From: Thermodesulfobacteriota bacterium | GTDB taxonomy: Bacteria; Desulfobacterota; Desulfobacteria; Desulfobacterales; C00003060 | DNA: 64,000 bases | Direction of reading: 5' to 3' | Assembly (NCBI GenBank): GCA_034189385.1 | Contig: JAXHVD010000003.1 | Location: forward strand, 142,104-206,103 | In this document: piece by piece, positions 1 through 64,000 of the stretch | How the letters are laid out: every line of letters starts with the position of its first letter | Position numbering within the stretch: position 1 is the stretch's first letter | Notes under the pieces: generated by a model | What the model was told of the DNA's origin: nothing | The model's database searches: none | The model's input: the letters and a program-made list of their open reading frames with translations, nothing else | Translations under genes and position numbers: made by a program

Positions 1-502
1 CTCCAAAGACTCGGCAGAGATCACGATGCCCTCGTCAGAGACATCCATGTCCCTGTACATGGCCAGGACCAGTTCAAGGTTTTCATGAAGATAATCCGAT
101 ACAAGGCCCCACAGGCTCTTCGTAGAAACCAGCCCATAGACAGCCAACATGAGTGCCCCTGATGCAATGACCACACCTGTGGTCACGGCCACTGTTTTCT
201 CCAAAGACAAGTTCATGGCAAACATCTCAGAGAGGACAAGCCCCACCAGGCCCAGTTCAAAAAAGAACACAGCCGAGGGTATGGAACGCCAGCCCATCAT
301 GGAAGCAACGATGAGGGTGACAGCAATCAGGATCAATGCACCCCAAGAACGTCCCAGTTTCGACCGGTAAAAGAGAACAGGTAGGGGAAGAAACAAACTT
401 GCCACCACGCCAAAGACCGGTAGATATACTCCGGCCAGGGCAATCAAGCTGGTAATGGCAGTGGCCGCGAAAAACTCCTTGTGGGGTTCACTGTGGGTCA
501 TA
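1..502 (-). CDS. DUF2232/YybS-like polytopic membrane protein, N-terminal part (gene leaves the window at position 1)
   Basis: Absent from the ORF track because it is open at the window edge. My minus-strand translation from ATG 502-500 gives MTHSEPHKEFFAATAITSLIALAGVYLPVFGVVASLFLPLPVLFYRSKLGRSWGALILIAV..., which is hydrophobic and multi-TM. It lies directly downstream of rpsF-rpsR, as yybS does in other bacteria. Confidence 0.55.
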
Positions 503-661
503 TGGCTCACAAGGGACCATCCTTGTTATTGAACACAAAGCGTGCTTCCTATTAGGTGGCACCCCATACCCCTGCGCCAGCACATGGAAAGTCTCTTGAA
601 AACCAATGGGAAGGGCGTCACCCTCCATGGTTTGCAGGGCCCTCACTGGCAACCCGAGCCA

Positions 662-913
662 TCAGTAGTGGCTCAGGGTTGCAGCATATGGCATCAGTGC
701 GATACTCCGTGCCCGCTTAATAGCAGTGGTGACCTGGCGCTGGTGCTTGGCACAATTGCCTGATATTCGCCTAGGTATAATCTTTCCGCGCTCCGTGGTA
801 AAGAGCCTAAGCGTTCGTGGATTCTTATAATCGATGGCCAGGCTGCTGTCCGCACAGAAACGGCACACCTTTCTCCTGCCGAAGGTTCTTCTCCGTCTTT
901 TAAACCTCGCCAT
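662..913 (-). CDS. rpsR: 30S ribosomal protein S18
   Basis: 83 aa: [76 protein letters not shown]. This is the classic S18 sequence. Confidence 0.95.
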
Positions 914-1385
914 TAGCGGGCGCCTCCTCGTCGCCAGACTCTGGTGTATCTGTTGCTGCTTTCACATCATCCGCCGCGGGTTCTGTCTGTGCGCTCTGTT
1001 CCTCTTCTCCTCCAGATGGTGTTTCCTCCGGCGCTGCATCCGGCCTCGACGCCTCCCGGGCCGCTGCCATCTCAGCCTGCATGGCCGCCACATCCACCTC
1101 TTCTGCTGTGCACACCGTCATGTATTTCAGGAATCGCTCATCGAGACTCATGTTTCGTTCAAGCTCTTTGACCAAGGCTCCGTCTCCGCAAAAATCTGTG
1201 AGGACATAGTATCCCCGCGTCTGCTTCTTGACCACATAAGCAAGACTCTTAAGGCCCCACTCATCAAACTTGACGAGAAGTCCTTGTCCGTCTGAGATGA
1301 TCTTCGTGAGTTTGTCGAAAAGGGGTTGGCGGTCTTCCTGGGAAAGGGAAGGGCTTGCTATAAAGACATTCTCATACCTTCTCAT
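900..1385 (-). CDS. rpsF: 30S ribosomal protein S6 with long acidic C-terminal tail
   Basis: The ORF 900..1442 contains [26 protein letters not shown]..., a typical S6 N-terminus, starting at ATG 1385. It overlaps the rpsR start by 14 nt. Confidence 0.9.
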
Positions 1386-1667
1386 AGGTCCTCCTTCTGG
1401 GTTTATTAGCCCCGGTCCAGCCCGGAGCAAGGAGACAAACAATAAGACCTCAAAAATCTACATGGCCCTGTCCTTTCTTGTCAAGCGGTTTTTGCTCCCG
1501 TCCTTCCATGGCCCCACCATGGCAATTCGATCACAAGACCGGAAGCTGGAACAGCCAAGATCAAACAACCGCTGGCCAAACCACCTGGAAGCCCCCTTTA
1601 AAGCGTGCTATAAAAACATCCATCAGACATGCCCTTATGGGTCTTTTGGCAAAAGGGGGAGGATGGG

Positions 1668-2087
1668 GTGCCCCGCGAGTACGAATACATCGAACATACA
1701 GGCGATCTGGGGTTCAAGGCTTACGGGAAAACGCTCCAGGAACTCTTTATCAATGCTGCCAGGGCCCTCTTTCACGTCCTGGTCTCCCCTGAGACCATCG
1801 AGGAAAAAGAAAAAAGGGGCGTCACCGTGGAAGCGGCGGCTCTGGACGAGCTCATGGTCAGCTGGCTCGGAGAGCTTCTCTATCTTTTTGACACCCAGGG
1901 CCTCTTGCTGAAGGGATTTGAGATAAAGACGTTGACGGAAAACCGCTTGGAGGCCACTGTTAGGGGCGAGACCATGGACCTTCGGCGCCATGAGATCAAG
2001 ACAGGCATTAAGGCCATCACCTATCACCAGCTCTATGTGAGAGAAGAAAACGGTCTCTGGAAGGCCCAGGTAATCCTTGACCTGTGA
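1668..2087 (+). CDS. archease (RtcB activator)
   Basis: The ORF 1629..2087 contains EYEYIEHTGDLGFKAYGKTLQELFINAA...IKAITYHQLYV. The likely start is GTG 1668, 5 nt after GGGGGAGG. The gene sits directly upstream of rtcB. Confidence 0.85.
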   Translation: MPREYEYIEHTGDLGFKAYGKTLQELFINAARALFHVLVSPETIEEKEKRGVTVEAAALDELMVSWLGELLYLFDTQGLLLKGFEIKTLTENRLEATVRGETMDLRRHEIKTGIKAITYHQLYVREENGLWKAQVILDL

Positions 2088-2115
2088 ACCGTCTCCACCC
2101 GAGGAGGTGAACGCC

Positions 2116-3564
2116 ATGGCAGATGACATAAGGGTAGAAAAAATAGACGATTTTAGATGGCTCATTCCAAGAACCGGCAGGATGAGGACCGAAGGGCTGG
2201 TCTATGCAGATGAGACCATGCTGGCCGCCATCAAGAAGGATGCGAGCCTCCAACAGGTGGCCAATGTGGCCTGCCTTCCCGGCATCGTCGGTCGATCTAT
2301 GGCCATGCCGGACATACACTGGGGGTACGGGTTTCCCATTGGTGGCGTGGCAGCCTTTGACATGGACGAGGGCATCATTTCCCCTGGAGGCGTCGGCTAC
2401 GACATCAACTGTGGCGTTAGGCTCCTTCGCTCCAGTCTGGAGGCCAAGGAAATCAAGGACCACATCCCCACACTGGTAAACGCCTTGTTTAGAAATATCC
2501 CTTCAGGCGTGGGGTCCCGGCGCAAGGACCTGAAACTCTCTGCTAAACAAATGGATGAGGTCCTTGCCAAAGGGGTCAAGTGGGCCCTTTCTCATGGATA
2601 TGGGACCGCAGCAGATCTTCAGCATATAGAAGAAGAGGGCTGCATTGCCGGCGCCCGCCCGGACTATGTCTCTGAAAGGGCCTGTAAACGGGGAAAAGAG
2701 CAACTCGGCACCCTGGGTTCAGGGAATCACTTTGTGGAAGTCGGTTTTGTGGAAGAGCTTTACGACGAGGCTGCTGCCACGGCCCTGTCTCTGTTCAGAG
2801 GCCAGATGACCGTGATCGTACACACCGGCTCCAGGGGGTTGGGACACCAAGTCTGCGACGACTATATCAAACGAATGCTCACAGCCTCTGGCAAGTACAA
2901 CATACATCTGCCCGACAAACAGCTCTGCTGCGCCCCTCTCACCTCCAAGGAAAGCCGGCAGTATCTTGCAGCCATGGCCTGTGCGGCGAATTTCGCCTTC
3001 TGCAACCGTCAGACCATTACCCACTGGGTCCGGGAGACCTTTCAACAGGTGTTGGCAATGGGACCCAACGACCTGGAGCTGGATCTTGTCTACGATGTCT
3101 GTCACAACATGGCCAAGATAGAGACCCATAAGGTGGACGGAAAAGAGCGGAAGCTATGCGTTCACCGCAAGGGGGCCACGAGGGCCTTTCCTCCCCACTC
3201 TAGACTCATCCCAGAGGCCTATCAACAGGTGGGGCAACCTGTTTTGATCCCCGGAGACATGGGCCGGTACTCCTATGTGCTGGTGGGCACTGAAGGGGCC
3301 ATGAAGGAAACTTTTGGCAGCACCTGCCACGGGGCCGGGCGAAGGCTCAGCAGACACCAGGCCAAAAAGGTCGCCAAAGGCCGGGCCATTGTGAGGGAAC
3401 TTGAAGATCAGGGCATTTATGTCCGTGGGGCAGGCAAAGGAACCATCAGCGAGGAGATATCGGAGGCCTATAAGGATGTGAGCGACGTGGTAAACGTGGT
3501 CCATCATGCAGGAATAGGCAAGAAGGTGGCCAAGCTCAGACCCATGGGGGTAATTAAGGGATAA
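2116..3564 (+). CDS. rtcB: RNA-splicing ligase RtcB
   Basis: Motifs seen: LPGIVGRSMAMPDIHWGYGFPIGGVAAFD, GGVGYDINCGVR, GSGNHFVE, GSRGLGHQV. ATG 2116 is preceded by GAGGAGG. Confidence 0.95.
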   Translation: MADDIRVEKIDDFRWLIPRTGRMRTEGLVYADETMLAAIKKDASLQQVANVACLPGIVGRSMAMPDIHWGYGFPIGGVAAFDMDEGIISPGGVGYDINCGVRLLRSSLEAKEIKDHIPTLVNALFRNIPSGVGSRRKDLKLSAKQMDEVLAKGVKWALSHGYGTAADLQHIEEEGCIAGARPDYVSERACKRGKEQLGTLGSGNHFVEVGFVEELYDEAAATALSLFRGQMTVIVHTGSRGLGHQVCDDYIKRMLTASGKYNIHLPDKQLCCAPLTSKESRQYLAAMACAANFAFCNRQTITHWVRETFQQVLAMGPNDLELDLVYDVCHNMAKIETHKVDGKERKLCVHRKGATRAFPPHSRLIPEAYQQVGQPVLIPGDMGRYSYVLVGTEGAMKETFGSTCHGAGRRLSRHQAKKVAKGRAIVRELEDQGIYVRGAGKGTISEEISEAYKDVSDVVNVVHHAGIGKKVAKLRPMGVIKG

Positions 3565-3579
3565 GAAGGGGGCGAGGAT

Positions 3580-3622
3580 TGCGGCTTTCGCCTTAAAAAA
3601 CTGCGGCTTTCGCCTTAAAAAG
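3580..3622. repeat. tandem direct repeat, 2 x about 21-22 bp (TGCGGCTTTCGCCTTAAAAA)
   Basis: Read directly: tgcggctttcgccttaaaaaa c tgcggctttcgccttaaaaag, immediately after the rtcB stop. Confidence 0.85.
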
Positions 3623-3628
3623 ATGTGA

Positions 3629-3777
3629 GGGGTCAAGGGGCCGAGGGTTCAAGGGTGTTTGGAGGATGGTCTTTCCAAAAGAACTGATCTACAAACACAC
3701 GGCAGAGGACTTGCGCTAGCTCTTAGACTATATGAGACTATTCACCATTTCACTTGAACCCTGGACCCCTTGAATCC
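3629..3777. repeat. imperfect inverted repeat element (about 27-bp arms, about 95-bp spacer)
   Basis: The left arm is ggggtcaaggggccgagggttcaagggtg (3629-3657). The reverse complement of the right arm cacttgaaccctggaccccttgaatcc (3751-3777) matches it at about 23/27 positions. A related arm copy lies at about 10853-10871. Confidence 0.6.
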
Positions 3778-5830
3778 TAGGAAAGGAACCATCTTGTCCC
3801 CCTTGCGTCGAAACATCACATACACTGTCCTACTGGCAGGGGCCGCCCTTTTTACCGGGGTCTGCGGGGGTCTCCTTTTCGCCCTCATGCACGATCTTCC
3901 GCAAATTCAGGGCCTTGACAGTTTCAAGCCCGCCGCGATCACACGGATCTATTCAGCCGACAGGCAACTGCTGGCCGAACTCTTTGTAGAAAAGCGTCAG
4001 CCTGTGCCCCTTGACGCAGTACCGGAGGATCTTAAGGCCGGGATCCTCGCCACGGAAGACGCCAAGTTCTATGACCACCCGGGAGTTGATCTGAAGGGCA
4101 TTGCCCGTGCCGTCATCAGAAACATCAGGGCCGGTGAATATGTCGAAGGGGCCAGCACCATTAGCCAGCAGCTGGCCAAGACGCTTTTTCTCACACCCCG
4201 AAAGACTCTGATCCGCAAATTCAAAGAAGCCTTTCTGGCCTTTCAGATTGAGCGCCGCTATACAAAAAACGAGATACTGGGACTCTATCTGAATCAGGTC
4301 TATTTCGGAAGCGGGGCCTACGGCGTGGAAGCTGCCGCGCAGATCTTTTTCGGAAAACCTGTCCGTGAACTGACCCTGGCCGAGTGCGCATTGATCGCGG
4401 GTATGCCCAAGTCGCCTTCGCGGTACTCACCCCTGGTCAACCCAGCTTTGGCCCTAAAACGGCGCTCGGTGGTCCTGGGACAGATGGCTCGCCATGGCCT
4501 CATTAGTAAAGAAGAGTTGATGGCTGCCAATACCTCGCCTCTTCATCTAGCTCACAAGAAAGAAACATCCATAAAGGCCCCCTATTTTGTGGCCTCTGTG
4601 GCGAAGCTCCTGGAAAAGGAGTTGGGCCAGGAAGCCCTGTATCAAAAGGGACTGACCGTATACACGACGCTAGACTATTCCATGCAGAACGCTGCTGAAG
4701 AAGCGGTAGCACAGGGGCTTAAAGAGCTCTCCGCACGTATGAAGATGGCAGGTTTGGCCCAAGAGCATCTGCCCCAAGCCGCCTTGGTCTGTCTAGATAC
4801 CAAGCGCGGAAGCATTCTCGCCATGGTGGGGGGCCGCAGCTTTGAAGAAAGCCGGTTCAACCGAGCCACCATGGCCAAGAGACAGCCAGGGTCGGCATTC
4901 AAACCCTTAGTCTATGCCCTAGCCTTGGAGAAGGGTTTTTGCCAAAACGACATGCTCTGGGACGGACCCGTGGTGTTTAAAGGCGCCCAAGAAGGCGAAG
5001 TCTGGATGCCACAGAATTTTTCAGAGGAATTCATGGGCGAGGTAACCCTTCGTCGGGCCCTGGCCCTGTCGCAGAACATCCCTGCTGTGAGACTCCTTAG
5101 CAAATTGGGACCTACGCGTGCTGTGGAGTTTGCATATAAGATGGGCATCACCTCACCCTTGGATCCGAACCTTTCCCTGGTTCTTGGAACCTCAGAGGTG
5201 ACACTCCTCGAACTAACAACAGCCTATGCTGTGTTCCCCAATGGCGGCATACGGACAAGACCCTTTGGCGTGCTGGAGGTACTGGAAAGGGAACGGTCCG
5301 TCTGGAGGCACAAGTCCCAGGCGCGGCCTGTCATCAGTCCTGAAACTGCAGCAATCATGACCGATATGCTTGAAGCCGTCGTACTGGAAGGCACTGCAAC
5401 GGCAGCACAGCCCATAGGTCGGCCATTGGCAGGAAAAACCGGGAGCACAGACAGCTACAAGGACGCCCTTTTTATCGGGTTTTCTCCAACCGTGGCCACG
5501 GGGGTGTGGGTCGGCCTGGATGATCATGGGACACTGGGTGACAAAGAAACAGGTGCCAAGGCTGCCCTGCCCATATGGATCGATTTCATGGAAAAAGCCC
5601 TCAGTGACCGCCCCTATTGTGATTTTGATCTGCCCCAAGGGGTGGTCCGAGTGCATATGGATACTGAATCCGGGCTCCTTGCTTCAGAGGGCAGTCCCAA
5701 CGCAGTTACTGCTTTGTTCAAGGAGGGCACGGAGCCGAAGCAGTACCACAGACGTGGTGCCAAGGGGCTCTTGGGAGGGCAGGGTAGGGGGACTTGGGAG
5801 CTTGGCAGCAGACTTACATCGCCGGAGTAG
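3770..5830 (+). CDS. mrcA: class A penicillin-binding protein (PBP1A-type transglycosylase/transpeptidase)
   Basis: Glycosyltransferase motifs EDAKFYDHPGVD, GASTISQQLAK and RKFKEAFLAFQIERRYTKNEILGLYLN are present. The transpeptidase part carries SAFKP and KTGST. The start is uncertain: TTG 3770 in the track, or TTG 3794 after AGGAAAGGA. Confidence 0.9.
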   Translation: MNPRKGTILSPLRRNITYTVLLAGAALFTGVCGGLLFALMHDLPQIQGLDSFKPAAITRIYSADRQLLAELFVEKRQPVPLDAVPEDLKAGILATEDAKFYDHPGVDLKGIARAVIRNIRAGEYVEGASTISQQLAKTLFLTPRKTLIRKFKEAFLAFQIERRYTKNEILGLYLNQVYFGSGAYGVEAAAQIFFGKPVRELTLAECALIAGMPKSPSRYSPLVNPALALKRRSVVLGQMARHGLISKEELMAANTSPLHLAHKKETSIKAPYFVASVAKLLEKELGQEALYQKGLTVYTTLDYSMQNAAEEAVAQGLKELSARMKMAGLAQEHLPQAALVCLDTKRGSILAMVGGRSFEESRFNRATMAKRQPGSAFKPLVYALALEKGFCQNDMLWDGPVVFKGAQEGEVWMPQNFSEEFMGEVTLRRALALSQNIPAVRLLSKLGPTRAVEFAYKMGITSPLDPNLSLVLGTSEVTLLELTTAYAVFPNGGIRTRPFGVLEVLERERSVWRHKSQARPVISPETAAIMTDMLEAVVLEGTATAAQPIGRPLAGKTGSTDSYKDALFIGFSPTVATGVWVGLDDHGTLGDKETGAKAALPIWIDFMEKALSDRPYCDFDLPQGVVRVHMDTESGLLASEGSPNAVTALFKEGTEPKQYHRRGAKGLLGGQGRGTWELGSRLTSPE

Positions 5831-5922
5831 GGACTCTTTCAGTATTTCGTAAGAGTTCAGCGTTTTGAAACAACCCCCATTTTGCTCGCTCCCCTGAGTA
5901 ATGCTGGAATTTTTTGAAGAGG

Positions 5923-6669
5923 CTAAACTGCTGCCATATTTCTTGGCTTGAGCAAATAGTCTGACTTGATGTGGCTCAGGGACCGGAAAATGTTTCCCTT
6001 GATCTTTTTGTTTGTCTCATAAAGACCGCTTAACATCTTCTTGATTTCACCGCGCTTCGATGTCCTGGCCGTAGGGCACGGGTTGGGAAAGAAGGGAAAG
6101 TCATGATCCTGTGCAAATCGATCAATGGCCTGTTCGTCAATATGGGCAAGGGGCCTAATGACGACCAGTTTTCCCTTAAAAAAGGGTTGGCACGGAACCA
6201 TGGTGCTGATCTCTCCACTATAGCACATGTTTAAGAAAAGCGTCTCGATAATGTCGTCCATGTTGTGCCCCAGGGCCAGCTTGTTGCAGCCCAGCTCGTC
6301 GGCCATTTCAAAGAGTCGCTTCCTTCGAAGGCGGGCGCACAGAAAGCAGGGGTTCTCCCGGTTTTCCTCGCTGTGGCTTCTTGTGCCGTAGTCCGTATAC
6401 TCCACTTTCAGACTGTAGCCCCTGTCCTTGCAGTATGCCTCGATGAGGGGTGCAGGGGCCCCTTTAAAGCCCAAGTCTATGTGAATGGCCTTGAGGGAGT
6501 AATGGATGGGAATGCGGGACAGGCGTTCATGGAGGATCCACATGAGGGTGAGGCTATCTTTTCCGCCAGACAACCCCACGGCGATCCGGTCCCCATCTGC
6601 TATCATGTCATAGTGGTGTATGGCCTGGCCAACCGAGCGCCGCACGGCCTTATCCCTAAAACGAGACAC
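5923..6669 (-). CDS. ttcA: TtcA-family tRNA 2-thiocytidine/PP-loop ATPase
   Basis: PP-loop GLSGGKDS, plus Cys motifs NPCFLCARLRR and PNPCP. Confidence 0.8.
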   Translation of the reverse strand: MSRFRDKAVRRSVGQAIHHYDMIADGDRIAVGLSGGKDSLTLMWILHERLSRIPIHYSLKAIHIDLGFKGAPAPLIEAYCKDRGYSLKVEYTDYGTRSHSEENRENPCFLCARLRRKRLFEMADELGCNKLALGHNMDDIIETLFLNMCYSGEISTMVPCQPFFKGKLVVIRPLAHIDEQAIDRFAQDHDFPFFPNPCPTARTSKRGEIKKMLSGLYETNKKIKGNIFRSLSHIKSDYLLKPRNMAAV

Positions 6670-6678
6670 GGAATCGTC

Positions 6679-6894
6679 TCATGCCTCCTCTTGTTCCTGG
6701 GATTCCTTCTTCTCGATAATAACCTTTCCTGCCGCGATTTCACGAAGAGCGATCACGATGTCTTCATTCTTGGGAGACTGAACCAGATACTGGGCACCCT
6801 CCCGCGTTTGCCGAACCCGCTTGGCCGCTACATGAACCAGCATGAATCGGTTCTGGCAACGCCTCAGGCAGTCTTCTACAGTAACACGAGCCAT
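6679..6894 (-). CDS. rpoZ: DNA-directed RNA polymerase subunit omega
   Basis: [29 protein letters not shown]... is a typical omega N-terminus. Confidence 0.9.
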
Positions 6895-6967
6895 ATATAC
6901 CTCCTTAGACCGACAACATTACCCACTTCTGTCAAGTGGGGGTAAAAAAGGGCTTCATGGAAGGAGA

Positions 6968-7699
6968 CTAAAGGGAAAAACGAACCGCGTAAAGTTCCCC
7001 GGTTTCTACAACCCGGAGTTGCATTCTCAGTTCTCCTGTCCCCTTTGCCTCGCCAGGGAAAAAAATGAACCCGTGGGCAATAGAATGGGGCGATATGGCC
7101 TTGTTTTCCAGGGCCTTTGCCTGAAGGTCCTGAGAGATGGTAGCCCGCGCCTCTCCTTCTGTAGCGGCAGCCTCGGCTCCGCCCAATGTGGCCCCCACAG
7201 CAGCGCCTACAGCAGCCCCTTTTCCTGCCGATTCTGCCACATTGTCACCAACTACGATGCCGATGGCAGCGCCCACCAAGGCCCCGGCAGCACCGCTGAG
7301 CAGTCCGGGCGTCACAGCCCCTTTTGCGATCCGGGACATCTCCATCTTCTCAGTGACCCGGTCATAGGCCAGACTGGAATCTAGGATCGACCACAGATTG
7401 TTCTCTCCATCAATCAAGAAGGTCTGGGAGGGTTCAATCTCAAGGGACTGGTCCCCCAAATTGTCAAAAATCACCTGCACGGGATAAAGGCCCGCGCCCC
7501 GTATGTCCCACCCGAAGGCCTCTTTTGCTTCCTTGGCCTCCTCATAGGCCCTGGCAGCAATGGTGGCTCCGGCCACATTCATGGCGTTGCCATAGGCATT
7601 AGGCATCTTAAAAGGGACCACCTGCGTCTTGTGGCCTGTGCAACCGGCCATAGCCAAGACAATCACCATAGAGCATACAAGAAGCCCGCGATTTCTCAT
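6968..7699 (-). CDS. lipoprotein with glycine-zipper segment
   Basis: From ATG 7699 the protein reads MRNRGLLVCSMVIVLAMAGC, a lipobox. It has a Gly/Ala-rich stretch GLLSGAAGALVGAAIGIVVG. The longer track ORF would overlap greA. Confidence 0.6.
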   Translation of the reverse strand: MRNRGLLVCSMVIVLAMAGCTGHKTQVVPFKMPNAYGNAMNVAGATIAARAYEEAKEAKEAFGWDIRGAGLYPVQVIFDNLGDQSLEIEPSQTFLIDGENNLWSILDSSLAYDRVTEKMEMSRIAKGAVTPGLLSGAAGALVGAAIGIVVGDNVAESAGKGAAVGAAVGATLGGAEAAATEGEARATISQDLQAKALENKAISPHSIAHGFIFFPGEAKGTGELRMQLRVVETGELYAVRFSL

Positions 7700-7748
7700 A
7701 ACAGCCTTCCCCTTGTCCTCTGGAACCGGTGACAAAACAGCCAGGCTC

Positions 7749-8222
7749 TTAGGACGTTCGGATGTCAACTAGTTCATATTGGCGCGTGCCCCCAGGGGCC
7801 TGAACCACAATCTCCTCTCCCACCTTCTTCCCAATCATGGCCCGGCCAACAGGAGAGGAAACCGAGATGCGCCCCTGTTGCACGTCAGACTCGTCCGGTC
7901 CCACGAGTTGGTATTGCACTTCCTCTTCTGTGTCTAAGTTTTCCAGCACCACGGTGCAGCCGAACACGGCACAGTCCGTGGTCACGGTCTTCGGGTCTAT
8001 CACATCGGCACAGGCGACCTTGTGCTCAAGTTCCCCGATTTGCCTCTCCAGAAATGCCTGGCGATCTTTGGCGGCTTCATATTCCGCGTTTTCTGTGAGG
8101 TCTCCATGGGCCCGGGCCTCTGCAATGGCCTTTACGACCTTTGGCCTTTCAATGGCCTTAAGGACCCTTACCTGTTCTTTCATGGCCTCAAAGCCCGCTT
8201 TTGTAATCGGTATGCGTTCCAA
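7749..8222 (-). CDS. greA: transcription elongation factor GreA
   Basis: 157 aa containing HGDLTENAEYEAAKDRQAFLERQIGELE and ISVSSPVGRAMIGKKVGE. Confidence 0.95.
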   Translation of the reverse strand: MERIPITKAGFEAMKEQVRVLKAIERPKVVKAIAEARAHGDLTENAEYEAAKDRQAFLERQIGELEHKVACADVIDPKTVTTDCAVFGCTVVLENLDTEEEVQYQLVGPDESDVQQGRISVSSPVGRAMIGKKVGEEIVVQAPGGTRQYELVDIRTS

Positions 8223-8286
8223 CGACTTGCTCCTTATAACATTATCAACTTATCTGCTTATCTGCTACCAGCCAGTCCTCACACCA

Positions 8287-9312
8287 TCACCCGCTCAAAT
8301 ACTCTCGCGCCAGGATTTCTGCTATTTGCACCGCATTGGTGGCGGCCCCTTTGCGGATGTTGTCCGACACCACCCACAGATTGATTCCATTGTCAATGGA
8401 CTCATCGGCCCTTATGCGGCCCACAAAGGTTTCATCCTTGCCGGCGGCCTCAATGGCCATGGGATAAAGGCTCCGGGACGGGTTATCCATTACCTTTACG
8501 CCCGGGGCGTTTTCCAGCAGGATTCGTACCCCTTTGGGGGTGATCGGCCGTCGCGTTTCAACATTCACAGACTCTGAGTGGCTAAAGAAGACGGGCACCC
8601 GAACTGTCGTAGCCGTGATGCCAATGGTATCGTCTTCAAAGATCTTTCGTGTCTCGTGTACCATCTTCATCTCTTCTTTTGTGTAGCCATTGTCCAAAAA
8701 GACATCTATCTGAGGCAGGCAATTGAAGGCAATCCTATGGGGATAGACCTTCTTCTCCGGCTCCATGAAGTTGAGCATAGCCTTGGTCTGGTCGTAGAGT
8801 TCGTCAATGGCCTTCTTCCCTGTACCGGAAACGGCCTGGTAGGTGGAGACCACAATCCGCTTGATACCCGCATTTTTCTGAATGGGCGCCAAGGCCACCA
8901 CCATCTGAATAGTCGAGCAGTTAGGATTGGCAATGATACCCTTATTTGTATACCCGCCTACAGCATGGGGATTCACCTCTGGAACGACCAAGGGCACCTC
9001 CGGGTCCATACGCCAGGCAGCAGAATTGTCCACCACTACGCAGCCGTCCGCCGCAGCCATAGGTGCAAACTTCTCACTGGTGGCCCCACCAGCAGAGAAA
9101 ATGCCAATCTCTACCCCTTTAAAGGACTGGTCTGTCAACTCCTCCACAACGATCTCCTGGCCTTTGAACCGCATCTTCCGGCCCGCAGACCTGGCTGTTG
9201 CAAGCAGTCTCAGGTCCTTTACCGGAAAATTCCTCTCTTCCAGGCAAGCAATCATCTGGTTTCCCACAGCACCCGTTGCCCCAGCCACAGCCACGTTAAA
9301 TAACTTGCCCAT
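8287..9312 (-). CDS. asd: aspartate-semialdehyde dehydrogenase
   Basis: Contains VAVAGATGAVG and the active-site motif NPNCSTIQMV. Length 341 aa. Confidence 0.95.
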   Translation of the reverse strand: MGKLFNVAVAGATGAVGNQMIACLEERNFPVKDLRLLATARSAGRKMRFKGQEIVVEELTDQSFKGVEIGIFSAGGATSEKFAPMAAADGCVVVDNSAAWRMDPEVPLVVPEVNPHAVGGYTNKGIIANPNCSTIQMVVALAPIQKNAGIKRIVVSTYQAVSGTGKKAIDELYDQTKAMLNFMEPEKKVYPHRIAFNCLPQIDVFLDNGYTKEEMKMVHETRKIFEDDTIGITATTVRVPVFFSHSESVNVETRRPITPKGVRILLENAPGVKVMDNPSRSLYPMAIEAAGKDETFVGRIRADESIDNGINLWVVSDNIRKGAATNAVQIAEILAREYLSG

Positions 9313-9349
9313 CTTCTATGCCTCCCTTTTTCAGGTGCCCAGCCAACTG

Positions 9350-10417
9350 CTAAATATTGATGGCTTCTACGATCAAATCCCCGACCTCGGCTGTGGAATG
9401 GCCCATCTGGCCTGCCCCCACGCCCTTCAGCTCGTCTCGCAACACCTTGGCTACGCCCCTTTCAACCATCTGGGCAGCATCGGGCTCTCCAAGGGTTTCG
9501 AGCATGAGTTTGGCAGCCAGAATGGCTCCAATAGGATTGATCACATTCTTTCCCGCATACTTGGGAGAAGACCCCCCTATGGGCTCGAACATGGAGACCC
9601 CTTCGGGGTTGATGTTTCCGCCTGCGGCCACGCCCATGCCGCCCTGAAGCATGGCGCCAAGGTCCGTAATAATATCACCGAACATGTTTTCCGTAACCAC
9701 CACATCAAACGATTCAGGGTTTTTGATCATCCACATGCACAAGGCGTCCACGTGCATATAGTCGGTCTCAATATCAGGGTATTCCTCTGCCACCTCCTTG
9801 AAGGTGCGCTCCCAAAGGTCAAAGGTATAGGTCAAGACATTGGTCTTTCCACAGAGGGTGACCTTTTGGGCCCCATTACGCGCTTTGCATACCTCAAAGG
9901 CGTAGCGGATACACCGCTCCACCCCCATGCGTGTGCTGATAGACTCCTGAATGGCCACCTCGTTGGGGGTTCCCCGTCTCAAGATGCCCCCAGCGCCTGC
10001 ATAGAGGCCCTCTGTATTCTCACGGACCACCACAAAGTCTATCTCCTCAGGCCCCTTGTCCTTAAGGGGGGTCTCCACACCCGGATAGAGCTTGATGGGT
10101 CTGAGATTGACGTACTGATCCAACTCAAAGCGAAGCCTAAGGAGCACCCCCTTTTCCAGTATGCCCGGGGGCACCCCTGGATCACCAATGGCGCCAAGAT
10201 ATATGGCGTCACATCCCCTCAATGCCTCCAGGACACCATCGGAAATGGTCTCGCCTGTCTTGTTGTAGTGTCTGGCACCCAGGTCAAAATCATGAAAGGC
10301 GAGTCTGAAACCGTTTCTTTTGGAAACCGCCTCAAGGACCTTCAGCCCCTCGGTGACCATCTCGGGACCCGTGCCATCTCCCGGTACCACAGCTATCTTA
10401 TACGCTCTTTCAGTCAT
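9350..10417 (-). CDS. leuB: 3-isopropylmalate dehydrogenase family
   Basis: Contains [24 protein letters not shown] and MFGDIITDL. The leuB-asd neighbourhood is conserved. Confidence 0.85.
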
Positions 10418-10647
10418 GGCCTCTCAATTCAGATCAAAATGGATGTGGATGAGAAGGATGATCTCCTCATCTGTTTGAGTGAAAATGATTAGGTTATCCA
10501 TTTATGACCTTTCTGTCAAGATAACCTGGCCCAAAACACACCTTAGCCTAGACGATTTTCACCCTCATTGAACCAAAGAGGGCATTTCCTACCTGAAATC
10601 TCTTGGAGCTGTCACCAAAAGACCTTCCCTAACCCGTTTGATGCCTA

Positions 10648-10700
10648 TCCTTTTGACACCCCCCAGTCCTTTTGACATCCTTTTGATAATCAGCCATAAT
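10648..10700 (+). promoter_or_regulatory. three TCCTTTTGA(C/T)A direct repeats overlapping a sigma70-like promoter (TTGACA-N17-CATAAT)
   Basis: Repeat units lie at 10648-58, 10667-77 and 10678-88. TTGACA is at 10672-77 and CATAAT at 10695-10700, with an exact 17-nt spacer. The next + strand gene is ubiB at 10937. Confidence 0.4.
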
Positions 10701-10936
10701 AGACTATAAAGACTAACCATTTGGAATTGAAATAACTGTTTTCAGCCATATCACAGATGGCACTGGCACAGGAGCCTTCACAAGCACCACGACAGGACTG
10801 AAGCCCACCGCCACCTACGATGGGAGGGCCTATCTCACGGATTAGGATTTACGGGGTCAAGGGGCCAAGGATGCGAGTGAGAAGGACGATCACTGGATGC
10901 TGGATACTCCAGGCCATAGGAGGTTGCGAATAACGG

Positions 10937-12634
10937 ATGTTGAGTATTAGAAAGATAGGCGTCATACGCCGCGGCTATCGCCACCTCAACCGCTACCGCC
11001 AGATCGTTTCCGTATTGATCAAATACGGCTTTGACGATCTCATAGATACGCTGAATATCGAGCAGTACTTTGAGATGGGCCTGGGGATGATTTCCCGCAA
11101 AGAACGCCCCCCTGTGGAGCGCTTCACCCGGGCCGAGCGGGTCCGTATGGCCCTGGAAGAACTGGGCCCCACCTTTGTCAAACTGGGCCAAATCCTTGCC
11201 ACGCGCCCCGACCTGGTCTCAGCAGAGTTTGTCCGGGAATTCGAAAAGCTCCAGGACCATGTCCCACCCTTTGCGTATGAAGAGGTAAGACAGATCATTG
11301 AAAAAGAGCTTGGCCAGGATGTGGAGGGCCTGTTTGAGTCCTTTGACGAAGAGCCTCTGGCCGCCGCCTCCATAGGACAAGTCCATGGCGCACGCCTCAA
11401 TGACGGTGAGGCAGTGGTGGTCAAGATCCAGCGGCCCGGCATCCGTAAGGTCGTTGAAGTGGATCTGGAAATCATGCTCCATTTGGCCTCCCTCATGGAG
11501 CGGCACCTTGAAGAAGTAGAAATGCACCGCCCCACGAGAATCGTGGCGGAATTTGCCCGCTCCATTGAAAAGGAGATCGACTACACCGTAGAGGCCTCCC
11601 ACATGGAGCGCTTTGCCGCCCAGTTTCAGGGCGACATGACCATCTACGTGCCAAAAGTCTTTCGAGAATGGAGCACGGAGCGGGTCCTTACCGTAGAATA
11701 CATTGACGGGATCAAGGCCTCTGAAGTCGATCGCATAGACGAGGAAGGGTTGGACCGTAAGACTATTACGGCCAGGGGCGCGGACCTGATCCTTAAACAG
11801 ATCTTTGAGCACGGCTTTTTCCATGCAGACCCGCACCCCGGAAACATCTATGTGCTCCCGGACAATATGATCTGCTACCTGGACTGCGGTATGATGGGAC
11901 GCATCGACCGGCAGACCAGGGAAGACGCTGCCGAACTCATACACGCCCTTTCCCGGGGAGATGAATCCAAGACCATCCAGGCCCTCCTCAAACTGGTGGA
12001 CTATGATGAGCAGCCGGATCTGCGCACCCTGGAAAGGGATGTGGCCGATTTTGCCGGACATCACCTGTACAAGCCTTTAAGGGACATAGACATAGGAAAG
12101 CTCTTCCAAGATCTCCTGGAGCTGCTCTCCCAGCACCGCCTGGCCATTCCGCAGGTCCTTTTCCTCATGCTCAAGGCGCTCACGACATGGGAGGGCGTTG
12201 GCCGATCTCTGGACCCTGATTTTCACATCATGGAAAGGGCGGCACCCTTTATCAGGCGGGTGAGAACAGAGAGAATGCACCCTGAGCGGATTGCAGGAGA
12301 CGTCTTTGATACCAGCATGGAGCTGTTGCGCCTGGCCCAAGAGATGCCAGGTGAGTTGCGTGAGCTTCTGCTCCGCCTTAAACAGGGCAAGCTGAAGGTA
12401 GAACTGGAACACCAGGGCCTGGAGGGGATGCTTGCAAGGCAGGATCAGGCCCGCAACCGTGTGGCCTTTTCCATCGTCATTGCTGCCCTTATCATCGGCT
12501 CGGCCCTCATCGTTCTCTCAAGGACCCCGCCCCTTGTCTTCGGCATCTCCGTCATTGGCATCATCGGCTTTGCGGCAGCCGCCTTCTTGGGGGCGTGGCT
12601 TTTTCTAGCGATCATGAGAAAAGGACGGCTTTAG
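10937..12634 (+). CDS. ubiB: UbiB/ABC1-family atypical kinase
   Basis: Contains ELGPTFVKLGQILATRPDLV, AASIGQVHGA and HADPHPGNI, with C-terminal TM helices. Confidence 0.9.
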   Translation: MLSIRKIGVIRRGYRHLNRYRQIVSVLIKYGFDDLIDTLNIEQYFEMGLGMISRKERPPVERFTRAERVRMALEELGPTFVKLGQILATRPDLVSAEFVREFEKLQDHVPPFAYEEVRQIIEKELGQDVEGLFESFDEEPLAAASIGQVHGARLNDGEAVVVKIQRPGIRKVVEVDLEIMLHLASLMERHLEEVEMHRPTRIVAEFARSIEKEIDYTVEASHMERFAAQFQGDMTIYVPKVFREWSTERVLTVEYIDGIKASEVDRIDEEGLDRKTITARGADLILKQIFEHGFFHADPHPGNIYVLPDNMICYLDCGMMGRIDRQTREDAAELIHALSRGDESKTIQALLKLVDYDEQPDLRTLERDVADFAGHHLYKPLRDIDIGKLFQDLLELLSQHRLAIPQVLFLMLKALTTWEGVGRSLDPDFHIMERAAPFIRRVRTERMHPERIAGDVFDTSMELLRLAQEMPGELRELLLRLKQGKLKVELEHQGLEGMLARQDQARNRVAFSIVIAALIIGSALIVLSRTPPLVFGISVIGIIGFAAAAFLGAWLFLAIMRKGRL

Positions 12635-12737
12635 GGAAAATATCTGCCCCGCCGGTCAAAGACCCTAGTTGTCGATTGACCTTTGGACCTCTAGGCCTTA
12701 TCTTCCGCAAGTCGACATTCTGTCCCTGGAGGTCCTG

Positions 12738-15224
12738 ATGAACGCATTTGTTCCCCGCAACTACACACTCTCTATCACGCCTGATCTGGCCCATTTCCGG
12801 TTTTCCGGCAGGGTTGAGATATCCGGTGAAGCAACAGCACTGATCGACGAAATCACCCTTCACGCCTTGGAGCTGGATATAATGGCTTGCAAGGCCTGGA
12901 TTGACGGCCGCCTGGTGGACTGCCCGGTCACCCCGCAACCGGAAGACGAGCAGATACGGATCCGTTTGCCGCAGAAGATCACCGGACACATGCGGCTGGA
13001 AATCAGATACGGGGGCGTGATCAACGATCACATGGCCGGGTTTTACCGCAGTCGCTATCAGGTGGCCGGAGAGACCCGTCACGTGGCCGTTACCCAGTTT
13101 CAGGAAAGCGATGCCCGCCGGGCCTTTCCGTGCCAGGATCACCCGGCGAAAAAGGCCACTTTCAATATTGAATTGATCGTGGACGACCACCTTTGTGCAT
13201 TCTCCAACACCACGGAAGAGGAGGTGGTTTCCCTGGGCGACGGAAAAAAGCGGGTCCGCTTCCGGCAGACGCCGCTTATGTCCACGTACCTGCTCTTTTT
13301 TGGGGTCGGCGCATTTGAAACGGTTCGCAGCCCTTCCGATGCTCGGGTGCGGGCGGTCACCATCCCGGGGATGGTCTCTTATGCCGACTACGGCCTGGCC
13401 TTTGGCGCTAATGCGCTTCGATTCTGTGAGGAGTACTTCCGGATTCCCTTCCCTTTGTCCAAGATGGACTTGATCGCTATTCCGGATTTCGCCTTCGGCG
13501 CCATGGAGAATTGGGGGGCCATCACCTTTCGGGAAAACCTGTTGCTCCACGACCCGGACATGACCTCCAGAGCAGGGGAAGAGCGGATCTGCGAAGTGAT
13601 CGCCCACGAGATCGTTCATCAGTGGTTCGGCAACCTGGTAACGCCCTGTGATTGGAAATATCTCTGGCTAAATGAGAGCTTTGCCACCTTTTTCGGCTAC
13701 GGCGTCGTGGATCACTATCATCCAGAGTGGGGAATCTGGGACCAGTTCCTAGGGGGGCAAACCGATACAGCCCTGGCAAGAGATGGCATCCACGAGACCT
13801 TTGCCATCGAGATCCCCGGCAGAGATCATGTGGCCATCAACTCCAGCACCGCCCCCATCATCTACAGCAAAGGGGGGAGCATCCTTCGGCAGGTCAAGGG
13901 CTTCATCGGTGATGAGAGTTTCAGGGATGGACTCCATCACTATCTGAGCCAGCACGCATACAGCAACGCCGCCAGCCATCATCTGTGGGAAGCCCTTGAG
14001 AGGGTTTCTGAAAGGCCCGTTGCGCGCATGATGAAGAGCTGGGTCGAACAGCCCGGATATCCGGTCATCCGGGCACAAAGAGAAGGGCGGCGTCTCTTTC
14101 TGCAACAGGAGCGCTTTACCTATCTGCCGGGTGGGTTCGAGCAGGTGTGGGACGTTCCCGTCAACATTGAACTCTTTGGTCCTGACAGCGAGTCCAGGCT
14201 TGTGAGCACCCTGTTAACGGAATCACAGGGCGAAGTGGCCTTGCCTCAAGAGCCAGTGGCCTACAAGGTCAATGCCGGCCAAACCGGATTTTACCGCTGC
14301 TGGTATTCAAATCGAAGTGATTTGGAGGCCCTGGGAAACCTCATCTGCAAAAAACGCCTGCCGCCGGAAGATCGCTGGGGAGTGGAAAACGACTTCTTTG
14401 CCATGGTTCGCCGGGGCGAGCAGACCGTATTTGACTACATCGACTTCATGAAGCACTTTGAAAATGAGACAGACTATCTGCCCTTGGTCAGCATAGCAGA
14501 CAACCTTTTCAGCGCCTACATGGTAGTAAAAGAGAACCAGCGCGACGCTATCGCTGCAGCAGGCCGGAGACTGTTTGACCGTGCACTGGCACAGATCGGT
14601 CTCGAGCCGCAGCCCGCTGAAAGATTTACTACATCACTCATGCGGGATCATGTTTTGCTACACGCCGTATTCTACGGATCAGAAGAAGCCCTTGCGTTTG
14701 GCCGCAACTGTTTCAAGACCCTGGCTTCCGGGGGAAGCGTTCATCCAGACATCATGAAAAGTGTCATGCAGATCGGTGCCTGGACGGAAAACGAGGCGGC
14801 CCTCCACTGGCTGCAGAACCGCTTTCGGTCCTCTGCCAGCGAGCATGAAAGGATGAACATCCTCGCCGCGCTGGCATGCTGCAATGGGCCGAAGCTGGTA
14901 GACCAGGCCCTGGCCTTTGTGCTGGCAGAGGTTCCAGATCGCAACAGATTCCTCCCGATCGTGGCAGCCTGTGCCAACCCTCAAGCCGTAGAACATATGT
15001 GGCCTTGGTATTGTGACCACGTGCAGCAGTTGGAGCAGTTCCATCCGCTACTCTATGAACGGGTGATGGCGGCGGTCATCCCAACGGCTGGCATCTTTGC
15101 ACCAGATGAGGTCCGGGGATTTTTTCAAGACTACATGGATCAGAGACCTCGAAGCCGTGACGCGATACTCCTGGCCCTGGAAAAGCTGGAGATCAACCTA
15201 AGGTTCAAAGAGCGCAATGGCTGA
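12738..15224 (+). CDS. pepN: M1-family aminopeptidase N
   Basis: GAMEN motif (FGAMENWG) plus HEIVHQWFGNLV...WLNESFA (HEXXH-E). The start is taken at ATG 12738. Confidence 0.9.
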   Translation: MNAFVPRNYTLSITPDLAHFRFSGRVEISGEATALIDEITLHALELDIMACKAWIDGRLVDCPVTPQPEDEQIRIRLPQKITGHMRLEIRYGGVINDHMAGFYRSRYQVAGETRHVAVTQFQESDARRAFPCQDHPAKKATFNIELIVDDHLCAFSNTTEEEVVSLGDGKKRVRFRQTPLMSTYLLFFGVGAFETVRSPSDARVRAVTIPGMVSYADYGLAFGANALRFCEEYFRIPFPLSKMDLIAIPDFAFGAMENWGAITFRENLLLHDPDMTSRAGEERICEVIAHEIVHQWFGNLVTPCDWKYLWLNESFATFFGYGVVDHYHPEWGIWDQFLGGQTDTALARDGIHETFAIEIPGRDHVAINSSTAPIIYSKGGSILRQVKGFIGDESFRDGLHHYLSQHAYSNAASHHLWEALERVSERPVARMMKSWVEQPGYPVIRAQREGRRLFLQQERFTYLPGGFEQVWDVPVNIELFGPDSESRLVSTLLTESQGEVALPQEPVAYKVNAGQTGFYRCWYSNRSDLEALGNLICKKRLPPEDRWGVENDFFAMVRRGEQTVFDYIDFMKHFENETDYLPLVSIADNLFSAYMVVKENQRDAIAAAGRRLFDRALAQIGLEPQPAERFTTSLMRDHVLLHAVFYGSEEALAFGRNCFKTLASGGSVHPDIMKSVMQIGAWTENEAALHWLQNRFRSSASEHERMNILAALACCNGPKLVDQALAFVLAEVPDRNRFLPIVAACANPQAVEHMWPWYCDHVQQLEQFHPLLYERVMAAVIPTAGIFAPDEVRGFFQDYMDQRPRSRDAILLALEKLEINLRFKERNG

Positions 15225-15254
15225 GAAAGAATAAAACGCCTGCAATGAGAGGGC

Positions 15255-16349
15255 TTGCCGGTTCTGGGGTACCTTCTCTGGTGCGCCCTGGGTAAGAAGG
15301 CAGTGACACCCCTTAGAGACATTCACATCCCTTCATGGTGGAAACACGCGGCAGAGAGAATTCTGAAAAAGCGCTGGCGGAAGATTCTCGTCGTAGGAGC
15401 ATCGAATCGCGGCAAGAGCACGTACTGCCTGTTTCTGTGCCGCACGCTGTGTGAAGCGGGCTTCCCGGTGGCCTTCGTGGATGCCGATGTGGGCCAGAAG
15501 AACGTGGGGCCTCCCGCCACCATTTCCCTTGCCGTCCTCGAAGGGAAGAGGGATCTCTCAACGTGGCAGCCTGAAAGGCTTTATTTCGTGGGCAATACAA
15601 GTCCTGTGGGACGGATGCTTCCCATGATCGTGGGGACGAGAAAGATGGTCGATGCGGCAGACACACCCTTCGTGGTGGTAGATACCACCGGCCTTGTCCA
15701 TGGCCCAGGAAGGATTCTCAAGGCATACCAAATCGATTCAATCCAGCCGGATGCCGTTGTTTGCATTGAGCACCACCAGGAGCTTGAACCTCTCGTAAGA
15801 TCCCATCCCACAGTGAACATCATCAGGATTGGGGCATCCCGCCACGCCGTCTTGAAATCCCGTCAGGAGCGCGCGGCCGCGCGGGAACGGTCTTTCAGGG
15901 CCTATTTCAAGAGTGCAGGGGACGTGAACCTGAAGATACCCGATGTCGTGTTTCAGCCCTTTTCCATCCTTGATGCGATCCAGATGACGGTCGATGGATC
16001 CCCATATGCTGAGGAATATCCAGACGGCATCATCGGTGTTTCAAAAAACAGGAAAGAGCTCTACCAATCCGACATGACGGGTCTACGGCCAGGTCTTGAG
16101 CAGAACCTCCTTTGCGGCGTTCTGGACGGCCGAGGCCATGTAAAGGGGCTGGCGCTTCTTAACAAAATGGATCTCAGTCACCAGACGGTCTCCCTTTGCA
16201 CTCCGGTGCCGGCAGGCAAGATCAAGGTGCTTCAGCAGGGAGATCTTTATCTCAACAGGGACGGAAAAGAGCTGGGATATGTAGCCCACCATCGGCCCCT
16301 GTCTTCTTCCTCACAAATACCGCCTCAGGACTCCTCTTCACCCCGTTGA
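15255..16349 (+). CDS. Clp1/Grc3-like P-loop polynucleotide 5'-hydroxyl kinase homologue
   Basis: Contains ILVVGASNRGKSTYCLFL (Walker A), FVDADVGQKNVGPPATISL and VVVDTTGLVHG, the pattern of the CLP1 P-loop domain as I remember it. The TTG start is uncertain. Confidence 0.65.
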   Translation: MPVLGYLLWCALGKKAVTPLRDIHIPSWWKHAAERILKKRWRKILVVGASNRGKSTYCLFLCRTLCEAGFPVAFVDADVGQKNVGPPATISLAVLEGKRDLSTWQPERLYFVGNTSPVGRMLPMIVGTRKMVDAADTPFVVVDTTGLVHGPGRILKAYQIDSIQPDAVVCIEHHQELEPLVRSHPTVNIIRIGASRHAVLKSRQERAAARERSFRAYFKSAGDVNLKIPDVVFQPFSILDAIQMTVDGSPYAEEYPDGIIGVSKNRKELYQSDMTGLRPGLEQNLLCGVLDGRGHVKGLALLNKMDLSHQTVSLCTPVPAGKIKVLQQGDLYLNRDGKELGYVAHHRPLSSSSQIPPQDSSSPR

Positions 16350-16429
16350 CCATGACAGACAAACGACTCGGTATTCATTACCCAAGGCGCTCTCTGCATC
16401 CACACCACGGGTAGGGTACAACACTTCTT

Positions 16430-16470
16430 ATTACTGTATTTCGGCACGAAAAATACAGTCTTCACCCCAT
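16430..16470 (+). promoter_or_regulatory. site A of the 41-bp bipartite motif
   Basis: ATTACT-gtatttcggcacgaa-AAATACAG-tcttc-ACCCCAT. See findings for the other four copies. Confidence 0.55.
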
Positions 16471-16626
16471 TTACATCTGACCCCACAAACCATAATTTTC
16501 AACCTGTACGGTGGTTCACAAAGATAGAAGGGAGGGATGGAAGTACCTGAGTTGGGCATCAACAAGAGGCTTTGATGAAGGTGAATGGACGAGACAAGCA
16601 GTCAACAAACAGAGGAGAAGGGAAAA

Positions 16627-16938
16627 ATGGACGTAAAAGACTATTGTGGTTCTATGAGCACGGAACTGATGGCTTGGAAGGCGAAAATGTACGACATCAC
16701 GCGCAGACTGGACAAATTGGGAAGCGCGGATAAAGAAAAGGTGCTTTCGCAAGTGGAGGACATGCATATCCTTGTGACGGAAATGGGTGACAGAATCGAT
16801 AAGCTCAACCGGGAATGCCCTTCCGAATGGAGCCCGGACAAGAATGCCATCGATAATGCCCATACAGACATGCGTGCCAAATACGAGAGCACCATGGAGT
16901 TCATCGGAAAGGCTGCTCCCGTATCAGTCCCCGGCTAA
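16627..16938 (+). CDS. hypothetical helical protein (about 103 aa)
   Basis: ATG 16627 follows GAGGAGAAGGG. The sequence is MDVKDYCGSMSTELMAWKAKMYDITRRLDKLG...; I recognise no family. The track ORF starts at 16585. Confidence 0.6.
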   Translation: MDVKDYCGSMSTELMAWKAKMYDITRRLDKLGSADKEKVLSQVEDMHILVTEMGDRIDKLNRECPSEWSPDKNAIDNAHTDMRAKYESTMEFIGKAAPVSVPG

Positions 16939-16990
16939 AAGAAGGGTCCTGAAAGGGGCGGACAGAGAGACAAAGGAGGGAGATGCATAC

Positions 16991-17053
16991 ATGAAGATCA
17001 AGAAGATAAGAAAGACTGCCAAAGGTCTGTGCAAGTGCAAGCGTTCCTGCTAG
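16991..17053 (+). CDS. candidate 20-aa basic Cys-rich micro-ORF (MKIKKIRKTAKGLCKCKRSC)
   Basis: AAAGGAGGG lies 10 nt upstream of the ATG. The ORF sits between the 103-aa gene and the terminator at 17152. Confidence 0.3.
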   Translation: MKIKKIRKTAKGLCKCKRSC

Positions 17054-17054
17054 C

Positions 17055-17108
17055 ATGTGTGGCTGTTGCCATAATACCTGTAAGTGCCTGAGATCGACAA
17101 TTCATTAG
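17055..17108 (+). CDS. candidate 17-aa Cys-rich micro-ORF (MCGCCHNTCKCLRSTIH)
   Basis: The ATG lies 1 nt after the TAG of the preceding micro-ORF. Five of the 17 codons are Cys. Confidence 0.25.
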   Translation: MCGCCHNTCKCLRSTIH

Positions 17109-17151
17109 AAGACGAGGTGGAAAGATTCTCGGGCCTCGACAAATGAACAGG

Positions 17152-17179
17152 GCGGAGTCCACAGGACTCCGCTTTTTTT
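17152..17179 (+). terminator. rho-independent terminator
   Basis: GCGGAGTCC-aca-GGACTCCGC forms a perfect 9-bp stem followed by TTTTTTT. Confidence 0.8.
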
Positions 17180-17328
17180 GTCCAATGCAACGACAGAGAA
17201 GGACTGACACCGTCTCGCTAACACGTCTATGTATCCCCTTTTCCGTTTCTGAAGGATAGGGCTTAAACCTGAGACCCATTAGCTGTCTAGACGTTGGGAC
17301 ATACCCACACAGACCGAAGAGGTGGACC

Positions 17329-17736
17329 ATGACCTTGTCCTTTTACCTGAAGTTGTATGTGCTCACGATACCGGTCTTCTTTGCCATCGACATCCTATGG
17401 CTCGGCATAGCAGCCAAAGACTTCTACCAAAAACACCTGGGTTCCCTTTTTCGCCCCAAGGTGGACTGGACCGCCGCCATTGTTTTCTATCTTATCTTTA
17501 TCGTTGGCATTCTGTTCTTCGCTGTTGTGCCGGCATTGGAAAGAGGCGCCTGGACGAGAGCGGTCATCTGGGGGGGGCTCTTTGGTTTCTTTACCTACGC
17601 GACCTATGACCTGACAAACCTTGCCACCTTAAAAGACTGGCCCGTGAAGGTGGTCGTGGTGGACATGATCTGGGGCATCTTCCTCTGCAGTACTGTTTCG
17701 GCCATCAGCTTTCACATCGGCAAATGGCTCGGTTGA
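17329..17736 (+). CDS. DUF2177-family membrane protein
   Basis: 135 aa with 4 TM helices: MTLSFYLKLYVLTIPVFFAIDILWLGIAAKDFY...TYATYDLTNLATLKDWP. Confidence 0.75.
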   Translation: MTLSFYLKLYVLTIPVFFAIDILWLGIAAKDFYQKHLGSLFRPKVDWTAAIVFYLIFIVGILFFAVVPALERGAWTRAVIWGGLFGFFTYATYDLTNLATLKDWPVKVVVVDMIWGIFLCSTVSAISFHIGKWLG

Positions 17737-17835
17737 CGACCCCTGTCTTTGGGGCAAGACGCATCCAGCCCTGCAGATGGTTGTGTGCCTATTCTTTATG
17801 CTTGGGCTATGGATCGTACCCGCTCCTCATGACAC

Positions 17836-19371
17836 ATGGAGAGGATTGTCCAAGGGGCAGACGTCACAGCGGCCATGTTTGCCCTCGGGCTGGGTCAACA
17901 CCGCATCAATAATAACCTTGACTCTCCTACTGGGGAATGGATGACGGCCCATTTGCAACAACGCGAAGCAAATCCCCAAGCCCTCGAACAGCCTGTTTCA
18001 TGGCCCAAAAGGCTGGCTTACGCTGCGCCAGCGTTCGCGCTGGCCGTCGTGGGCATTCCTGTTTACGTCTACATGCCCAAATTCTACATCGATGTAGTGG
18101 GCGTGCACATCACCGTTTTGGGTTATTTGGTCCTGGGCATGCGGGTTTTTGACGCTTTAACGGATCCCGCCATTGGCTTTCTATCGGACCGCACGAAGAC
18201 ACCCTTTGGCAGACGACGCCCCTTTATGGCCTTGGGATCCATCGCCTTGGCCGGGGCCATCTATCTGCTTTTCAACCCTCCCCACGGCTCCCCAACCTTT
18301 GAAACCGTGTGGTTCGGGATTCTCATGTTCGCCCTCTTTCTTTTCTGGACACTAGTGGTGGTCCCCTATGAATCCCTCGGCCCAGAGATCACCTTTGACT
18401 ATCACGAAAGGACAACGCTCTTTAGTCTCAGAGACGGGGCCCTCATTGCTGGCACCCTGGTGGCTGCAAGCTCCCCGGCAGGCATCACCTATCTCTTTGA
18501 TCTGCCAGGTGATGCCGCAGGAGAAAGGGCCAAGTTCTTCTGGATATCCCTTTGTTATGTGCCCCTTGTCATAGGGCTCTGCTGGTGGTGCGTTGTGGCC
18601 ACTCAGGAGATGGAACAAGGGATTCCGAGCCCGTCGTTTCGCCTTGAAAAAGGCATGAAAACCATGGCTCGAAACCGTCCCTTCGTGATCCTCTTGGTAT
18701 CTTACACGGTGAGTGCCTTTGGGAACAACCTGCCGGCCACCTTGATTCTCTTCTACGTGGAATATGTCCTCCAATCACAACAGGCCGATCTGTTTCTGCT
18801 TCTGTACTTTGTTGTTGGAATCCTGTTCCTTCCAGGGTGGATTCAGGTGTCTCACAAAATGGGCAAGAAGAGGGCCTGGATCCTCTCCATGGCCCTCAAT
18901 ACCGGGGCCTTTGTAGGGGTTTTCTTCCTGGGTCCCGGGGACGCTCACCTCTACGGTGTATTGGTGTGCCTCTCCGGTATTGGCTTTGGTGCGACCCTGG
19001 CGCTGCCGTCGGCCATGCAAGCAGACGTGATTGATTACGACGAACTGCTTTCCGGAAAAAGACGCGAGGGCCAGTATGTGGGATTCTGGTCTGTTTCCAA
19101 GAAGCTGGCCGCAGCGCTTGGCGTGGGCGCCGCTCTCGCCATCTTGGGCACGATGGGATATGAACCGGGAACGGAGCAATCGCCCAAAGTGATGCTGTCC
19201 CTTCGGGTACTGTATGCCTTGGTCCCCTCCCTGTGCAATCTGGCAGCCTTGCTCATTGCCTTGGCCTATCCTATCGATTTGCTTGCTCACGAAAAGATCA
19301 AACAGGCGATCGCCGAGAGAAAGTCGGGCCGTCCGGTGATCGATCCTATCAGGGAGAAACAATTGCCATGA
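17836..19371 (+). CDS. MFS transporter, GPH (MelB/YihO-like) family
   Basis: 12-TM profile with FDALTDPAIGFLSDRTKTPFGRRRPF. The start may instead be ATG 17941. Confidence 0.8.
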   Translation: MERIVQGADVTAAMFALGLGQHRINNNLDSPTGEWMTAHLQQREANPQALEQPVSWPKRLAYAAPAFALAVVGIPVYVYMPKFYIDVVGVHITVLGYLVLGMRVFDALTDPAIGFLSDRTKTPFGRRRPFMALGSIALAGAIYLLFNPPHGSPTFETVWFGILMFALFLFWTLVVVPYESLGPEITFDYHERTTLFSLRDGALIAGTLVAASSPAGITYLFDLPGDAAGERAKFFWISLCYVPLVIGLCWWCVVATQEMEQGIPSPSFRLEKGMKTMARNRPFVILLVSYTVSAFGNNLPATLILFYVEYVLQSQQADLFLLLYFVVGILFLPGWIQVSHKMGKKRAWILSMALNTGAFVGVFFLGPGDAHLYGVLVCLSGIGFGATLALPSAMQADVIDYDELLSGKRREGQYVGFWSVSKKLAAALGVGAALAILGTMGYEPGTEQSPKVMLSLRVLYALVPSLCNLAALLIALAYPIDLLAHEKIKQAIAERKSGRPVIDPIREKQLP

Positions 19372-20159
19372 ATCTGACGACACTTCTCTTGATAACGAAC
19401 CTGACAGCGGCACTGGCCTACATGGCCTGCCTCTGGCCCGTGAGTCTCCTAAAAAAGGATGCGAGTATTGCAGACATTTTCTGGGGCCTCGGATTTGTGA
19501 TGATCGCCTGGCTGAGTTTTTTTCTGACGGATGGATATGTGGTGAGGAAAATGCTCATCGTCTCCCTTACGAGCATCTGGGGAATCCGCCTGTTTCTCCA
19601 CATATTGCTGCGAAACAAGGGAAAAGGGGAAGACCCCCGTTATGTGGCCATGCGAAAAAGCCGCGGCAAGAAGTTCTGGTGGGTCAGCCTGTTCACCGTT
19701 TTTCTCTTGCAAGGTTTCCTACTCTGGGTCGTCTCCATGCCCCTTCAGCTCGGTCAGTTGGCCCCCCTTCCCGCGGCATTCACGTGGCTGGATGGGCTCG
19801 GCCTCTTCATTTGGACGGTGGGATTCACCTTCGAAGCGGTCGGCGACTGGCAACTCGCTCGGTTTCTAAAGAACCCTGAAAACCGGGGATCTGTGATGAA
19901 TAGAGGTCTTTGGGCTTACAGCAGACACCCCAACTATTTTGGCGAATCATTGATCTGGTGGGGTGTATACGTCATCGCCTTAGCTGCGCCTGGAACCTTT
20001 TGGGGCATCATTGGTCCGGCAACCATCACGTTCCTTTTGTTGAAAGTATCGGGCGTGCCCATGCTTGAGGAAACCCTTCGGGAGCAGCCTGAATACAGGG
20101 CCTACATAGAGAAAACGAGCGCCTTCTTCCCCTGGTTTCCACGCAAAGACAAACCATGA
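19368..20159 (+). CDS. DUF1295 (steroid-5-alpha-reductase/ICMT-like) membrane protein
   Basis: Starts at an ATGA overlap with the MFS stop. Contains YSRHPNYFGESLIWWG. Confidence 0.8.
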   Translation: MNLTTLLLITNLTAALAYMACLWPVSLLKKDASIADIFWGLGFVMIAWLSFFLTDGYVVRKMLIVSLTSIWGIRLFLHILLRNKGKGEDPRYVAMRKSRGKKFWWVSLFTVFLLQGFLLWVVSMPLQLGQLAPLPAAFTWLDGLGLFIWTVGFTFEAVGDWQLARFLKNPENRGSVMNRGLWAYSRHPNYFGESLIWWGVYVIALAAPGTFWGIIGPATITFLLLKVSGVPMLEETLREQPEYRAYIEKTSAFFPWFPRKDKP

Positions 20160-20356
20160 AACATCTCATCGAATGGGCGGAGAAGGGGCTTCTGCCCGTT
20201 GGACACTGTGCCGTGGCCTCAACGGTGGCGCATCTTTTTCATGGCCTGCGCCGAGCCGTGGGGGTTTGAAAAGGGTCAGCCATGGCTGGTGTCCCATTAT
20301 CGGCTCCGCAAGGGATAGACAGGGCATCTAAAAGCGCCTCTGTAAAATCGGGAGGC

Positions 20357-21676
20357 TCATGTGCTTTTTCCGGAAGAAGGAGGCAGTTCGGGCAAAATGG
20401 GCGTGCTGCGACAAAACGGCTTTGCCATAAGCATTTGCACATTGCCCAGATAGCGTTCTTCAAATCCCCCTTCGCAGTAACAAAGGTAATACTCCCACAG
20501 CCGGATAAAGGTATCAGAGTAGCCCAAGGCACGGACCTGTTCGATATTTTCAAAGAAGCGCTGCCGCCATGCCCGCAGCGTTTTCGCATAGTGGGGGGTT
20601 AAATCCTCCAAGTGAACGACGCGCAGATCCGTGGAGCGCGCCACAGCCAGGCACATGGCGGTAAGGGACGGAATGCAGCTGCCAGGGAAGATATAGCGTT
20701 TGACGAAATCAACGGATCGCTTGTGCTGATCGTATACGGCATCTGCGATGGTGATGGCCTGAAGAAGCATCATGCCGTCTCTTTTCAAGAGCCTGCTGCA
20801 ACACTGAAAAAAGGTCTCCAGAAATTGATGGCCAACCGCTTCGATCATCTCAATGGAAACCACTTTGTCATAGAGGCCCTCCAGATCGCGATAGTCTTTC
20901 AAAAGGAGGGTGACCCGGTCGCCCAATCCCTCGCCGTCAATGTATTCTTTGGCCCATTCGAATTGGGCGGGGGAAATGGTGGTGGTGGTGACCCGACAGC
21001 CGTAATGCTGGGCCGCATGCATGGCAAACCCGCCCCATCCGGTGCCGATCTCCAGGACATGATCAGAGGATTGTAGATCCAGTTTCAGGCAAATGCGGTC
21101 ATATTTGGCCACGGAGGCCTCTCTGAGGGTGGACGCCTCCGTTTCGAAAATCCCGCACGAATAGGTCATGGTATCATCCAAAAAGAGCTGGTAGAAATCG
21201 TTTCCCAGGTCGTAGTGTGCCACGATATTGGCCCTGCTCCCTGCCCTTGTATTTTTGTTGAGCCAGTGAAACCACTGATGTATGGGCTCCATGAACCGTC
21301 CCCATCCGCTATCCATCTTCTCAAAGATGTGGCGGTTTAGAACCATGATCCGTATGACCATGGTCAAGTCATCGGCGGACCAGTCGCCAGCCATGTAAGC
21401 CTCAGCCGCTCCGATGCTGCCGCCCCATAGGGCCCTTCGGTAAAAACGGGGGTGGTGGATCGTCACGACCGCACGAAGGGGAAAATCTTCTGAAGCCTTT
21501 CCAAAGGCAAGGCGCTCGCCATTATCCTCCAGGAGAAGCTCACCAATGTCCACATCCTCCAATAGGGCCATCACCATCCTTTTGGCCAGGCGATTCAGAG
21601 GCCCCCGGACTAAGGCATGAGGTGGAGCCGTTCTGTCCGTCTCCGCGGGAATGATGGATGTTCTCATGATGTTCAT
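20357..21676 (-). CDS. cyclopropane-fatty-acyl-phospholipid synthase family SAM methyltransferase
   Basis: Contains AHYDLGNDFY, the SAM site VLEIGTGWGGFA, and YLCYCEGGFEERYLGNVQM. Confidence 0.9.
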   Translation of the reverse strand: MNIMRTSIIPAETDRTAPPHALVRGPLNRLAKRMVMALLEDVDIGELLLEDNGERLAFGKASEDFPLRAVVTIHHPRFYRRALWGGSIGAAEAYMAGDWSADDLTMVIRIMVLNRHIFEKMDSGWGRFMEPIHQWFHWLNKNTRAGSRANIVAHYDLGNDFYQLFLDDTMTYSCGIFETEASTLREASVAKYDRICLKLDLQSSDHVLEIGTGWGGFAMHAAQHYGCRVTTTTISPAQFEWAKEYIDGEGLGDRVTLLLKDYRDLEGLYDKVVSIEMIEAVGHQFLETFFQCCSRLLKRDGMMLLQAITIADAVYDQHKRSVDFVKRYIFPGSCIPSLTAMCLAVARSTDLRVVHLEDLTPHYAKTLRAWRQRFFENIEQVRALGYSDTFIRLWEYYLCYCEGGFEERYLGNVQMLMAKPFCRSTPILPELPPSSGKST

Positions 21677-22446
21677 GCCTCCTTGCCAGACAGTCGCTTG
21701 GCAGGATGCGTGTAAACCGGGGCCCCTTTCCACTTGAGGCGAAGGGCCTGCCAGTATATCATGGCCACGACCTTCAATGTCATGGGGGGGTAGGACAGCA
21801 ACACCCGTGCGAGGTTGTTGCTATTCAGCTCGCGCCGCTCCAAAGAGAGGGTGGCGTCAAAAAGCTTCTGCCTGACATCATGGAGGTTGAAATGAACCCG
21901 AATCTTCTGGTCCGGCTCCCGAAACCGCCAGTCATAATGCATCGCCATATCCATGAAAGGCGAAACGTGGAAACTTTTCACAAACCGAAACTGCTTCCAT
22001 CCCTTCAGGCCATGTTCATTCGCGGATTCTCCTAAGACATAGCAATGTTCCTCACCCCATGGGGTGTTATGGACTTCAGCGACAATCGTCTCCACCTTAT
22101 TCCCGGACCCATCGTAACAGTAGTAAAAGCTCACAGGATTGAAGTTATGCCCAAAATACCTTAGGTGGGTCAGCAACCGAATGGGCCCGGAAGGACGCCC
22201 TCCGAGCTCCTCCTCCACAAGATCCCTTACCGCACGATCTAAGGGAAGGCGCGGGTCCCCCAAATGGTCCCTCCGACGGAAATAGGCTAGATTGGGTGTG
22301 CCCACAGACCAGAACAGACGGCCATCAAAAACCCCGTCCAGTTCCGAAAGGTCCAGGTACACCATGAACAGCCTGTACCAAAAGGCGTTGGTCACCGGCC
22401 GGAAACGACGGTGGCGAACATGACCCTCGTAGATGCAGCTCACCAT
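21673..22446 (-). CDS. DUF1365 protein
   Basis: MVSCIYEGHVRHRRFRPVTNAFWYRLFMVYLDLSEL is a typical DUF1365 N-terminus. It has 4-nt overlaps with both neighbours. Confidence 0.85.
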   Translation of the reverse strand: MVSCIYEGHVRHRRFRPVTNAFWYRLFMVYLDLSELDGVFDGRLFWSVGTPNLAYFRRRDHLGDPRLPLDRAVRDLVEEELGGRPSGPIRLLTHLRYFGHNFNPVSFYYCYDGSGNKVETIVAEVHNTPWGEEHCYVLGESANEHGLKGWKQFRFVKSFHVSPFMDMAMHYDWRFREPDQKIRVHFNLHDVRQKLFDATLSLERRELNSNNLARVLLSYPPMTLKVVAMIYWQALRLKWKGAPVYTHPAKRLSGKEA

Positions 22447-22448
22447 GG

Positions 22449-23693
22449 CTAGAGCGTCTTTCCAAATGGCCGGCACACGGCAAGGGCGCTCTTCACACCG
22501 TCCTCGTGGAAGCCAAAACCCCAATAGGCCCCGCAAAAAGAGGTGCGATTGACGCCGTTGATCTCCTCATGACCCTCCTGCGCCTTCAGGCTCTGAGGAG
22601 TGTACACCGGATGATGATAGACCATCTGGTCAATCACACGTGCGGGGTCGATTCCCCCTGGATAATTAAGCGATACACAAAACTCCACAGGGGCTTTCAG
22701 ACTTTGCAGGATACTCATGTCGTAGGTGACCGCCACCCTGCCGGTGTGGGCCTTTGGCACATGGTAGTTCCAGCTCGCCCAGCACTCCCTCTTCTTGGGC
22801 AGTAACGTCTCATCGGTGTGAAGAACGGTCACGTTCTCCTGATAGGGCATGGCGCTGAGAATGCGGGCCTCTTCTTCTGAAGGGTCGGCCAGCAACGCCA
22901 GGGCCTGGTCACTGTGGGTGGCCATGACCACGTGATCAAAATGCTCGGGACCACCCCCCCCATGGACTACCTCCACGCGGTCTTCATGACGCGTTACTCT
23001 TTTTACCGCACAGGAAAGGCGGATGCGGTCTCGAAACCCCCTGGTGAGCTCATGAACATAATTCCTGGACCCGCCCCTTATGACGAGCCACTGGGGTTGA
23101 TCGGTCACGTTCAAAAACCCGTGGTTGTCAAAAAACCGGACAAAGAAACGGGCCGGAAAGTTCCAGAATTGATCAGGATCCGCAGACCAGATGGCCGCCC
23201 CCATGGGGATGATAAAGTCATGTATAAAGGCTTGGGAGTATCCCTCGGCCTTCAGATAGTCTCCCAAAGCCCTGTCATCTCCTCTCTCTCCAAGGATTTT
23301 TTTAGACCGCCTTCTAAAGCGGAAAATGTCCAATACCATCCGGTAGAAGGCAGGCCGAAAGAGATTCTTCCTCTGGGCGAAAAGGCTATTCAATGAACTG
23401 GGGCTATACTCCAAGCCACTTGTTTCCGACGTGACGCTGAAACTCATCTTAGACGGCTGCCAGGCAACAGCTAAGCGCTTCAAGAGTTTCAGGAAATTTG
23501 GATAGGTCTTTTCATTGAAAACGATAAAACCGGTGTCCACGGCATAGGTTTTACCGGCCTTCTCCACATCCACGGTGTGCGTGTGGCCGCCCACATAGTC
23601 GTTGGCCTCAAAGACGGTGATCTCATGGTCCTCACAAAGAAGATAGGCGCACACCAATCCCGATATCCCTGAACCGATAATGGCAATCTTCAT
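22449..23693 (-). CDS. NAD(P)/FAD-dependent oxidoreductase (amine-oxidase-like)
   Basis: MKIAIIGSGISGLVCAYLL...VFEANDYVGGHTHT is a dinucleotide-binding fold. Confidence 0.85.
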   Translation of the reverse strand: MKIAIIGSGISGLVCAYLLCEDHEITVFEANDYVGGHTHTVDVEKAGKTYAVDTGFIVFNEKTYPNFLKLLKRLAVAWQPSKMSFSVTSETSGLEYSPSSLNSLFAQRKNLFRPAFYRMVLDIFRFRRRSKKILGERGDDRALGDYLKAEGYSQAFIHDFIIPMGAAIWSADPDQFWNFPARFFVRFFDNHGFLNVTDQPQWLVIRGGSRNYVHELTRGFRDRIRLSCAVKRVTRHEDRVEVVHGGGGPEHFDHVVMATHSDQALALLADPSEEEARILSAMPYQENVTVLHTDETLLPKKRECWASWNYHVPKAHTGRVAVTYDMSILQSLKAPVEFCVSLNYPGGIDPARVIDQMVYHHPVYTPQSLKAQEGHEEINGVNRTSFCGAYWGFGFHEDGVKSALAVCRPFGKTL

Positions 23694-23735
23694 CTCTGAC
23701 TACCAAAAAGCGCTGTGGGTAGAACCATCCCTTTA

Positions 23736-24732
23736 TTATCCCGTCCCCTCTTTAACACCAGGGGCTAGGGCAGGCTTGTATATGTGGTCAGGCACCGGCC
23801 TCAGGTCCCAAACCATGCCAAGAAAGGCCATGAGCCGGAGCAGATAGTACGTGATGTCGATCTCCCACCCAAAAAAAACCCTGACGGGCCGAAATGGCAT
23901 AATGGTGATGGTTGTTGTGCCATCCCTCGCCCAAGGTGATAAGTGCCAGAAGGGCGTTGTCGCGACTTGTGTCCGGGGTGTCGTATCGTCTGTTGCCGAT
24001 CATATGATCCAGCGAGTTGATCGTAAAGGTTCCGTGGAACAGGGCCACAGTAGAAATCAGAAAACCCCAGACAAACATCTGCGCACCGTCTGTATTTAGC
24101 TGCGGTTGGGTCTCTGCCATCATCTCACCCAGCGCAAAGAGGGATAGGGCCAGAATAAACGGAATCACGGTGTCAAACCGGTTGATCCAGACCAGCTCTG
24201 GAAACTTGAACCAGTCTTTCACATAGCGTTTTCTCGTGGGAAAATTTCGCCTGGAGGTTATCCAGCCCACGTGGCTCCACCAAAAGCCGTGCAGAGAAGG
24301 GGAATGAATGTCTGCCTCTTGGTCGGCAAACCGGTGGTGGTGGCGATGATGGGCCGCCCACCAGAGCGGCTCCCGCTGAACAGAGGCGTTTCCGGCCACC
24401 GCAAAGAGGAATTGCCAGAAGCGGTTGGTCTTAAAGGCACGATGGGAGAAATACCGGTGGTAGAATCCCGTGATGGCAAACATGCGTAACACATATAGCG
24501 CCAATGCCACCCCCACTGCAGTCCAGCTCCATCCCACCACAAATACCAAGAGGCAAGATAGGTGCAGAAGTGCGAATGGGGCCACCCGCAACCAGTCTAT
24601 ACCGGAAGCACGTTCATCCTCTGTGGCCCCTGCACCTGCTTCAGAGTCGAACCATCGGACAATCGAAAGTAGGGCATCTGAGTGACTCGTCTTCTCTCTT
24701 CGTTTTGCCTGCCTGTTCATTTTACATTTCAA
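23736..24732 (-). pseudogene. membrane delta-9-type fatty acid desaturase with an apparent 1-nt insertion near the 3' end
   Basis: His boxes HRYFSH, HHRHHH and HNNHHH are present. The track ORF ends aberrantly (..QGFFWVGDRHHVLSAP..). Removing one G in tgggtggg (about 23866-23873) restores ..GFFWWEIDITYYLLRLMAFLGMVWDLRPVP.., with the stop at 23736-23738. Confidence 0.8.
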
Positions 24733-24777
24733 TAGACATATTTCGCAATAAGCGTAGCACTTGAACGGAAAAAATGA

Positions 24778-24818
24778 ATAGGGTCTTATGTGTATTTAGG
24801 TGTCAAGAAGACCGTAAT
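24778..24818 (-). promoter_or_regulatory. site F of the 41-bp bipartite motif
   Basis: Minus strand: ATTACG-gtcttcttgacacct-AAATACAC-ataag-ACCCTAT, 46 nt upstream of the desaturase start codon. Confidence 0.5.
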
Positions 24819-24938
24819 TTTTTTGCTTGGAATGGCCGAAAAAATGGCATATTGATAGCTGAAGCGGCTGCCTTTGTTAAATAAGGGAGGACCCGAAGGC
24901 TGAAACAGTCCGGTAATCGAAAACGCTTCATTTGCTGG

Positions 24939-25367
24939 ATGATAGGGATCTCTTTTATCCTGACGTTAGTGCAGTGTTCGGGAATCAGAAGTGACATGAT
25001 AGGTATCCTTGACGGAAGGTTTAGCCCCTGTCCTGAATCGCCCAATTGCGTTTCTTCTCAAAGCGACGATCCATCACACTTCATTGAGCCCCTGGACTAT
25101 GAAGGTTCATTGATGGCGTCTCGACAACATCTTCTAGACATCTTGAAGTCCATGCGTGGCGCAGAAGTGATCACTGAGACAGAAACCTACATCCACGCCA
25201 CCTTTACGTCCCGCATCTTCCGGTTTGTAGACGATGTGGAATTCTATTTTGTTCAGGATGTCCCCGTCATCCATGTGCGATCGGCTTCTCGGGTGGGCTA
25301 TTCCGATCTGGGGGTGAATCGGAAAAGGGTTGAGAAAATCCGCAAAGCTTTTAGATCGTTAACGTGA
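24939..25367 (+). CDS. DUF1499 lipoprotein (copy 1)
   Basis: Contains the lipobox LTLVQC, SPCPESPNCVSSQSDD, and VDDVEFYF...IHVRSASRVGYSDLGVNRKRVE. Confidence 0.8.
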   Translation: MIGISFILTLVQCSGIRSDMIGILDGRFSPCPESPNCVSSQSDDPSHFIEPLDYEGSLMASRQHLLDILKSMRGAEVITETETYIHATFTSRIFRFVDDVEFYFVQDVPVIHVRSASRVGYSDLGVNRKRVEKIRKAFRSLT

Positions 25368-25408
25368 CCTTTCCCCGTTCTCTCATCGCCATCCCACCTG
25401 CCTGTTTG

Positions 25409-26677
25409 TCAGACGCCCAAATCATGTATGACGGCCTCGGCGGCCTTCCCTCCGGAATAGAGCGCCCATTGAATGGACGGGACATTCTGGTATTCTCCAC
25501 ACACGTAGACACCCTTCCTGACACGAGGATCGACTCCCAGCGGATCAGGTGTGGGGGGGCTTTGTAGGGGCAGGCCGTGGGCGATGTAAAAGGTCTTCAA
25601 CAGCCGCCAGATACGGGTTCTCTCTCCATACCAACGGGCCAGCTCTTCTCTTACATCTCTTTCAAGGGACTCTGCGTCTTCCACCGAGGCGTGGAGCACC
25701 GTCACCACGATCAAAGACTGCCCGCGCGGCGCATAGGAGGGGGCCACATTGCTCACAACGCTCAAGTTGTTGATAAGACCGTCCCCGTCTCCATTGATCA
25801 CCAGGAGCTTATCCCGAAGGGGAGGTTCTGAAGCGGCAAAATAGAGACAATGGACCCCGCATGACGGCCCTAAGACACCTGTCTGGAGCAGTCTGCTGGC
25901 CTGCGGGCCATTCGTAGCCACGACAACACCCCGACAGGGGATGCTTGGCCCCCCCTCAAGCTTGACCCAGCCTTCGCCCACGGCATCAACGACGGTGCCA
26001 ACGCGAATAGACCCTTCAGGGATGTCTGCTGCCAACTGGGACGGAATGGCGGCCATGCCTTTTGCAGGCAGTGCTGCATCTCCGAGGGCCAGTATCTTGA
26101 AGACGAATTCAAAAACCCGGCTCGATGCGGAAATGTTCGGGTCCAGGCATACGCCGCTGAAAAAAGGCCTGAAAAAGGTCTCTATCATTCTATCCGAAAA
26201 ACCCTCTTTTCTAAGATAGTCCAGGGTCGGCATCTCGGCACGGCAAAAAAGGACCCGCTCGTCCAGCCGCCGTATGCGGTTGACCAGCCGAACAAGGCGC
26301 CATTTGTCTCCCGGGGTTCCCACAGGCGATAGGAGCGTGTCCAAGGCGTACCGCGGGCATCTGAGAGGGTCTGCCACACGATAGAACCTTTTTCTGAAAC
26401 GGATCACTGCTCCCGAGTCAAAGGCCCGGAGCCTCAACAGGGGGTAGTTGAGGGTCTTTTTGGCTTCCGAGTAGGCCCTCTGCAACACCTGAAAACCGTG
26501 GTCCAGGACAAAACCGTCTACCCGGTCTGTCTTCAGTCGCCCCCCAATTCTGTCACAAGCTTCCAGCACGGTAACCGAAAACCCTTCTTTGGAAAGCCTC
26601 CTGGCGCAGGCCAATCCCGCGAGCCCCGCACCGACCACAATCACATCATTGGCCAGTCTGGATTTCCTTGCCTCCAT
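25409..26677 (-). CDS. NAD(P)/FAD-dependent oxidoreductase (amine oxidase/phytoene-desaturase-like)
   Basis: Contains DVIVVGAGLAGLACARRLSKEGFSVTVLEACDRIGGR. Confidence 0.8.
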   Translation of the reverse strand: MEARKSRLANDVIVVGAGLAGLACARRLSKEGFSVTVLEACDRIGGRLKTDRVDGFVLDHGFQVLQRAYSEAKKTLNYPLLRLRAFDSGAVIRFRKRFYRVADPLRCPRYALDTLLSPVGTPGDKWRLVRLVNRIRRLDERVLFCRAEMPTLDYLRKEGFSDRMIETFFRPFFSGVCLDPNISASSRVFEFVFKILALGDAALPAKGMAAIPSQLAADIPEGSIRVGTVVDAVGEGWVKLEGGPSIPCRGVVVATNGPQASRLLQTGVLGPSCGVHCLYFAASEPPLRDKLLVINGDGDGLINNLSVVSNVAPSYAPRGQSLIVVTVLHASVEDAESLERDVREELARWYGERTRIWRLLKTFYIAHGLPLQSPPTPDPLGVDPRVRKGVYVCGEYQNVPSIQWALYSGGKAAEAVIHDLGV

Positions 26678-26713
26678 GTCTGCCTACCTTTCCTGTTTGA
26701 ATGCAGTTCATAA

Positions 26714-26754
26714 AATACCCTATTGATCATAAACAAATACACACTTTACCCCAT
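26714..26754 (+). promoter_or_regulatory. site D of the 41-bp bipartite motif
   Basis: AATACC-ctattgatcataaac-AAATACAC-acttt-ACCCCAT, 84 nt upstream of the Sec-peroxiredoxin start. Confidence 0.5.
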
Positions 26755-26837
26755 TGTGGCCACACAAATTCCATGATTTGAAGGAGAGGGAAATCTCGCA
26801 TGGCCGGTGACCTTCCGGTGATAGAGAGGGGGGTGAG

Positions 26838-27356
26838 ATGAACAGATTCATACCGTTTATCAGCATACTACTCATGGCAATCACACCGTCTTTGGCATTG
26901 GGCCTCCATATCGGTGACACGGCCCCTGTATTCCAAGCCAGCTCTACAGAGGGAACAATCCGTCTCGTCGACTACCTGGGCAAGAAAAACGTCGTCCTGG
27001 CACTCTATTTTGCGGCTTTTACGTCTGTCTGAACGGACGAGCTGATCGCTTTCCAGCGGGATCTGGAAAAATTCGAGCACGAAGATGCTATCATTTTGGG
27101 CGTAAGCAAAGATAGTATGAAAACAAGCAAACGGTTTGCCAAGGAATACGGGATCGGTTTTCCTTTGATATCAGATAGCGACAAGAAAATCAGACGACTC
27201 TATGGAGGAGGGCGCGTTACCTATCTCATCGACAAGAACGGCGTGATCAGATTCATTCAAAAGGGGGTCCCTGACAACAACCTGTTCCTGAAGGAATTGA
27301 AGAGACTACGTGACGCCAACATGGCCATTCAAGAAGGGGGCAGCACAACAGATTGA
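26838..27356 (+). CDS. exported Bcp/PrxQ-type peroxiredoxin with selenocysteine at the peroxidatic position (in-frame TGA 27030-27032)
   Basis: ORFs 26838..27032 and 27096..27356 are in one frame. The joined context is VVLALYFAAFTSV-U-TDELIAFQRDLEKF, compared with the FTPGCTxE peroxiredoxin active site. The N-terminus has a signal peptide. Confidence 0.8.
27044..27063 (+). promoter_or_regulatory. weak SECIS-like hairpin after the peroxiredoxin UGA
   Basis: gatcgct-ttcc-agcgggatc forms a stem with a GG bulge, starting 12 nt after the UGA. Confidence 0.3.
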
Positions 27357-27434
27357 AGCGCCCTGCAGCAAGCTGTTATGCAACGGGCTCTGTTGCGGTT
27401 CAACGGAAGCATACAAAGGGAGGTGACAAGCGAC

Positions 27435-27761
27435 ATGGAAGACGCCACTATCATACGCGTTTCTGCGCAAGAGGCAAAAGAGATGGTTGAGGCAGAATCA
27501 GGTCTGCTGGTCTGTGCCTATGATGACGAAGACAAATTCAAGCGAAATCATCTATCAGGCGCGATATCGCTTGCCGAATTCAGATCAAGACTCACATCCA
27601 TCCCCCGAGACCGAGAAATCGTCTTCTACTGTGCCTGACCCAAAGAAGCGAGTGCTGCCGGGCGCGCAGTGGAATACTTGAAGATGGGCTACGACAATGT
27701 GAAGGTCTTGGGTGGCGGTGTCACGGGCTGGAAAGAGGCGGGATATCCCATTGAGGATTAA
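27435..27761 (+). CDS. single-domain rhodanese with selenocysteine in the active-site loop (in-frame TGA 27636-27638)
   Basis: The ORF ends at ..EIVFYCA-TGA. The same frame continues PKEASAAGRAVEYLKMGYDNVKVLGGGVTGWKEAGYPIED-TAA (27759-27761), which is the conserved rhodanese C-terminal half. ATG 27435 follows AGGGAGGTG. Confidence 0.75.
27653..27671 (+). promoter_or_regulatory. SECIS-like hairpin after the rhodanese UGA
   Basis: tgctgc-cgggcgc-gcagtg forms a 6-bp stem (including G-U pairs) with a GG-containing loop, 15 nt after the UGA. Confidence 0.4.
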
Positions 27762-27799
27762 CGAGACTTGGGAGCCACTAGAAGGCGAGATCACGCATC

Positions 27800-28234
27800 T
27801 TATTCGCCTTCTCCCGTAGCCGAAACGGCAGAAGGGATCTCATCCTCTAGCATGGCTGCAATGCGAACAATGGCCTGCCTGCAGACCACGACGTAAGGGG
27901 CACCGAATATTGGCACTTCAAATGTGAGGCGGCAGAGGCCTTGAGTGACCTCTTCAACCCGATGGCCCGTGGCACGAATGCCGAAGACTTCCCATGACCA
28001 GTACCTCTCATCTTTGAAATCCGTAATGACAAAGGGGACCCACAGACCCAAGGCGGTCTTCACAAGGCCCCGAGATCCCTTTCGAATCGGACGATCTGAA
28101 CAACGTACCTGAACAACAGAAGGGCCCCATGCTGGCCAATGGGTCGTGTCCGTGAGGACGTCCCAAATGGCCCTGCGTGAAGCCCTCACGCAATGGCTAA
28201 TCTCAATGTGGGGAAAGTTTATTTTCGTCTTCAT
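27800..28234 (-). CDS. SRPBCC (START/polyketide-cyclase-like) domain protein
   Basis: 144 aa with SRRAIWDVLTDTTHWPAWGPSV, a typical SRPBCC N-terminus. Confidence 0.7.
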   Translation of the reverse strand: MKTKINFPHIEISHCVRASRRAIWDVLTDTTHWPAWGPSVVQVRCSDRPIRKGSRGLVKTALGLWVPFVITDFKDERYWSWEVFGIRATGHRVEEVTQGLCRLTFEVPIFGAPYVVVCRQAIVRIAAMLEDEIPSAVSATGEGE

Positions 28235-28410
28235 GTCCGCTCAAAGGGGTGCTATCTACTGTGGTGTCTGAAAAGTGCCTGCAAGAAGCAGGGCGTCGCC
28301 ATCAAGGCATCTTCCCGGCTTCATGAGCATCTCCGGGACATGACCGGAGCTTGTAGCCTGGGAACACGCATGCGTTTGAATGAGCCTACCAAAGGAGACA
28401 GCAGAATCCT

Positions 28411-28944
28411 ATGAAATACTGCAGCAACTGTGGCGCTCGGGTGACTGCTCGCATTCCCTCCGGGGATGATCGGCCCCGTTTTGTCTGTGACACCTGCCAG
28501 GTCATCCATTATGAAAACCCCAACATCGTCGTCGGGTCCATACCGGAACTTGACGACCGAATCCTTTTTTGTCGCCGTGCCATCAGACCACGTCTCGGAA
28601 AATGGACGATCCCTGCGGGCTATCTTGAAAACGGGGAGACCCTTGTGGAGGCTGCTAAACGGGAGGCCTTTGAAGAGGCCAGAGCCAAGCTCACAGACCT
28701 GATGCCTTATGCATTACTCAACCTCACCTTTGTGAATCAGGTCTATGTCATCTTCCGCGGCCGTTTGACCGATCATGACTACCGGCCCGGCGCCGAGAGC
28801 TCAGAGGTTAAGTTGTTGGCAGAGCATGAGATTCCTTGGGACGATCTGGCCTTTTCTTCCATACGGGAGGCCCTAAAACGGTACTTCATAGACCGCAGAA
28901 AGGGGACTTTTCCTCTCCATATGGCAGACATCCAGCCTGATTAA
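28411..28944 (+). CDS. Nudix hydrolase with N-terminal zinc ribbon
   Basis: Contains CSNCG...CDTC and the Nudix box GYLENGETLVEAAKREAFEEARA. Confidence 0.9.
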   Translation: MKYCSNCGARVTARIPSGDDRPRFVCDTCQVIHYENPNIVVGSIPELDDRILFCRRAIRPRLGKWTIPAGYLENGETLVEAAKREAFEEARAKLTDLMPYALLNLTFVNQVYVIFRGRLTDHDYRPGAESSEVKLLAEHEIPWDDLAFSSIREALKRYFIDRRKGTFPLHMADIQPD

Positions 28945-28955
28945 TCAAAGGCCAA

Positions 28956-28996
28956 ATTACTCCCTTTTTCAGTGCAAAATACAGTTTTTACCCCAT
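28956..28996 (+). promoter_or_regulatory. site B of the 41-bp bipartite motif
   Basis: ATTACT-ccctttttcagtgca-AAATACAG-ttttt-ACCCCAT, 97 nt upstream of ATG 29093. Confidence 0.5.
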
Positions 28997-29092
28997 ATGC
29001 CACCCCGGAGGTTCGTGCCATGCTCTCCCATGAGACGAAGTCTTAGATAGCAGGAAAAAAATTCCATACGATTGCCATGAGGAGGTGCTAAG

Positions 29093-29473
29093 ATGAATCT
29101 GAAAGACTACTTTGAACAGGCTAAAGGACTCGGGGCGCTTGCTACGGCAGATTCAGAGGGAAAGGTGGATGTGGCTGTCTATTCCCGGCCCCACGTGATG
29201 GATTCTGAGACCGTGGCCTTTGTTATGCGAGATCGCCTGACCCATCATAACCTCCAGTCCAACCCCCATGCCGCTTATCTCTTCAAGGAAGCGGGGGAAA
29301 AATACGTTGGAAAGCGGCTTTTCTTAACCAAGATTCGCGAAGAGCAGGATACTGATTTGGCTTACGAACTCAGGAGAAGAAAATACCCCGACGACAAAAA
29401 AGAACCGCTCTTCCTGGTCTTTTTTCGTATTGACCAGATCCTGCCGCTTGTGGGTCCCGGAGACGGTGAGTAG
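29093..29473 (+). CDS. pyridoxamine 5'-phosphate oxidase-like (split-barrel flavin-binding) protein
   Basis: 126 aa with LGALATADSEGKVDVAVYSRP...HHNLQSNPHAAYLF. Confidence 0.75.
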   Translation: MNLKDYFEQAKGLGALATADSEGKVDVAVYSRPHVMDSETVAFVMRDRLTHHNLQSNPHAAYLFKEAGEKYVGKRLFLTKIREEQDTDLAYELRRRKYPDDKKEPLFLVFFRIDQILPLVGPGDGE

Positions 29474-29483
29474 GAGGCCATCA

Positions 29484-29945
29484 TTGGGGCAGCGTTTCAG
29501 AGTCTTCTTTCACTTCCTGGCGTTGTCCCTCATGTTGTCAAACTGCTCAGCAACTAAACCAGATGATTTGGGATGTACTGACGGCAGGCTATCTCCTTGT
29601 CCAGATTCACCGAATTGCGTCTCTTCGCAGAGTTCAGACAAGGCCCACTATATAGAGCCTCTTACCTATAGGGGAACGTTGACAGAGGCCAGGAAGGCCC
29701 TAGTGTCGGTGATTGCTCGATGGCCTCACAGTGAGATAGTCCAGGCGACGGATGACTATGTCCGTGCGGAGTTCACCTCCAGGTTCTTTGGTTTTGTCGA
29801 TGACGTTGAGTTTTGCATGGATGATGATCTGAACATGATTCATGTCCGATCGTCATCACGCGTGGGCTATTTTGATTTTGGGGTAAACAGAAAAAGGATT
29901 GAGCGCCTTCGAGCCAAGTTTGCGGCACCGAGAACAGAGGATTGA
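29484..29945 (+). CDS. DUF1499 lipoprotein (copy 2)
   Basis: TTG 29484 lies 5 nt after AGGAGG. Contains the lipobox LMLSNC, SPCPDSPNCVSSQSSD and VDDVEFCM..IHVRSSSRVGYFDFGVNRKRIE. It is a paralogue of 24939..25367. Confidence 0.8.
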   Translation: MGQRFRVFFHFLALSLMLSNCSATKPDDLGCTDGRLSPCPDSPNCVSSQSSDKAHYIEPLTYRGTLTEARKALVSVIARWPHSEIVQATDDYVRAEFTSRFFGFVDDVEFCMDDDLNMIHVRSSSRVGYFDFGVNRKRIERLRAKFAAPRTED

Positions 29946-29948
29946 GAC

Positions 29949-30665
29949 ATGGCCAGAAAACCAAGTTACGAAGCGCTGCAACAGCGTGTCAAGGAATTGG
30001 AAAAGGAAGCCGGTGAGCGCCTTCGCATGGAGCGGGAGTTGCTCAAGCTCTCCCACGCGGTGAATCATAGTCCCAGTGCCATCATGATCACAGATGCTCA
30101 TGGGATCATCGAATATGTGAATCCGAAATTCGTGGACATGACCGGTTTTACCGCCCAAGAAGTCCTGGGAAAGAATGCCGGGGATTTGGGTGAACAATCG
30201 GCTGAAGAAGAGGAGAAGATGTGGCAGGTCCTTAAGTCGGGCGGCGAGTGGCGAGGTGAATTTCTGAACAAAAAGAAAGATGGCAAACGTTACTGGGAAC
30301 GGGCGTCCATTTCATCCATGAAGGACCCCGACGGTGGGATTACCCATTACGTAAAGGTGGCTGAAGACATCACGGACCTCAAACGCGCACAACAGGAGTT
30401 AAGAGAGAGCCAGGAGGCGTTATATGAACATCAAAAGCGTCTAGGGATATTGAAATTCGCCAATGACATGGCCCTCCGGCTCATGCATGAGTTGCGAAAT
30501 CCACTGGTATCGATTGGTGGCTTTTCTAAAAGGATTGCCGATGGTCACTATGGGGAAGATAACTTGACCAAATACACGAAAATCATATTCGAAGAGGCCA
30601 AGAAACTCGACCAGGCCGTCAGTGAGTTGCTTGTGCAACTAGAGACTACTGCCCACAAGGCATAG
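29949..30665 (+). CDS. PAS sensor fused to a HisKA/DHp domain, no ATPase domain
   Basis: A PAS S-box (SPSAIMITDAHGIIEYVNPKFVDMTGFTAQEVLGKN...) is followed by the H-box MHELRNPLVSIGG. The protein ends 50 aa later. Confidence 0.8.
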   Translation: MARKPSYEALQQRVKELEKEAGERLRMERELLKLSHAVNHSPSAIMITDAHGIIEYVNPKFVDMTGFTAQEVLGKNAGDLGEQSAEEEEKMWQVLKSGGEWRGEFLNKKKDGKRYWERASISSMKDPDGGITHYVKVAEDITDLKRAQQELRESQEALYEHQKRLGILKFANDMALRLMHELRNPLVSIGGFSKRIADGHYGEDNLTKYTKIIFEEAKKLDQAVSELLVQLETTAHKA

Positions 30666-30701
30666 GATCTCTTTACCTCCTTGCTGAAGGGACAATGCCC
30701 C

Positions 30702-31478
30702 ATGACTCCAGCTGTTTTTGTCTCCCATGGCATGCCAGCCATTGCTGTCCAGCCAGAACCGACGCACTATTTTTTTCGGGAGCTTGGACAGACATTGGGT
30801 CGCCCTAAGGCTGTAGTCTGCGTTTCTGCCCATTGGGAAGCAGTCCGCCCCCTTGTGACAGGCACAAGCGCGCCGCAGACGATACACGATTTCTCCGGGC
30901 CCCCCATTCTTTTCGAAAAAGACTATCCAGCGCCTGGCAACCCGGACCTCGCCCAGGATGCAGTGGCCTTGTTGACCCAGGCGGGCATTGATGCCGCCAC
31001 CGATCCTTCCCGAGGCCTTGATCATGGCGTGTGGGTGCCACTCATACTCATGTATCCGGAAGCAGATATCCCCGTGGTGCAGATTTCCGTTCAGACAGAG
31101 CTCGATCCACAGCATCATCTGAAGCTGGGAAGGGCCCTGCAACCCCTCAGAGAAGGCGGGGTATTGGTTCTGGGAAGTGGTGGTGCCACCCACAACCTGC
31201 CGGAGATACACCAATACAGAGTTCACTCCCGCCCGGCAGAGTATGCTCTAGACTTCGACACCTGGCTGGAAGAGGCCATCCTCGGGGGCCGGGAGGATGC
31301 CCTGCTCAACTACAAAGAAGAGGGCCCTTCAGCCGCAAGGAACCATCCCTATCCTGCCGAGCACTTTTTGCCGCTCTTTGTCCCTCTCGGGGCTGCAGGG
31401 CAGGGGGCAACGGGCCGCTTACTCCACAAGGGATTCATGTATGGCGTCCTATCCATGGCCGCCTATGCCTGGGATTGA
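30702..31478 (+). CDS. class III extradiol ring-cleavage dioxygenase (4,5-DOPA dioxygenase/YgiD-like)
   Basis: Contains VFVSHGMP, VCVSAHWE, IHDFSG and LDHGVWVPL. Confidence 0.85.
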   Translation: MTPAVFVSHGMPAIAVQPEPTHYFFRELGQTLGRPKAVVCVSAHWEAVRPLVTGTSAPQTIHDFSGPPILFEKDYPAPGNPDLAQDAVALLTQAGIDAATDPSRGLDHGVWVPLILMYPEADIPVVQISVQTELDPQHHLKLGRALQPLREGGVLVLGSGGATHNLPEIHQYRVHSRPAEYALDFDTWLEEAILGGREDALLNYKEEGPSAARNHPYPAEHFLPLFVPLGAAGQGATGRLLHKGFMYGVLSMAAYAWD

Positions 31479-31572
31479 CAGTGGGGCCATTGCGGGTTTT
31501 TCAGAATGCGTGTGATTCGATGAAGGCCAGGCGGCACACCATAGCGTAACGCATTGTGGACATGATGATTCC

Positions 31573-32970
31573 CTACGCACGAGGGCCGATGTCCCCCTCA
31601 GAAAGAGACCCAATCCGGCGCACGTACGTCTCAATGTCAAACTTGCGCCGAAGCCCTGCGGCGTTCATATACCTGACCTTGCCGAAGACGGGGCGCTCAG
31701 ACCAGGCCCGATCGTGTTTGCCCAAACACCACGCCACGCCGGCAAATCCGTTGGGGTCTCTTCCATCCAACTCGTACTTATTGTTCAAGTAGAGCGCCGT
31801 GCGAAAGGCTTCTTCCGGGGTTTTGCTCCACTCCAAGATCTTCTTTCCCCAGTACATCCGCATGTAGTTGTGCATCTTGCCCGTTATCACCATTTCCTGT
31901 TGCGCTGCGTTCCAGTATGGGTCGTGGGTGCGGGCCTGCTCCCACGCCTCCACATCGTATATGTACTCACGGTTGTCCTTTTCATGGGCCCTCAGGGTTT
32001 CTCTGGCCCAGCCCGGCAGTGCCTGGTACGCATCATAGTGCGGGTTGTAGTAAACAAAGTTCATGCTCAATTCTCGCCGCACGATCAGCTCTTCAAGGTA
32101 CGCCTCTTTTGCTCCTTTTGGCTTGCCTCTTGCCCGGCGCACCTCGAGGCCAATCTCAACGGGAGAGATCTGCCCGAAATGGAGATACGGACTCATGTGT
32201 GAGCCATAGTCTGTACTGGGGTCGTTCCTGCGGTCCGCGTAGTATTTCAGCTTTTCCTTGATGAAGAGGTGGAGCAGCCCCATGGCCTCCTTTCTCCCGC
32301 CAGAGAAGGTCTCCACCGGAGAGACGCTTCGGTCCAGAGTGAGTCCACGGAGCGCCCCTTTCACGTCTTCCACATCCAGGCCCTCGTATGAAAGACCCAG
32401 GGAGTCTTTCTCCACAGGGGTTGATTTTAGGGAAACCAGATAGCGTTTCAGGTGCTTCTGAATCCGCGGCCGCAAGATGGCTGCAGTATAGGCCTCCTTT
32501 TCAGAAGCCACGGCAACAGGAACAACCACGTCGCTTTCCACTTGGACCACCAGACACGGGGCGTGGTCAGCCACGTGACGGCGCCACCCCTTCTGAATCC
32601 TAAGATACCCCCTGTCGGTCACCACCATGGAGGCGTCTTTGGAAAACTGGACGGCTGCAAGCTCGGGCGAGTCACGAAGGGCTACAAACTGAATGCCCCG
32701 CTGGTAGAGTCCTTCATGAACCTCCCGGAGCCCCTGAAGCATAAAGGCGTAGTGTCTCTCATTGGCCTCAGGAAAACGGTCGGTGATGCCGAAAAGAACG
32801 ACGACCGGCCGCCTCAGTCCATTGGCTTGTCCGATGGCATACTCTAAGGCGTGGTTGAAGACCACTCTTTGAGAGGCCTGCATCCAGTAGAGGACATAGC
32901 GCCCCTTTTGGATGGGGCGATCATTCAATGGTTCCACCCGTTCCCGTTGAATCATGAGGCCCCCTGTCAC
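31573..32970 (-). CDS. phr: class II CPD photolyase
   Basis: Contains YVLYWMQASQRVVFNHALEYA, SPYLHFGQISP and MHNYMRMYWGKKILEW. Confidence 0.9.
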   Translation of the reverse strand: MTGGLMIQRERVEPLNDRPIQKGRYVLYWMQASQRVVFNHALEYAIGQANGLRRPVVVLFGITDRFPEANERHYAFMLQGLREVHEGLYQRGIQFVALRDSPELAAVQFSKDASMVVTDRGYLRIQKGWRRHVADHAPCLVVQVESDVVVPVAVASEKEAYTAAILRPRIQKHLKRYLVSLKSTPVEKDSLGLSYEGLDVEDVKGALRGLTLDRSVSPVETFSGGRKEAMGLLHLFIKEKLKYYADRRNDPSTDYGSHMSPYLHFGQISPVEIGLEVRRARGKPKGAKEAYLEELIVRRELSMNFVYYNPHYDAYQALPGWARETLRAHEKDNREYIYDVEAWEQARTHDPYWNAAQQEMVITGKMHNYMRMYWGKKILEWSKTPEEAFRTALYLNNKYELDGRDPNGFAGVAWCLGKHDRAWSERPVFGKVRYMNAAGLRRKFDIETYVRRIGSLSEGDIGPRA

Positions 32971-32973
32971 GGA

Positions 32974-34527
32974 TCAGGACATCTTCTCTTGCAGACCTTT
33001 CGCCTGAGCGCGAATGGCCTGCTGCCTTTCTCTTGACAACCTGTCAAGGTTCCTAAACTGCAACCCCATTCGTGGGTTCTTTCTCAGGAACGTCTGGTGA
33101 CGCATCAGGAAATCCCAATACAACGTGGTAAAGGGACAGGCAGCCTTAGACACCGCCTGCGATGGATCATAGGGACAAGCCGTGCAGTAATTGCTCATGC
33201 GCTGAATGTATTTTCCCGTGGCCACGTAAGGCTTTGAAGCCATGATACCGCCGTCTGCAAACTGTGACATCCCCAGGGTGTTGGGCAGCTCCACCCATTC
33301 CACGGCATCCACGTAGACCGCTAGATACCACTTGTGCACCTCTTGCGGCTTCACGCCCAAAAGGAGGGCAAAGAGGCCTGTCACCATCAATCTCTGGATG
33401 TGATGGGCGTAACCGTACGAGAGGGTCTGCCCGATGGTCTCTCGAAGACAAAGCATGTCCGTCTCCCCAGTCCAATAAAACCGAGGCAACGGCGCCTGTG
33501 CATCTAACCGGTTCAGGTCTCCGTATTCCGGCATGAAGTGCCAGTATATCCCCCGAACGTATTCTCGCCATCCCAGAATCTGTCTGACGAAACCCTCTGC
33601 GGCATTCAACGGGGCGCGGCCCTCCTCATGGGCCCTTTCCGCTGCAGCCAAGACTTTTCTGGGATCGATCAGTTTCAGATTCAAGGAGGAAGACAGCCGC
33701 GAATGGAAGAGATAGGGACTGCCGGCCCACATGGCGTCCTGGTACAGCCCAAATGCGGGCAGGCGGTTTTCCACAAAGTCTGAAAGGGCTTGAGACGCCT
33801 GGCGTGGTGTCACGGGCCAGTCAAAATGTGCCAGACTCCCCGGGTGCCCCGAAAACCGTTTCTCTACAAGCTTCTTGACTTCTCGGGTGGTCTTGTCCGG
33901 CCGGAAGGATCTAGGTGGAGAGACTCTTCCCGGGCCTTCTTTACCGAATGGCTGCCGATTCTCTGCGTCGTAGTTCCATTTGCCTCCCAGGGGCCCATCG
34001 CCGTCCATGAGGATGCCGGTTTTACGACGCATCTTTCGGTAAAAAAACTCCATTCTCAATTGCTTGCGCTCACCTGCATACTCAGAAAACGTCTGGCCTG
34101 TAGAAAAGAAGTGTCGATCCGACCGCATCTCTATGGGTAACCCTTTAGTCTTTGCCGCTTCCACCAGGGCCTGTTTCACCCTCCATTCCCCAGGCTCTGC
34201 CAGAATCAGCCTCTGGGGGTTGAGGCTTGCGATGGCGGCTTTCAGTGCCAACGAAAAGGTTTCGCGGTTCTCTGGACCGTCTAGCTGGCTGTAGTGGACC
34301 GTCATACCCTTTCGCCGAAGGGCATCCCGAAAGTGCCTCATGGCGCTCAAAAATAGGGTGATGCGGGCCTTGTGTGACCATACATAGATGGATTCCTCTG
34401 GGATCTCCGCCATCCACACGGCATCATCAGCGGCATTGAATCCGTCAAAGGCCGAGGAGTCCGAATTGAGTTGATCGCCCAGCACCAAGATGAGATGGCG
34501 GGGCTTTTTGCGAGGATCGTAGGACAT
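32974..34527 (-). CDS. cryptochrome/photolyase-family protein of the Fe-S (FeS-BCP, (6-4)-photolyase/CryB-like) type
   Basis: Contains LILVLGDQL, HKARITLFLSAMRHF, HIQRLMVTGLFALL and C-terminal Cys ligands (YCTACPYD...ACPFTTLYWDF). Confidence 0.8.
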   Translation of the reverse strand: MSYDPRKKPRHLILVLGDQLNSDSSAFDGFNAADDAVWMAEIPEESIYVWSHKARITLFLSAMRHFRDALRRKGMTVHYSQLDGPENRETFSLALKAAIASLNPQRLILAEPGEWRVKQALVEAAKTKGLPIEMRSDRHFFSTGQTFSEYAGERKQLRMEFFYRKMRRKTGILMDGDGPLGGKWNYDAENRQPFGKEGPGRVSPPRSFRPDKTTREVKKLVEKRFSGHPGSLAHFDWPVTPRQASQALSDFVENRLPAFGLYQDAMWAGSPYLFHSRLSSSLNLKLIDPRKVLAAAERAHEEGRAPLNAAEGFVRQILGWREYVRGIYWHFMPEYGDLNRLDAQAPLPRFYWTGETDMLCLRETIGQTLSYGYAHHIQRLMVTGLFALLLGVKPQEVHKWYLAVYVDAVEWVELPNTLGMSQFADGGIMASKPYVATGKYIQRMSNYCTACPYDPSQAVSKAACPFTTLYWDFLMRHQTFLRKNPRMGLQFRNLDRLSRERQQAIRAQAKGLQEKMS

Positions 34528-34543
34528 GAAACCCGATCATTCT

Positions 34544-34766
34544 CTCAATCGTTGGTAACGTTCAAAACTTGCGGAAAAGGCCTTAAGCAGGCAGTTAGAG
34601 GGATAGGGATGATCGCTTAACGCAGGCATACAGCCATTGCCATCTGCACCAATGGCATAGGCTACCTAAAGGCATTGGATGCCGAAGAGACGTGATTATC
34701 CCTATCCCGAAGTCGGTTGTCCAGAAATCCACTAAGTCAACACTTTTGAACGTTACTCAATCGTTG
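34544..34766. mobile_element. MITE-like element: 11-bp direct repeats flanking 12-13-bp terminal inverted repeats and nested internal palindromes
   Basis: CTCAATCGTTG (34544-54) is followed by GTAACGTTCAAAA (34555-67). At the other end, TTTTGAACGTTAC (34744-56) is followed by CTCAATCGTTG (34756-66). Internal inverted repeats are GGGATAGGGAT/ATCCCTATCCC (34600-10/34698-708) and GCCATTG/CAATGGC. Confidence 0.45.
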
Positions 34767-34981
34767 CTAAACAATGGTGCCCCAAGGGGCGGGGCCTATC
34801 CTCTGTCCCACATACAAAGGCCCGTCTTTCAGGCACAGAATCAGCCCCTTCGTTTCCTTCTCCTAGTCGGTTGACACTGCAAACCAACTTATAGCAGAAT
34901 ATGACCAAGACAAACAGGGATGATGCCGCAAACGCGGGCGTGATTGGAAAGGCCAGGACCGGGATCTGGGGGTTTTTCGCC

Positions 34982-35467
34982 ATGAATACAGAATCGGACG
35001 CTCAGACAGACCAATACGACAAGGAGCAAGGGCTGAAAGCGCGCCTTAAGGCCCTCTTTTCGTCTCAGAGATTTGCCGTTCTTGCCACGCAAAAAGACGG
35101 TCAGCCATCTACCAACCTGGTGGCCTTTGCCGCCACAGATGATCTCAGGCAATTGCTCTTTGTTACCCCCCGGGCCACCCGCAAATTTGCCAACCTTGCC
35201 AGTGACGCCCACGTTGCTATCATGATAGACAACCGGCAAAACCTGGTTTCAGACCTCCGTGACGCCATGGCCGTCACGGCCACAGGGGCGGCTGAGGTGG
35301 TGGTGGGCCCTGAAAAAGAGGCCCTATTGGGGTTGTACCTCTCCAAACACCCGTTTTTGGAAACATTTGCAAGGGCCCCCTCTTGCGCTCTCTTGAAGAT
35401 CTCCGTTAAGACCTACGACATTGCAGGAGCATTCCAAAACGTGATGGAGCTGAAGATGATGCCATGA
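34982..35467 (+). CDS. PNPOx-family (general-stress-protein-26-like) flavin-binding protein
   Basis: Contains RFAVLATQKDGQPSTNLVAFAATDDLRQLLFVTPRATRKFANL. ATG 34982 is preferred. The gene has an ATGA overlap with the next gene. Confidence 0.7.
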   Translation: MNTESDAQTDQYDKEQGLKARLKALFSSQRFAVLATQKDGQPSTNLVAFAATDDLRQLLFVTPRATRKFANLASDAHVAIMIDNRQNLVSDLRDAMAVTATGAAEVVVGPEKEALLGLYLSKHPFLETFARAPSCALLKISVKTYDIAGAFQNVMELKMMP

Positions 35468-37644
35468 GTCTCGTCCTCGCCCTTCATGAAATCCGTAACG
35501 AGCACAGGCCTCTTGTAGGCGGAAAAGGCTTTGCCCTGGCTGCCCTGGTTCAAAGAACCATGGCAGTCCCGGAAGCCCTCTGTGTCACCACCCAAGCCTA
35601 CCACCAGTACCTTTCCAGCGGAGGGCTTCGTGACCGGATCGGCATGGAATTGAACCGGAAACCCTTCCAGGAGATGAGGTGGGAAGAACTATGGGATGCC
35701 GCTTTACGCGTCCAGAACCTCTTCCTGCAGACGCCTTTTTCCAAAGAGCTCTACGAGGCCATTTGTATGCCTATTGCCGAGATCTTTGGGGACAAAGCAG
35801 TAGTAGTGAGATCATCTGCCCTGGGAGAAGATACGGCCCAGAGTTCTTTTGCGGGTCTGCACGAATCGTACGTCAACGTCAGAGGCACAGAGGCTATTTT
35901 GGACCACATACGGCTCGTTTGGGCCTCCCTCTGGTCGGACCGCGCCCTGCTGTATCGACAGGAATTGAACCTACAGGTTGAAAAGAGCGCCATGGCCGTG
36001 GTGATTCAGGAAATTCTAGTGGGAGAACGATCAGGTGTCGTCTTTGGCAAGGACCCCAACGATCCGTCACAGACGGTCATCGAGGCCGTGTATGGATTGA
36101 ATCAAGGGCTGGTCGATGGGACCGTCGAGCCTGACAGGTGGATTCTGGATCGCCAGAGCGGGCGGCTCATCTCTCATGTGCCTGCCAGCAGAAAAAAGGC
36201 TATGGTCCCTGTCCCCGGGGGCCTTCTCCTTGATGCATTGCAGCCTGACAAGGCCGATTGCCCACCCCTTGACCAGGAGGAGATGGCCAGGGTCTTTGAA
36301 CTCTCACGGAAGACAGAAGAGGTCTTTGACGCTCCCCAAGACGTGGAGTGGACCTTTGGCAAAGATGTACTCTATGTCCTTCAGTCACGTCCTGTCGCGT
36401 CGCCCCTGTCAACGGCTCATGACGACAAGAGGCCATGGTATCTCAGCTTGAAGAAGAGCTTTGAAACCTTAAAGGGCCTTCGCAAGACGATCGAGGCCGA
36501 GTTGATACCGCAGATGCACCAAGAAGGGCGAACCCTTGCCGCGTCCGATCTGGATCAGCTATCAGACGTTGAGCTCGCAAAGGAAATCGAGCTCAGAAGA
36601 AGCATCTACCAGAAGTGGGCACGAATCTACGAAGAGGCGTTCATCCCCATGGCCCACGGCATTCGGCTCTTTGGGCAGGTTTATAACAACACGGTCCGCC
36701 CGTCAGATCCCTATGAATTCATGACCCTTCTGGGAGCCACGGAGATGGTCAGCCTCAGACGCAATGGCATGCTTGATGACCTGGCAGCAATGATCCGATC
36801 GAACCCCAAGCTGGCGGAGCGCTTAAGAAACGGCGATCTCTCTGTTGATGATGACGCCTTCCATGCTGGCCTTCGAGATTTCGCAGACGAATTCACCGAT
36901 CTGTCGTGCGGTACCGATCAATGCGTCAGTGGCCAACACGCCATCGCGAAGCTTCTCCTTGAAATGGCCGGTCGTCCCTCTCTGAGACAGGCTGTTCCAA
37001 AGAAGGACTTCCAGGGCCTTAAGGATGCGTTCTTGTCTCGTTTTCAGGCCAATCAACGCTCCTATGCTGAAGAGCTTCTTGATCTTGGACGGGCCAGCTA
37101 CCGCTTGAGAGATGATGACAATATCTACTTAGGCCAGGTCAGAGCTCAAATGGACCGAGCAGTGAGCGAGGGACGGAATCGGGTAAAAAGCACAAACAAG
37201 ACAGAGGGTCGTGCGTCCGCCGCCCACAGCCTTGCAAAGGCCTTAAAGACCCACGACCTTCTCTTTCAGACCCACCTCTCACCTGTTTCTGAAAAAGCAG
37301 GGCTTCAAACCACGGTCAGGCAAATCGTGGGACAACCGGCAGGACCTGGAATTGGAAAAGGCCCGGCGCGGGTGATTGCTGACCCGTCTGATTTGATGGA
37401 TTTTCAAGCCGGAGAGATCCTGGTATGCGATGCACTGGATCCAACCATGACCTTTGTCGTCCCTCTGTCAGAAGGAATCGTGGAACGCCGGGGCGGCATG
37501 TTGATCCACGGCGCCATTATTGCCAGAGAATACGGGCTCCCATGCGTTACCGGGATCCCTGAAGCGGCCTCGGTCATCAAGAACGGTGAGCAACTTACTG
37601 TCGATGGCTATCTGGGCATTGTCACCATCCATCGTGAAGCATAA
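35464..37644 (+). CDS. PEP-utilising enzyme (PPDK_N ATP-grasp plus C-terminal swivel phosphohistidine domain; PEP-synthase/rifampin-phosphotransferase-like architecture)
   Basis: The N-terminus has VGGKGFALAAL..VPEALCVTTQAY and VRSSALGEDTAQSSFAGL. The C-terminus has GGMLIHGAIIAREYGLPCVTG. Confidence 0.8.
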   Translation: MSLVLALHEIRNEHRPLVGGKGFALAALVQRTMAVPEALCVTTQAYHQYLSSGGLRDRIGMELNRKPFQEMRWEELWDAALRVQNLFLQTPFSKELYEAICMPIAEIFGDKAVVVRSSALGEDTAQSSFAGLHESYVNVRGTEAILDHIRLVWASLWSDRALLYRQELNLQVEKSAMAVVIQEILVGERSGVVFGKDPNDPSQTVIEAVYGLNQGLVDGTVEPDRWILDRQSGRLISHVPASRKKAMVPVPGGLLLDALQPDKADCPPLDQEEMARVFELSRKTEEVFDAPQDVEWTFGKDVLYVLQSRPVASPLSTAHDDKRPWYLSLKKSFETLKGLRKTIEAELIPQMHQEGRTLAASDLDQLSDVELAKEIELRRSIYQKWARIYEEAFIPMAHGIRLFGQVYNNTVRPSDPYEFMTLLGATEMVSLRRNGMLDDLAAMIRSNPKLAERLRNGDLSVDDDAFHAGLRDFADEFTDLSCGTDQCVSGQHAIAKLLLEMAGRPSLRQAVPKKDFQGLKDAFLSRFQANQRSYAEELLDLGRASYRLRDDDNIYLGQVRAQMDRAVSEGRNRVKSTNKTEGRASAAHSLAKALKTHDLLFQTHLSPVSEKAGLQTTVRQIVGQPAGPGIGKGPARVIADPSDLMDFQAGEILVCDALDPTMTFVVPLSEGIVERRGGMLIHGAIIAREYGLPCVTGIPEAASVIKNGEQLTVDGYLGIVTIHREA

Positions 37645-37685
37645 ACGCACCTGTCTTTGCCGGTTGCCATTGGGGACCAATATCG

Positions 37686-38210
37686 TTGACGTCTTCTTTT
37701 CACCATACTCTTTTTCTTGCAGACCATCCCGTGGCCCGACCTAGGAGCCAGCCCTTATTGGCGGCCTGTAAAAAGAAAGGAAGAGTGACAGAAGGTAGAC
37801 TGTTTTTTCTTGTCGTCGTCTTGGCCCTGGCCTTCGCAGGATATGCAATGACGGTCTGCTCCTCTGAAAAAGAACCTGTCGCCGCGTCTGTTCTCCCCGA
37901 AGAAGGGTCGCCCGCGGGCGCCGAGACGGGGAGAGAGTATATGAAGATGGACGTTGAAGAGATGGATCTACTGGACTTCATTAAGGCCATAAGCGACATC
38001 ACCGGAAAAGACTTCCTTGTGAGTCCAAGAGTCACAGGCAAGGTGCGCGGGGAGGCTCTCAGGAAGATTCCTGTAGATGAAGCATACCAGGTCTTTCAAG
38101 CAGTGTTAGAGGTCCACGGCTTTACCACGGTGCCGGCAGGGAGCATTGTCAAGATCGTGCCCGCCTCAGAGGCTCGGGGAAAAGCAGTCGACACACAACA
38201 GGCCCGCTGA
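37686..38210 (+). CDS. stand-alone secretin (GspD/PilQ-type) N0 domain protein
   Basis: MDLLDFIKAISDITGKDFLVSPRVTGKVRGEALRKIPVDEAYQVFQAVLEVHGFTTVPAGSIVKIVPASEA matches the secretin N0 consensus I remember. The ORF stops after it. The start is uncertain. Confidence 0.6.
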   Translation: MTSSFHHTLFLADHPVARPRSQPLLAACKKKGRVTEGRLFFLVVVLALAFAGYAMTVCSSEKEPVAASVLPEEGSPAGAETGREYMKMDVEEMDLLDFIKAISDITGKDFLVSPRVTGKVRGEALRKIPVDEAYQVFQAVLEVHGFTTVPAGSIVKIVPASEARGKAVDTQQAR

Positions 38211-38598
38211 CATCCAGAAGATCGTCGTTAGGGCATCCTTTTCAGGGCCACCCAAATAGGACCACGGGCACTTGCGCTGACATGGACTGATGGGTCACTG
38301 CCTTAAGGGGACACTGCGAAGTAGTCATTCAATCAAGCGCTTCTTCGTTGAGGAGAACAATCCCCATCGTGTCGATGGAGTCCCATATGGACCGGCTGTT
38401 GCCCAAAGGGATATGTCTTCGACGGGTTCATGGAGTCCCTTGTCGCCCCCTTTCCGTCCCTTGTTAGGCCATCACCGCTTCGTTGGATCATTTCACACGG
38501 TCGTGCTCTTGACAAACCCCAGGCCGGTACATAGCTTCCATTAGATAATTGAGAAACAGTTTCAATAATCGGCCCCCAGGCCAGTCTCATGGAAGGGG

Positions 38599-39096
38599 GT
38601 GAAGAGCATGACAGAACAAACAACAACTGCAACAGGAACCCTTGAAGAAGGGATGTCTGCATTCACAAAGGGGAAGTTCAACGAGAGTATATGTGACCTT
38701 TCAAAAGCCATCAGGCTCGACCCCAACAAAGAAGTCGCCTACCTCACCCGTGGGGTTGCATATATGAAGACGGACAGACCAAACCTGGCCATAGATGATT
38801 TTGACAAGGCCATCGAACTCAACCCGGGCCATCGGCGGGCGTATCACCTTAGAGGCCATGCGCACTACGTCATGGGAAACAGGAAAAGAGCTTTACAAGA
38901 TTTTGGCAAGGCGATCGAACTAGATCCCGAATATGGAGCCGCCTATTTGAGCAGGGCAAATCTCCACACCGAGCTGGGACACGGCGAAAAGGCCGGGCAA
39001 GATATGGAGATGGCCCTTCTCCTTACAGAAAAGAATATGGGAACCTTTGCAAACGAAAACAACGTCTTGAGATGCAAGCACCGGGCTGGAGGCTGA
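38599..39096 (+). CDS. TPR-repeat protein
   Basis: Repeats of the form A.YLTRGVAYMK...AI.DFDKAIELNP are present three or more times. Confidence 0.8.
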   Translation: MKSMTEQTTTATGTLEEGMSAFTKGKFNESICDLSKAIRLDPNKEVAYLTRGVAYMKTDRPNLAIDDFDKAIELNPGHRRAYHLRGHAHYVMGNRKRALQDFGKAIELDPEYGAAYLSRANLHTELGHGEKAGQDMEMALLLTEKNMGTFANENNVLRCKHRAGG

Positions 39097-39147
39097 AGGC
39101 ATCGTGGGAAAAACTGAGAGGCGAGAAATAAAATAGGAAAGAGACGA

Positions 39148-39612
39148 TTATCTCTGATCTGCCACTTCCATGATGTGTCTGAAGACATCGGCCAGGGTGA
39201 CGACGCCCACGAGTCTGTCATCCTTCATCACAGGCATCTGCTTGATTTTTCTAAGGGTCAAGATCGAACCAGCCTTTAAAATGCTGGTCTCCTGATCCAG
39301 TGTCATGGCAGGAGCGCCCATCACTTCTCTGACCTTTATCTTCTTTACCTTTTCGATTCTATTCTGAATATAACCAAGATCCGACAAGTGCTTCTCGTCC
39401 TTATATATGTCAGGATACCTGGGGAGGACAGACCTGAATATATCCGCTCTGGTAATCACCCCGACGACACGATGATCATGGACCACAGGGGCCCCATTGA
39501 TGTCGTGCTCCTGTAATAAGCGTCCACATTCTTCTATGGTTAAATCTTCCTCCACCGTAATCACAGGAGACTTCATAATCTCGTCTATTTTCATTGTCCC
39601 TTTCCTTCCCAA
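39148..39612 (-). CDS. CBS-pair domain protein
   Basis: Two CBS motifs are present: IMKSPVITVEEDLTI..., and VVGVITRADIF / LVGVVTLADVF. Confidence 0.85.
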   Translation of the reverse strand: MGRKGTMKIDEIMKSPVITVEEDLTIEECGRLLQEHDINGAPVVHDHRVVGVITRADIFRSVLPRYPDIYKDEKHLSDLGYIQNRIEKVKKIKVREVMGAPAMTLDQETSILKAGSILTLRKIKQMPVMKDDRLVGVVTLADVFRHIMEVADQR

Positions 39613-39715
39613 TCGCTGTCAGTGACTGGAGACGCTCCAAAAACCCAGAACCTATTCTCACAAAGACACGGTTGCTTTTCAAAGGCACGGTATGTGCACT
39701 TGGTGGCAGCCTGGG

Positions 39716-40948
39716 TCAACGAGAGGCCGCATCGCTTTTAAAGGCATCGACGTTCTCTATGTGCGCTTCTTCCTCGGTGATGGTCGTAAGGGGCGGATCA
39801 TCAGCGATATCCATCCCCGGCACGTAATCAAAGACTCCCGTAAGCTCCCTGTTTACCATCTGGTAGAGCCTGGTCAGGGGAATTTCCATAGGACACACAT
39901 CTTGACACTGCCCGCAATTGACACAGGAGTCTGCCACATGAGCCAATCTGATTAAAGGAAACATGATATGGGGCGGCGTTTCTCCAGCTTGCACAAGATC
40001 TCTTGATGGCTCCAGGTAACAGTCCTGACAGTAACAGATGGGACACACATCCCTGCAACCAAAGCACTTGATGCACCTGTCAAGATATCTTAGCCAGTAT
40101 TGCAATCGATCCTCGTAGGGAAGCCATCTTAGGACATCCAGGTCCTTTTCTTGCCAGGTCTGGGCCAATTCAACGGCCTCTTGGTCTTCTTGTTCCCTTT
40201 CCTTTAAGGCTTCCTGATCAGGCGGCTCCGCGTGAAGGGCACCCGCTTCCAAGGCCTCTTCCATCAGGTTGGAGCCTTTCTCCGAGCATACTTCTATGAA
40301 CGTAGCCTGTTGGCCCTTTGTGCCCCACTTGCCACAAGCCAGATCAGCCATCCGAGGAATATTGAAGGCGCACCGCCTACAATTTTCTCTTCTGCCATAT
40401 CCCTGTTCCTCTAGCTCCTTTAGATCCCTTTCTTTTTTGCTCCCATCTGCGAGCGTGATGACAAGTTTTTTTGAATCAAGCTCCTCGCCCACCACGTCCT
40501 CAGGGTTGACCTGATATGCCTCTGAAATCATTCTTCTGGCAACGCCTGGCATCAATGTGCCCGTGCAGTTCAGGCCTATTAAGAGGAGATTCTCGGTATT
40601 GATTTGTCTCCTTTTCGCTAGCTCTATGATGGCACGGCAGTCACAGGGCTTGCAGGTCACTGCCACCTTCAGGTCTTGGGCACCGTTTAGATACTCCCTT
40701 ATCTCTTTGGCTACATTCACTGGAGCAACGTGCAGGGTCCCAGCACAGGTGATGACTTCGTCGGGATTCGATATGAGAGACACCACTCCATCATATCTGT
40801 TTCCATCTCTTTTTCGGACCGCCAATACGGCATCTACAATCTTACGCTCAAGGGCAAACTTCAGCAACGCAGTGACTGCACCACCTGATGCGCCCTTAGA
40901 CCGAATTTGCTCGTCAGTGGACCAAGCAAGATACATGTCGCCTTTCAT
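39716..40948 (-). CDS. FrhB/FdhB-family (F420-hydrogenase/dehydrogenase beta-like) Fe-S flavoprotein, putative formate dehydrogenase beta subunit
   Basis: Contains SKGASGGAVTALL, GLNCTG and ferredoxin motifs CIKCFGCRDVCP and CVNCGQCQDVCP. Its start is adjacent to the fdhA stop. Confidence 0.75.
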   Translation of the reverse strand: MKGDMYLAWSTDEQIRSKGASGGAVTALLKFALERKIVDAVLAVRKRDGNRYDGVVSLISNPDEVITCAGTLHVAPVNVAKEIREYLNGAQDLKVAVTCKPCDCRAIIELAKRRQINTENLLLIGLNCTGTLMPGVARRMISEAYQVNPEDVVGEELDSKKLVITLADGSKKERDLKELEEQGYGRRENCRRCAFNIPRMADLACGKWGTKGQQATFIEVCSEKGSNLMEEALEAGALHAEPPDQEALKEREQEDQEAVELAQTWQEKDLDVLRWLPYEDRLQYWLRYLDRCIKCFGCRDVCPICYCQDCYLEPSRDLVQAGETPPHIMFPLIRLAHVADSCVNCGQCQDVCPMEIPLTRLYQMVNRELTGVFDYVPGMDIADDPPLTTITEEEAHIENVDAFKSDAASR

Positions 40949-42978
40949 TATGATACCTTCTCTACCTTCACTGCACAGAACTTGAACTCCGGCATCTTAG
41001 ACGGAGGGCCTGCACAGGGTCCTGTCAAGACGTTTGGTGCGCATTCTGAAAAATGCCAAGGCACAAATATCAGGCCTTTCCTAATGTCTTCTGTTACCCT
41101 AGCCACTGTCTCTATCGTGCCTCTTCTGGATGTTAATCTCACCTGGTCTCCGTCTTGTATGGAGAGGGCCTGGGCATCTTCAGGGTTTATCTCTGCAAAT
41201 CCATGGGGCAGCTCATTGTTCAGGCGCCCAGTTCGTCTGGTCATGGTGCCTGAATGAAAATGGAATATCACCCTGCCATTTGTGAATATGTAAGGATACT
41301 CCTCATCTGGCACCTCCAAAGGGGGAGTGTATTCTGCAACCTGGAATTGTGCAAGACCGTCTGCGGTGGGGAATTTGCCAACAAACATGACCTCCGTCCC
41401 AGGATGATCCTCTGTGGGGCATGGCCATTGAATGCCGCTGGGATTTTTGAGCCTTTCATAGGTAATCCCCTTGTATTGAGGCACACATTTCCTGATTTCC
41501 TCAAAAATATCAGCCGGGCTCTGAAAACCAAAGGCCGCCTCAAAACCCATCCTCTTTCCCAATTCACAGAAAATGTCCCAATCCGGTCTTGCATCACCCG
41601 GCGGCGCCACGGCCTTGTAGAGCCTCTGAACCCTTCTATCTACCCCGGTCATGGTCCCGTCCTTTTCCACGGACGTCGCTGCAGGGAGCACAATGTCAGC
41701 CATTTTTGCCGTTTCTGTCATAAAGATATCCTGGACGACCAAGAAATCTTTGCTTTTCAGGGCCTGCCTGACGCTTGTCGTATCTGGCGCAGCCGACATG
41801 GGATTCGCCCCCACGATGTATAAGACTCTGCATTTTCCCACCATGTCCATGTAAGTCATTCCAGGGGTTGAAGGCAGATCCTTGACTCCCCAGAGGTCTT
41901 CAAAACGCCTGGCTGTTTCCTCATTCACCTTTTGAAATCCAGGGTAGAAAACTGGCAAGGGCCCCATGTCCCCAAAGCCCTCACCATTGGCATGACCCCT
42001 CAGGGGGTTTACGCCAGTACCCGGCCTTCCATAGTTTCCCGTCATGAGTGCCAAGTCCACCAAAGCCCTGATGTTCTCTATGCCTGCACCATGCTGGGCA
42101 ATGCCTGCATTGTATAAGATACAGGCTTTTTCGGCCTTCCCGTACATGAGTGCCGCCTCTTTGATCACATCAAGGGGGATCTCCGTGATGCGCTCTATTT
42201 CACGCAGATCCAGACTCTGCAAATAGCTCTTCAGGTCCTCAAATCCTTTTGTCCTCTCTTCTATGAACCCTTTATCCTCTAGCCCCTCATCCAAGATGAG
42301 CTTCATCATGCCGTTGACCAGGGCATTGTCCGTCGCAGGGTAGATCTGCAAGTACAGGTCTGCAAGGTTTCGAGCCGTGATCGTCCTTCGGGGATCTGCA
42401 ACGATCACCTTGGCCCCTTTACGCTTTGCCCGTATGATCCTGCGGGCAATGATGGGATAGGTTTCCTGGAGGTTGGGACCGGCCACAAAGATGCAATCCG
42501 CCTGCTCAATACTGATAGTGGACGTTGGCATCACGCCTGAGCCCACTGTGGAAAGCAAGGCGGGCACTGAGGTAGAATGGCAGAACCTGGAGGCATTATC
42601 CATGTTGTTTGTCTTCTTAACGACCCTGACAAACTTCTGAATGACATAGAGATCTTCGTTTGTACACTTTGCAGAATTGATGAAGCCCACCTCATCGGAA
42701 GCCGTGCTGCCCAATTTGTCTGCGATCACCGAAAGGGCAGCATCCCAGGAGGTCTCCGCAAAGACACCGTCTCGTTTTACTAACGGCCTTACCAGCCTTT
42801 GATCACTCGTTGAACAGGCATGGGCGTTTCTTCCTTTCTGGCAGTTTTTGCCCTCACATACGGGATGCCCCTTCCACGGCTCCATGCCCACCAACTCGCC
42901 GTCTTTTACTACCAAGTAGATGCCACATCCGCAGCCGCAGTAAGGGCAAATAGTCGGTACGTGTTCAATGGATGTCAT
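40948..42978 (-). CDS. fdhA: formate dehydrogenase catalytic (molybdopterin) subunit, Cys-type
   Basis: The N-terminal 4Fe-4S motif is CPYCGCGCG. The active-site region is NASRFCHSTSV, with Cys where Sec-type FDH enzymes have U. The C-terminus has a MopB/molydop-binding domain. Confidence 0.85.
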   Translation of the reverse strand: MTSIEHVPTICPYCGCGCGIYLVVKDGELVGMEPWKGHPVCEGKNCQKGRNAHACSTSDQRLVRPLVKRDGVFAETSWDAALSVIADKLGSTASDEVGFINSAKCTNEDLYVIQKFVRVVKKTNNMDNASRFCHSTSVPALLSTVGSGVMPTSTISIEQADCIFVAGPNLQETYPIIARRIIRAKRKGAKVIVADPRRTITARNLADLYLQIYPATDNALVNGMMKLILDEGLEDKGFIEERTKGFEDLKSYLQSLDLREIERITEIPLDVIKEAALMYGKAEKACILYNAGIAQHGAGIENIRALVDLALMTGNYGRPGTGVNPLRGHANGEGFGDMGPLPVFYPGFQKVNEETARRFEDLWGVKDLPSTPGMTYMDMVGKCRVLYIVGANPMSAAPDTTSVRQALKSKDFLVVQDIFMTETAKMADIVLPAATSVEKDGTMTGVDRRVQRLYKAVAPPGDARPDWDIFCELGKRMGFEAAFGFQSPADIFEEIRKCVPQYKGITYERLKNPSGIQWPCPTEDHPGTEVMFVGKFPTADGLAQFQVAEYTPPLEVPDEEYPYIFTNGRVIFHFHSGTMTRRTGRLNNELPHGFAEINPEDAQALSIQDGDQVRLTSRRGTIETVARVTEDIRKGLIFVPWHFSECAPNVLTGPCAGPPSKMPEFKFCAVKVEKVS

Positions 42979-43411
42979 GAGCGCCTTCTCTCTCTATCCT
43001 TTGTGACAGAGGGTTTGGTCCAATGCCTCTTGCCTCTTCTACAAAGTCCCTGACCAATTGCGCAAATTGCGGACCCTCCGATGCGGATACCCAGGCCAGG
43101 CGCAATCTGGCCGGATCGATACCCACACATTCCAGCAATTTCTTCGTCATCAAGACCCGTCTTCTTACGTGCAGATTACCTTCCAGGTAATGACATTCAC
43201 CCGGATGTCATCCCCCCACAAGCACGGCATCTATGCCCTGAGTCAGTGCCTCCAAAATCATGACAGGATCAATTCTCCCAGTACACATGACCCGGATCAC
43301 CCGGATGTTGGGGGGATATTGGAACCTGGAAACGCCAGCCAGATCGGCTCCGGCGTAAGAACACCAGTTGCACAGAAAGGCTATTAATTTGGGTTCAAAT
43401 GAACTTGACAT
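42965..43411 (-). CDS. mvhD: MvhD/VhuD-like (methyl-viologen-reducing hydrogenase delta) protein with selenocysteine (TGA at 43208-43210)
   Basis: ORFs 43208..43444 and 42965..43153 are in one frame. The joined context is [25 protein letters not shown], compared with the conserved GCHxGDCHY motif. The start is ATG 43411 or 43444. Confidence 0.8.
43175..43191 (-). promoter_or_regulatory. SECIS-like hairpin after the mvhD UGA
   Basis: Minus strand: AUUACC-UGGAA-GGUAAU, a 6-bp stem with a GG-containing loop, starting 16 nt after the UGA. Confidence 0.45.
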
Positions 43412-43516
43412 TGTCAGAAACCCCCGTCTTTCTCCTAAGGCCATGTAGAATAGGCTGAAAGGTGGACCTTGAAGAAGGGAACGTTTTTTCTGCTGCTTTT
43501 GGATTTCAGCTTTTCT

Positions 43517-46500
43517 CTAAACAACAGCATGAATTTGTGCCCTGATTTGATGTTGACTAAAATGACACATATCAACGGCTTTTGACGGACAGCTCGCAGC
43601 ACAAAGGCCGCAACCCTTACAGGATGCAGTAATGTTTTCAGCCTTCATTTCACCATGAAGCTCCACTAGGTGGATGGCATCGAAGGGACACACCCTTTCA
43701 CAGATGCCGCATCCATTGCACATATCCGTATTCACCACAGATACAATGGGCTCGATCTCCACTGCATCTTTCATTAAGATATTTGCAGCCCGGGCAGCAG
43801 CGGCTTTGGCCTGGGCAATAGACTCCTCAATCGGTTTAGGATATTGACAAAGCCCTGCCAAGAACAGGCCTTGAGTGGCAAAATCAACGGGCCTGAGCTT
43901 CATATGGGCCTCCAAGAAGAAGCCTTCTTCGGTGGTGGACACTTTATAGAGTTTGGAAAGGGCCATGTTGTCATTTGGTAAAATGGCAGTGGCAAGGCAG
44001 ATCATGTCTGGAAGGATTTCAAGGGGTCTTTGCAACACGTGGTCCGTAATCCTCAGCTTGAGTCTGCCATTTTTCCTCTCAACCGTAGGTTCATTTCCCA
44101 GGTTGTAGCGAATGAACAGCACGCCTTTGGCTCTGGCCTCTGTGTACAACTCCTCCCTGTCCCCAAAGGTCCTGATATCCCGATAGAGGATATATATACG
44201 CATATGGGGATTGAGCCGTTTCAGGGCCAACGCACTGACCATAGAATGGGTGCAGCAAACCTTACTACAATAGGGTCTTTCAGGTATTCTGGATCCTACG
44301 CACTGGATGAAGACAACGCTCTTGGCGTTGCTGATCCGTTTACTACGGCCCACGATCTCTTGATCAAGTTCCAGGGGCAGCAATACATCTGGGTCTCTTC
44401 CATATAGATATTCCCTGGGCTTATAGGGTTTGCCGCCAGTCGTCATGATGACTGCCCCGTGCTGCAATTCTGTCTCTTTGCCCTCCTCGTCAAGGAGCGT
44501 GGAGGAAAACCCTCCCACAAAACCAGAGGCGTCCTTGATGGTTGTCCGAAGCCAAAGAGTGATCAATGGATGCTCACGGACCTTTTTGATGAGGTCTTCT
44601 ACATAAGCCCTTATATCTTCGCCTTTATAGGTGGTGTCAAGATGGAGGGCCTGACCGCCCAGTCTATTCTCTTTTTCGACGAGATCGGTCTTGAACCCTT
44701 GCTCAGCCAGACTTAAAGCGCTCACCATGCCTGCCACGCCCCCACCGATCACCAACCCCTGGTGGTTGACCGGTACAGATATGTCCGCCAGCGGCCTGAT
44801 GAGCCTTGCCTTGGCCACAGCCATTCTGACGAGGTCTTTGGCCTTTTTGGTAGCTGCATCCGGCTGTTCCATGTGGACCCAGGAGCATTGATCACGGATA
44901 TTTGCCATCTCAAAGGTGTATTTATTCAAACCGGCCTCGCGGAGTGTTTCTCTAAACAGGGGCTCATGGGTCCTTGGCGTGCAGGAGGCAACGACCACCC
45001 GGTTAAGGTCATATTCTTTGATGTGTTCCCTTATCCTGTTTTGGGTATCCTGGGAGCAGGTGAAAAGATTTCTATCTGCTACGACGACATTGGGAAGGGT
45101 CCGCGCATATTCAGTGACTTCAGGGACGTTGACCACGCCCCCAATATTGATCCCTCAATGGCAAACAAAGACGCCTATGCGCGGTTCCTGACCAAGGATC
45201 TCTTTTTCAACAGGATACTCCTTTTTCTTCACCAGCGTATTTCTTGCCGGCGCCAGGAGGCCCATGGCAGAATCGGCTGCAGCACTCGCCTCCATGACCG
45301 TACCTGGGATGTCCTTTGGTCCTTGAAATGCTCCGCACACATAGACCCCTGGCCTTGAAGTCTCTACAGGAGAAAGGCACTGCGTCTTTGCAAAAAGGTG
45401 GTTATCCAGCTCTATATGGAGCCGCTCAGCCAAAGCTTCAGCCTTGGCAGGAGGCATGAGGCCAATGGAAAGGACCACCATGTCAAATACTTCCTCTTTC
45501 CTCTCGCCTGTTTCACTGGCATAGACCAGCTTGAGGTCCCCACTGTCTGCCACGGGCTCTATGGAGTGTATCCTTGACCTGATAAACCGGACACCAAATT
45601 CATCCTTGGCCCGGTTATAGTACTTCTCAAAATCTTTGCCGTAGGTCCGCATATCCATGAAGAAGATGGCTGTATCTAATGGCAACGAGCTGTGTTCCTT
45701 GGAAATGACGGCCTCTTTGATGGCGTACATGCAGCACACAGCAGAGCAGTACCCTTGGTCACATTGGTTTATATTCCTTGAACCCACACATTGAAGCCAA
45801 GCGATCTTTTTCGGTTCTTTTTCGTCAGACGGGCGCACAAGGTGGGCCTTGTAAGGACCGGAGGCACTCAGAATACGCTCGAATTCCATGCTCGTGACCA
45901 CGTTGGGAAAGCGGCCATGCTGATAGAGATCATCGCCTGAAGGATCGTATGGCTCAAAACCTGGGGCCAGGATGATGGACCCAACATTTAGTTCGACTGT
46001 TTCATCTTCTTGAGAGTGATCGATGGCATCAGCAGCGCAAAACGCAGTACATATCTTGCATCCACCGGTCTTGAAGTGCATGCAGTATTCACGGTCGATT
46101 GCCGGCGCCTTTGGCACGGCCTGAGGATAGGGGATGTACACCGGTTTTCGTCCGATAAGCCCCATGTCATACTCAGAGGGAATAGGTTCAACGGTATGTT
46201 TGGTAATATCTTTTAGCTTGATGTGGCCAGTGGGACAAACCGACGCGCAAGCTCCGCAGGCCATACACAGTTCGGTCTGAATATGGAAAGGGGTATCCAC
46301 TCTCATATCCACACCCCTGCCGGTCAGGGTGATGGCACTGTTTCCCATCCTCTCGCAAACACGGACACAAAGACCGCAGAGGATGCAATCATCGTCCCTC
46401 TTCTTAAACCGCGGTTCCTTGATCCCATATCGCGCTGCCAGCTCCTTGACCGTAGGCACGTTCGGACAACGAGCAAGGAGGAGTTCCACGATCAGTTTTC

Positions 46501-46753
46501 GCCCCTCATGGACTGCATCGGTCTCCGTGCGAACCTCCATCCCTTCCTTGATGGGGTAGTTACATGCCGTGACGAAATTGGTCTTACGGCCATCAAAAAC
46601 CTCCACCGTACAAAGACGACACATCCCCGCAGGCCCAAGGGCCTTATGGTAGCATAAGGTGGGAATCTCGACCCCGTATCGTTCGGCCACCTGAAGGATG
46701 TATTCTCCTTCTTCTCCCTGGACGTCTTTTCCATTCAGCTTAAAATGTACCAT
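43517..46753 (-). CDS. hdrA: about 1078-aa fusion of a NuoG-like 2Fe-2S/4Fe-4S module, a partial HdrA module and a complete HdrA-like module, with selenocysteine (TGA 45155-45157)
   Basis: ORFs 45155..46753 and 43517..45136 share a frame. The junction reads [42 protein letters not shown], compared with the HdrA CHCGxNI motif. The N-terminus has LCYHKALGPAGMCRLCTVEV. GGGVAG FAD sites and terminal ferredoxin motifs are present. Confidence 0.8.
45123..45141 (-). promoter_or_regulatory. SECIS-like hairpin after the hdrA UGA
   Basis: Minus strand: GGGGCGU-GGUCA-ACGUCCC, a 7-bp stem with one G-U pair and a GGUC-containing apical loop like the E. coli fdhF SECIS loop. It begins 13 nt after the UGA. 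Confidence 0.6.
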
Positions 46754-46873
46754 GGATTACTCCCTGTTAACGCGCTGTTGCCCAAATCGCTTTTCGCTTT
46801 GGCTAAAACCTTTTTTGACAAATCTAAAGCTCACTCCAGGCGATGTCAAAACTCGCCCTTTTGGCTCTGCAAC

Positions 46874-48775
46874 TCATTCTATACAGATGGCGTTGAACTT
46901 ACAGGCATTGTAACAGATGCCGCACTTGATGCATTTCTCCTGGTCTATGTGATGGCATTTCTTCTTTTCACCGGTGATGGCCTCCTGCGGACATTTGAGT
47001 GCGCAGAGATGACAGCCGTTACACAGAGCTTCATCAACTTCGTAATGAAAAAGGGCCTTGCAGACACCTGCGGGGCACTTCTGATCCTTGATGTGGGCCT
47101 CGTACTCATCTCGGAAATAGAGGAGCGTCGTTAACACCGGATTGGGGGCTGTTTTGCCTAGTCCGCACAGGGAAAACCTCTTGATCATGGCAGCCAGCTC
47201 CTGAAGGAGTCTGATGTCGCCCTCCCGGCCCTTTCCCTCGCAGATATCACCCAGGATTTCTGCCATCTGGGTAATCCCTTCACGGCAGGGCGTGCATTGA
47301 CCACATGATTCGTTCTTGAGAAAATCCAGGAAGTATTTTGCAATGTTGACCATGCAGGTGTCCTGGTCCATGACGATCATACCGCCCGAGCCCATGATCG
47401 AGCCAAGCTCGCTGAGCTTCTGGTAGTCTACCGGGGTATCGAGGTACTGTTCAGGGATGCAGCCACCGGAAGGCCCCCCTGTCTGAACAGCCTTGAATGC
47501 CTTTTTCTTCGGAATGCCGCCGCCTATATCAAAGACGATCTCTCGCAAGGAAATGCCCATGGGGACTTCTACCAAGCCGGTATTTTTCACCTTCCCCACG
47601 AGGCTAAAGACCTTCGTCCCTTTGCTGTGCTCCGTGCCGATGTTGCCGTACCACTGGGCACCCTTTAAGAGGATCACCGGGACATTGGCATAGGTCTCAA
47701 CGTTATTCAGGTTGGTTGGTTTTTCCCTGAACCCTTTTTCCACAGTATGCACATATTTGGCCCTGGGTCTTCCCACTTGACCTTCCAACGAAGCCATCAA
47801 GGCCGTTGATTCACCACAAATAAAGGCCCCTGCCCCAGTGGAGATCTTGATGCGGAAACCAAAATCAGTCCCCCCTATATGGTCACCAAGCAACCCATAG
47901 GCCTCTGCCTGCTTGATGGCTGTGACCAGGCGCTTAACCGCCAACGGGTATTCATGCCGCACATAAATGAAGCCTTGATGGGAGCCAATGGCCCGTGCTG
48001 CAATCAACATCCCTTCCAGGACACTGTGGGGGTCGCCTTCCAGAATACTCCTATCCATGTAGGCGCCCGGGTCGCCTTCATCGGCATTGCAGATGATATA
48101 TCTCTCACCCTTCAGTCTTGCACAACTTTCCCATTTTATTCCTGTTGGAAAGCCAGCACCACCGCGACCCCTTAACCCCGATTCCTTGATGGTCTTAATA
48201 ATCTCAGGGGGGTCGCCTTCCAACAGGCATCGCATAAAGGCTAGGTACCCGCCTTTGGCGATGTACTCTTCGATGCTATCGGGGTCAATATAGCCACAAT
48301 TGCGCAAGGCGATTTTTGTCTGTTTACTGTAAAAGGGGACATCCTCCAAGAAGGGGATCCCCTCGATGGGTGCTGTCTCGGCAAGGGGGTTTTCCATGTC
48401 TTCTTCTAATAGGGAACGAGGATCGCGCATTTGGGCTAGGATCCACTTTTTATTGAAATCGCCTTGGATGTAGCCTTCAATGGCGTCTAGGATCTTCTCC
48501 TTGGAAAGGTGCCTGTAAACCACTCTCGGCCGCCCCTTTCCGAAGATTTCGACCAAGGGTTCTTCCTGACAGAAACCCAGACAACCGGTCTTGTGGATCT
48601 CAATGCCAGGGTCCTCTGGAAATGCCTCTAAGGCCTTTTCAAAGGAGGCCTTTGCACCGGCTGCGATGCCACAGGAGGCCATTCCTATGTTCACCGCGAT
48701 GCCTTCTGGGTGGTATAGCCTGTTGCTGTAGTCCTGCCTGATCTCTTCCAGGTCTTTAATAGACCCCACTTGCAT
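46874..48775 (-). CDS. NuoF/HoxF/HydB-like NAD(H)-binding FMN Fe-S flavoprotein with N-terminal thioredoxin-like domain and C-terminal 2x[4Fe-4S]
   Basis: Contains GLRGRGGAGFPTGIKW, ESCGQCTPCREG and the C-terminal motifs CNGCHLCALKCP / CIKCGICYNAC. ATG 48775 is preferred over the longer track ORF. Confidence 0.85.
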   Translation of the reverse strand: MQVGSIKDLEEIRQDYSNRLYHPEGIAVNIGMASCGIAAGAKASFEKALEAFPEDPGIEIHKTGCLGFCQEEPLVEIFGKGRPRVVYRHLSKEKILDAIEGYIQGDFNKKWILAQMRDPRSLLEEDMENPLAETAPIEGIPFLEDVPFYSKQTKIALRNCGYIDPDSIEEYIAKGGYLAFMRCLLEGDPPEIIKTIKESGLRGRGGAGFPTGIKWESCARLKGERYIICNADEGDPGAYMDRSILEGDPHSVLEGMLIAARAIGSHQGFIYVRHEYPLAVKRLVTAIKQAEAYGLLGDHIGGTDFGFRIKISTGAGAFICGESTALMASLEGQVGRPRAKYVHTVEKGFREKPTNLNNVETYANVPVILLKGAQWYGNIGTEHSKGTKVFSLVGKVKNTGLVEVPMGISLREIVFDIGGGIPKKKAFKAVQTGGPSGGCIPEQYLDTPVDYQKLSELGSIMGSGGMIVMDQDTCMVNIAKYFLDFLKNESCGQCTPCREGITQMAEILGDICEGKGREGDIRLLQELAAMIKRFSLCGLGKTAPNPVLTTLLYFRDEYEAHIKDQKCPAGVCKALFHYEVDEALCNGCHLCALKCPQEAITGEKKKCHHIDQEKCIKCGICYNACKFNAICIE

Positions 48776-48788
48776 CGCCTGAAACCCC

Positions 48789-49286
48789 TTAGTGATATTC
48801 ATCCAACACCTTTTGTATGTTTTCCTGGCTGACCCGGCTATAGACGTCTTCATTGATCTTGACGACTGGTCCAAGACTACAGCATCCAATGCAGCGCACA
48901 GGCTCGAGAGTGAAGCGCATATCTTCCGTTGTTTCTCTGGCGCCCACATGGAGAATCTCCTGGATCCTTTCCCACAGCCTTGCCCCGCCCCTTACATGGC
49001 AGGCCGTCCCCAGACAGACAGAGATGATGTTTCTGCCTTTGGGGACCAGACTGAAGCTGCTGTAGAACGTACCGACAGCATAGATGAGACTGATCGGCAC
49101 CCCTATCTTCTCAGAAAGATAGGTCAAAGATGCCTGGGGCAAGTGGTTATACTGACGCTGAATGGCCTGGAGAATCATGATAAGATTCTCTTTGTCGTCG
49201 TGGAATTCCTCATCTATGATCCGATCAAGTTCCATGTAATCGATCTCAACGGTTTGCTCCATCGTAGATAGCGCTATGTCAGTCAT
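48789..49286 (-). CDS. NuoE/HoxE-like 2Fe-2S thioredoxin-fold subunit
   Basis: Contains VCLGTACHVRGG...CIGCCSLGPVV. Confidence 0.9.
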   Translation of the reverse strand: MTDIALSTMEQTVEIDYMELDRIIDEEFHDDKENLIMILQAIQRQYNHLPQASLTYLSEKIGVPISLIYAVGTFYSSFSLVPKGRNIISVCLGTACHVRGGARLWERIQEILHVGARETTEDMRFTLEPVRCIGCCSLGPVVKINEDVYSRVSQENIQKVLDEYH

Positions 49287-49517
49287 ATAGGTGTCTCCCT
49301 CACAGGAAAAAGGTCTATTCCCTAGGTGTTGAGAATAATTAGAAATGGCGTACTCGAGGGTGGACTGCAGGTTATTGAAAACTCACCCCTGGCTCCATGG
49401 ATAACGAGCAACAGGAAGGCCTATTTGTTTTCCGTGCACTTCTCTTTCCAAGACTCCGATACGCCATACGCGACGTTTGCCCGTTGGCGAGTCCTTGTGG
49501 ACTCGCAACACCAAGAC

Positions 49518-49919
49518 TTATCCATCCATAACCGCTTGATTGGTCACCGGGCAGTTCTCCACACAAAGGCCGCACCCAATACAACGGCTCAAGTCGATAC
49601 TCCGGGCGCGCTTCTTCACCTTTACTCTGAAATTGCCAGCAGAGCCATCCACCGATTCGATGTCGGCATAGGTGATGATTTCGATATTCAGGTGGCGACC
49701 GCATTCCACCAACTTTGGCGACATGATACACATGGAACAGTCATTGGTGGGGTATGTCTTATCTAGTTGGGACATCTTGCCGCCAATGGCTGGCGTATCT
49801 TCAAGTAGATAGACATAAAAGCCAGCATCGGCGAGATCAAGGGCAGCTTGGATGCCACCGATGCCACCACCTACCACCAACACGGCACCGACTTTGTCTT
49901 CTTGTTGAGACGTTGCCAT
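49518..49919 (-). CDS. stand-alone HdrA N-terminal FAD/ferredoxin fragment (133 aa)
   Basis: Contains VLVVGGGIGGIQAALDLADAG, LDKTYPTNDCSMCIMSPK and CIGCGLCVENCP. It ends with TAA, not TGA, so no Sec read-through is expected. Confidence 0.7.
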   Translation of the reverse strand: MATSQQEDKVGAVLVVGGGIGGIQAALDLADAGFYVYLLEDTPAIGGKMSQLDKTYPTNDCSMCIMSPKLVECGRHLNIEIITYADIESVDGSAGNFRVKVKKRARSIDLSRCIGCGLCVENCPVTNQAVMDG

Positions 49920-50232
49920 CTACCCTCTCTTTGGGCCCTTGTTTCCTTGAACCATGGACATGTTGGCACACCATAGGGACAGGGTGCCTTGCCGGGCCCG
50001 ACGCCCTCGTTGTTTTTGGTATATGCTCATAACACCCCGTTAACCACTTTGCGCTCATCTTGTCAAGGGGTTTTTGTGACACGTGGCCCCACTTCAAGGG
50101 GGTTGCAGGGCCCTGTCCAGTGCAGGAATCGTTGAAACCAACAATAGAAGAAACCCCTTTTGTGATGGCTTGGCCCGACGCTTTCACGGGGCTTGAAGCG
50201 TCGTCACTTGCCAGGCGATGGGACGCAGCCTT

Positions 50233-51276
50233 TCACATGGGCTTGACGTGGGATAGTCTCTCGCTCATGTTCTGTTCATAGAACTGCGTGGGCTGAAGCT
50301 CTTCATACTCGTTCCTTGAGGCGAGGTATTTCCGTATATCCAGGCAGAGGTGACATTTGGAAACGTAACCTTTGCTTTTCTCTCCATAACCCCTTTCTAA
50401 GGCAAAAGAAAACAGCCCTCTCATGTCTTCATGGACCAAATAGTTCAAGACAGGGCGGTTTTCCAGATCGAGTCCCTCTCTGAGGAGGCGATCCAACTCA
50501 AACCAACTCCCTAAGGAGATCCCGCCGCAGTAGCCGGGCATGAGATTGCCGTAATTGTCAAAATGGTTGTGCCAGTTGCGCAGCATCGTTGGCTGGCAGG
50601 GCACGCGAAAGAACCCTTTGGCCCGGTAGCTGGGGTAAAGGTCCTTTAATTGATAGGCAGCGCGGCCCATTAGAAAAAGCTCCACCCTGTGGGACACCGA
50701 CTCCCCGCCGGTGAGGTTTTGATAGTCCTCAATGGAAAGCCTGCCCCTAATGCCCAGCTTTTTAAAAAGACGATAATACTCCAGCTGATAGACGATCACA
50801 TCGGCCCCAAAGACCTCCAGGCTGATTTGAATGCACCGGTCTGTTCTTTCAAAGGGGACATACTCGGCATAGTAAGGATTTACCGAGATCAAGATCCCCC
50901 TGAGCCCCTTTTCCTTGAGGGCCTGGAGCCGTTCCCGCGTCAGGTCGTCGCTCTTGCACCAGAAGCAGTTTGTTTCCACAAACGTGGACGGGATCTTCAA
51001 TGCTGCTGCAATCTCAACGGCCTTCAGCAACAGCTCAACATTTAAGAAAGGCTCTCCACCTGTGAAATGGAGCCCGTGGTTCAAGCTCATATGTCGCCGA
51101 CCCTGTGGGCTGGGTTTGATCACCTTGGCCAGCTGGGGAAGAGATTGTTCCAGCTGCTCCACCGTTATCCAATCGGGGGTCCATTTCGGCGAGCAGGCGT
51201 ACATGCAGTGGCGGCAGGAAGCAGGGCACTTGTAGGAAAGGATCAGGCCGCCGGAGATGGGAGGAGGTATTTTCAT
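50233..51276 (-). CDS. radical SAM protein of unknown function
   Basis: Contains LSYKCPASCRHCMY (CxxxCxxC), FTGGEPF, and a C-terminal CHLC. Confidence 0.8.
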   Translation of the reverse strand: MKIPPPISGGLILSYKCPASCRHCMYACSPKWTPDWITVEQLEQSLPQLAKVIKPSPQGRRHMSLNHGLHFTGGEPFLNVELLLKAVEIAAALKIPSTFVETNCFWCKSDDLTRERLQALKEKGLRGILISVNPYYAEYVPFERTDRCIQISLEVFGADVIVYQLEYYRLFKKLGIRGRLSIEDYQNLTGGESVSHRVELFLMGRAAYQLKDLYPSYRAKGFFRVPCQPTMLRNWHNHFDNYGNLMPGYCGGISLGSWFELDRLLREGLDLENRPVLNYLVHEDMRGLFSFALERGYGEKSKGYVSKCHLCLDIRKYLASRNEYEELQPTQFYEQNMSERLSHVKPM

Positions 51277-51279
51277 CCC

Positions 51280-51687
51280 TCAAAACGCTTTATAGATCCG
51301 CGCAAGGGGATGTCCCTGGGCCTGGATGGTCAGATCGTTGAAATAGCCGTAGGGTGTTTGAAAGGCTTGGTAGCCGGCAGTCTCCAAGCGTTGCTGGGCC
51401 CTGTCGAAAAGGGCTTTAGCGTCTTCGGGGCCGGCCTTATCGTCTCCCAGATGGGTAAAGGAGTGCAGGATAATGATCGTTGTCTCCCATTTTCTCGCAA
51501 GCCATTTCGCGTTCTTCACCAGTTTGGTTTCTGCAGCATTTTTGCCTTCCACATCTTTCGGCTCCACGTGAATGAATGCCACCACCGCTTTTTTTTGGAG
51601 ATCTGCTGCGGCATCTGGAGCGTCATCCAACGTTTTCATGGCCGGGTTCCATGCAAAGGTGTCGCAATACCAAAAGAGGACTCTCAT
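51280..51687 (-). CDS. free-standing homologue of the archaeal ThrRS N-terminal editing domain (DTD-like fold)
   Basis: Contains MRVLFWYCD..., AVVAFIHVEPKD, ILHSFTHLGD, and TPYGYFNDLTIQAQGHPLARIY. These compare with the Pyrococcus ThrRS-ED blocks MRVLLIHSD, VLVAFISVEK, PFAHLSS and PFGYYKAF..CKGHPLSE, which I am recalling from memory. Confidence 0.65.
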   Translation of the reverse strand: MRVLFWYCDTFAWNPAMKTLDDAPDAAADLQKKAVVAFIHVEPKDVEGKNAAETKLVKNAKWLARKWETTIIILHSFTHLGDDKAGPEDAKALFDRAQQRLETAGYQAFQTPYGYFNDLTIQAQGHPLARIYKAF

Positions 51688-51713
51688 CTCTTCTCCCTAC
51701 AGGCAGGCTTTTT

Positions 51714-52376
51714 CTATGGCAATGGCCTGCCGCAATGTCTGCACACTTCAGCCTCTTTCTCAATGACCTCCGCACAAAAGGGACACTCTCTGGTCTCGTT
51801 GATGTCGTGAATCCTATTGATTCCCTGGCGCACTTGGGCGACAATCCGCTCATCGTGAAATGTGAAGTCCAGCATCGGTTCGATGGCCTCGGCAAGGCCC
51901 AATTCTCCAATGAGGGCAGCGGCGCGCATGCGGACCTTATAGTAAAGGTCCCGGTCAAAGAGACTGGACAGGAGGCCCTTTAGATCGGCCGCCCCGAAAA
52001 GCTCCAGCAGCCGTTGAACGGCGGGATCATCGTCGGTGCCTCTCGCCTTATCCACCGCGATGTCGGCCTCATCGATGATGCCCCACTGGTTGGACGAATA
52101 GACGGCCCTGGCCGCTGTCCGGTCCGAATCTGGATAACAGATGCACCGGTAAGAACAGGGCCGGCCGTAAGTCTCTTGCATGTGGTCCCAGCCCTCTGCA
52201 TAGAGGGGGCATGCGTCGTTGCCGCAGATAAAGAGGTACGGAGACCCCCATCGGCCACCGTTTACGAAACCGGACTGCCCACAGGCCATAATCTTCATCT
52301 CTTGTCCGCAATAAGGACAGACCGGCCTGTCTGAAAAAATCATCTTCTCATAGACATCAGCTTTGGTAAGGACCAT
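51714..52376 (-). CDS. zinc-ribbon / HEAT-repeat / zinc-ribbon protein
   Basis: Contains CPYCGQEM...CGNDAC, the HEAT-like stretch VRMRAAALIGELGLAEAIEPML, and the C-terminal motif CPFCAEVIEKEAEVCRHCG. ATG 52376 follows GGAAGGAG. Confidence 0.6.
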   Translation of the reverse strand: MVLTKADVYEKMIFSDRPVCPYCGQEMKIMACGQSGFVNGGRWGSPYLFICGNDACPLYAEGWDHMQETYGRPCSYRCICYPDSDRTAARAVYSSNQWGIIDEADIAVDKARGTDDDPAVQRLLELFGAADLKGLLSSLFDRDLYYKVRMRAAALIGELGLAEAIEPMLDFTFHDERIVAQVRQGINRIHDINETRECPFCAEVIEKEAEVCRHCGRPLP

Positions 52377-52517
52377 TAGTATGACACTCCTTCCTCTCTT
52401 TCCACACGATGACATCTCGTTGAGCAGTTGACGACAGCCCACATGCATGGCCACTCTTTGAGCCCGAAAGGGGCCTATGCACAGCCTGGAGCAGAACTGA
52501 GACATGTGCCTGTCCCA

Positions 52518-53336
52518 TCACCTCACCGTGGCGGTGGCTGTGTCATCAAAAGGATTTGTTCTCATGGCAAGCGAAAAGAGATAGGGATAATTCTCTTTCA
52601 GGTATTTCATGTAGTCTAACCAATGCCGGACTAAAAGCGCGTAAACCCTTCTCACATCTCCGGCCAGATGGGCGACGTCACTGCTGAGCAAATGGGCAAG
52701 ATCTTCTCTGTGCATCAACTCGTCTTTTAAGTGGAAAATGGCCCGGAGGAGTTTTGTAAAGGACTCACTTTCGAGCAGGACCGGATTTTCCAAGAGCCTC
52801 AGCAAGAGGTCCTTTTGTCTACCCAGGAAGTTCCGCAATCTTTCAAGATCAAGCTTTTCCGGGTCAATACTGTAATCATAATGAGTGAGACGTTGGCTTG
52901 CGGCCGAAAAATCTTTCTCTGACCAGTTTCCAGACACGACTAACGCCGCCTTGGTCGTGTCCGGATTACGATCACACCTTGAGAAGTCCGCCAAGAGTCT
53001 ATTGCCGATTTCACTGAAGAATAGCCCTGAAACCATGTTCAGCTTTTGATCCCTGAGTGTCTGCTCCCGCCTGTTGAGCATGATCTCAGTCGCACTGGCG
53101 ATGACCCCCAGGAAGGTCCCCACCCCTGCCACAATCAACACGATGGCAAGTCCCTTGCCGACCGGTGTTGCAGGATGGATGTCGCCGTAGCCCACCGTCG
53201 CTACAGTGACAAGGCTGAAATAGAGGGCGTCTCCGGGTGACAATCCCTCTGTCAGCGAAAAGCCCACAGTGCCTAACGCCAGCACTGCCACCGTGAGAAG
53301 GAGAAAAACGCGAAGTCGGAATGACGCTTGGCCCAT
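52518..53336 (-). CDS. two-TM potassium channel with cytoplasmic C-terminal domain
   Basis: The selectivity filter is LVTVATVGYGDIHP. Confidence 0.85.
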   Translation of the reverse strand: MGQASFRLRVFLLLTVAVLALGTVGFSLTEGLSPGDALYFSLVTVATVGYGDIHPATPVGKGLAIVLIVAGVGTFLGVIASATEIMLNRREQTLRDQKLNMVSGLFFSEIGNRLLADFSRCDRNPDTTKAALVVSGNWSEKDFSAASQRLTHYDYSIDPEKLDLERLRNFLGRQKDLLLRLLENPVLLESESFTKLLRAIFHLKDELMHREDLAHLLSSDVAHLAGDVRRVYALLVRHWLDYMKYLKENYPYLFSLAMRTNPFDDTATATVR

Positions 53337-53380
53337 CAACACCTCACCTCTTTCAAGGAGCAGCACCTCAGCAGATGCCG

Positions 53381-54097
53381 TTAGCCTCCAAAGACCCTTT
53401 TCAGAAGATCCGTCACCCTGTCTGCCGGGTTTGCTCTAATCTTCTTCTCTTCCTGTCCCAGCATGTAAAAAAGGCCGTGCAGGGCCTTATCGGTCACGTA
53501 GTGGTCGAGGTCCAGCGATTCTGATTTCATGAAGGGCAATGATGTATACTGATGCATCATCTCTTTATAGGAGCGGGTGACACCCACGTCGTTCATGGTT
53601 GATGACACTATGGGTTTAAATGTCTCATATATCGCGCCAGATGTCTTTGCCTTGAAATAGTCGGTGGCGGCAGTAGCACCGCCATCCAGAATACCCCTGG
53701 CATCTGCCAGCGTCATCTCCTTGATGGCAGAGCCAAAGATAGATGCCGCCTCAGGAGCGGCCATCTCCGCTGCTCGGTTCATGCTCGCGACAAAGTTCTC
53801 AACCTGCTGTTCATATCCCACCTTTCCAAGGATATCGGCCACTTTCTCTATCTTCTCCGGCATGAGTATCTTAATGGCCTCGTTGCCAAGGTAGCCGTCC
53901 ACTTGAGAGACGGACCTCACGGCCTTTTCCGTCCCAATGGAAAGGGCTTCTTTAAGGCCCGATACGATCGTATCCTCATCTAGGGGCTGATTTGCAGACA
54001 GGCCCACCTGTTCCTTAATGGTGTCAAAAAGCCCTGCATCGGCACCGGTACAAAGGGATACCAATAACACCATCACCAAAAAGGATACGCTTCTCAT
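53381..54097 (-). CDS. DUF4197 exported protein
   Basis: Has a signal peptide and SGLKEALSIGTEKAV...GYLGNEAIKILMPE. Confidence 0.75.
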   Translation of the reverse strand: MRSVSFLVMVLLVSLCTGADAGLFDTIKEQVGLSANQPLDEDTIVSGLKEALSIGTEKAVRSVSQVDGYLGNEAIKILMPEKIEKVADILGKVGYEQQVENFVASMNRAAEMAAPEAASIFGSAIKEMTLADARGILDGGATAATDYFKAKTSGAIYETFKPIVSSTMNDVGVTRSYKEMMHQYTSLPFMKSESLDLDHYVTDKALHGLFYMLGQEEKKIRANPADRVTDLLKRVFGG

Positions 54098-54313
54098 GTT
54101 AGCCTCCTTCCAAGCTAAGGTTCTTCCCTTGGACGGGACATGGCTCCTTTCAAGGGGCTACGCGGAACCGGTGGTGCTCATCCCTTCAGCAACCCTAGGA
54201 TTTATCAAAAAATGGTTCAAAACAAGAAAAAAGAGACGAGGACAACAGCCCCTTTGCAGGCGCCCATGCCTGTTCCCCTTAGTAGCCAATGGACTGCCAG
54301 GGGTTCCCGGCAC

Positions 54314-54625
54314 CTAGATGACTTTTCGCCCCAGGTGCGTCTTTTCATCTTCGACGCATCTTTCCAGCACATAGAGTCTGATCTTTCGACTTCTAGGAAA
54401 CTCCTTTTTTATAAGTCGCTTCAACAGTTTTTTAAGCTTTTCTGGCCTTACCCGAAAACGCTCCTTGAAAAAGCCGTTTTCAATGACCAGCAGATCGTCT
54501 TCGCCCAGTTTGGCGATCATGACGGACCTGTTGCGTTTGTAAGTCCGCAGGTCCAGGCAGTGGGAAACGGGCAACCTCTTTAGCCGTTCGCACACCGTGT
54601 CCATGATGGTTGTCTTATCAATCAT
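54314..54625 (-). CDS. hypothetical basic 103-aa protein
   Basis: A clean ORF: MIDKTTIMDTVCERLKRLPVSHCLDLRTYKRNRSVMIAKLGEDDLLVIENGFFKERF... I recognise no family. Confidence 0.45.
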   Translation of the reverse strand: MIDKTTIMDTVCERLKRLPVSHCLDLRTYKRNRSVMIAKLGEDDLLVIENGFFKERFRVRPEKLKKLLKRLIKKEFPRSRKIRLYVLERCVEDEKTHLGRKVI

Positions 54626-55047
54626 GGCACCTGAACACCCCGCTTACGGGATACATCCAAAACGATGCGGCTGATCTTTTCAGGATCTTTCTTAAAGCCC
54701 ATCCCCTCTCCATATGGTGATCATACATGAACATCTTTCCCACTTAGTCAACGAAAAACCTCCACAAAGAAACCTGGCGTTCCATGAAAGCCGCCCTCAT
54801 GCTTCAATATTAATAAACATTTATCCCTAGAATGCCCTAAAGCGCCTGTCACCCACCTAGCAAGTTCGGCAAAGCCCCCAGGGCCAGATCTAGGCTTATG
54901 ACAGGTGGTTGATCCGCTATGGAGACAAGACCCCCACAAGCAGGGTTCTCTTTCCACCATCATGGTCAAGGTAGCCAAAAAGAGCCTTTTATATTACCAT
55001 CACGTGAGACCTGATCCCATGATCCGCCTGCAGACAGGGTGGGCCAC

Positions 55048-55977
55048 ATGACCAAAGAAAAAGGAATCGCCTGGCTAAGAATCATGAGGTTGCAGTTTTA
55101 CCCCATGACCTTTATCGCCTACAGCCTTGGAGCGGCTCTGGCGGCCGGCAACGGCCTGCATTTTCGTGCTGATCTTTACGTGTTGGGCTATGGATATCTC
55201 TTCCTGCTCGAGTTGTGTACGATCCTTACCAACGAACTATACGACCTTCCAACAGATCGAATCAACCGCAACGCCAGTCCCTTTAATGGCGGTTCCAGGG
55301 TCTTGGTGGAAGAGAAGCTTGCCCCCAAAGAGGTGAGGACGGCCTTGGGTCTGCTCTTCTGTCTCCTTGTTGCTTGTGGCCTTCTTCTTCTCCTTTCATG
55401 CCCCCTGTCTTCAAGAGCCGCTGCTACGGTCCTCTTGATAGCAGGCATCTTCTTAGGATTAGGATACACCATGCCACCCCTCCAGTTTTGCTACAAAGGG
55501 GTGGGCGAATTGGTCGTTGCTCTCACACACAGTCCCTACGTCATTGTCTGCGGTTTTGTATTGCAGTCCGGCTCCTGGGCCAACCCCACGCCTTGGATCC
55601 TGAGCCTTCCACTCTCCCTTGCCGTACTGGCCGCCATCACCCTGGCAGGGATTCCAGACCATCAGGCCGACAAGAAGGCCTTGAAGTATACATTGTCTGT
55701 GGTTTTTGGAGAGCAGGCCGCCTGCCTTCTGGCCATCATCTTTGCCACCCTTGCCGTCGGAGCAGGCACGCTCCTGTGGCATCTTCAGATGCTGGGACGT
55801 TTAGGGGGCCTGCTGGTGTTCGTGGCGACCCCTCACTGGATGATTCTTGTCATCGCCACGTCCGTGTTCATGAAATCAGGAGAATATGACAGGAGAATAG
55901 ACGGAATCATGGGGATCGCGCTTTCCTATATCCTCTGGTTCGGCATTATTCCGTTAGTAGCCTCTCTGAGAAGCTAG
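55048..55977 (+). CDS. UbiA-family prenyltransferase
   Basis: Polytopic, with the motif NELYDLPTDRIN. The start is ATG 55048 or GTG 55039. Confidence 0.8.
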   Translation: MTKEKGIAWLRIMRLQFYPMTFIAYSLGAALAAGNGLHFRADLYVLGYGYLFLLELCTILTNELYDLPTDRINRNASPFNGGSRVLVEEKLAPKEVRTALGLLFCLLVACGLLLLLSCPLSSRAAATVLLIAGIFLGLGYTMPPLQFCYKGVGELVVALTHSPYVIVCGFVLQSGSWANPTPWILSLPLSLAVLAAITLAGIPDHQADKKALKYTLSVVFGEQAACLLAIIFATLAVGAGTLLWHLQMLGRLGGLLVFVATPHWMILVIATSVFMKSGEYDRRIDGIMGIALSYILWFGIIPLVASLRS

Positions 55978-56047
55978 GCCGCCTGTGGCCCATTGTGCTA
56001 TTACTTACACGACCTCCTGCCACCTGGATGCACGATCCTATCCAAAA

Positions 56048-56088
56048 AATACTGTCCAATTCTTTTGAAAATACAGCCATAACCCCAT
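56048..56088 (+). promoter_or_regulatory. site C of the 41-bp bipartite motif
   Basis: AATACT-gtccaattcttttga-AAATACAG-ccata-ACCCCAT, 148 nt upstream of the USP start. Confidence 0.5.
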
Positions 56089-56235
56089 ATACGAACCCCA
56101 TTTTCCTGCCTATATTCTGGACAAATGATGGGATCTGAAGACCCCGGCGCCACTGCCGTGGGAACAAGCCGATACAACGGGACCTGAGGGATTGATCGGC
56201 AAAAGGATCGTGTATCCCATCGAAGGGGGTGAAAA

Positions 56236-56685
56236 ATGATGGACATCAAGAAGATCTTATGGCCAACGGACTTTTCTGAGAATTCAAATGCGGCTCTCGA
56301 TTATGTGTTGTCTCTTACCACAAAGTATGGTGCAGAGATCTACCTGCTATACGTGGCAGAAGACCTCACGGACTATCGCGAATGGTATGGTGAACTGGGA
56401 TCAGACCATGCCCAGAAGATTCGAGATTGGGAGATTCCCAAAGCGGAAAAGGCCATGGAGAGTATTTGCCGAACGGAGTTGAAGGGATGCCCCATGTTTC
56501 ACAGACTGGTCGTCGTGGGTGATCCCGCACAAAAGATCCTAGAGACGGCAAAGCAGGAAGAGATAGACGTCATCGTCATGGCAACACTTGGAAGGAGCGG
56601 ACAGTTTCAAATCGGTAGCGTCACCGACAAGATAGTCAAGAATTCTCCAGTTCCCGTTTGGACGGTCCGGCCCATCAAACGTTAA
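56236..56685 (+). CDS. universal stress protein (UspA family)
   Basis: Contains KKILWPTDFSENS, DVIVMATLGRSG and GSVTDKIVKNSPVPVWTV. Confidence 0.9.
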   Translation: MMDIKKILWPTDFSENSNAALDYVLSLTTKYGAEIYLLYVAEDLTDYREWYGELGSDHAQKIRDWEIPKAEKAMESICRTELKGCPMFHRLVVVGDPAQKILETAKQEEIDVIVMATLGRSGQFQIGSVTDKIVKNSPVPVWTVRPIKR

Positions 56686-56734
56686 GAGGTTCCCTCGGCC
56701 AAGTCACGGGCAAGGGGGCAAGAGAGGGCCCTTC

Positions 56735-58237
56735 TTAGCCGGTAGCGACCATGGCGAAGAAAGGAGGGCCGACGCTCTCCGTATACGCTGAAAGACCGTC
56801 CGATAGCCCAGGACAACTCAGACCATGCTCCTGTCCTTTCCTGTGCTGAGAATCGTCCATGGATGCAATCTGAGATGATCTCTTGTACGTGGAAATGGGG
56901 CCTTCCTCTTTTTTAGGACCGGATGGATGAGAAGCCCCTTGACGCACAGCCAAGAGGGCATATTTGGCCTTTACGACATGAAACCCTGGCTCCTCATGGA
57001 GGGCTTTGATATAGAGATTTGACAAGTACCACCTTCCGTCGTATCTTGCGATCCTTCTAAAAACGCTCCCGTGGGCTGCCACCATCATGTCAAAGGCCTC
57101 TTTGCTCATGCCCAGAGCTGATGGGGCATCCTCCATTGGTGTAAAGCCGTGGCTTGCCTTCTTATATTCTTCTTTGTCATGAGACGGTACCGTGAGAATC
57201 CGTTTTTCGTAGGTATTGTCTTCATCTCTGATCAGTTTTTCAACCAAGCATGATTTCAGCACTGAGATGAGTTCTGCTATTTTCGTGGGAATAACGGATT
57301 TTGGAAGGGATGCCAATTTGATTTCTGTCATCTTACCGATGAGGGCATGGCAATCTTCTTTGATCTTCTGCGCCCGCCAAGTGGCTATTCGTCTGAGCCT
57401 TGATTTTTCGTAATGACTGATACTTCTGCCTAGATACCTCTTTGTACCCTTTGCGCCATATGCGCTCAGGAAGTCCAGCTCATCTTTCACCTCAGAAATC
57501 AGGGTCATCCCCTCTCTTCTCCCGCAAATCTCCTCGAGGAGCCTTTCCATGGCCACCTTGGAACCAGAAAGCGATGTCCGCCGTACCTTTTCTCTGAGGT
57601 GTAGAATGTGACGATACCGCTCCTTGGATATGGTTTTCAGTGTGCCAGATTCATAACGACCGATCCGTTGCTTTAGCAAGCTCGAGGGCCTGATCTTCAT
57701 GACCCGCTGCAGGTACAGCAATGCCGGCTTTGCTGTTTCGTAAGGGACTCTCTCCTCGTGGCCGCTCTGATCGAGTTCTTCAATCCACGTCTTTATCTCT
57801 CGTCGCTGAAGACCTTGATCAAAGAATTTCTTCTCCATCTTCTTCTCTACCCGCTTTTCAATGGTCCTTACCCTTCCAGAGAAGATCCTGGAATCGGCCC
57901 GCTTGATCTTCTTGCCGGGGTAGAAGTCTTCATAAAGGTCTTTCTTCTTGGCATGATGGTTCAGAAACTGCCACAACCGGACCATCGCGCGAAAATAGGA
58001 CCCATCGACCCTTCTTATCTGCCGGTCCGGCGGTTTTTCCCCAAATATGCTCTCATAGTCCTGCGCAGAGATGGATTTGATCCTACGATGGGCCAGATTA
58101 TATACCAAGCTGTATGGCAGTTGCCTTTCACGCGCAAATTGAGACACCGTGCCCTTAAACATATCCACAACGAAACGACTGAACATCTCTTCCGTTAAGT
58201 GGACTCTGAATTGATCAGACCCTTTTGTGAAATCCAT
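56735..58237 (-). CDS. hypothetical about 500-aa K/R/E-rich protein with HTH-like repeated modules
   Basis: The start is taken at ATG 58237 after GGAGGA, because the upstream 100 codons of the track ORF look non-coding. Repeated ..I(K/S)xISxxxYxxI.. segments are present, and the C-terminus has the excisionase-like stretch LGMSKEAFDMMVAAHGSVFRRIARYDGRWYL. Confidence 0.5.
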   Translation of the reverse strand: MDFTKGSDQFRVHLTEEMFSRFVVDMFKGTVSQFARERQLPYSLVYNLAHRRIKSISAQDYESIFGEKPPDRQIRRVDGSYFRAMVRLWQFLNHHAKKKDLYEDFYPGKKIKRADSRIFSGRVRTIEKRVEKKMEKKFFDQGLQRREIKTWIEELDQSGHEERVPYETAKPALLYLQRVMKIRPSSLLKQRIGRYESGTLKTISKERYRHILHLREKVRRTSLSGSKVAMERLLEEICGRREGMTLISEVKDELDFLSAYGAKGTKRYLGRSISHYEKSRLRRIATWRAQKIKEDCHALIGKMTEIKLASLPKSVIPTKIAELISVLKSCLVEKLIRDEDNTYEKRILTVPSHDKEEYKKASHGFTPMEDAPSALGMSKEAFDMMVAAHGSVFRRIARYDGRWYLSNLYIKALHEEPGFHVVKAKYALLAVRQGASHPSGPKKEEGPISTYKRSSQIASMDDSQHRKGQEHGLSCPGLSDGLSAYTESVGPPFFAMVATG

Positions 58238-58637
58238 GGACTTATCCTCCATACCAGTCATGCAACGCTCTGCTGACCCCCCCCTCGTTGCCGCCGATGG
58301 GCGGCCACAAGGTCTTCCTGCCCATGACGTCATGGCGCCCTTGGCCTGGTCAAGCTCCTCATGAGGGCATAGTAAAAGGGCGCCACTAGAACAGGAAGGG
58401 CCTGAAGCGGAATGCTTTTCTAGGTGCAACCTTGGGTGCAGCGCTCTATTAATGCATAGACGTCGCCCACGTTTTGGAATCAGAGCAAGACGTGCAACTG
58501 GTCCTTTTGAATGGGCCCTGTGTACATGCTCTGCTCCCAAAATGGCGTTGCCCCTTAAACCTGGTTTATGGGAAGCACGTCACATGAGCAAAGACCTTGT
58601 CTTGTGTGCCCATGGGCATGGGCACCTGGCTCCATGT

Positions 58638-58835
58638 CTACAGTTCCTCCCAATGGATACACTCCACGGGACAGGTTTCCATGGCCTCTTCAATCAGGTC
58701 CTCGGGACCTCCTTCTGGCTTGATGACTTCTGCCTGTTCAGTCTCTTCATCTAGTCTAAACACCTCAGCGCAAATCTCTTCGCAAGACCCACATCCAATG
58801 CATTCATCTTCATCTATAATCACCCTTCGAGCCAT
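58638..58835 (-). CDS. small ferredoxin (single Fe-S cluster type)
   Basis: 65 aa with CIGCGSCEEIC....CPVECIHWE. AAGGAG lies upstream. Confidence 0.85.
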   Translation of the reverse strand: MARRVIIDEDECIGCGSCEEICAEVFRLDEETEQAEVIKPEGGPEDLIEEAMETCPVECIHWEEL

Positions 58836-59201
58836 GGGATTCTCCTTTTTTCTAAAATCAAACTACGCACTACAATGAATGAGCATTTCAATCACCTCAG
58901 AAACGCCACACCTACCACTACCCCAATATAACCATAGAATGGCATCAATCAAGGTGGTGGATTCAAATCTGAAGGGCACCACTGCGTGCACAAAGGACAC
59001 GACATGCAGCCCCGCGGCCACATTCCTTTTAGCCATTGATGGTAAGGTCTCATGTTCAAAGATCTTGCCAAATCCACGGGCGGACCGGAGGGGCCCCCGA
59101 TCTATCAAAGACCTCGAGCATTTGACAAAAGGTGCCTCCTTTGATAGTTCCTGAGGTCGTTACCGTCACCTCCTTATAGCTGTTGGCTCTTTTTTTGGGG
59201 G

Positions 59202-59230
59202 CCTCCTTCTGCTATCAGGAGGTTTTTTTT
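59202..59230 (+). terminator. orphan rho-independent-like terminator
   Basis: CCTCCT-tctgctatc-AGGAGG followed by T8. There is no convincing + strand CDS upstream. Confidence 0.55.
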
Positions 59231-59264
59231 CAAGGCTGTGGTAGATCTTCTTTTTACTACTGCC

Positions 59265-59293
59265 TGCCATATGATTACTCCTTGCCATATGAT
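59265..59293 (+). promoter_or_regulatory. two perfect 11-bp direct repeats TGCCATATGAT (operator-like)
   Basis: The repeats lie at 59265-75 and 59283-93, with an 18-bp period. Each contains the palindrome CATATG. They sit 140 nt upstream of the OYE-family gene. Confidence 0.4.
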
Positions 59294-59434
59294 GCAACGC
59301 TGGCGCAAGAGGGACAACCCTGGCACAGGCCAAACCTGCCTTGTGAGAATGGACCCGCCCTGCAGCAAGCTGCGGGCAAGGCCCTTGCATCACCAGATCA
59401 TCAAGGGTTCAAAGGGGTATGAAAGGAGCACACA

Positions 59435-61363
59435 TTGGCCCTAGAGCATCTGTTTTCTCCCATCAAGCTCGGGACCATGACGGTCAAGAACCGTCTTGTC
59501 ATGCCTCCCATGAGTCTCAATTTCGGCGTAGACCAAGATGGATGCGTGACGGAACAGCATTGGGAGTATCTGGCAGCAAGGGCCAAGGGGGGCGCCGGCA
59601 TGATCGTGGTCGGAGGCGGTGCAGTCCATCCCTCGGGACTTGATCTTCCCCGCATGCCTCGCCTCTGGTCTGATCGTTTCATTGAAGCCCTTCGCAAGAT
59701 GACCGAAAGGATACATGCCTTTGACACCACCTTCGGCATGCAACTTCTCCACGGCGGCCGCCAGGCCTATCTGAGTGAAAAAGTGGCTCCTTCTCCCATC
59801 CCCGCCCTTGCCGTGGTAAAGGGTGTTCCCAGAGAGTTGACTCGAGACGAGATCAGGGAATTAGTAGTTGCCTATGGGGATGCGGCCTTGAGATGCAAAC
59901 GGGCAGGGTTCGATTTTGTGGAGATACACGGCGCCCACGGCTATCTGATCACAGAGTTTCTGGCAGAAAACTCCAATCTCAGGCAGGATGCCTATGGGGG
60001 CTCCTTTGAAAACCGCACACGCTTTTTGAGGGAGATCATAAGAGATATTCAGACCAAGGTGGGGCCCGGATATCCCGTGGGCGTTAGAATCAATGGTGCG
60101 GACTATGTGGAAGGGGGATGGACCGTCGAAGACGCCAAGAGGCTTGCCCCCGTTGTAGAAGGGCTGGGCGTTCATTGGCTCCATGTCTCTGCCGGCGTGT
60201 ATGGCTCCATGCCGGTCACCATTCCCTCCATGTATGCCGATCATGCCTGCTTTGTCCATCTGGCCGAGGAAGTAAAAAGGACCGTCACCATCCCTGTCAT
60301 CGCCGTTGGCCGGATCAAGGATCCGCAACTGGCCAATCGCATCATCAGGCAGGGACGGGCAGACATGGTGGCCATGGGGCGGGCTCTTCTGGCCGATCCG
60401 GAATTGCCCAAAAAGGGCTATGAAGGCCGCCTGGCAGACATCAGGCCCTGTATCGGATGCTGCAAGGGGTGTATTGAAAGGGCCCTGGCCCTTGAAGAAG
60501 GAACCTGCGTGGTGAACCCTGAAGTGGGGCGAGAATACCTTCTTAGGAAGAAAGAAGACATGGTCGCACCCAGGAGAATCCTTGTGGTTGGTGCAGGCCC
60601 TGCAGGGCTGGCAGTGGCAAGGATGGCTGCCCTTCGCGGCCACGAGGTCCTGGTCCTGGAAGAGAACAGCCAACCAGGGGGAATGGCCAGGCTCGCCTCT
60701 ATTCCCCCAGGGCGTTCAGAGGTCATGGAAATCATCGAATACTACCTTCGGGAGTTGGATCGACTCAACGTAGAGGTTTGCTTCGACTGGATGCTGGACA
60801 AGGAAGGCATTGCTGCCATAAAACCGGACGTTGGCATCATCACAACGGGGAGTTTACCTGAGATTCCCCAGGTTGCAGGGCTTTTTGACACTGCCATGGC
60901 CCTTCACACCGTTACAGATGTGCTTCAGTTCCATGGGACTCCAGACCATCGGACAGTCGTGCTGGGCGGGAATATGGCAGCCCTTCAGGTAGCGGATTTT
61001 TTGGCTGAAAAGGGAAGGGAGGTTTTTGTCCTGCACCGTGGCCATCATTTTGCAGAACAGATGGCACCCAATGACAGGACCTATCTCATGGAACGCCTGA
61101 AACGACCCGGCGTTCAGCTCTTTAAAGGCGTGACCATAGAAGCATTCCTGGAAAAGGGGATTCGTTTCCTGTGGAAGGGGAGGGTGCAGCAATTGGACAT
61201 GGTCACGGACATCATCCTCTCAGAAGGCATGCGCTCCAACAGGAAAGCCGCAGAATGGTTTAAAGAGGCCAATATAGAGGTCCATACCATAGGCGATGCA
61301 AAGGCCCCCAGAACCCTTCTTGATGCCTTGGCTGAAGCCGATGAACTGGGCCGGGCCTTGTGA
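59435..61363 (+). CDS. OYE-family NADH:flavin oxidoreductase fused to an FAD/NAD(P) domain (2,4-dienoyl-CoA-reductase-like)
   Basis: Contains VKNRLVMPPM, LLHGGRQA, VEIHGAHGYLITEFL, the 4Fe-4S motif CIGCCKGC, and VVGAGPAGLAVA. TTG 59435 lies 6 nt after GAAAGGAG. Confidence 0.9.
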   Translation: MALEHLFSPIKLGTMTVKNRLVMPPMSLNFGVDQDGCVTEQHWEYLAARAKGGAGMIVVGGGAVHPSGLDLPRMPRLWSDRFIEALRKMTERIHAFDTTFGMQLLHGGRQAYLSEKVAPSPIPALAVVKGVPRELTRDEIRELVVAYGDAALRCKRAGFDFVEIHGAHGYLITEFLAENSNLRQDAYGGSFENRTRFLREIIRDIQTKVGPGYPVGVRINGADYVEGGWTVEDAKRLAPVVEGLGVHWLHVSAGVYGSMPVTIPSMYADHACFVHLAEEVKRTVTIPVIAVGRIKDPQLANRIIRQGRADMVAMGRALLADPELPKKGYEGRLADIRPCIGCCKGCIERALALEEGTCVVNPEVGREYLLRKKEDMVAPRRILVVGAGPAGLAVARMAALRGHEVLVLEENSQPGGMARLASIPPGRSEVMEIIEYYLRELDRLNVEVCFDWMLDKEGIAAIKPDVGIITTGSLPEIPQVAGLFDTAMALHTVTDVLQFHGTPDHRTVVLGGNMAALQVADFLAEKGREVFVLHRGHHFAEQMAPNDRTYLMERLKRPGVQLFKGVTIEAFLEKGIRFLWKGRVQQLDMVTDIILSEGMRSNRKAAEWFKEANIEVHTIGDAKAPRTLLDALAEADELGRAL

Positions 61364-61597
61364 ACAGAGTCATGGATAGAATCCCGAACTGGCCCTGAGT
61401 CTCCGCCTCCCTCTTCGTGGCATGTCGCACATGGTTCAAGATGACGGCGAAGCCCGCTTGCCTCCGACCCCGCCATAGACCTTAAGCGAACCTGACGGGA
61501 TCTGGACATTTAAAGATCCATGCTTACCATAGGAAAATAGCGTGCCTTAGGTGTTTGTATGCAGTCCACCACAGGATGATGGACTGGGGAGACAGCC

Positions 61598-62632
61598 GTG
61601 GATTCCATCACCCAAATCGCGTTAGGTGCCGCTGTTGGCGAGGCCACACTGGGCCGGCAAGTGGGAAGACGTGCATGGTTGTGGGGCGCCCTCTGTGGGC
61701 TCTTTCCAGACCTGGACATACTTTTTCCATTCAGCGATCCCGTCAAGGCCTTTACCTATCACAGGGGCCCCAGCCACTCCCTCTTTGTCCTCGTGGCCCT
61801 GACACCGCTCTTTGTCTGGTCCATACGCAAGTGCCACCCCGAAACGGCCCCATACAGAAACCGTTGGTATGCCTTGGTCTTTTTGGCCTTTACAACGCAC
61901 GTTCTGCTCGATTGCCTCACGGTCTATGGGACACAGATCTTCTGGCCTATTGCCACGCCGCCTGCCATGTGGTCCACCATCTTCATCATCGATCCTCTCT
62001 ACTCCGCCCCCTTGTTCTTTGGGGTCCTGGCGGCCCTTGTCTCCTCGCGCAAGAGGTCCTGGGGGCACCTCGCCAACACGGTCTGTATCGTCGTAAGCGC
62101 TGTCTACCTCTTATGGACCGTGGGCGCAAAGACCTACGTGACAGGCCTTGCACAGGCCTCTTTAAGACGACAAGAGGTGAGCTACGAGAAAATGCTGACC
62201 ATCCCTTCTCCGTTCAACACCTTGTTGTGGCGCGTCCTGGCCATGGATGACAAGGGATACTACGAAGGGTTCTATTCCCTCTTTGATCAGAGCAGGGATG
62301 TCCAGATGACCCATTACGCCAGCCATGGCAACCTCCTTGAAGACGTGGCCGATCACTGGCCCGTCAAACGGTTACAGTGGTTCACCCACGGTTTCTATGC
62401 TGTGGCGCGGTCTGTCGATGACATCATCATCAAGGACCTCAGAATGGGGATGGAGCCTTTCTATGTGTTTCAGTTCAAGGTGGGAGCCGTCGGCAACGGC
62501 CATGCCAACCCCACCAGGAACAGACAGGTCATGGATGAACGGGGTTGGGACCAACTGCGGTGGGTCTGGCAGCGCATATGGAAAGAGGACCCTGCCGTCA
62601 GGGGCAGGGAGCACCAAGAGGGCCTCAGGTGA
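61598..62632 (+). CDS. membrane-bound metal-dependent hydrolase (YdjM/YbcI, DUF457 family)
   Basis: Contains MDSITQIALGAAVGEA, FPDLD, and YHRGPSHSL...HVLLDCLT. Confidence 0.75.
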   Translation: MDSITQIALGAAVGEATLGRQVGRRAWLWGALCGLFPDLDILFPFSDPVKAFTYHRGPSHSLFVLVALTPLFVWSIRKCHPETAPYRNRWYALVFLAFTTHVLLDCLTVYGTQIFWPIATPPAMWSTIFIIDPLYSAPLFFGVLAALVSSRKRSWGHLANTVCIVVSAVYLLWTVGAKTYVTGLAQASLRRQEVSYEKMLTIPSPFNTLLWRVLAMDDKGYYEGFYSLFDQSRDVQMTHYASHGNLLEDVADHWPVKRLQWFTHGFYAVARSVDDIIIKDLRMGMEPFYVFQFKVGAVGNGHANPTRNRQVMDERGWDQLRWVWQRIWKEDPAVRGREHQEGLR

Positions 62633-63639
62633 CTCTGGTGGGATGATACTTCTTGATTTGGCAGGCCTGATGTGAGCCGCATGTGGCACAACCCCTTGGA
62701 TGGGTGCGACAACCTGCTGAAAAACCGTATGCACCAGCTAGTCGGGCACCTGGAAGTACGTACCGGTCCCACAGGGGCGTTGGCAAATGGACTGGCGTTG
62801 CTGAAATGTTTGGATGGCCGGACCAGTAGACACTTTCCAGGCCGGCATCCTTGGCCATTTTCACACAACGCTGCATGAGCCTTGTCGTTGCACCGGGGTG
62901 GCTCTCCAATACGAAGTTTGGTCTAAAAGCCAGAAAACAGACGGGCAAAGACCGATCAATGCCGGCAATGAAATCGGTTAACGGCTCGATCTCCCCTTCT
63001 GTGAGCTCCGGGATGACGACGATTCTGTATTCCCAGAGTTTGTCCCTTGCATCTCTTCCGATATGCTCGGCATTTCTGAGGATCGGCCTGGACGATGCCC
63101 CGGTCAGGGCCAGGTGGACCTCGTCATAATAGGCCTTCAGATCATAGGTGATGGATGTGGCAAAGGCGAGGACCCTCTCCAGGCTTTTACCCGTTGGTGT
63201 CCACATTCACCTTCGCAGCTGACGCCATGCCCCTGGCTTCTTCAACGACCTGTTCAATATAGGGGAGATGAATGGTCGGTTCCCCACCTGAAAAGGATAT
63301 CCTGTCGGCCCCTATGAGTCTTGCTGCAAAGGAGTCAAGGCCCTTTAAGGATGCTTCAGCCAGTGTGTTGGGCTCTTCATACCCTCTTTGGTCGTACCCG
63401 CTGTCTGGGTACTGAGAGGTTGTCCAGCTTTGACACTGCAGGCACTTGAGATTGCAGCCAGCCATGAATACCGTGTAGCTCGGCGGGGGCGCCATATGGA
63501 GGTGGGCGGCGCCTAAAACGGGCATGGTCATCTTGCACACCCCTGTCTCTCCTGCCAATCTGTTCACCCGGCATCGATGTTCGCAAAGCTCACAATTTTC
63601 GAACTCCTGAAGAGCATCCAGGTTGGTCACCTCCGTCAC
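62625..63639 (-). pseudogene. radical SAM activase-like protein (PflA/AmmeMemoRadiSam-like) interrupted by a 1-nt frameshift
   Basis: ORF 63187..63639 has CELCEHRC...GVC and AGCNLKCLQC, and ends ..AKVNVDTNG-TAA. ORF 62625..63206 continues the family sequence (..KSLERVLAFATSITYDLKAYYDEVHLALTG..). Deleting one G of GGG (63190-63192) joins them as DTNGKSLERV. Confidence 0.75.
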
Positions 63640-63750
63640 CTCCTCTCTTTAAGGGATACCGGTTTCATCTTTGCTGGTCTCCCAGGCCCTCCCAACACCC
63701 GGCCGGAGGGATCCCTTTTGGTTGTGACCACAGGCGACCCGTCTCTTCGC

Positions 63751-64000
63751 CTATGACCCTTCCAGTTTTTTCCGGATCAACTCAATCAGATCATCGGGGG
63801 TCTTATTTCTGAGAATCTCGTTGAACTGGCTGCGGTAGTTCTTAATGAGACTGACGCCTTCGATGACCACGTCGTAGACTCTCCACTGTCCCTTTTCCTG
63901 GATGACCCTGTAGACCATGGATATGGGCTCGGTTTCCGTGATGATTCTGCCTTCCACGTCTGCATAATGGTCCGACTTGATCTTCTCCTTTTCAAAGATC
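63751..64000 (-). CDS. mlaC: MlaC/Ttg2D-family phospholipid-binding protein, C-terminal part (gene enters from beyond the window end)
   Basis: Contains ..PISMVYRVIQEKGQWRVYDVVIEGVSLIKNYRSQFNEIL.. The frame is open to position 64000. Confidence 0.7.
   Translation of the reverse strand, partial: IFEKEKIKSDHYADVEGRIITETEPISMVYRVIQEKGQWRVYDVVIEGVSLIKNYRSQFNEILRNKTPDDLIELIRKKLEGS

Follow-up and report, generated by a model that had tools for sequence, protein, structure and literature searches.

A stand-alone homologue of the archaeal threonyl-tRNA synthetase editing domain with an altered amino-acid pocket, and its gene neighbours, in a Thermodesulfobacteriota bacterium

Bacterial threonyl-tRNA synthetases (ThrRS) have an N2 editing domain of their own. 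The archaeal ThrRS editing domain, which acts on Ser-tRNAThr, works in trans when isolated, and its catalysis is RNA-assisted (PMC4491819). In this domain Glu134 (numbering of the Pyrococcus abyssi enzyme, Pab) binds the substrate alpha-NH2 across the subunit interface, the replacement H83A leaves the Pab domain inactive, and K121M severely compromised three archaeal domains owing to a mispositioned catalytic water (PMC4491819). DTD and ATD are free-standing proteins of ~145 aa with a DTD-like fold that deacylate aminoacyl-tRNA in trans. The chiral selectivity of DTD is reported to depend on a cross-subunit Gly-cisPro motif. Stand-alone homologues of the archaeal domain (tRNA-Thr-ED) were described bioinformatically in bacteria by Mukai 2017 (mBio, PMC5424206; Text S1, Data Set S1), in a set that includes proteins of Deltaproteobacteria bacterium SG8_13, other Desulfobacterales and Desulfovibrio. 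There, the Glu corresponding to Mj Glu135 was reported not to be conserved in stand-alone editing domains, and hydrolysis of aminoacyl- or hydroxyacyl-tRNA was proposed (PMC5424206 Text S1). The discussion was centred on SepCysS-associated archaeal members and SepRS fusions, which retain the serine-recognition residues.

The window analysed here, a 64,000-nt stretch of contig JAXHVD010000003.1 (assembly GCA_034189385.1) from a Thermodesulfobacteriota bacterium, contains a member of this family (ED). ORF analysis of the window placed three minus-strand ORFs at 50233-52376 with gaps of 26 nt and 3 nt, in agreement with the layout given in a first-pass annotation of the same DNA. The features of the region are as follows.

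43517..49919, minus strand: HdrA-like mini-ORF (133 aa), NuoE-like, NuoF-like, Fer2/Fer4/Pyr_redox and HdrA-like genes (context)
50233..51276, minus strand: radical SAM gene (rSAM), 347 aa, of an uncharacterised, large and well conserved family (ORF, profiles)
51277..51279, minus strand: ED/rSAM junction of 3 nt, TGA-GGG-ATG
51280..51687, minus strand: ED gene, stand-alone tRNA-Thr-ED (PF08915), 135 aa, DTD-like-fold homologue
51688..51713, minus strand: intergenic spacer of 26 nt with a GGGAG Shine-Dalgarno motif ahead of the ED ATG
51714..52376, minus strand: Zn-ribbon/HEAT-like gene, 220 aa, with a Cys-rich beta domain, HEAT-like helices and a zinc ribbon
52518..53366, minus strand: K+ channel-like gene (Ion_trans_2) upstream of the Zn-ribbon/HEAT gene (context)

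The reading frame of the Zn-ribbon/HEAT gene stays open to 52505. A Shine-Dalgarno motif, GGAAGGAG, lies just 5' of an ATG (52376), and with its 220 aa the NCBI protein P0241 agrees with a start at this position. The 3-nt ED/rSAM junction fits co-transcription and translational coupling of the two genes. Terminator-like motifs in the region showed no excess over shuffled sequence (6 vs 4.1 ± 1.9), and promoter-like motifs were not commoner than in shuffled sequence either. Two of the terminator-like hits lie inside the Zn-ribbon/HEAT coding sequence and one inside that of rSAM, and these were disregarded because of their weak stems. Gene spacing, Shine-Dalgarno motifs and a shuffled-level count of terminator-like motifs together point to co-transcription within the window, and rSAM is probably co-transcribed with ED in a narrow clade of Thermodesulfobacteriota. 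No tRNA genes and no Rfam families were found in the window, which therefore offers no clue from a neighbouring tRNA or riboswitch. Selenocysteine read-through of the 133-aa HdrA-like mini-ORF was considered and rejected, as no meaningful in-frame continuation exists.

The product of the middle gene matched the tRNA-Thr_ED profile (PF08915) at profile positions 1-136 of 137 with E = 1.5e-35 and 122.7 bits (cut-off 30.2). It also matched the N-terminal editing domain of P. abyssi ThrRS (PDB 1y2q) over residues 1-132 with E = 1.8e-12. The first-pass assignment to the DTD-like ThrRS editing domain thus passed the profile search at full length, and the middle gene encodes a genuine bacterial homologue of the editing domain found in archaeal ThrRS. 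ED and the archaeal domain are similar in size and have in common the His83 equivalent and the FxHL, PxG(Y/W) and GHPLA motifs. ED differs in its bacterial host and in standing alone: the 135-aa ORF carries no fused ThrRS catalytic or anticodon-binding domain and is flanked by the Zn-ribbon/HEAT and rSAM genes. The protein presumably adopts a dimeric DTD-like fold with a 3'-adenosine pocket. ED was likened to DTD and ATD via literature description and the PF08915 match; unlike these two, it scores as PF08915. The ED protein had no match among the PADLOC defence-system models, and the phage libraries gave nothing specific for it.

The occurrence of such a protein in a bacterium had been called unexpected, which was overstated, since stand-alone bacterial tRNA-Thr-ED homologues had already been catalogued in 2017 (PMC5424206). 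NCBI names bacterial homologues 'threonyl-tRNA synthetase editing domain-containing protein'. The ED of SG8_13 (locus L019) is 71% identical to that of the window, which belongs to the stand-alone tRNA-Thr-ED family of Mukai 2017/2022 (PMC5424206, PMC8762117) and leads to the same substrate proposal. It fits the bacterial type of Mukai 2017 in lacking an anticodon-binding domain and in carrying R130 in place of the Mj-Glu135 equivalent. The family comprises more than 950 clusters at 90% identity. A narrow pattern scan recorded it in 380 species genomes or more, nearly all from Desulfobacterales and relatives; the 50%-identity library holds 422 matching clusters, most of them ~135 aa long. Of the 135 columns, 64 are invariant down to ~70% identity. 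These are, in short, large numbers of very strongly constrained, stand-alone DTD-like-fold proteins of anaerobic bacteria.

Upstream of ED, 19 of 71 loci have an RNase II/R gene; on the downstream side, 8 of 79 have a YbaK-type tRNA_edit gene. GlyRS-alpha and Leu/Phe-tRNA protein transferase genes adjoin ED in single cases each. These neighbours hint weakly at a role connected with tRNA or RNA. A connection with SepRS/SepCysS, of the kind described for archaeal tRNA-Thr-ED genes (Mukai 2017), was considered and set aside: among the genes recognised near the window ED and in the ED neighbour tallies, neither occurred.

The radical SAM assignment of the downstream gene held up. The motif C17-x3-C21-x2-C24 is invariant, as is G73-G74-E75 within a GGEP motif, and the match to PF04055 (34 bits) lies above the cut-off of 29.5. 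Seven further cysteines (C28, C104, C107, C227, C250, C308, and C311) are invariant and suggest auxiliary clusters. The nearest characterised relative is YydG (TIGR04078), a peptide epimerase (PDB 8AI1-8AI6) whose core was the sole return of a PDB profile search. The two proteins are of similar length, correspond in their N-terminal core (residues ~13-150) and each carry cysteines towards the C terminus as potential ligands of an auxiliary cluster, but their C-terminal halves are unrelated by sequence. Identity as a YydG-family epimerase was rejected: the score was 52.1 bits against an equivalog cut-off of 300, with the N-terminal core only, and neither a precursor-peptide gene nor another conserved RiPP neighbour was found among 83 rSAM loci. 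An AlphaFold model built on a 16-sequence alignment was poor (pLDDT 55.7, below 50 in the C-terminal half). In PADLOC the rSAM core matched pVip generically (E = 1.4e-5), and the phage libraries gave nothing specific for rSAM.

The first-pass annotation had proposed co-occurrence of the genes as a check on their connection. ED adjoins rSAM only in the window and at loci L008, L091, L092, and L112 among the 83 rSAM loci, and the pairing is absent from ~70 other rSAM loci. Neither the rSAM nor the Zn-ribbon/HEAT gene was present within 10 kb at any of 80 species-level ED loci. Adjacency of ED and rSAM is thus restricted to a narrow clade. In the Olavius symbiont locus L005 a radical SAM gene lies 2.5 kb from ED, and it was rejected as a homologue of rSAM (BLASTP E = 0.43). 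It appears that rSAM belongs to a family of its own with a wide distribution, whose members usually stand alone; in one clade it sits 3-6 nt downstream of ED. On balance, the three genes, namely a remodelled stand-alone ED, a separate rSAM and a Zn-ribbon/HEAT gene linked to Hdr/Nuo genes, are probably neighbours by a lineage-specific juxtaposition rather than parts of a dedicated three-gene system; the locus reveals no new multi-gene system.

As an alternative, ED and rSAM could form a two-gene functional module within the clade, in which rSAM would, for example, modify or epimerise an aminoacyl or peptidyl substrate and ED would hydrolyse the ester as a product-release or proofreading step. 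The tight spacing of 3-6 nt is kept in all five loci across three genomic contexts (the window with L091; L008; L092 with L112). This exceeds a single accidental juxtaposition and may indicate a clade-specific functional link. The TGA-GGG-ATG junction suggests translational coupling, and there is a thematic link, suggestive only, between YydG as a peptide L-to-D epimerase and the ED fold as that of a D-aminoacyl-tRNA deacylase. Against this, the five loci all lie within one narrow clade, with identities of at least 84% for ED and 83% for rSAM, and so amount to roughly one evolutionary event, beyond which the 80 ED loci and ~70 other rSAM loci offer no pairing. The rSAM closest to that of the window, 98% identical at L090, occurs without ED, and at L009 a stretch of 4.2 kb with other genes separates the two. 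Moreover, the rSAM family reaches Chloroflexota, whereas the ED subfamily is found almost only in Desulfobacterales and relatives, and the similarity to YydG is low in score and confined to the core. We therefore consider such a module unlikely.

In the active site, the change from GYYK to GYFN pointed out in the first-pass annotation was confirmed: residues 114-117 of ED align with Pab G118-Y119-Y120-K121. Altogether, Pab P80/F81/A82/H83/Y120/K121/E134 correspond to S76/F77/T78/H79/F116/N117/R130. The seryl-pocket trio of Tyr120, Lys121, and the cross-subunit Glu134 is therefore absent from ED, all three residues being replaced, while the conserved His (Pab His83) within FxHL and the GHPLA motif are both present. 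Among 192 unique ED sequences, S76, F77, H79, L80, G114, and R130 are invariant and G125, P127, L128, and A129 nearly so. Position 117 is occupied by N in 142 of these, L in 44, H in 5, and I in 1, and never by K; a residue other than Lys at this site is a feature in common with DTD, which has Met. The pattern extends to 73 diverged ED representatives, which likewise share the LHSFxHL signature and of which 66 have K or R at the Glu134 position; Lys at the K121 position is confined to the single archaeal-type sequence among them. Judged from these alignments, the exchange of Glu for an invariant Arg is a second active-site change, and a stronger one than the GYYK alteration. The charge of the amino-acid pocket would accordingly be opposite to that of the archaeal Ser-tRNAThr editing site, and the invariant Arg130 provides a simple handle for testing.

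Taken together, the most probable role of ED is that of an acyl-tRNA ester hydrolase acting in trans on a substrate other than Ser-tRNAThr. By homology, an ED homodimer would bind a tRNA at its acylated 3'-terminal adenosine and hydrolyse the ester. The archaeal domain relies on the 2'-OH of the tRNA's own A76 to activate the water and itself contributes mostly main-chain groups; the same step may operate here. The pocket is remodelled family-wide, through Glu to invariant Arg (Lys/Arg in the wider superfamily), the water-positioning Lys to Asn or Leu, Tyr120 to Phe, Pro80 to Ser, and Ala82 to Thr, so that the natural substrate is probably not Ser-tRNAThr. The substrate class could be an acyl-tRNA or similar 3'-ester that either has no free, cationic alpha-amine or bears a negatively charged group, a proposal to which we give slightly less than even chances. 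Individual candidates, each of them much less probable than the class, are N-blocked aminoacyl-tRNA, alpha-hydroxyacyl-tRNA, and acidic or phosphorylated aminoacyl-tRNA. Such predictions need to be treated with care: the archaeal domain still discriminated between Ser and Thr once the side chains of Tyr120 and Glu134 had been removed (PMC4491819), so that in this fold the substrate may be hard to predict from side-chain changes. If the ED family does hydrolyse a distinct class of acyl-tRNA, it would represent a new trans-editing activity in bacterial translation quality control. A bolder version, which is distinctly unlikely, is that EDs form a widespread, so far unrecognised class of deacylases acting in trans, whose Arg/Lys at the site of the amine-binding Glu selects a non-canonical acyl-tRNA such as the candidates just named, with the coupled rSAM of the clade acting on the same substrate or pathway; if true, translational quality control would gain a new branch.

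Alternatively, ED might be a conventional trans-acting Ser-tRNAThr editor, acquired from archaea and serving as a backup or substitute for the editing site of the host ThrRS. Its clear homology to the archaeal domain, the retention of the His83 equivalent, FxHL and GHPLA, and the activity of the isolated archaeal domain in trans (PMC4491819) would all suit this reading. We nevertheless regard it as quite improbable, since bacterial ThrRS has the N2 domain and the seryl-contacting and water-positioning Y120, K121, and E134 are all replaced, with Arg130 invariant; mutation of this Lys to Met alone severely compromised the three archaeal domains (PMC4491819). In genome annotation, the name 'ThrRS editing domain' should not imply Ser-tRNAThr editing in these organisms.

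Loss of hydrolase activity is very improbable; ED would then be a pseudo-enzyme, for instance a regulator, with tRNA 3' ends or a nucleotide as its ligand. In favour of this reading, the water-positioning Lys is lost and ED, often beside an RNase II/R gene, has no conserved enzymatic partner. However, purifying selection is very strong precisely on the active-site motifs LHSFTHL, TPYGYF, and GHPLARI, and DTD is an active deacylase despite Met at the Lys position (PMC4491819). A hydrolase acting on another acyl-tRNA remains the preferred reading of ED.

In its C-terminal part the third protein has a zinc ribbon (PF13248, E = 2.5e-8), and in its N-terminal part a Cys cluster; C20, C51, C201, C212, and C215 are invariant. 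Its family is small (82 clusters). The match to Pfam HEAT_2 was 18.9 bits, below the cut-off of 27.7. In a pLDDT-90 model, the helical region 103-193 gave alphaRep as the top Foldseek hit (probability ~1.0, E ≥ 0.03, TM ~0.3-0.5), and the helices also superpose on deoxyhypusine hydroxylase and the HEAT-like domain of QueG. Unlike in HEAT-like proteins (PF13646/PF03130), Pfam HEAT scores stay below cut-offs and Cys-rich zinc-ribbon modules flank the helices. This protein, too, had no match among the PADLOC models, and the phage libraries returned nothing specific for it.

That Zn-ribbon/HEAT, ED, and rSAM constitute one new system for aminoacyl-tRNA or peptide-ester modification or proofreading, as the first-pass annotation suggested, is extremely improbable: the genes share a strand and small gaps in the window and all three recur at L091, but the synteny check found the trio only in this near-identical relative, where a CxxCxxCC protein gene and an alpha/beta hydrolase gene (1.8 kb) part Zn-ribbon/HEAT from ED, and a Zn-ribbon/HEAT homologue lies near ED (80 loci) or rSAM (83 loci) in these two places only, so that synteny largely refutes the proposal. 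At L170 and L171 the Zn-ribbon/HEAT gene is directly upstream of HdrA/NuoEF genes without ED or rSAM, and at L172 it occurs in yet another context. Because L170 combines Zn-ribbon/HEAT with HdrA/NuoEF in this way, the ED-rSAM pair looks like an insertion. The Zn-ribbon/HEAT gene would then have a conserved place upstream of the HdrA/NuoEF redox cluster, with the pair inserted between the two in this lineage, and the cluster is, judging by gene order, the ancestral downstream neighbour. The K+ channel-like gene upstream of Zn-ribbon/HEAT is a synteny held in common with L091 only.

The first-pass annotation had proposed that three closely spaced minus-strand genes, coding for a Zn-ribbon/HEAT protein, a stand-alone homologue (ED) of the archaeal threonyl-tRNA synthetase (ThrRS) editing domain and a radical SAM protein (rSAM), form one system.

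50233-51276, minus strand, rSAM, 347 aa
51280-51687, minus strand, ED, 135 aa
52505-51714, minus strand, open frame of the Zn-ribbon/HEAT gene, start taken as the ATG at 52376, 220 aa

The coordinates and spacings agree with that description. A gap of 26 nt separates the Zn-ribbon/HEAT gene from ED, whose start is preceded by GGGAG, and 3 nt separate ED from rSAM (TGA-GGG-ATG), which fits co-transcription. The chosen Zn-ribbon/HEAT start is biologically sensible, as the Shine-Dalgarno motif GGAAGGAG lies directly 5' of the ATG and the identical NCBI protein P0241 comprises 220 aa as well. The three-gene system, in contrast, was not supported: no rSAM or Zn-ribbon/HEAT homologue was found by tblastn in 80 species-level ED loci (median 10 kb on each side), and elsewhere the Zn-ribbon/HEAT gene accompanies hdr/nuo genes (locus L170, described below). 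Pairing of ED with rSAM is confined to a narrow clade. Overall, the observation was confirmed and its interpretation supported in part.

The assignment of the middle protein held in a search with the Pfam profile PF08915 (tRNA-Thr_ED), which matched at profile positions 1-136 of 137 with E=1.5e-35 (122.7 bits; cut-off 30.2). ED also matched the N-terminal parts of NCBIfam models for archaeal ThrRS and Ser-tRNA(Thr) hydrolase, and the solved editing domains of P. abyssi, M. jannaschii, and A. pernix (best match 1y2q, E=1.8e-12). The domain had been called unexpected in bacteria; stand-alone "tRNA-Thr-ED" proteins, widely distributed among prokaryotes, were already defined by Mukai et al. (2017; PMC5424206, Text S1, Fig. 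S4, Data Set S1), and the bacterial members catalogued there include one from Deltaproteobacteria bacterium SG8_13 with 71% identity to the window ED (locus L019). Their aminoacyl-adenosine-contacting residues are conserved, save for a Glu (M. jannaschii Glu135), and they were proposed to hydrolyse aminoacyl- or hydroxyacyl-tRNAs (PMC5424206). SepRS fusions were treated in a 2022 follow-up (PMC8762117). The window ED is a new member of this catalogued family, some members of which are named "threonyl-tRNA synthetase editing domain-containing protein" at NCBI. A full-text literature search on the family names returned no experimental characterisation, and the family is a worthwhile biochemical target.

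At 90% identity, the protein search yielded over 950 clusters, the best 120 all of ~135 aa. An exhaustive library at 50% identity contained 422 ED-related clusters, with top matches mostly stand-alone, ~135 aa long and 26-65% identical. A pattern scan that took a single genome for each species found close relatives in 380 species; almost all were Desulfobacterales or related Thermodesulfobacteriota, together with a few Syntrophobacteraceae and Desulfatiglandales and one Thermoanaerobaculales MAG. In an alignment of 17 sequences with identities as low as 70%, 64 of the 135 columns were invariant. The 3588-aa protein P0354 contains 15 separate stretches matching ED residues 44-83 (the ETKLVKNAKWLARKW...LHSFTHL region), which may reflect a repeat protein or an artefact of assembly or gene calling.

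In the P. abyssi editing domain, the side chains within 6 Å of the scissile bond are those of P80, F81, A82, H83, Y120, and K121, together with E134 of the other subunit (Ahmad et al., 2015, PMC4491819). The substrate α-NH2 is held by E134, the Ser β-OH is fixed by the main-chain N of K121, and catalysis was assigned to the 2'-OH of A76 of the tRNA. The replacement K121M severely compromised three archaeal domains, mispositioning the catalytic water; P. abyssi H83A was inactive and the Y120A/E134A mutant, with both changes, was similar to the wild-type (PMC4491819). The equivalents in the window ED are S76, F77, T78, H79, F116, N117, and R130. Specifically, residues 114-117 align with P. abyssi G118-Y119-Y120-K121, which bears out the reported change from GYYK to GYFN. 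Among 192 unique bacterial ED sequences, S76, F77, H79, G114, and R130 were invariant, and position 117 was occupied by N (142), L (44), H (5), or I (1) and in no case by K. Of 73 diverged full-length representatives, 37 had K and 29 had R at the Glu134 position; LHSF(A/T/S)HL replaced the archaeal YPFAHL, and only a single archaeal-type sequence had Lys at the K121 position.

These residue patterns make the hint at a changed substrate drawn from GYFN reasonable, but the family-wide acid-to-base switch at the α-amine-binding position is more diagnostic. We infer a substrate without a free cationic α-amine, or one bearing an anionic group, with the caveat that in this fold side chains are poor predictors of specificity (PMC4491819). 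By analogy with the archaeal structures, a homodimer would bind the acylated 3'-A76 of a tRNA and hydrolyse the ester with help of the tRNA 2'-OH. The residue changes point to a substrate other than Ser-tRNAThr, more likely an acyl-tRNA whose α-substituent is neutral or anionic.

Neighbours differed among five individually fetched ED loci, and clustering and Pfam tallies of immediate neighbours revealed no universal partner. The commonest upstream neighbour was a same-strand RNase II/R (RNB) gene (19 of 71 loci). Downstream, a YbaK-type aminoacyl-tRNA trans-editing gene was present in 8 and an asparaginase-like gene in 7 of 79 loci. Going by overlap of locus lists, and no formal test, these neighbours seem to co-occur within a single Desulfobacterales clade. 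Single ED loci adjoin GlyRS-alpha and Leu/Phe-tRNA protein transferase. Such neighbours mildly support a tRNA- or RNA-related role and give a link to rSAM no support. Of the conserved contexts of the family, the RNB-ED arrangement may be the most informative.

RNB gene 5' of ED, same strand, Desulfobacterales: L034, L039, L053, L055, L056, L058, L060-L062, L070, L072, L075-L078, L081, L085, L086, L088

ED lies at ~10001-10405 in these loci where the full flank is present, and part of them carry a convergent YbaK-type (PF04073) or asparaginase-like gene 3' of ED. Furthermore, CxxCxxCC (PF03692) proteins and dienelactone-hydrolase-type (DLH) alpha/beta hydrolases recur beside ED in otherwise unrelated loci; DLH or Abhydrolase families lie 5' of ED in ~4 of 71.

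L091:2065-3221, CxxCxxCC protein and alpha/beta hydrolase, both adjoining ED
L005:6430-7227, CxxCxxCC protein adjoining ED, Olavius symbiont
L001:5125-5832, DLH adjoining ED, Desulfosarcina alkanivorans

The rSAM protein has an N-terminal C17-x3-C21-x2-C24, a GGEP motif and seven more invariant cysteines, which suggest auxiliary clusters. Its score against PF04055 was barely over the cut-off. Among characterised proteins, the sole relative is the peptide epimerase YydG, with the match restricted to the core (NCBIfam, 52 bits against 300; PDB profile, E=2e-5), and the structure model was of low quality. The family is large and well conserved (1949 matches), with Chloroflexota-annotated members ~65% identical. 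No conserved neighbour was found across 83 rSAM loci. Among these, of which 72 extend far enough upstream for an ED gene, ED lies directly 5' of rSAM only in the window, L008, L091, L092, and L112, all with rSAMs at least 83% identical to that of the window; in L009, 4.2 kb separate ED from rSAM. We consider a clade-specific functional link of ED and rSAM unlikely; what leaves room for it is the spacing of 3-6 nt, kept in three genomic contexts within the narrow clade.

The rSAM of L090 is 98% identical to that of the window and is preceded by a DUF6941 gene in a SufS/SufE/SerB-like context, the homology to the window stopping precisely at the start codon of rSAM. Such a break suggests either a recombination event at this gene boundary or, as metagenome Ga0272444 is the source of both L090 and L091, the coexistence of two arrangements within a population. 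DUF6941 in place of ED precedes rSAM at L090:5982-7526 and L009:2257-3772. In L008 (521-5282 and 10261-12370), the ED-rSAM pair lies beside mobile/defence-island-type genes (SLFN_AlbA_2/HATPase_c_4, DUF1156, DDE_3 transposase) and is followed by endonuclease V and TrmO genes. Another radical SAM gene of the window (62625-63531, minus strand) is apparently split into two overlapping ORFs, with CxxxCxxC and a PF04055 match in 63187-63531. It is similar to a PflA/AmmeMemoRadiSam-like rSAM, a type that in 7 of 83 loci (e.g., L105:2225-3241) adjoins the 340-aa rSAM family.

The label Zn-ribbon/HEAT is acceptable for the architecture. The model (pLDDT 90.4) shows a Cys-rich beta module at the N-terminus and helical repeats at residues 103-193, with best PDB matches, at weak E-values, to alphaRep (HEAT-like), deoxyhypusine hydroxylase and the QueG HEAT-like domain; a zinc ribbon (PF13248, E=2.5e-8) forms the C-terminus. 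The family is small (82 clusters, all Thermodesulfobacteriota), and its gene is a conserved upstream neighbour of a redox cluster.

39716-49919, minus strand, redox cluster: HdrA-like mini-ORF, NuoE-like, NuoF-like, Fer2/Fer4/Pyr_redox, HdrA-like, molybdopterin oxidoreductase (formate-dehydrogenase-like), FrhB/FdhB-like subunit
49518-49919, minus strand, HdrA-like mini-ORF, 133 aa, N-terminal FAD-binding part and one 4Fe-4S motif only

In L170 (Zn-ribbon/HEAT 72% identical), HdrA-fragment, NuoE, NuoF, Fer2/Fer4, and HdrA genes, 79-91% identical to those downstream in the window, lie directly 3' without ED or rSAM. The L171 homologue (54%) adjoins HdrA and FlpD genes, and that of L172 (38%) has a different context. 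L091 keeps the window gene order, with the CxxCxxCC protein and alpha/beta hydrolase between Zn-ribbon/HEAT and ED and a UbiA-like gene after rSAM. On the simplest reading, the older gene order has Zn-ribbon/HEAT ahead of the hdr/nuo cluster, and ED-rSAM was inserted between the two. The cluster looks like an electron-bifurcating Hdr-linked dehydrogenase, and the Zn-ribbon/HEAT protein might be its accessory factor. Selenocysteine read-through of the mini-ORF is unlikely, since no meaningful in-frame continuation follows its stop; it is kept as a separate ORF in L170 (91%) and L091 (95%).
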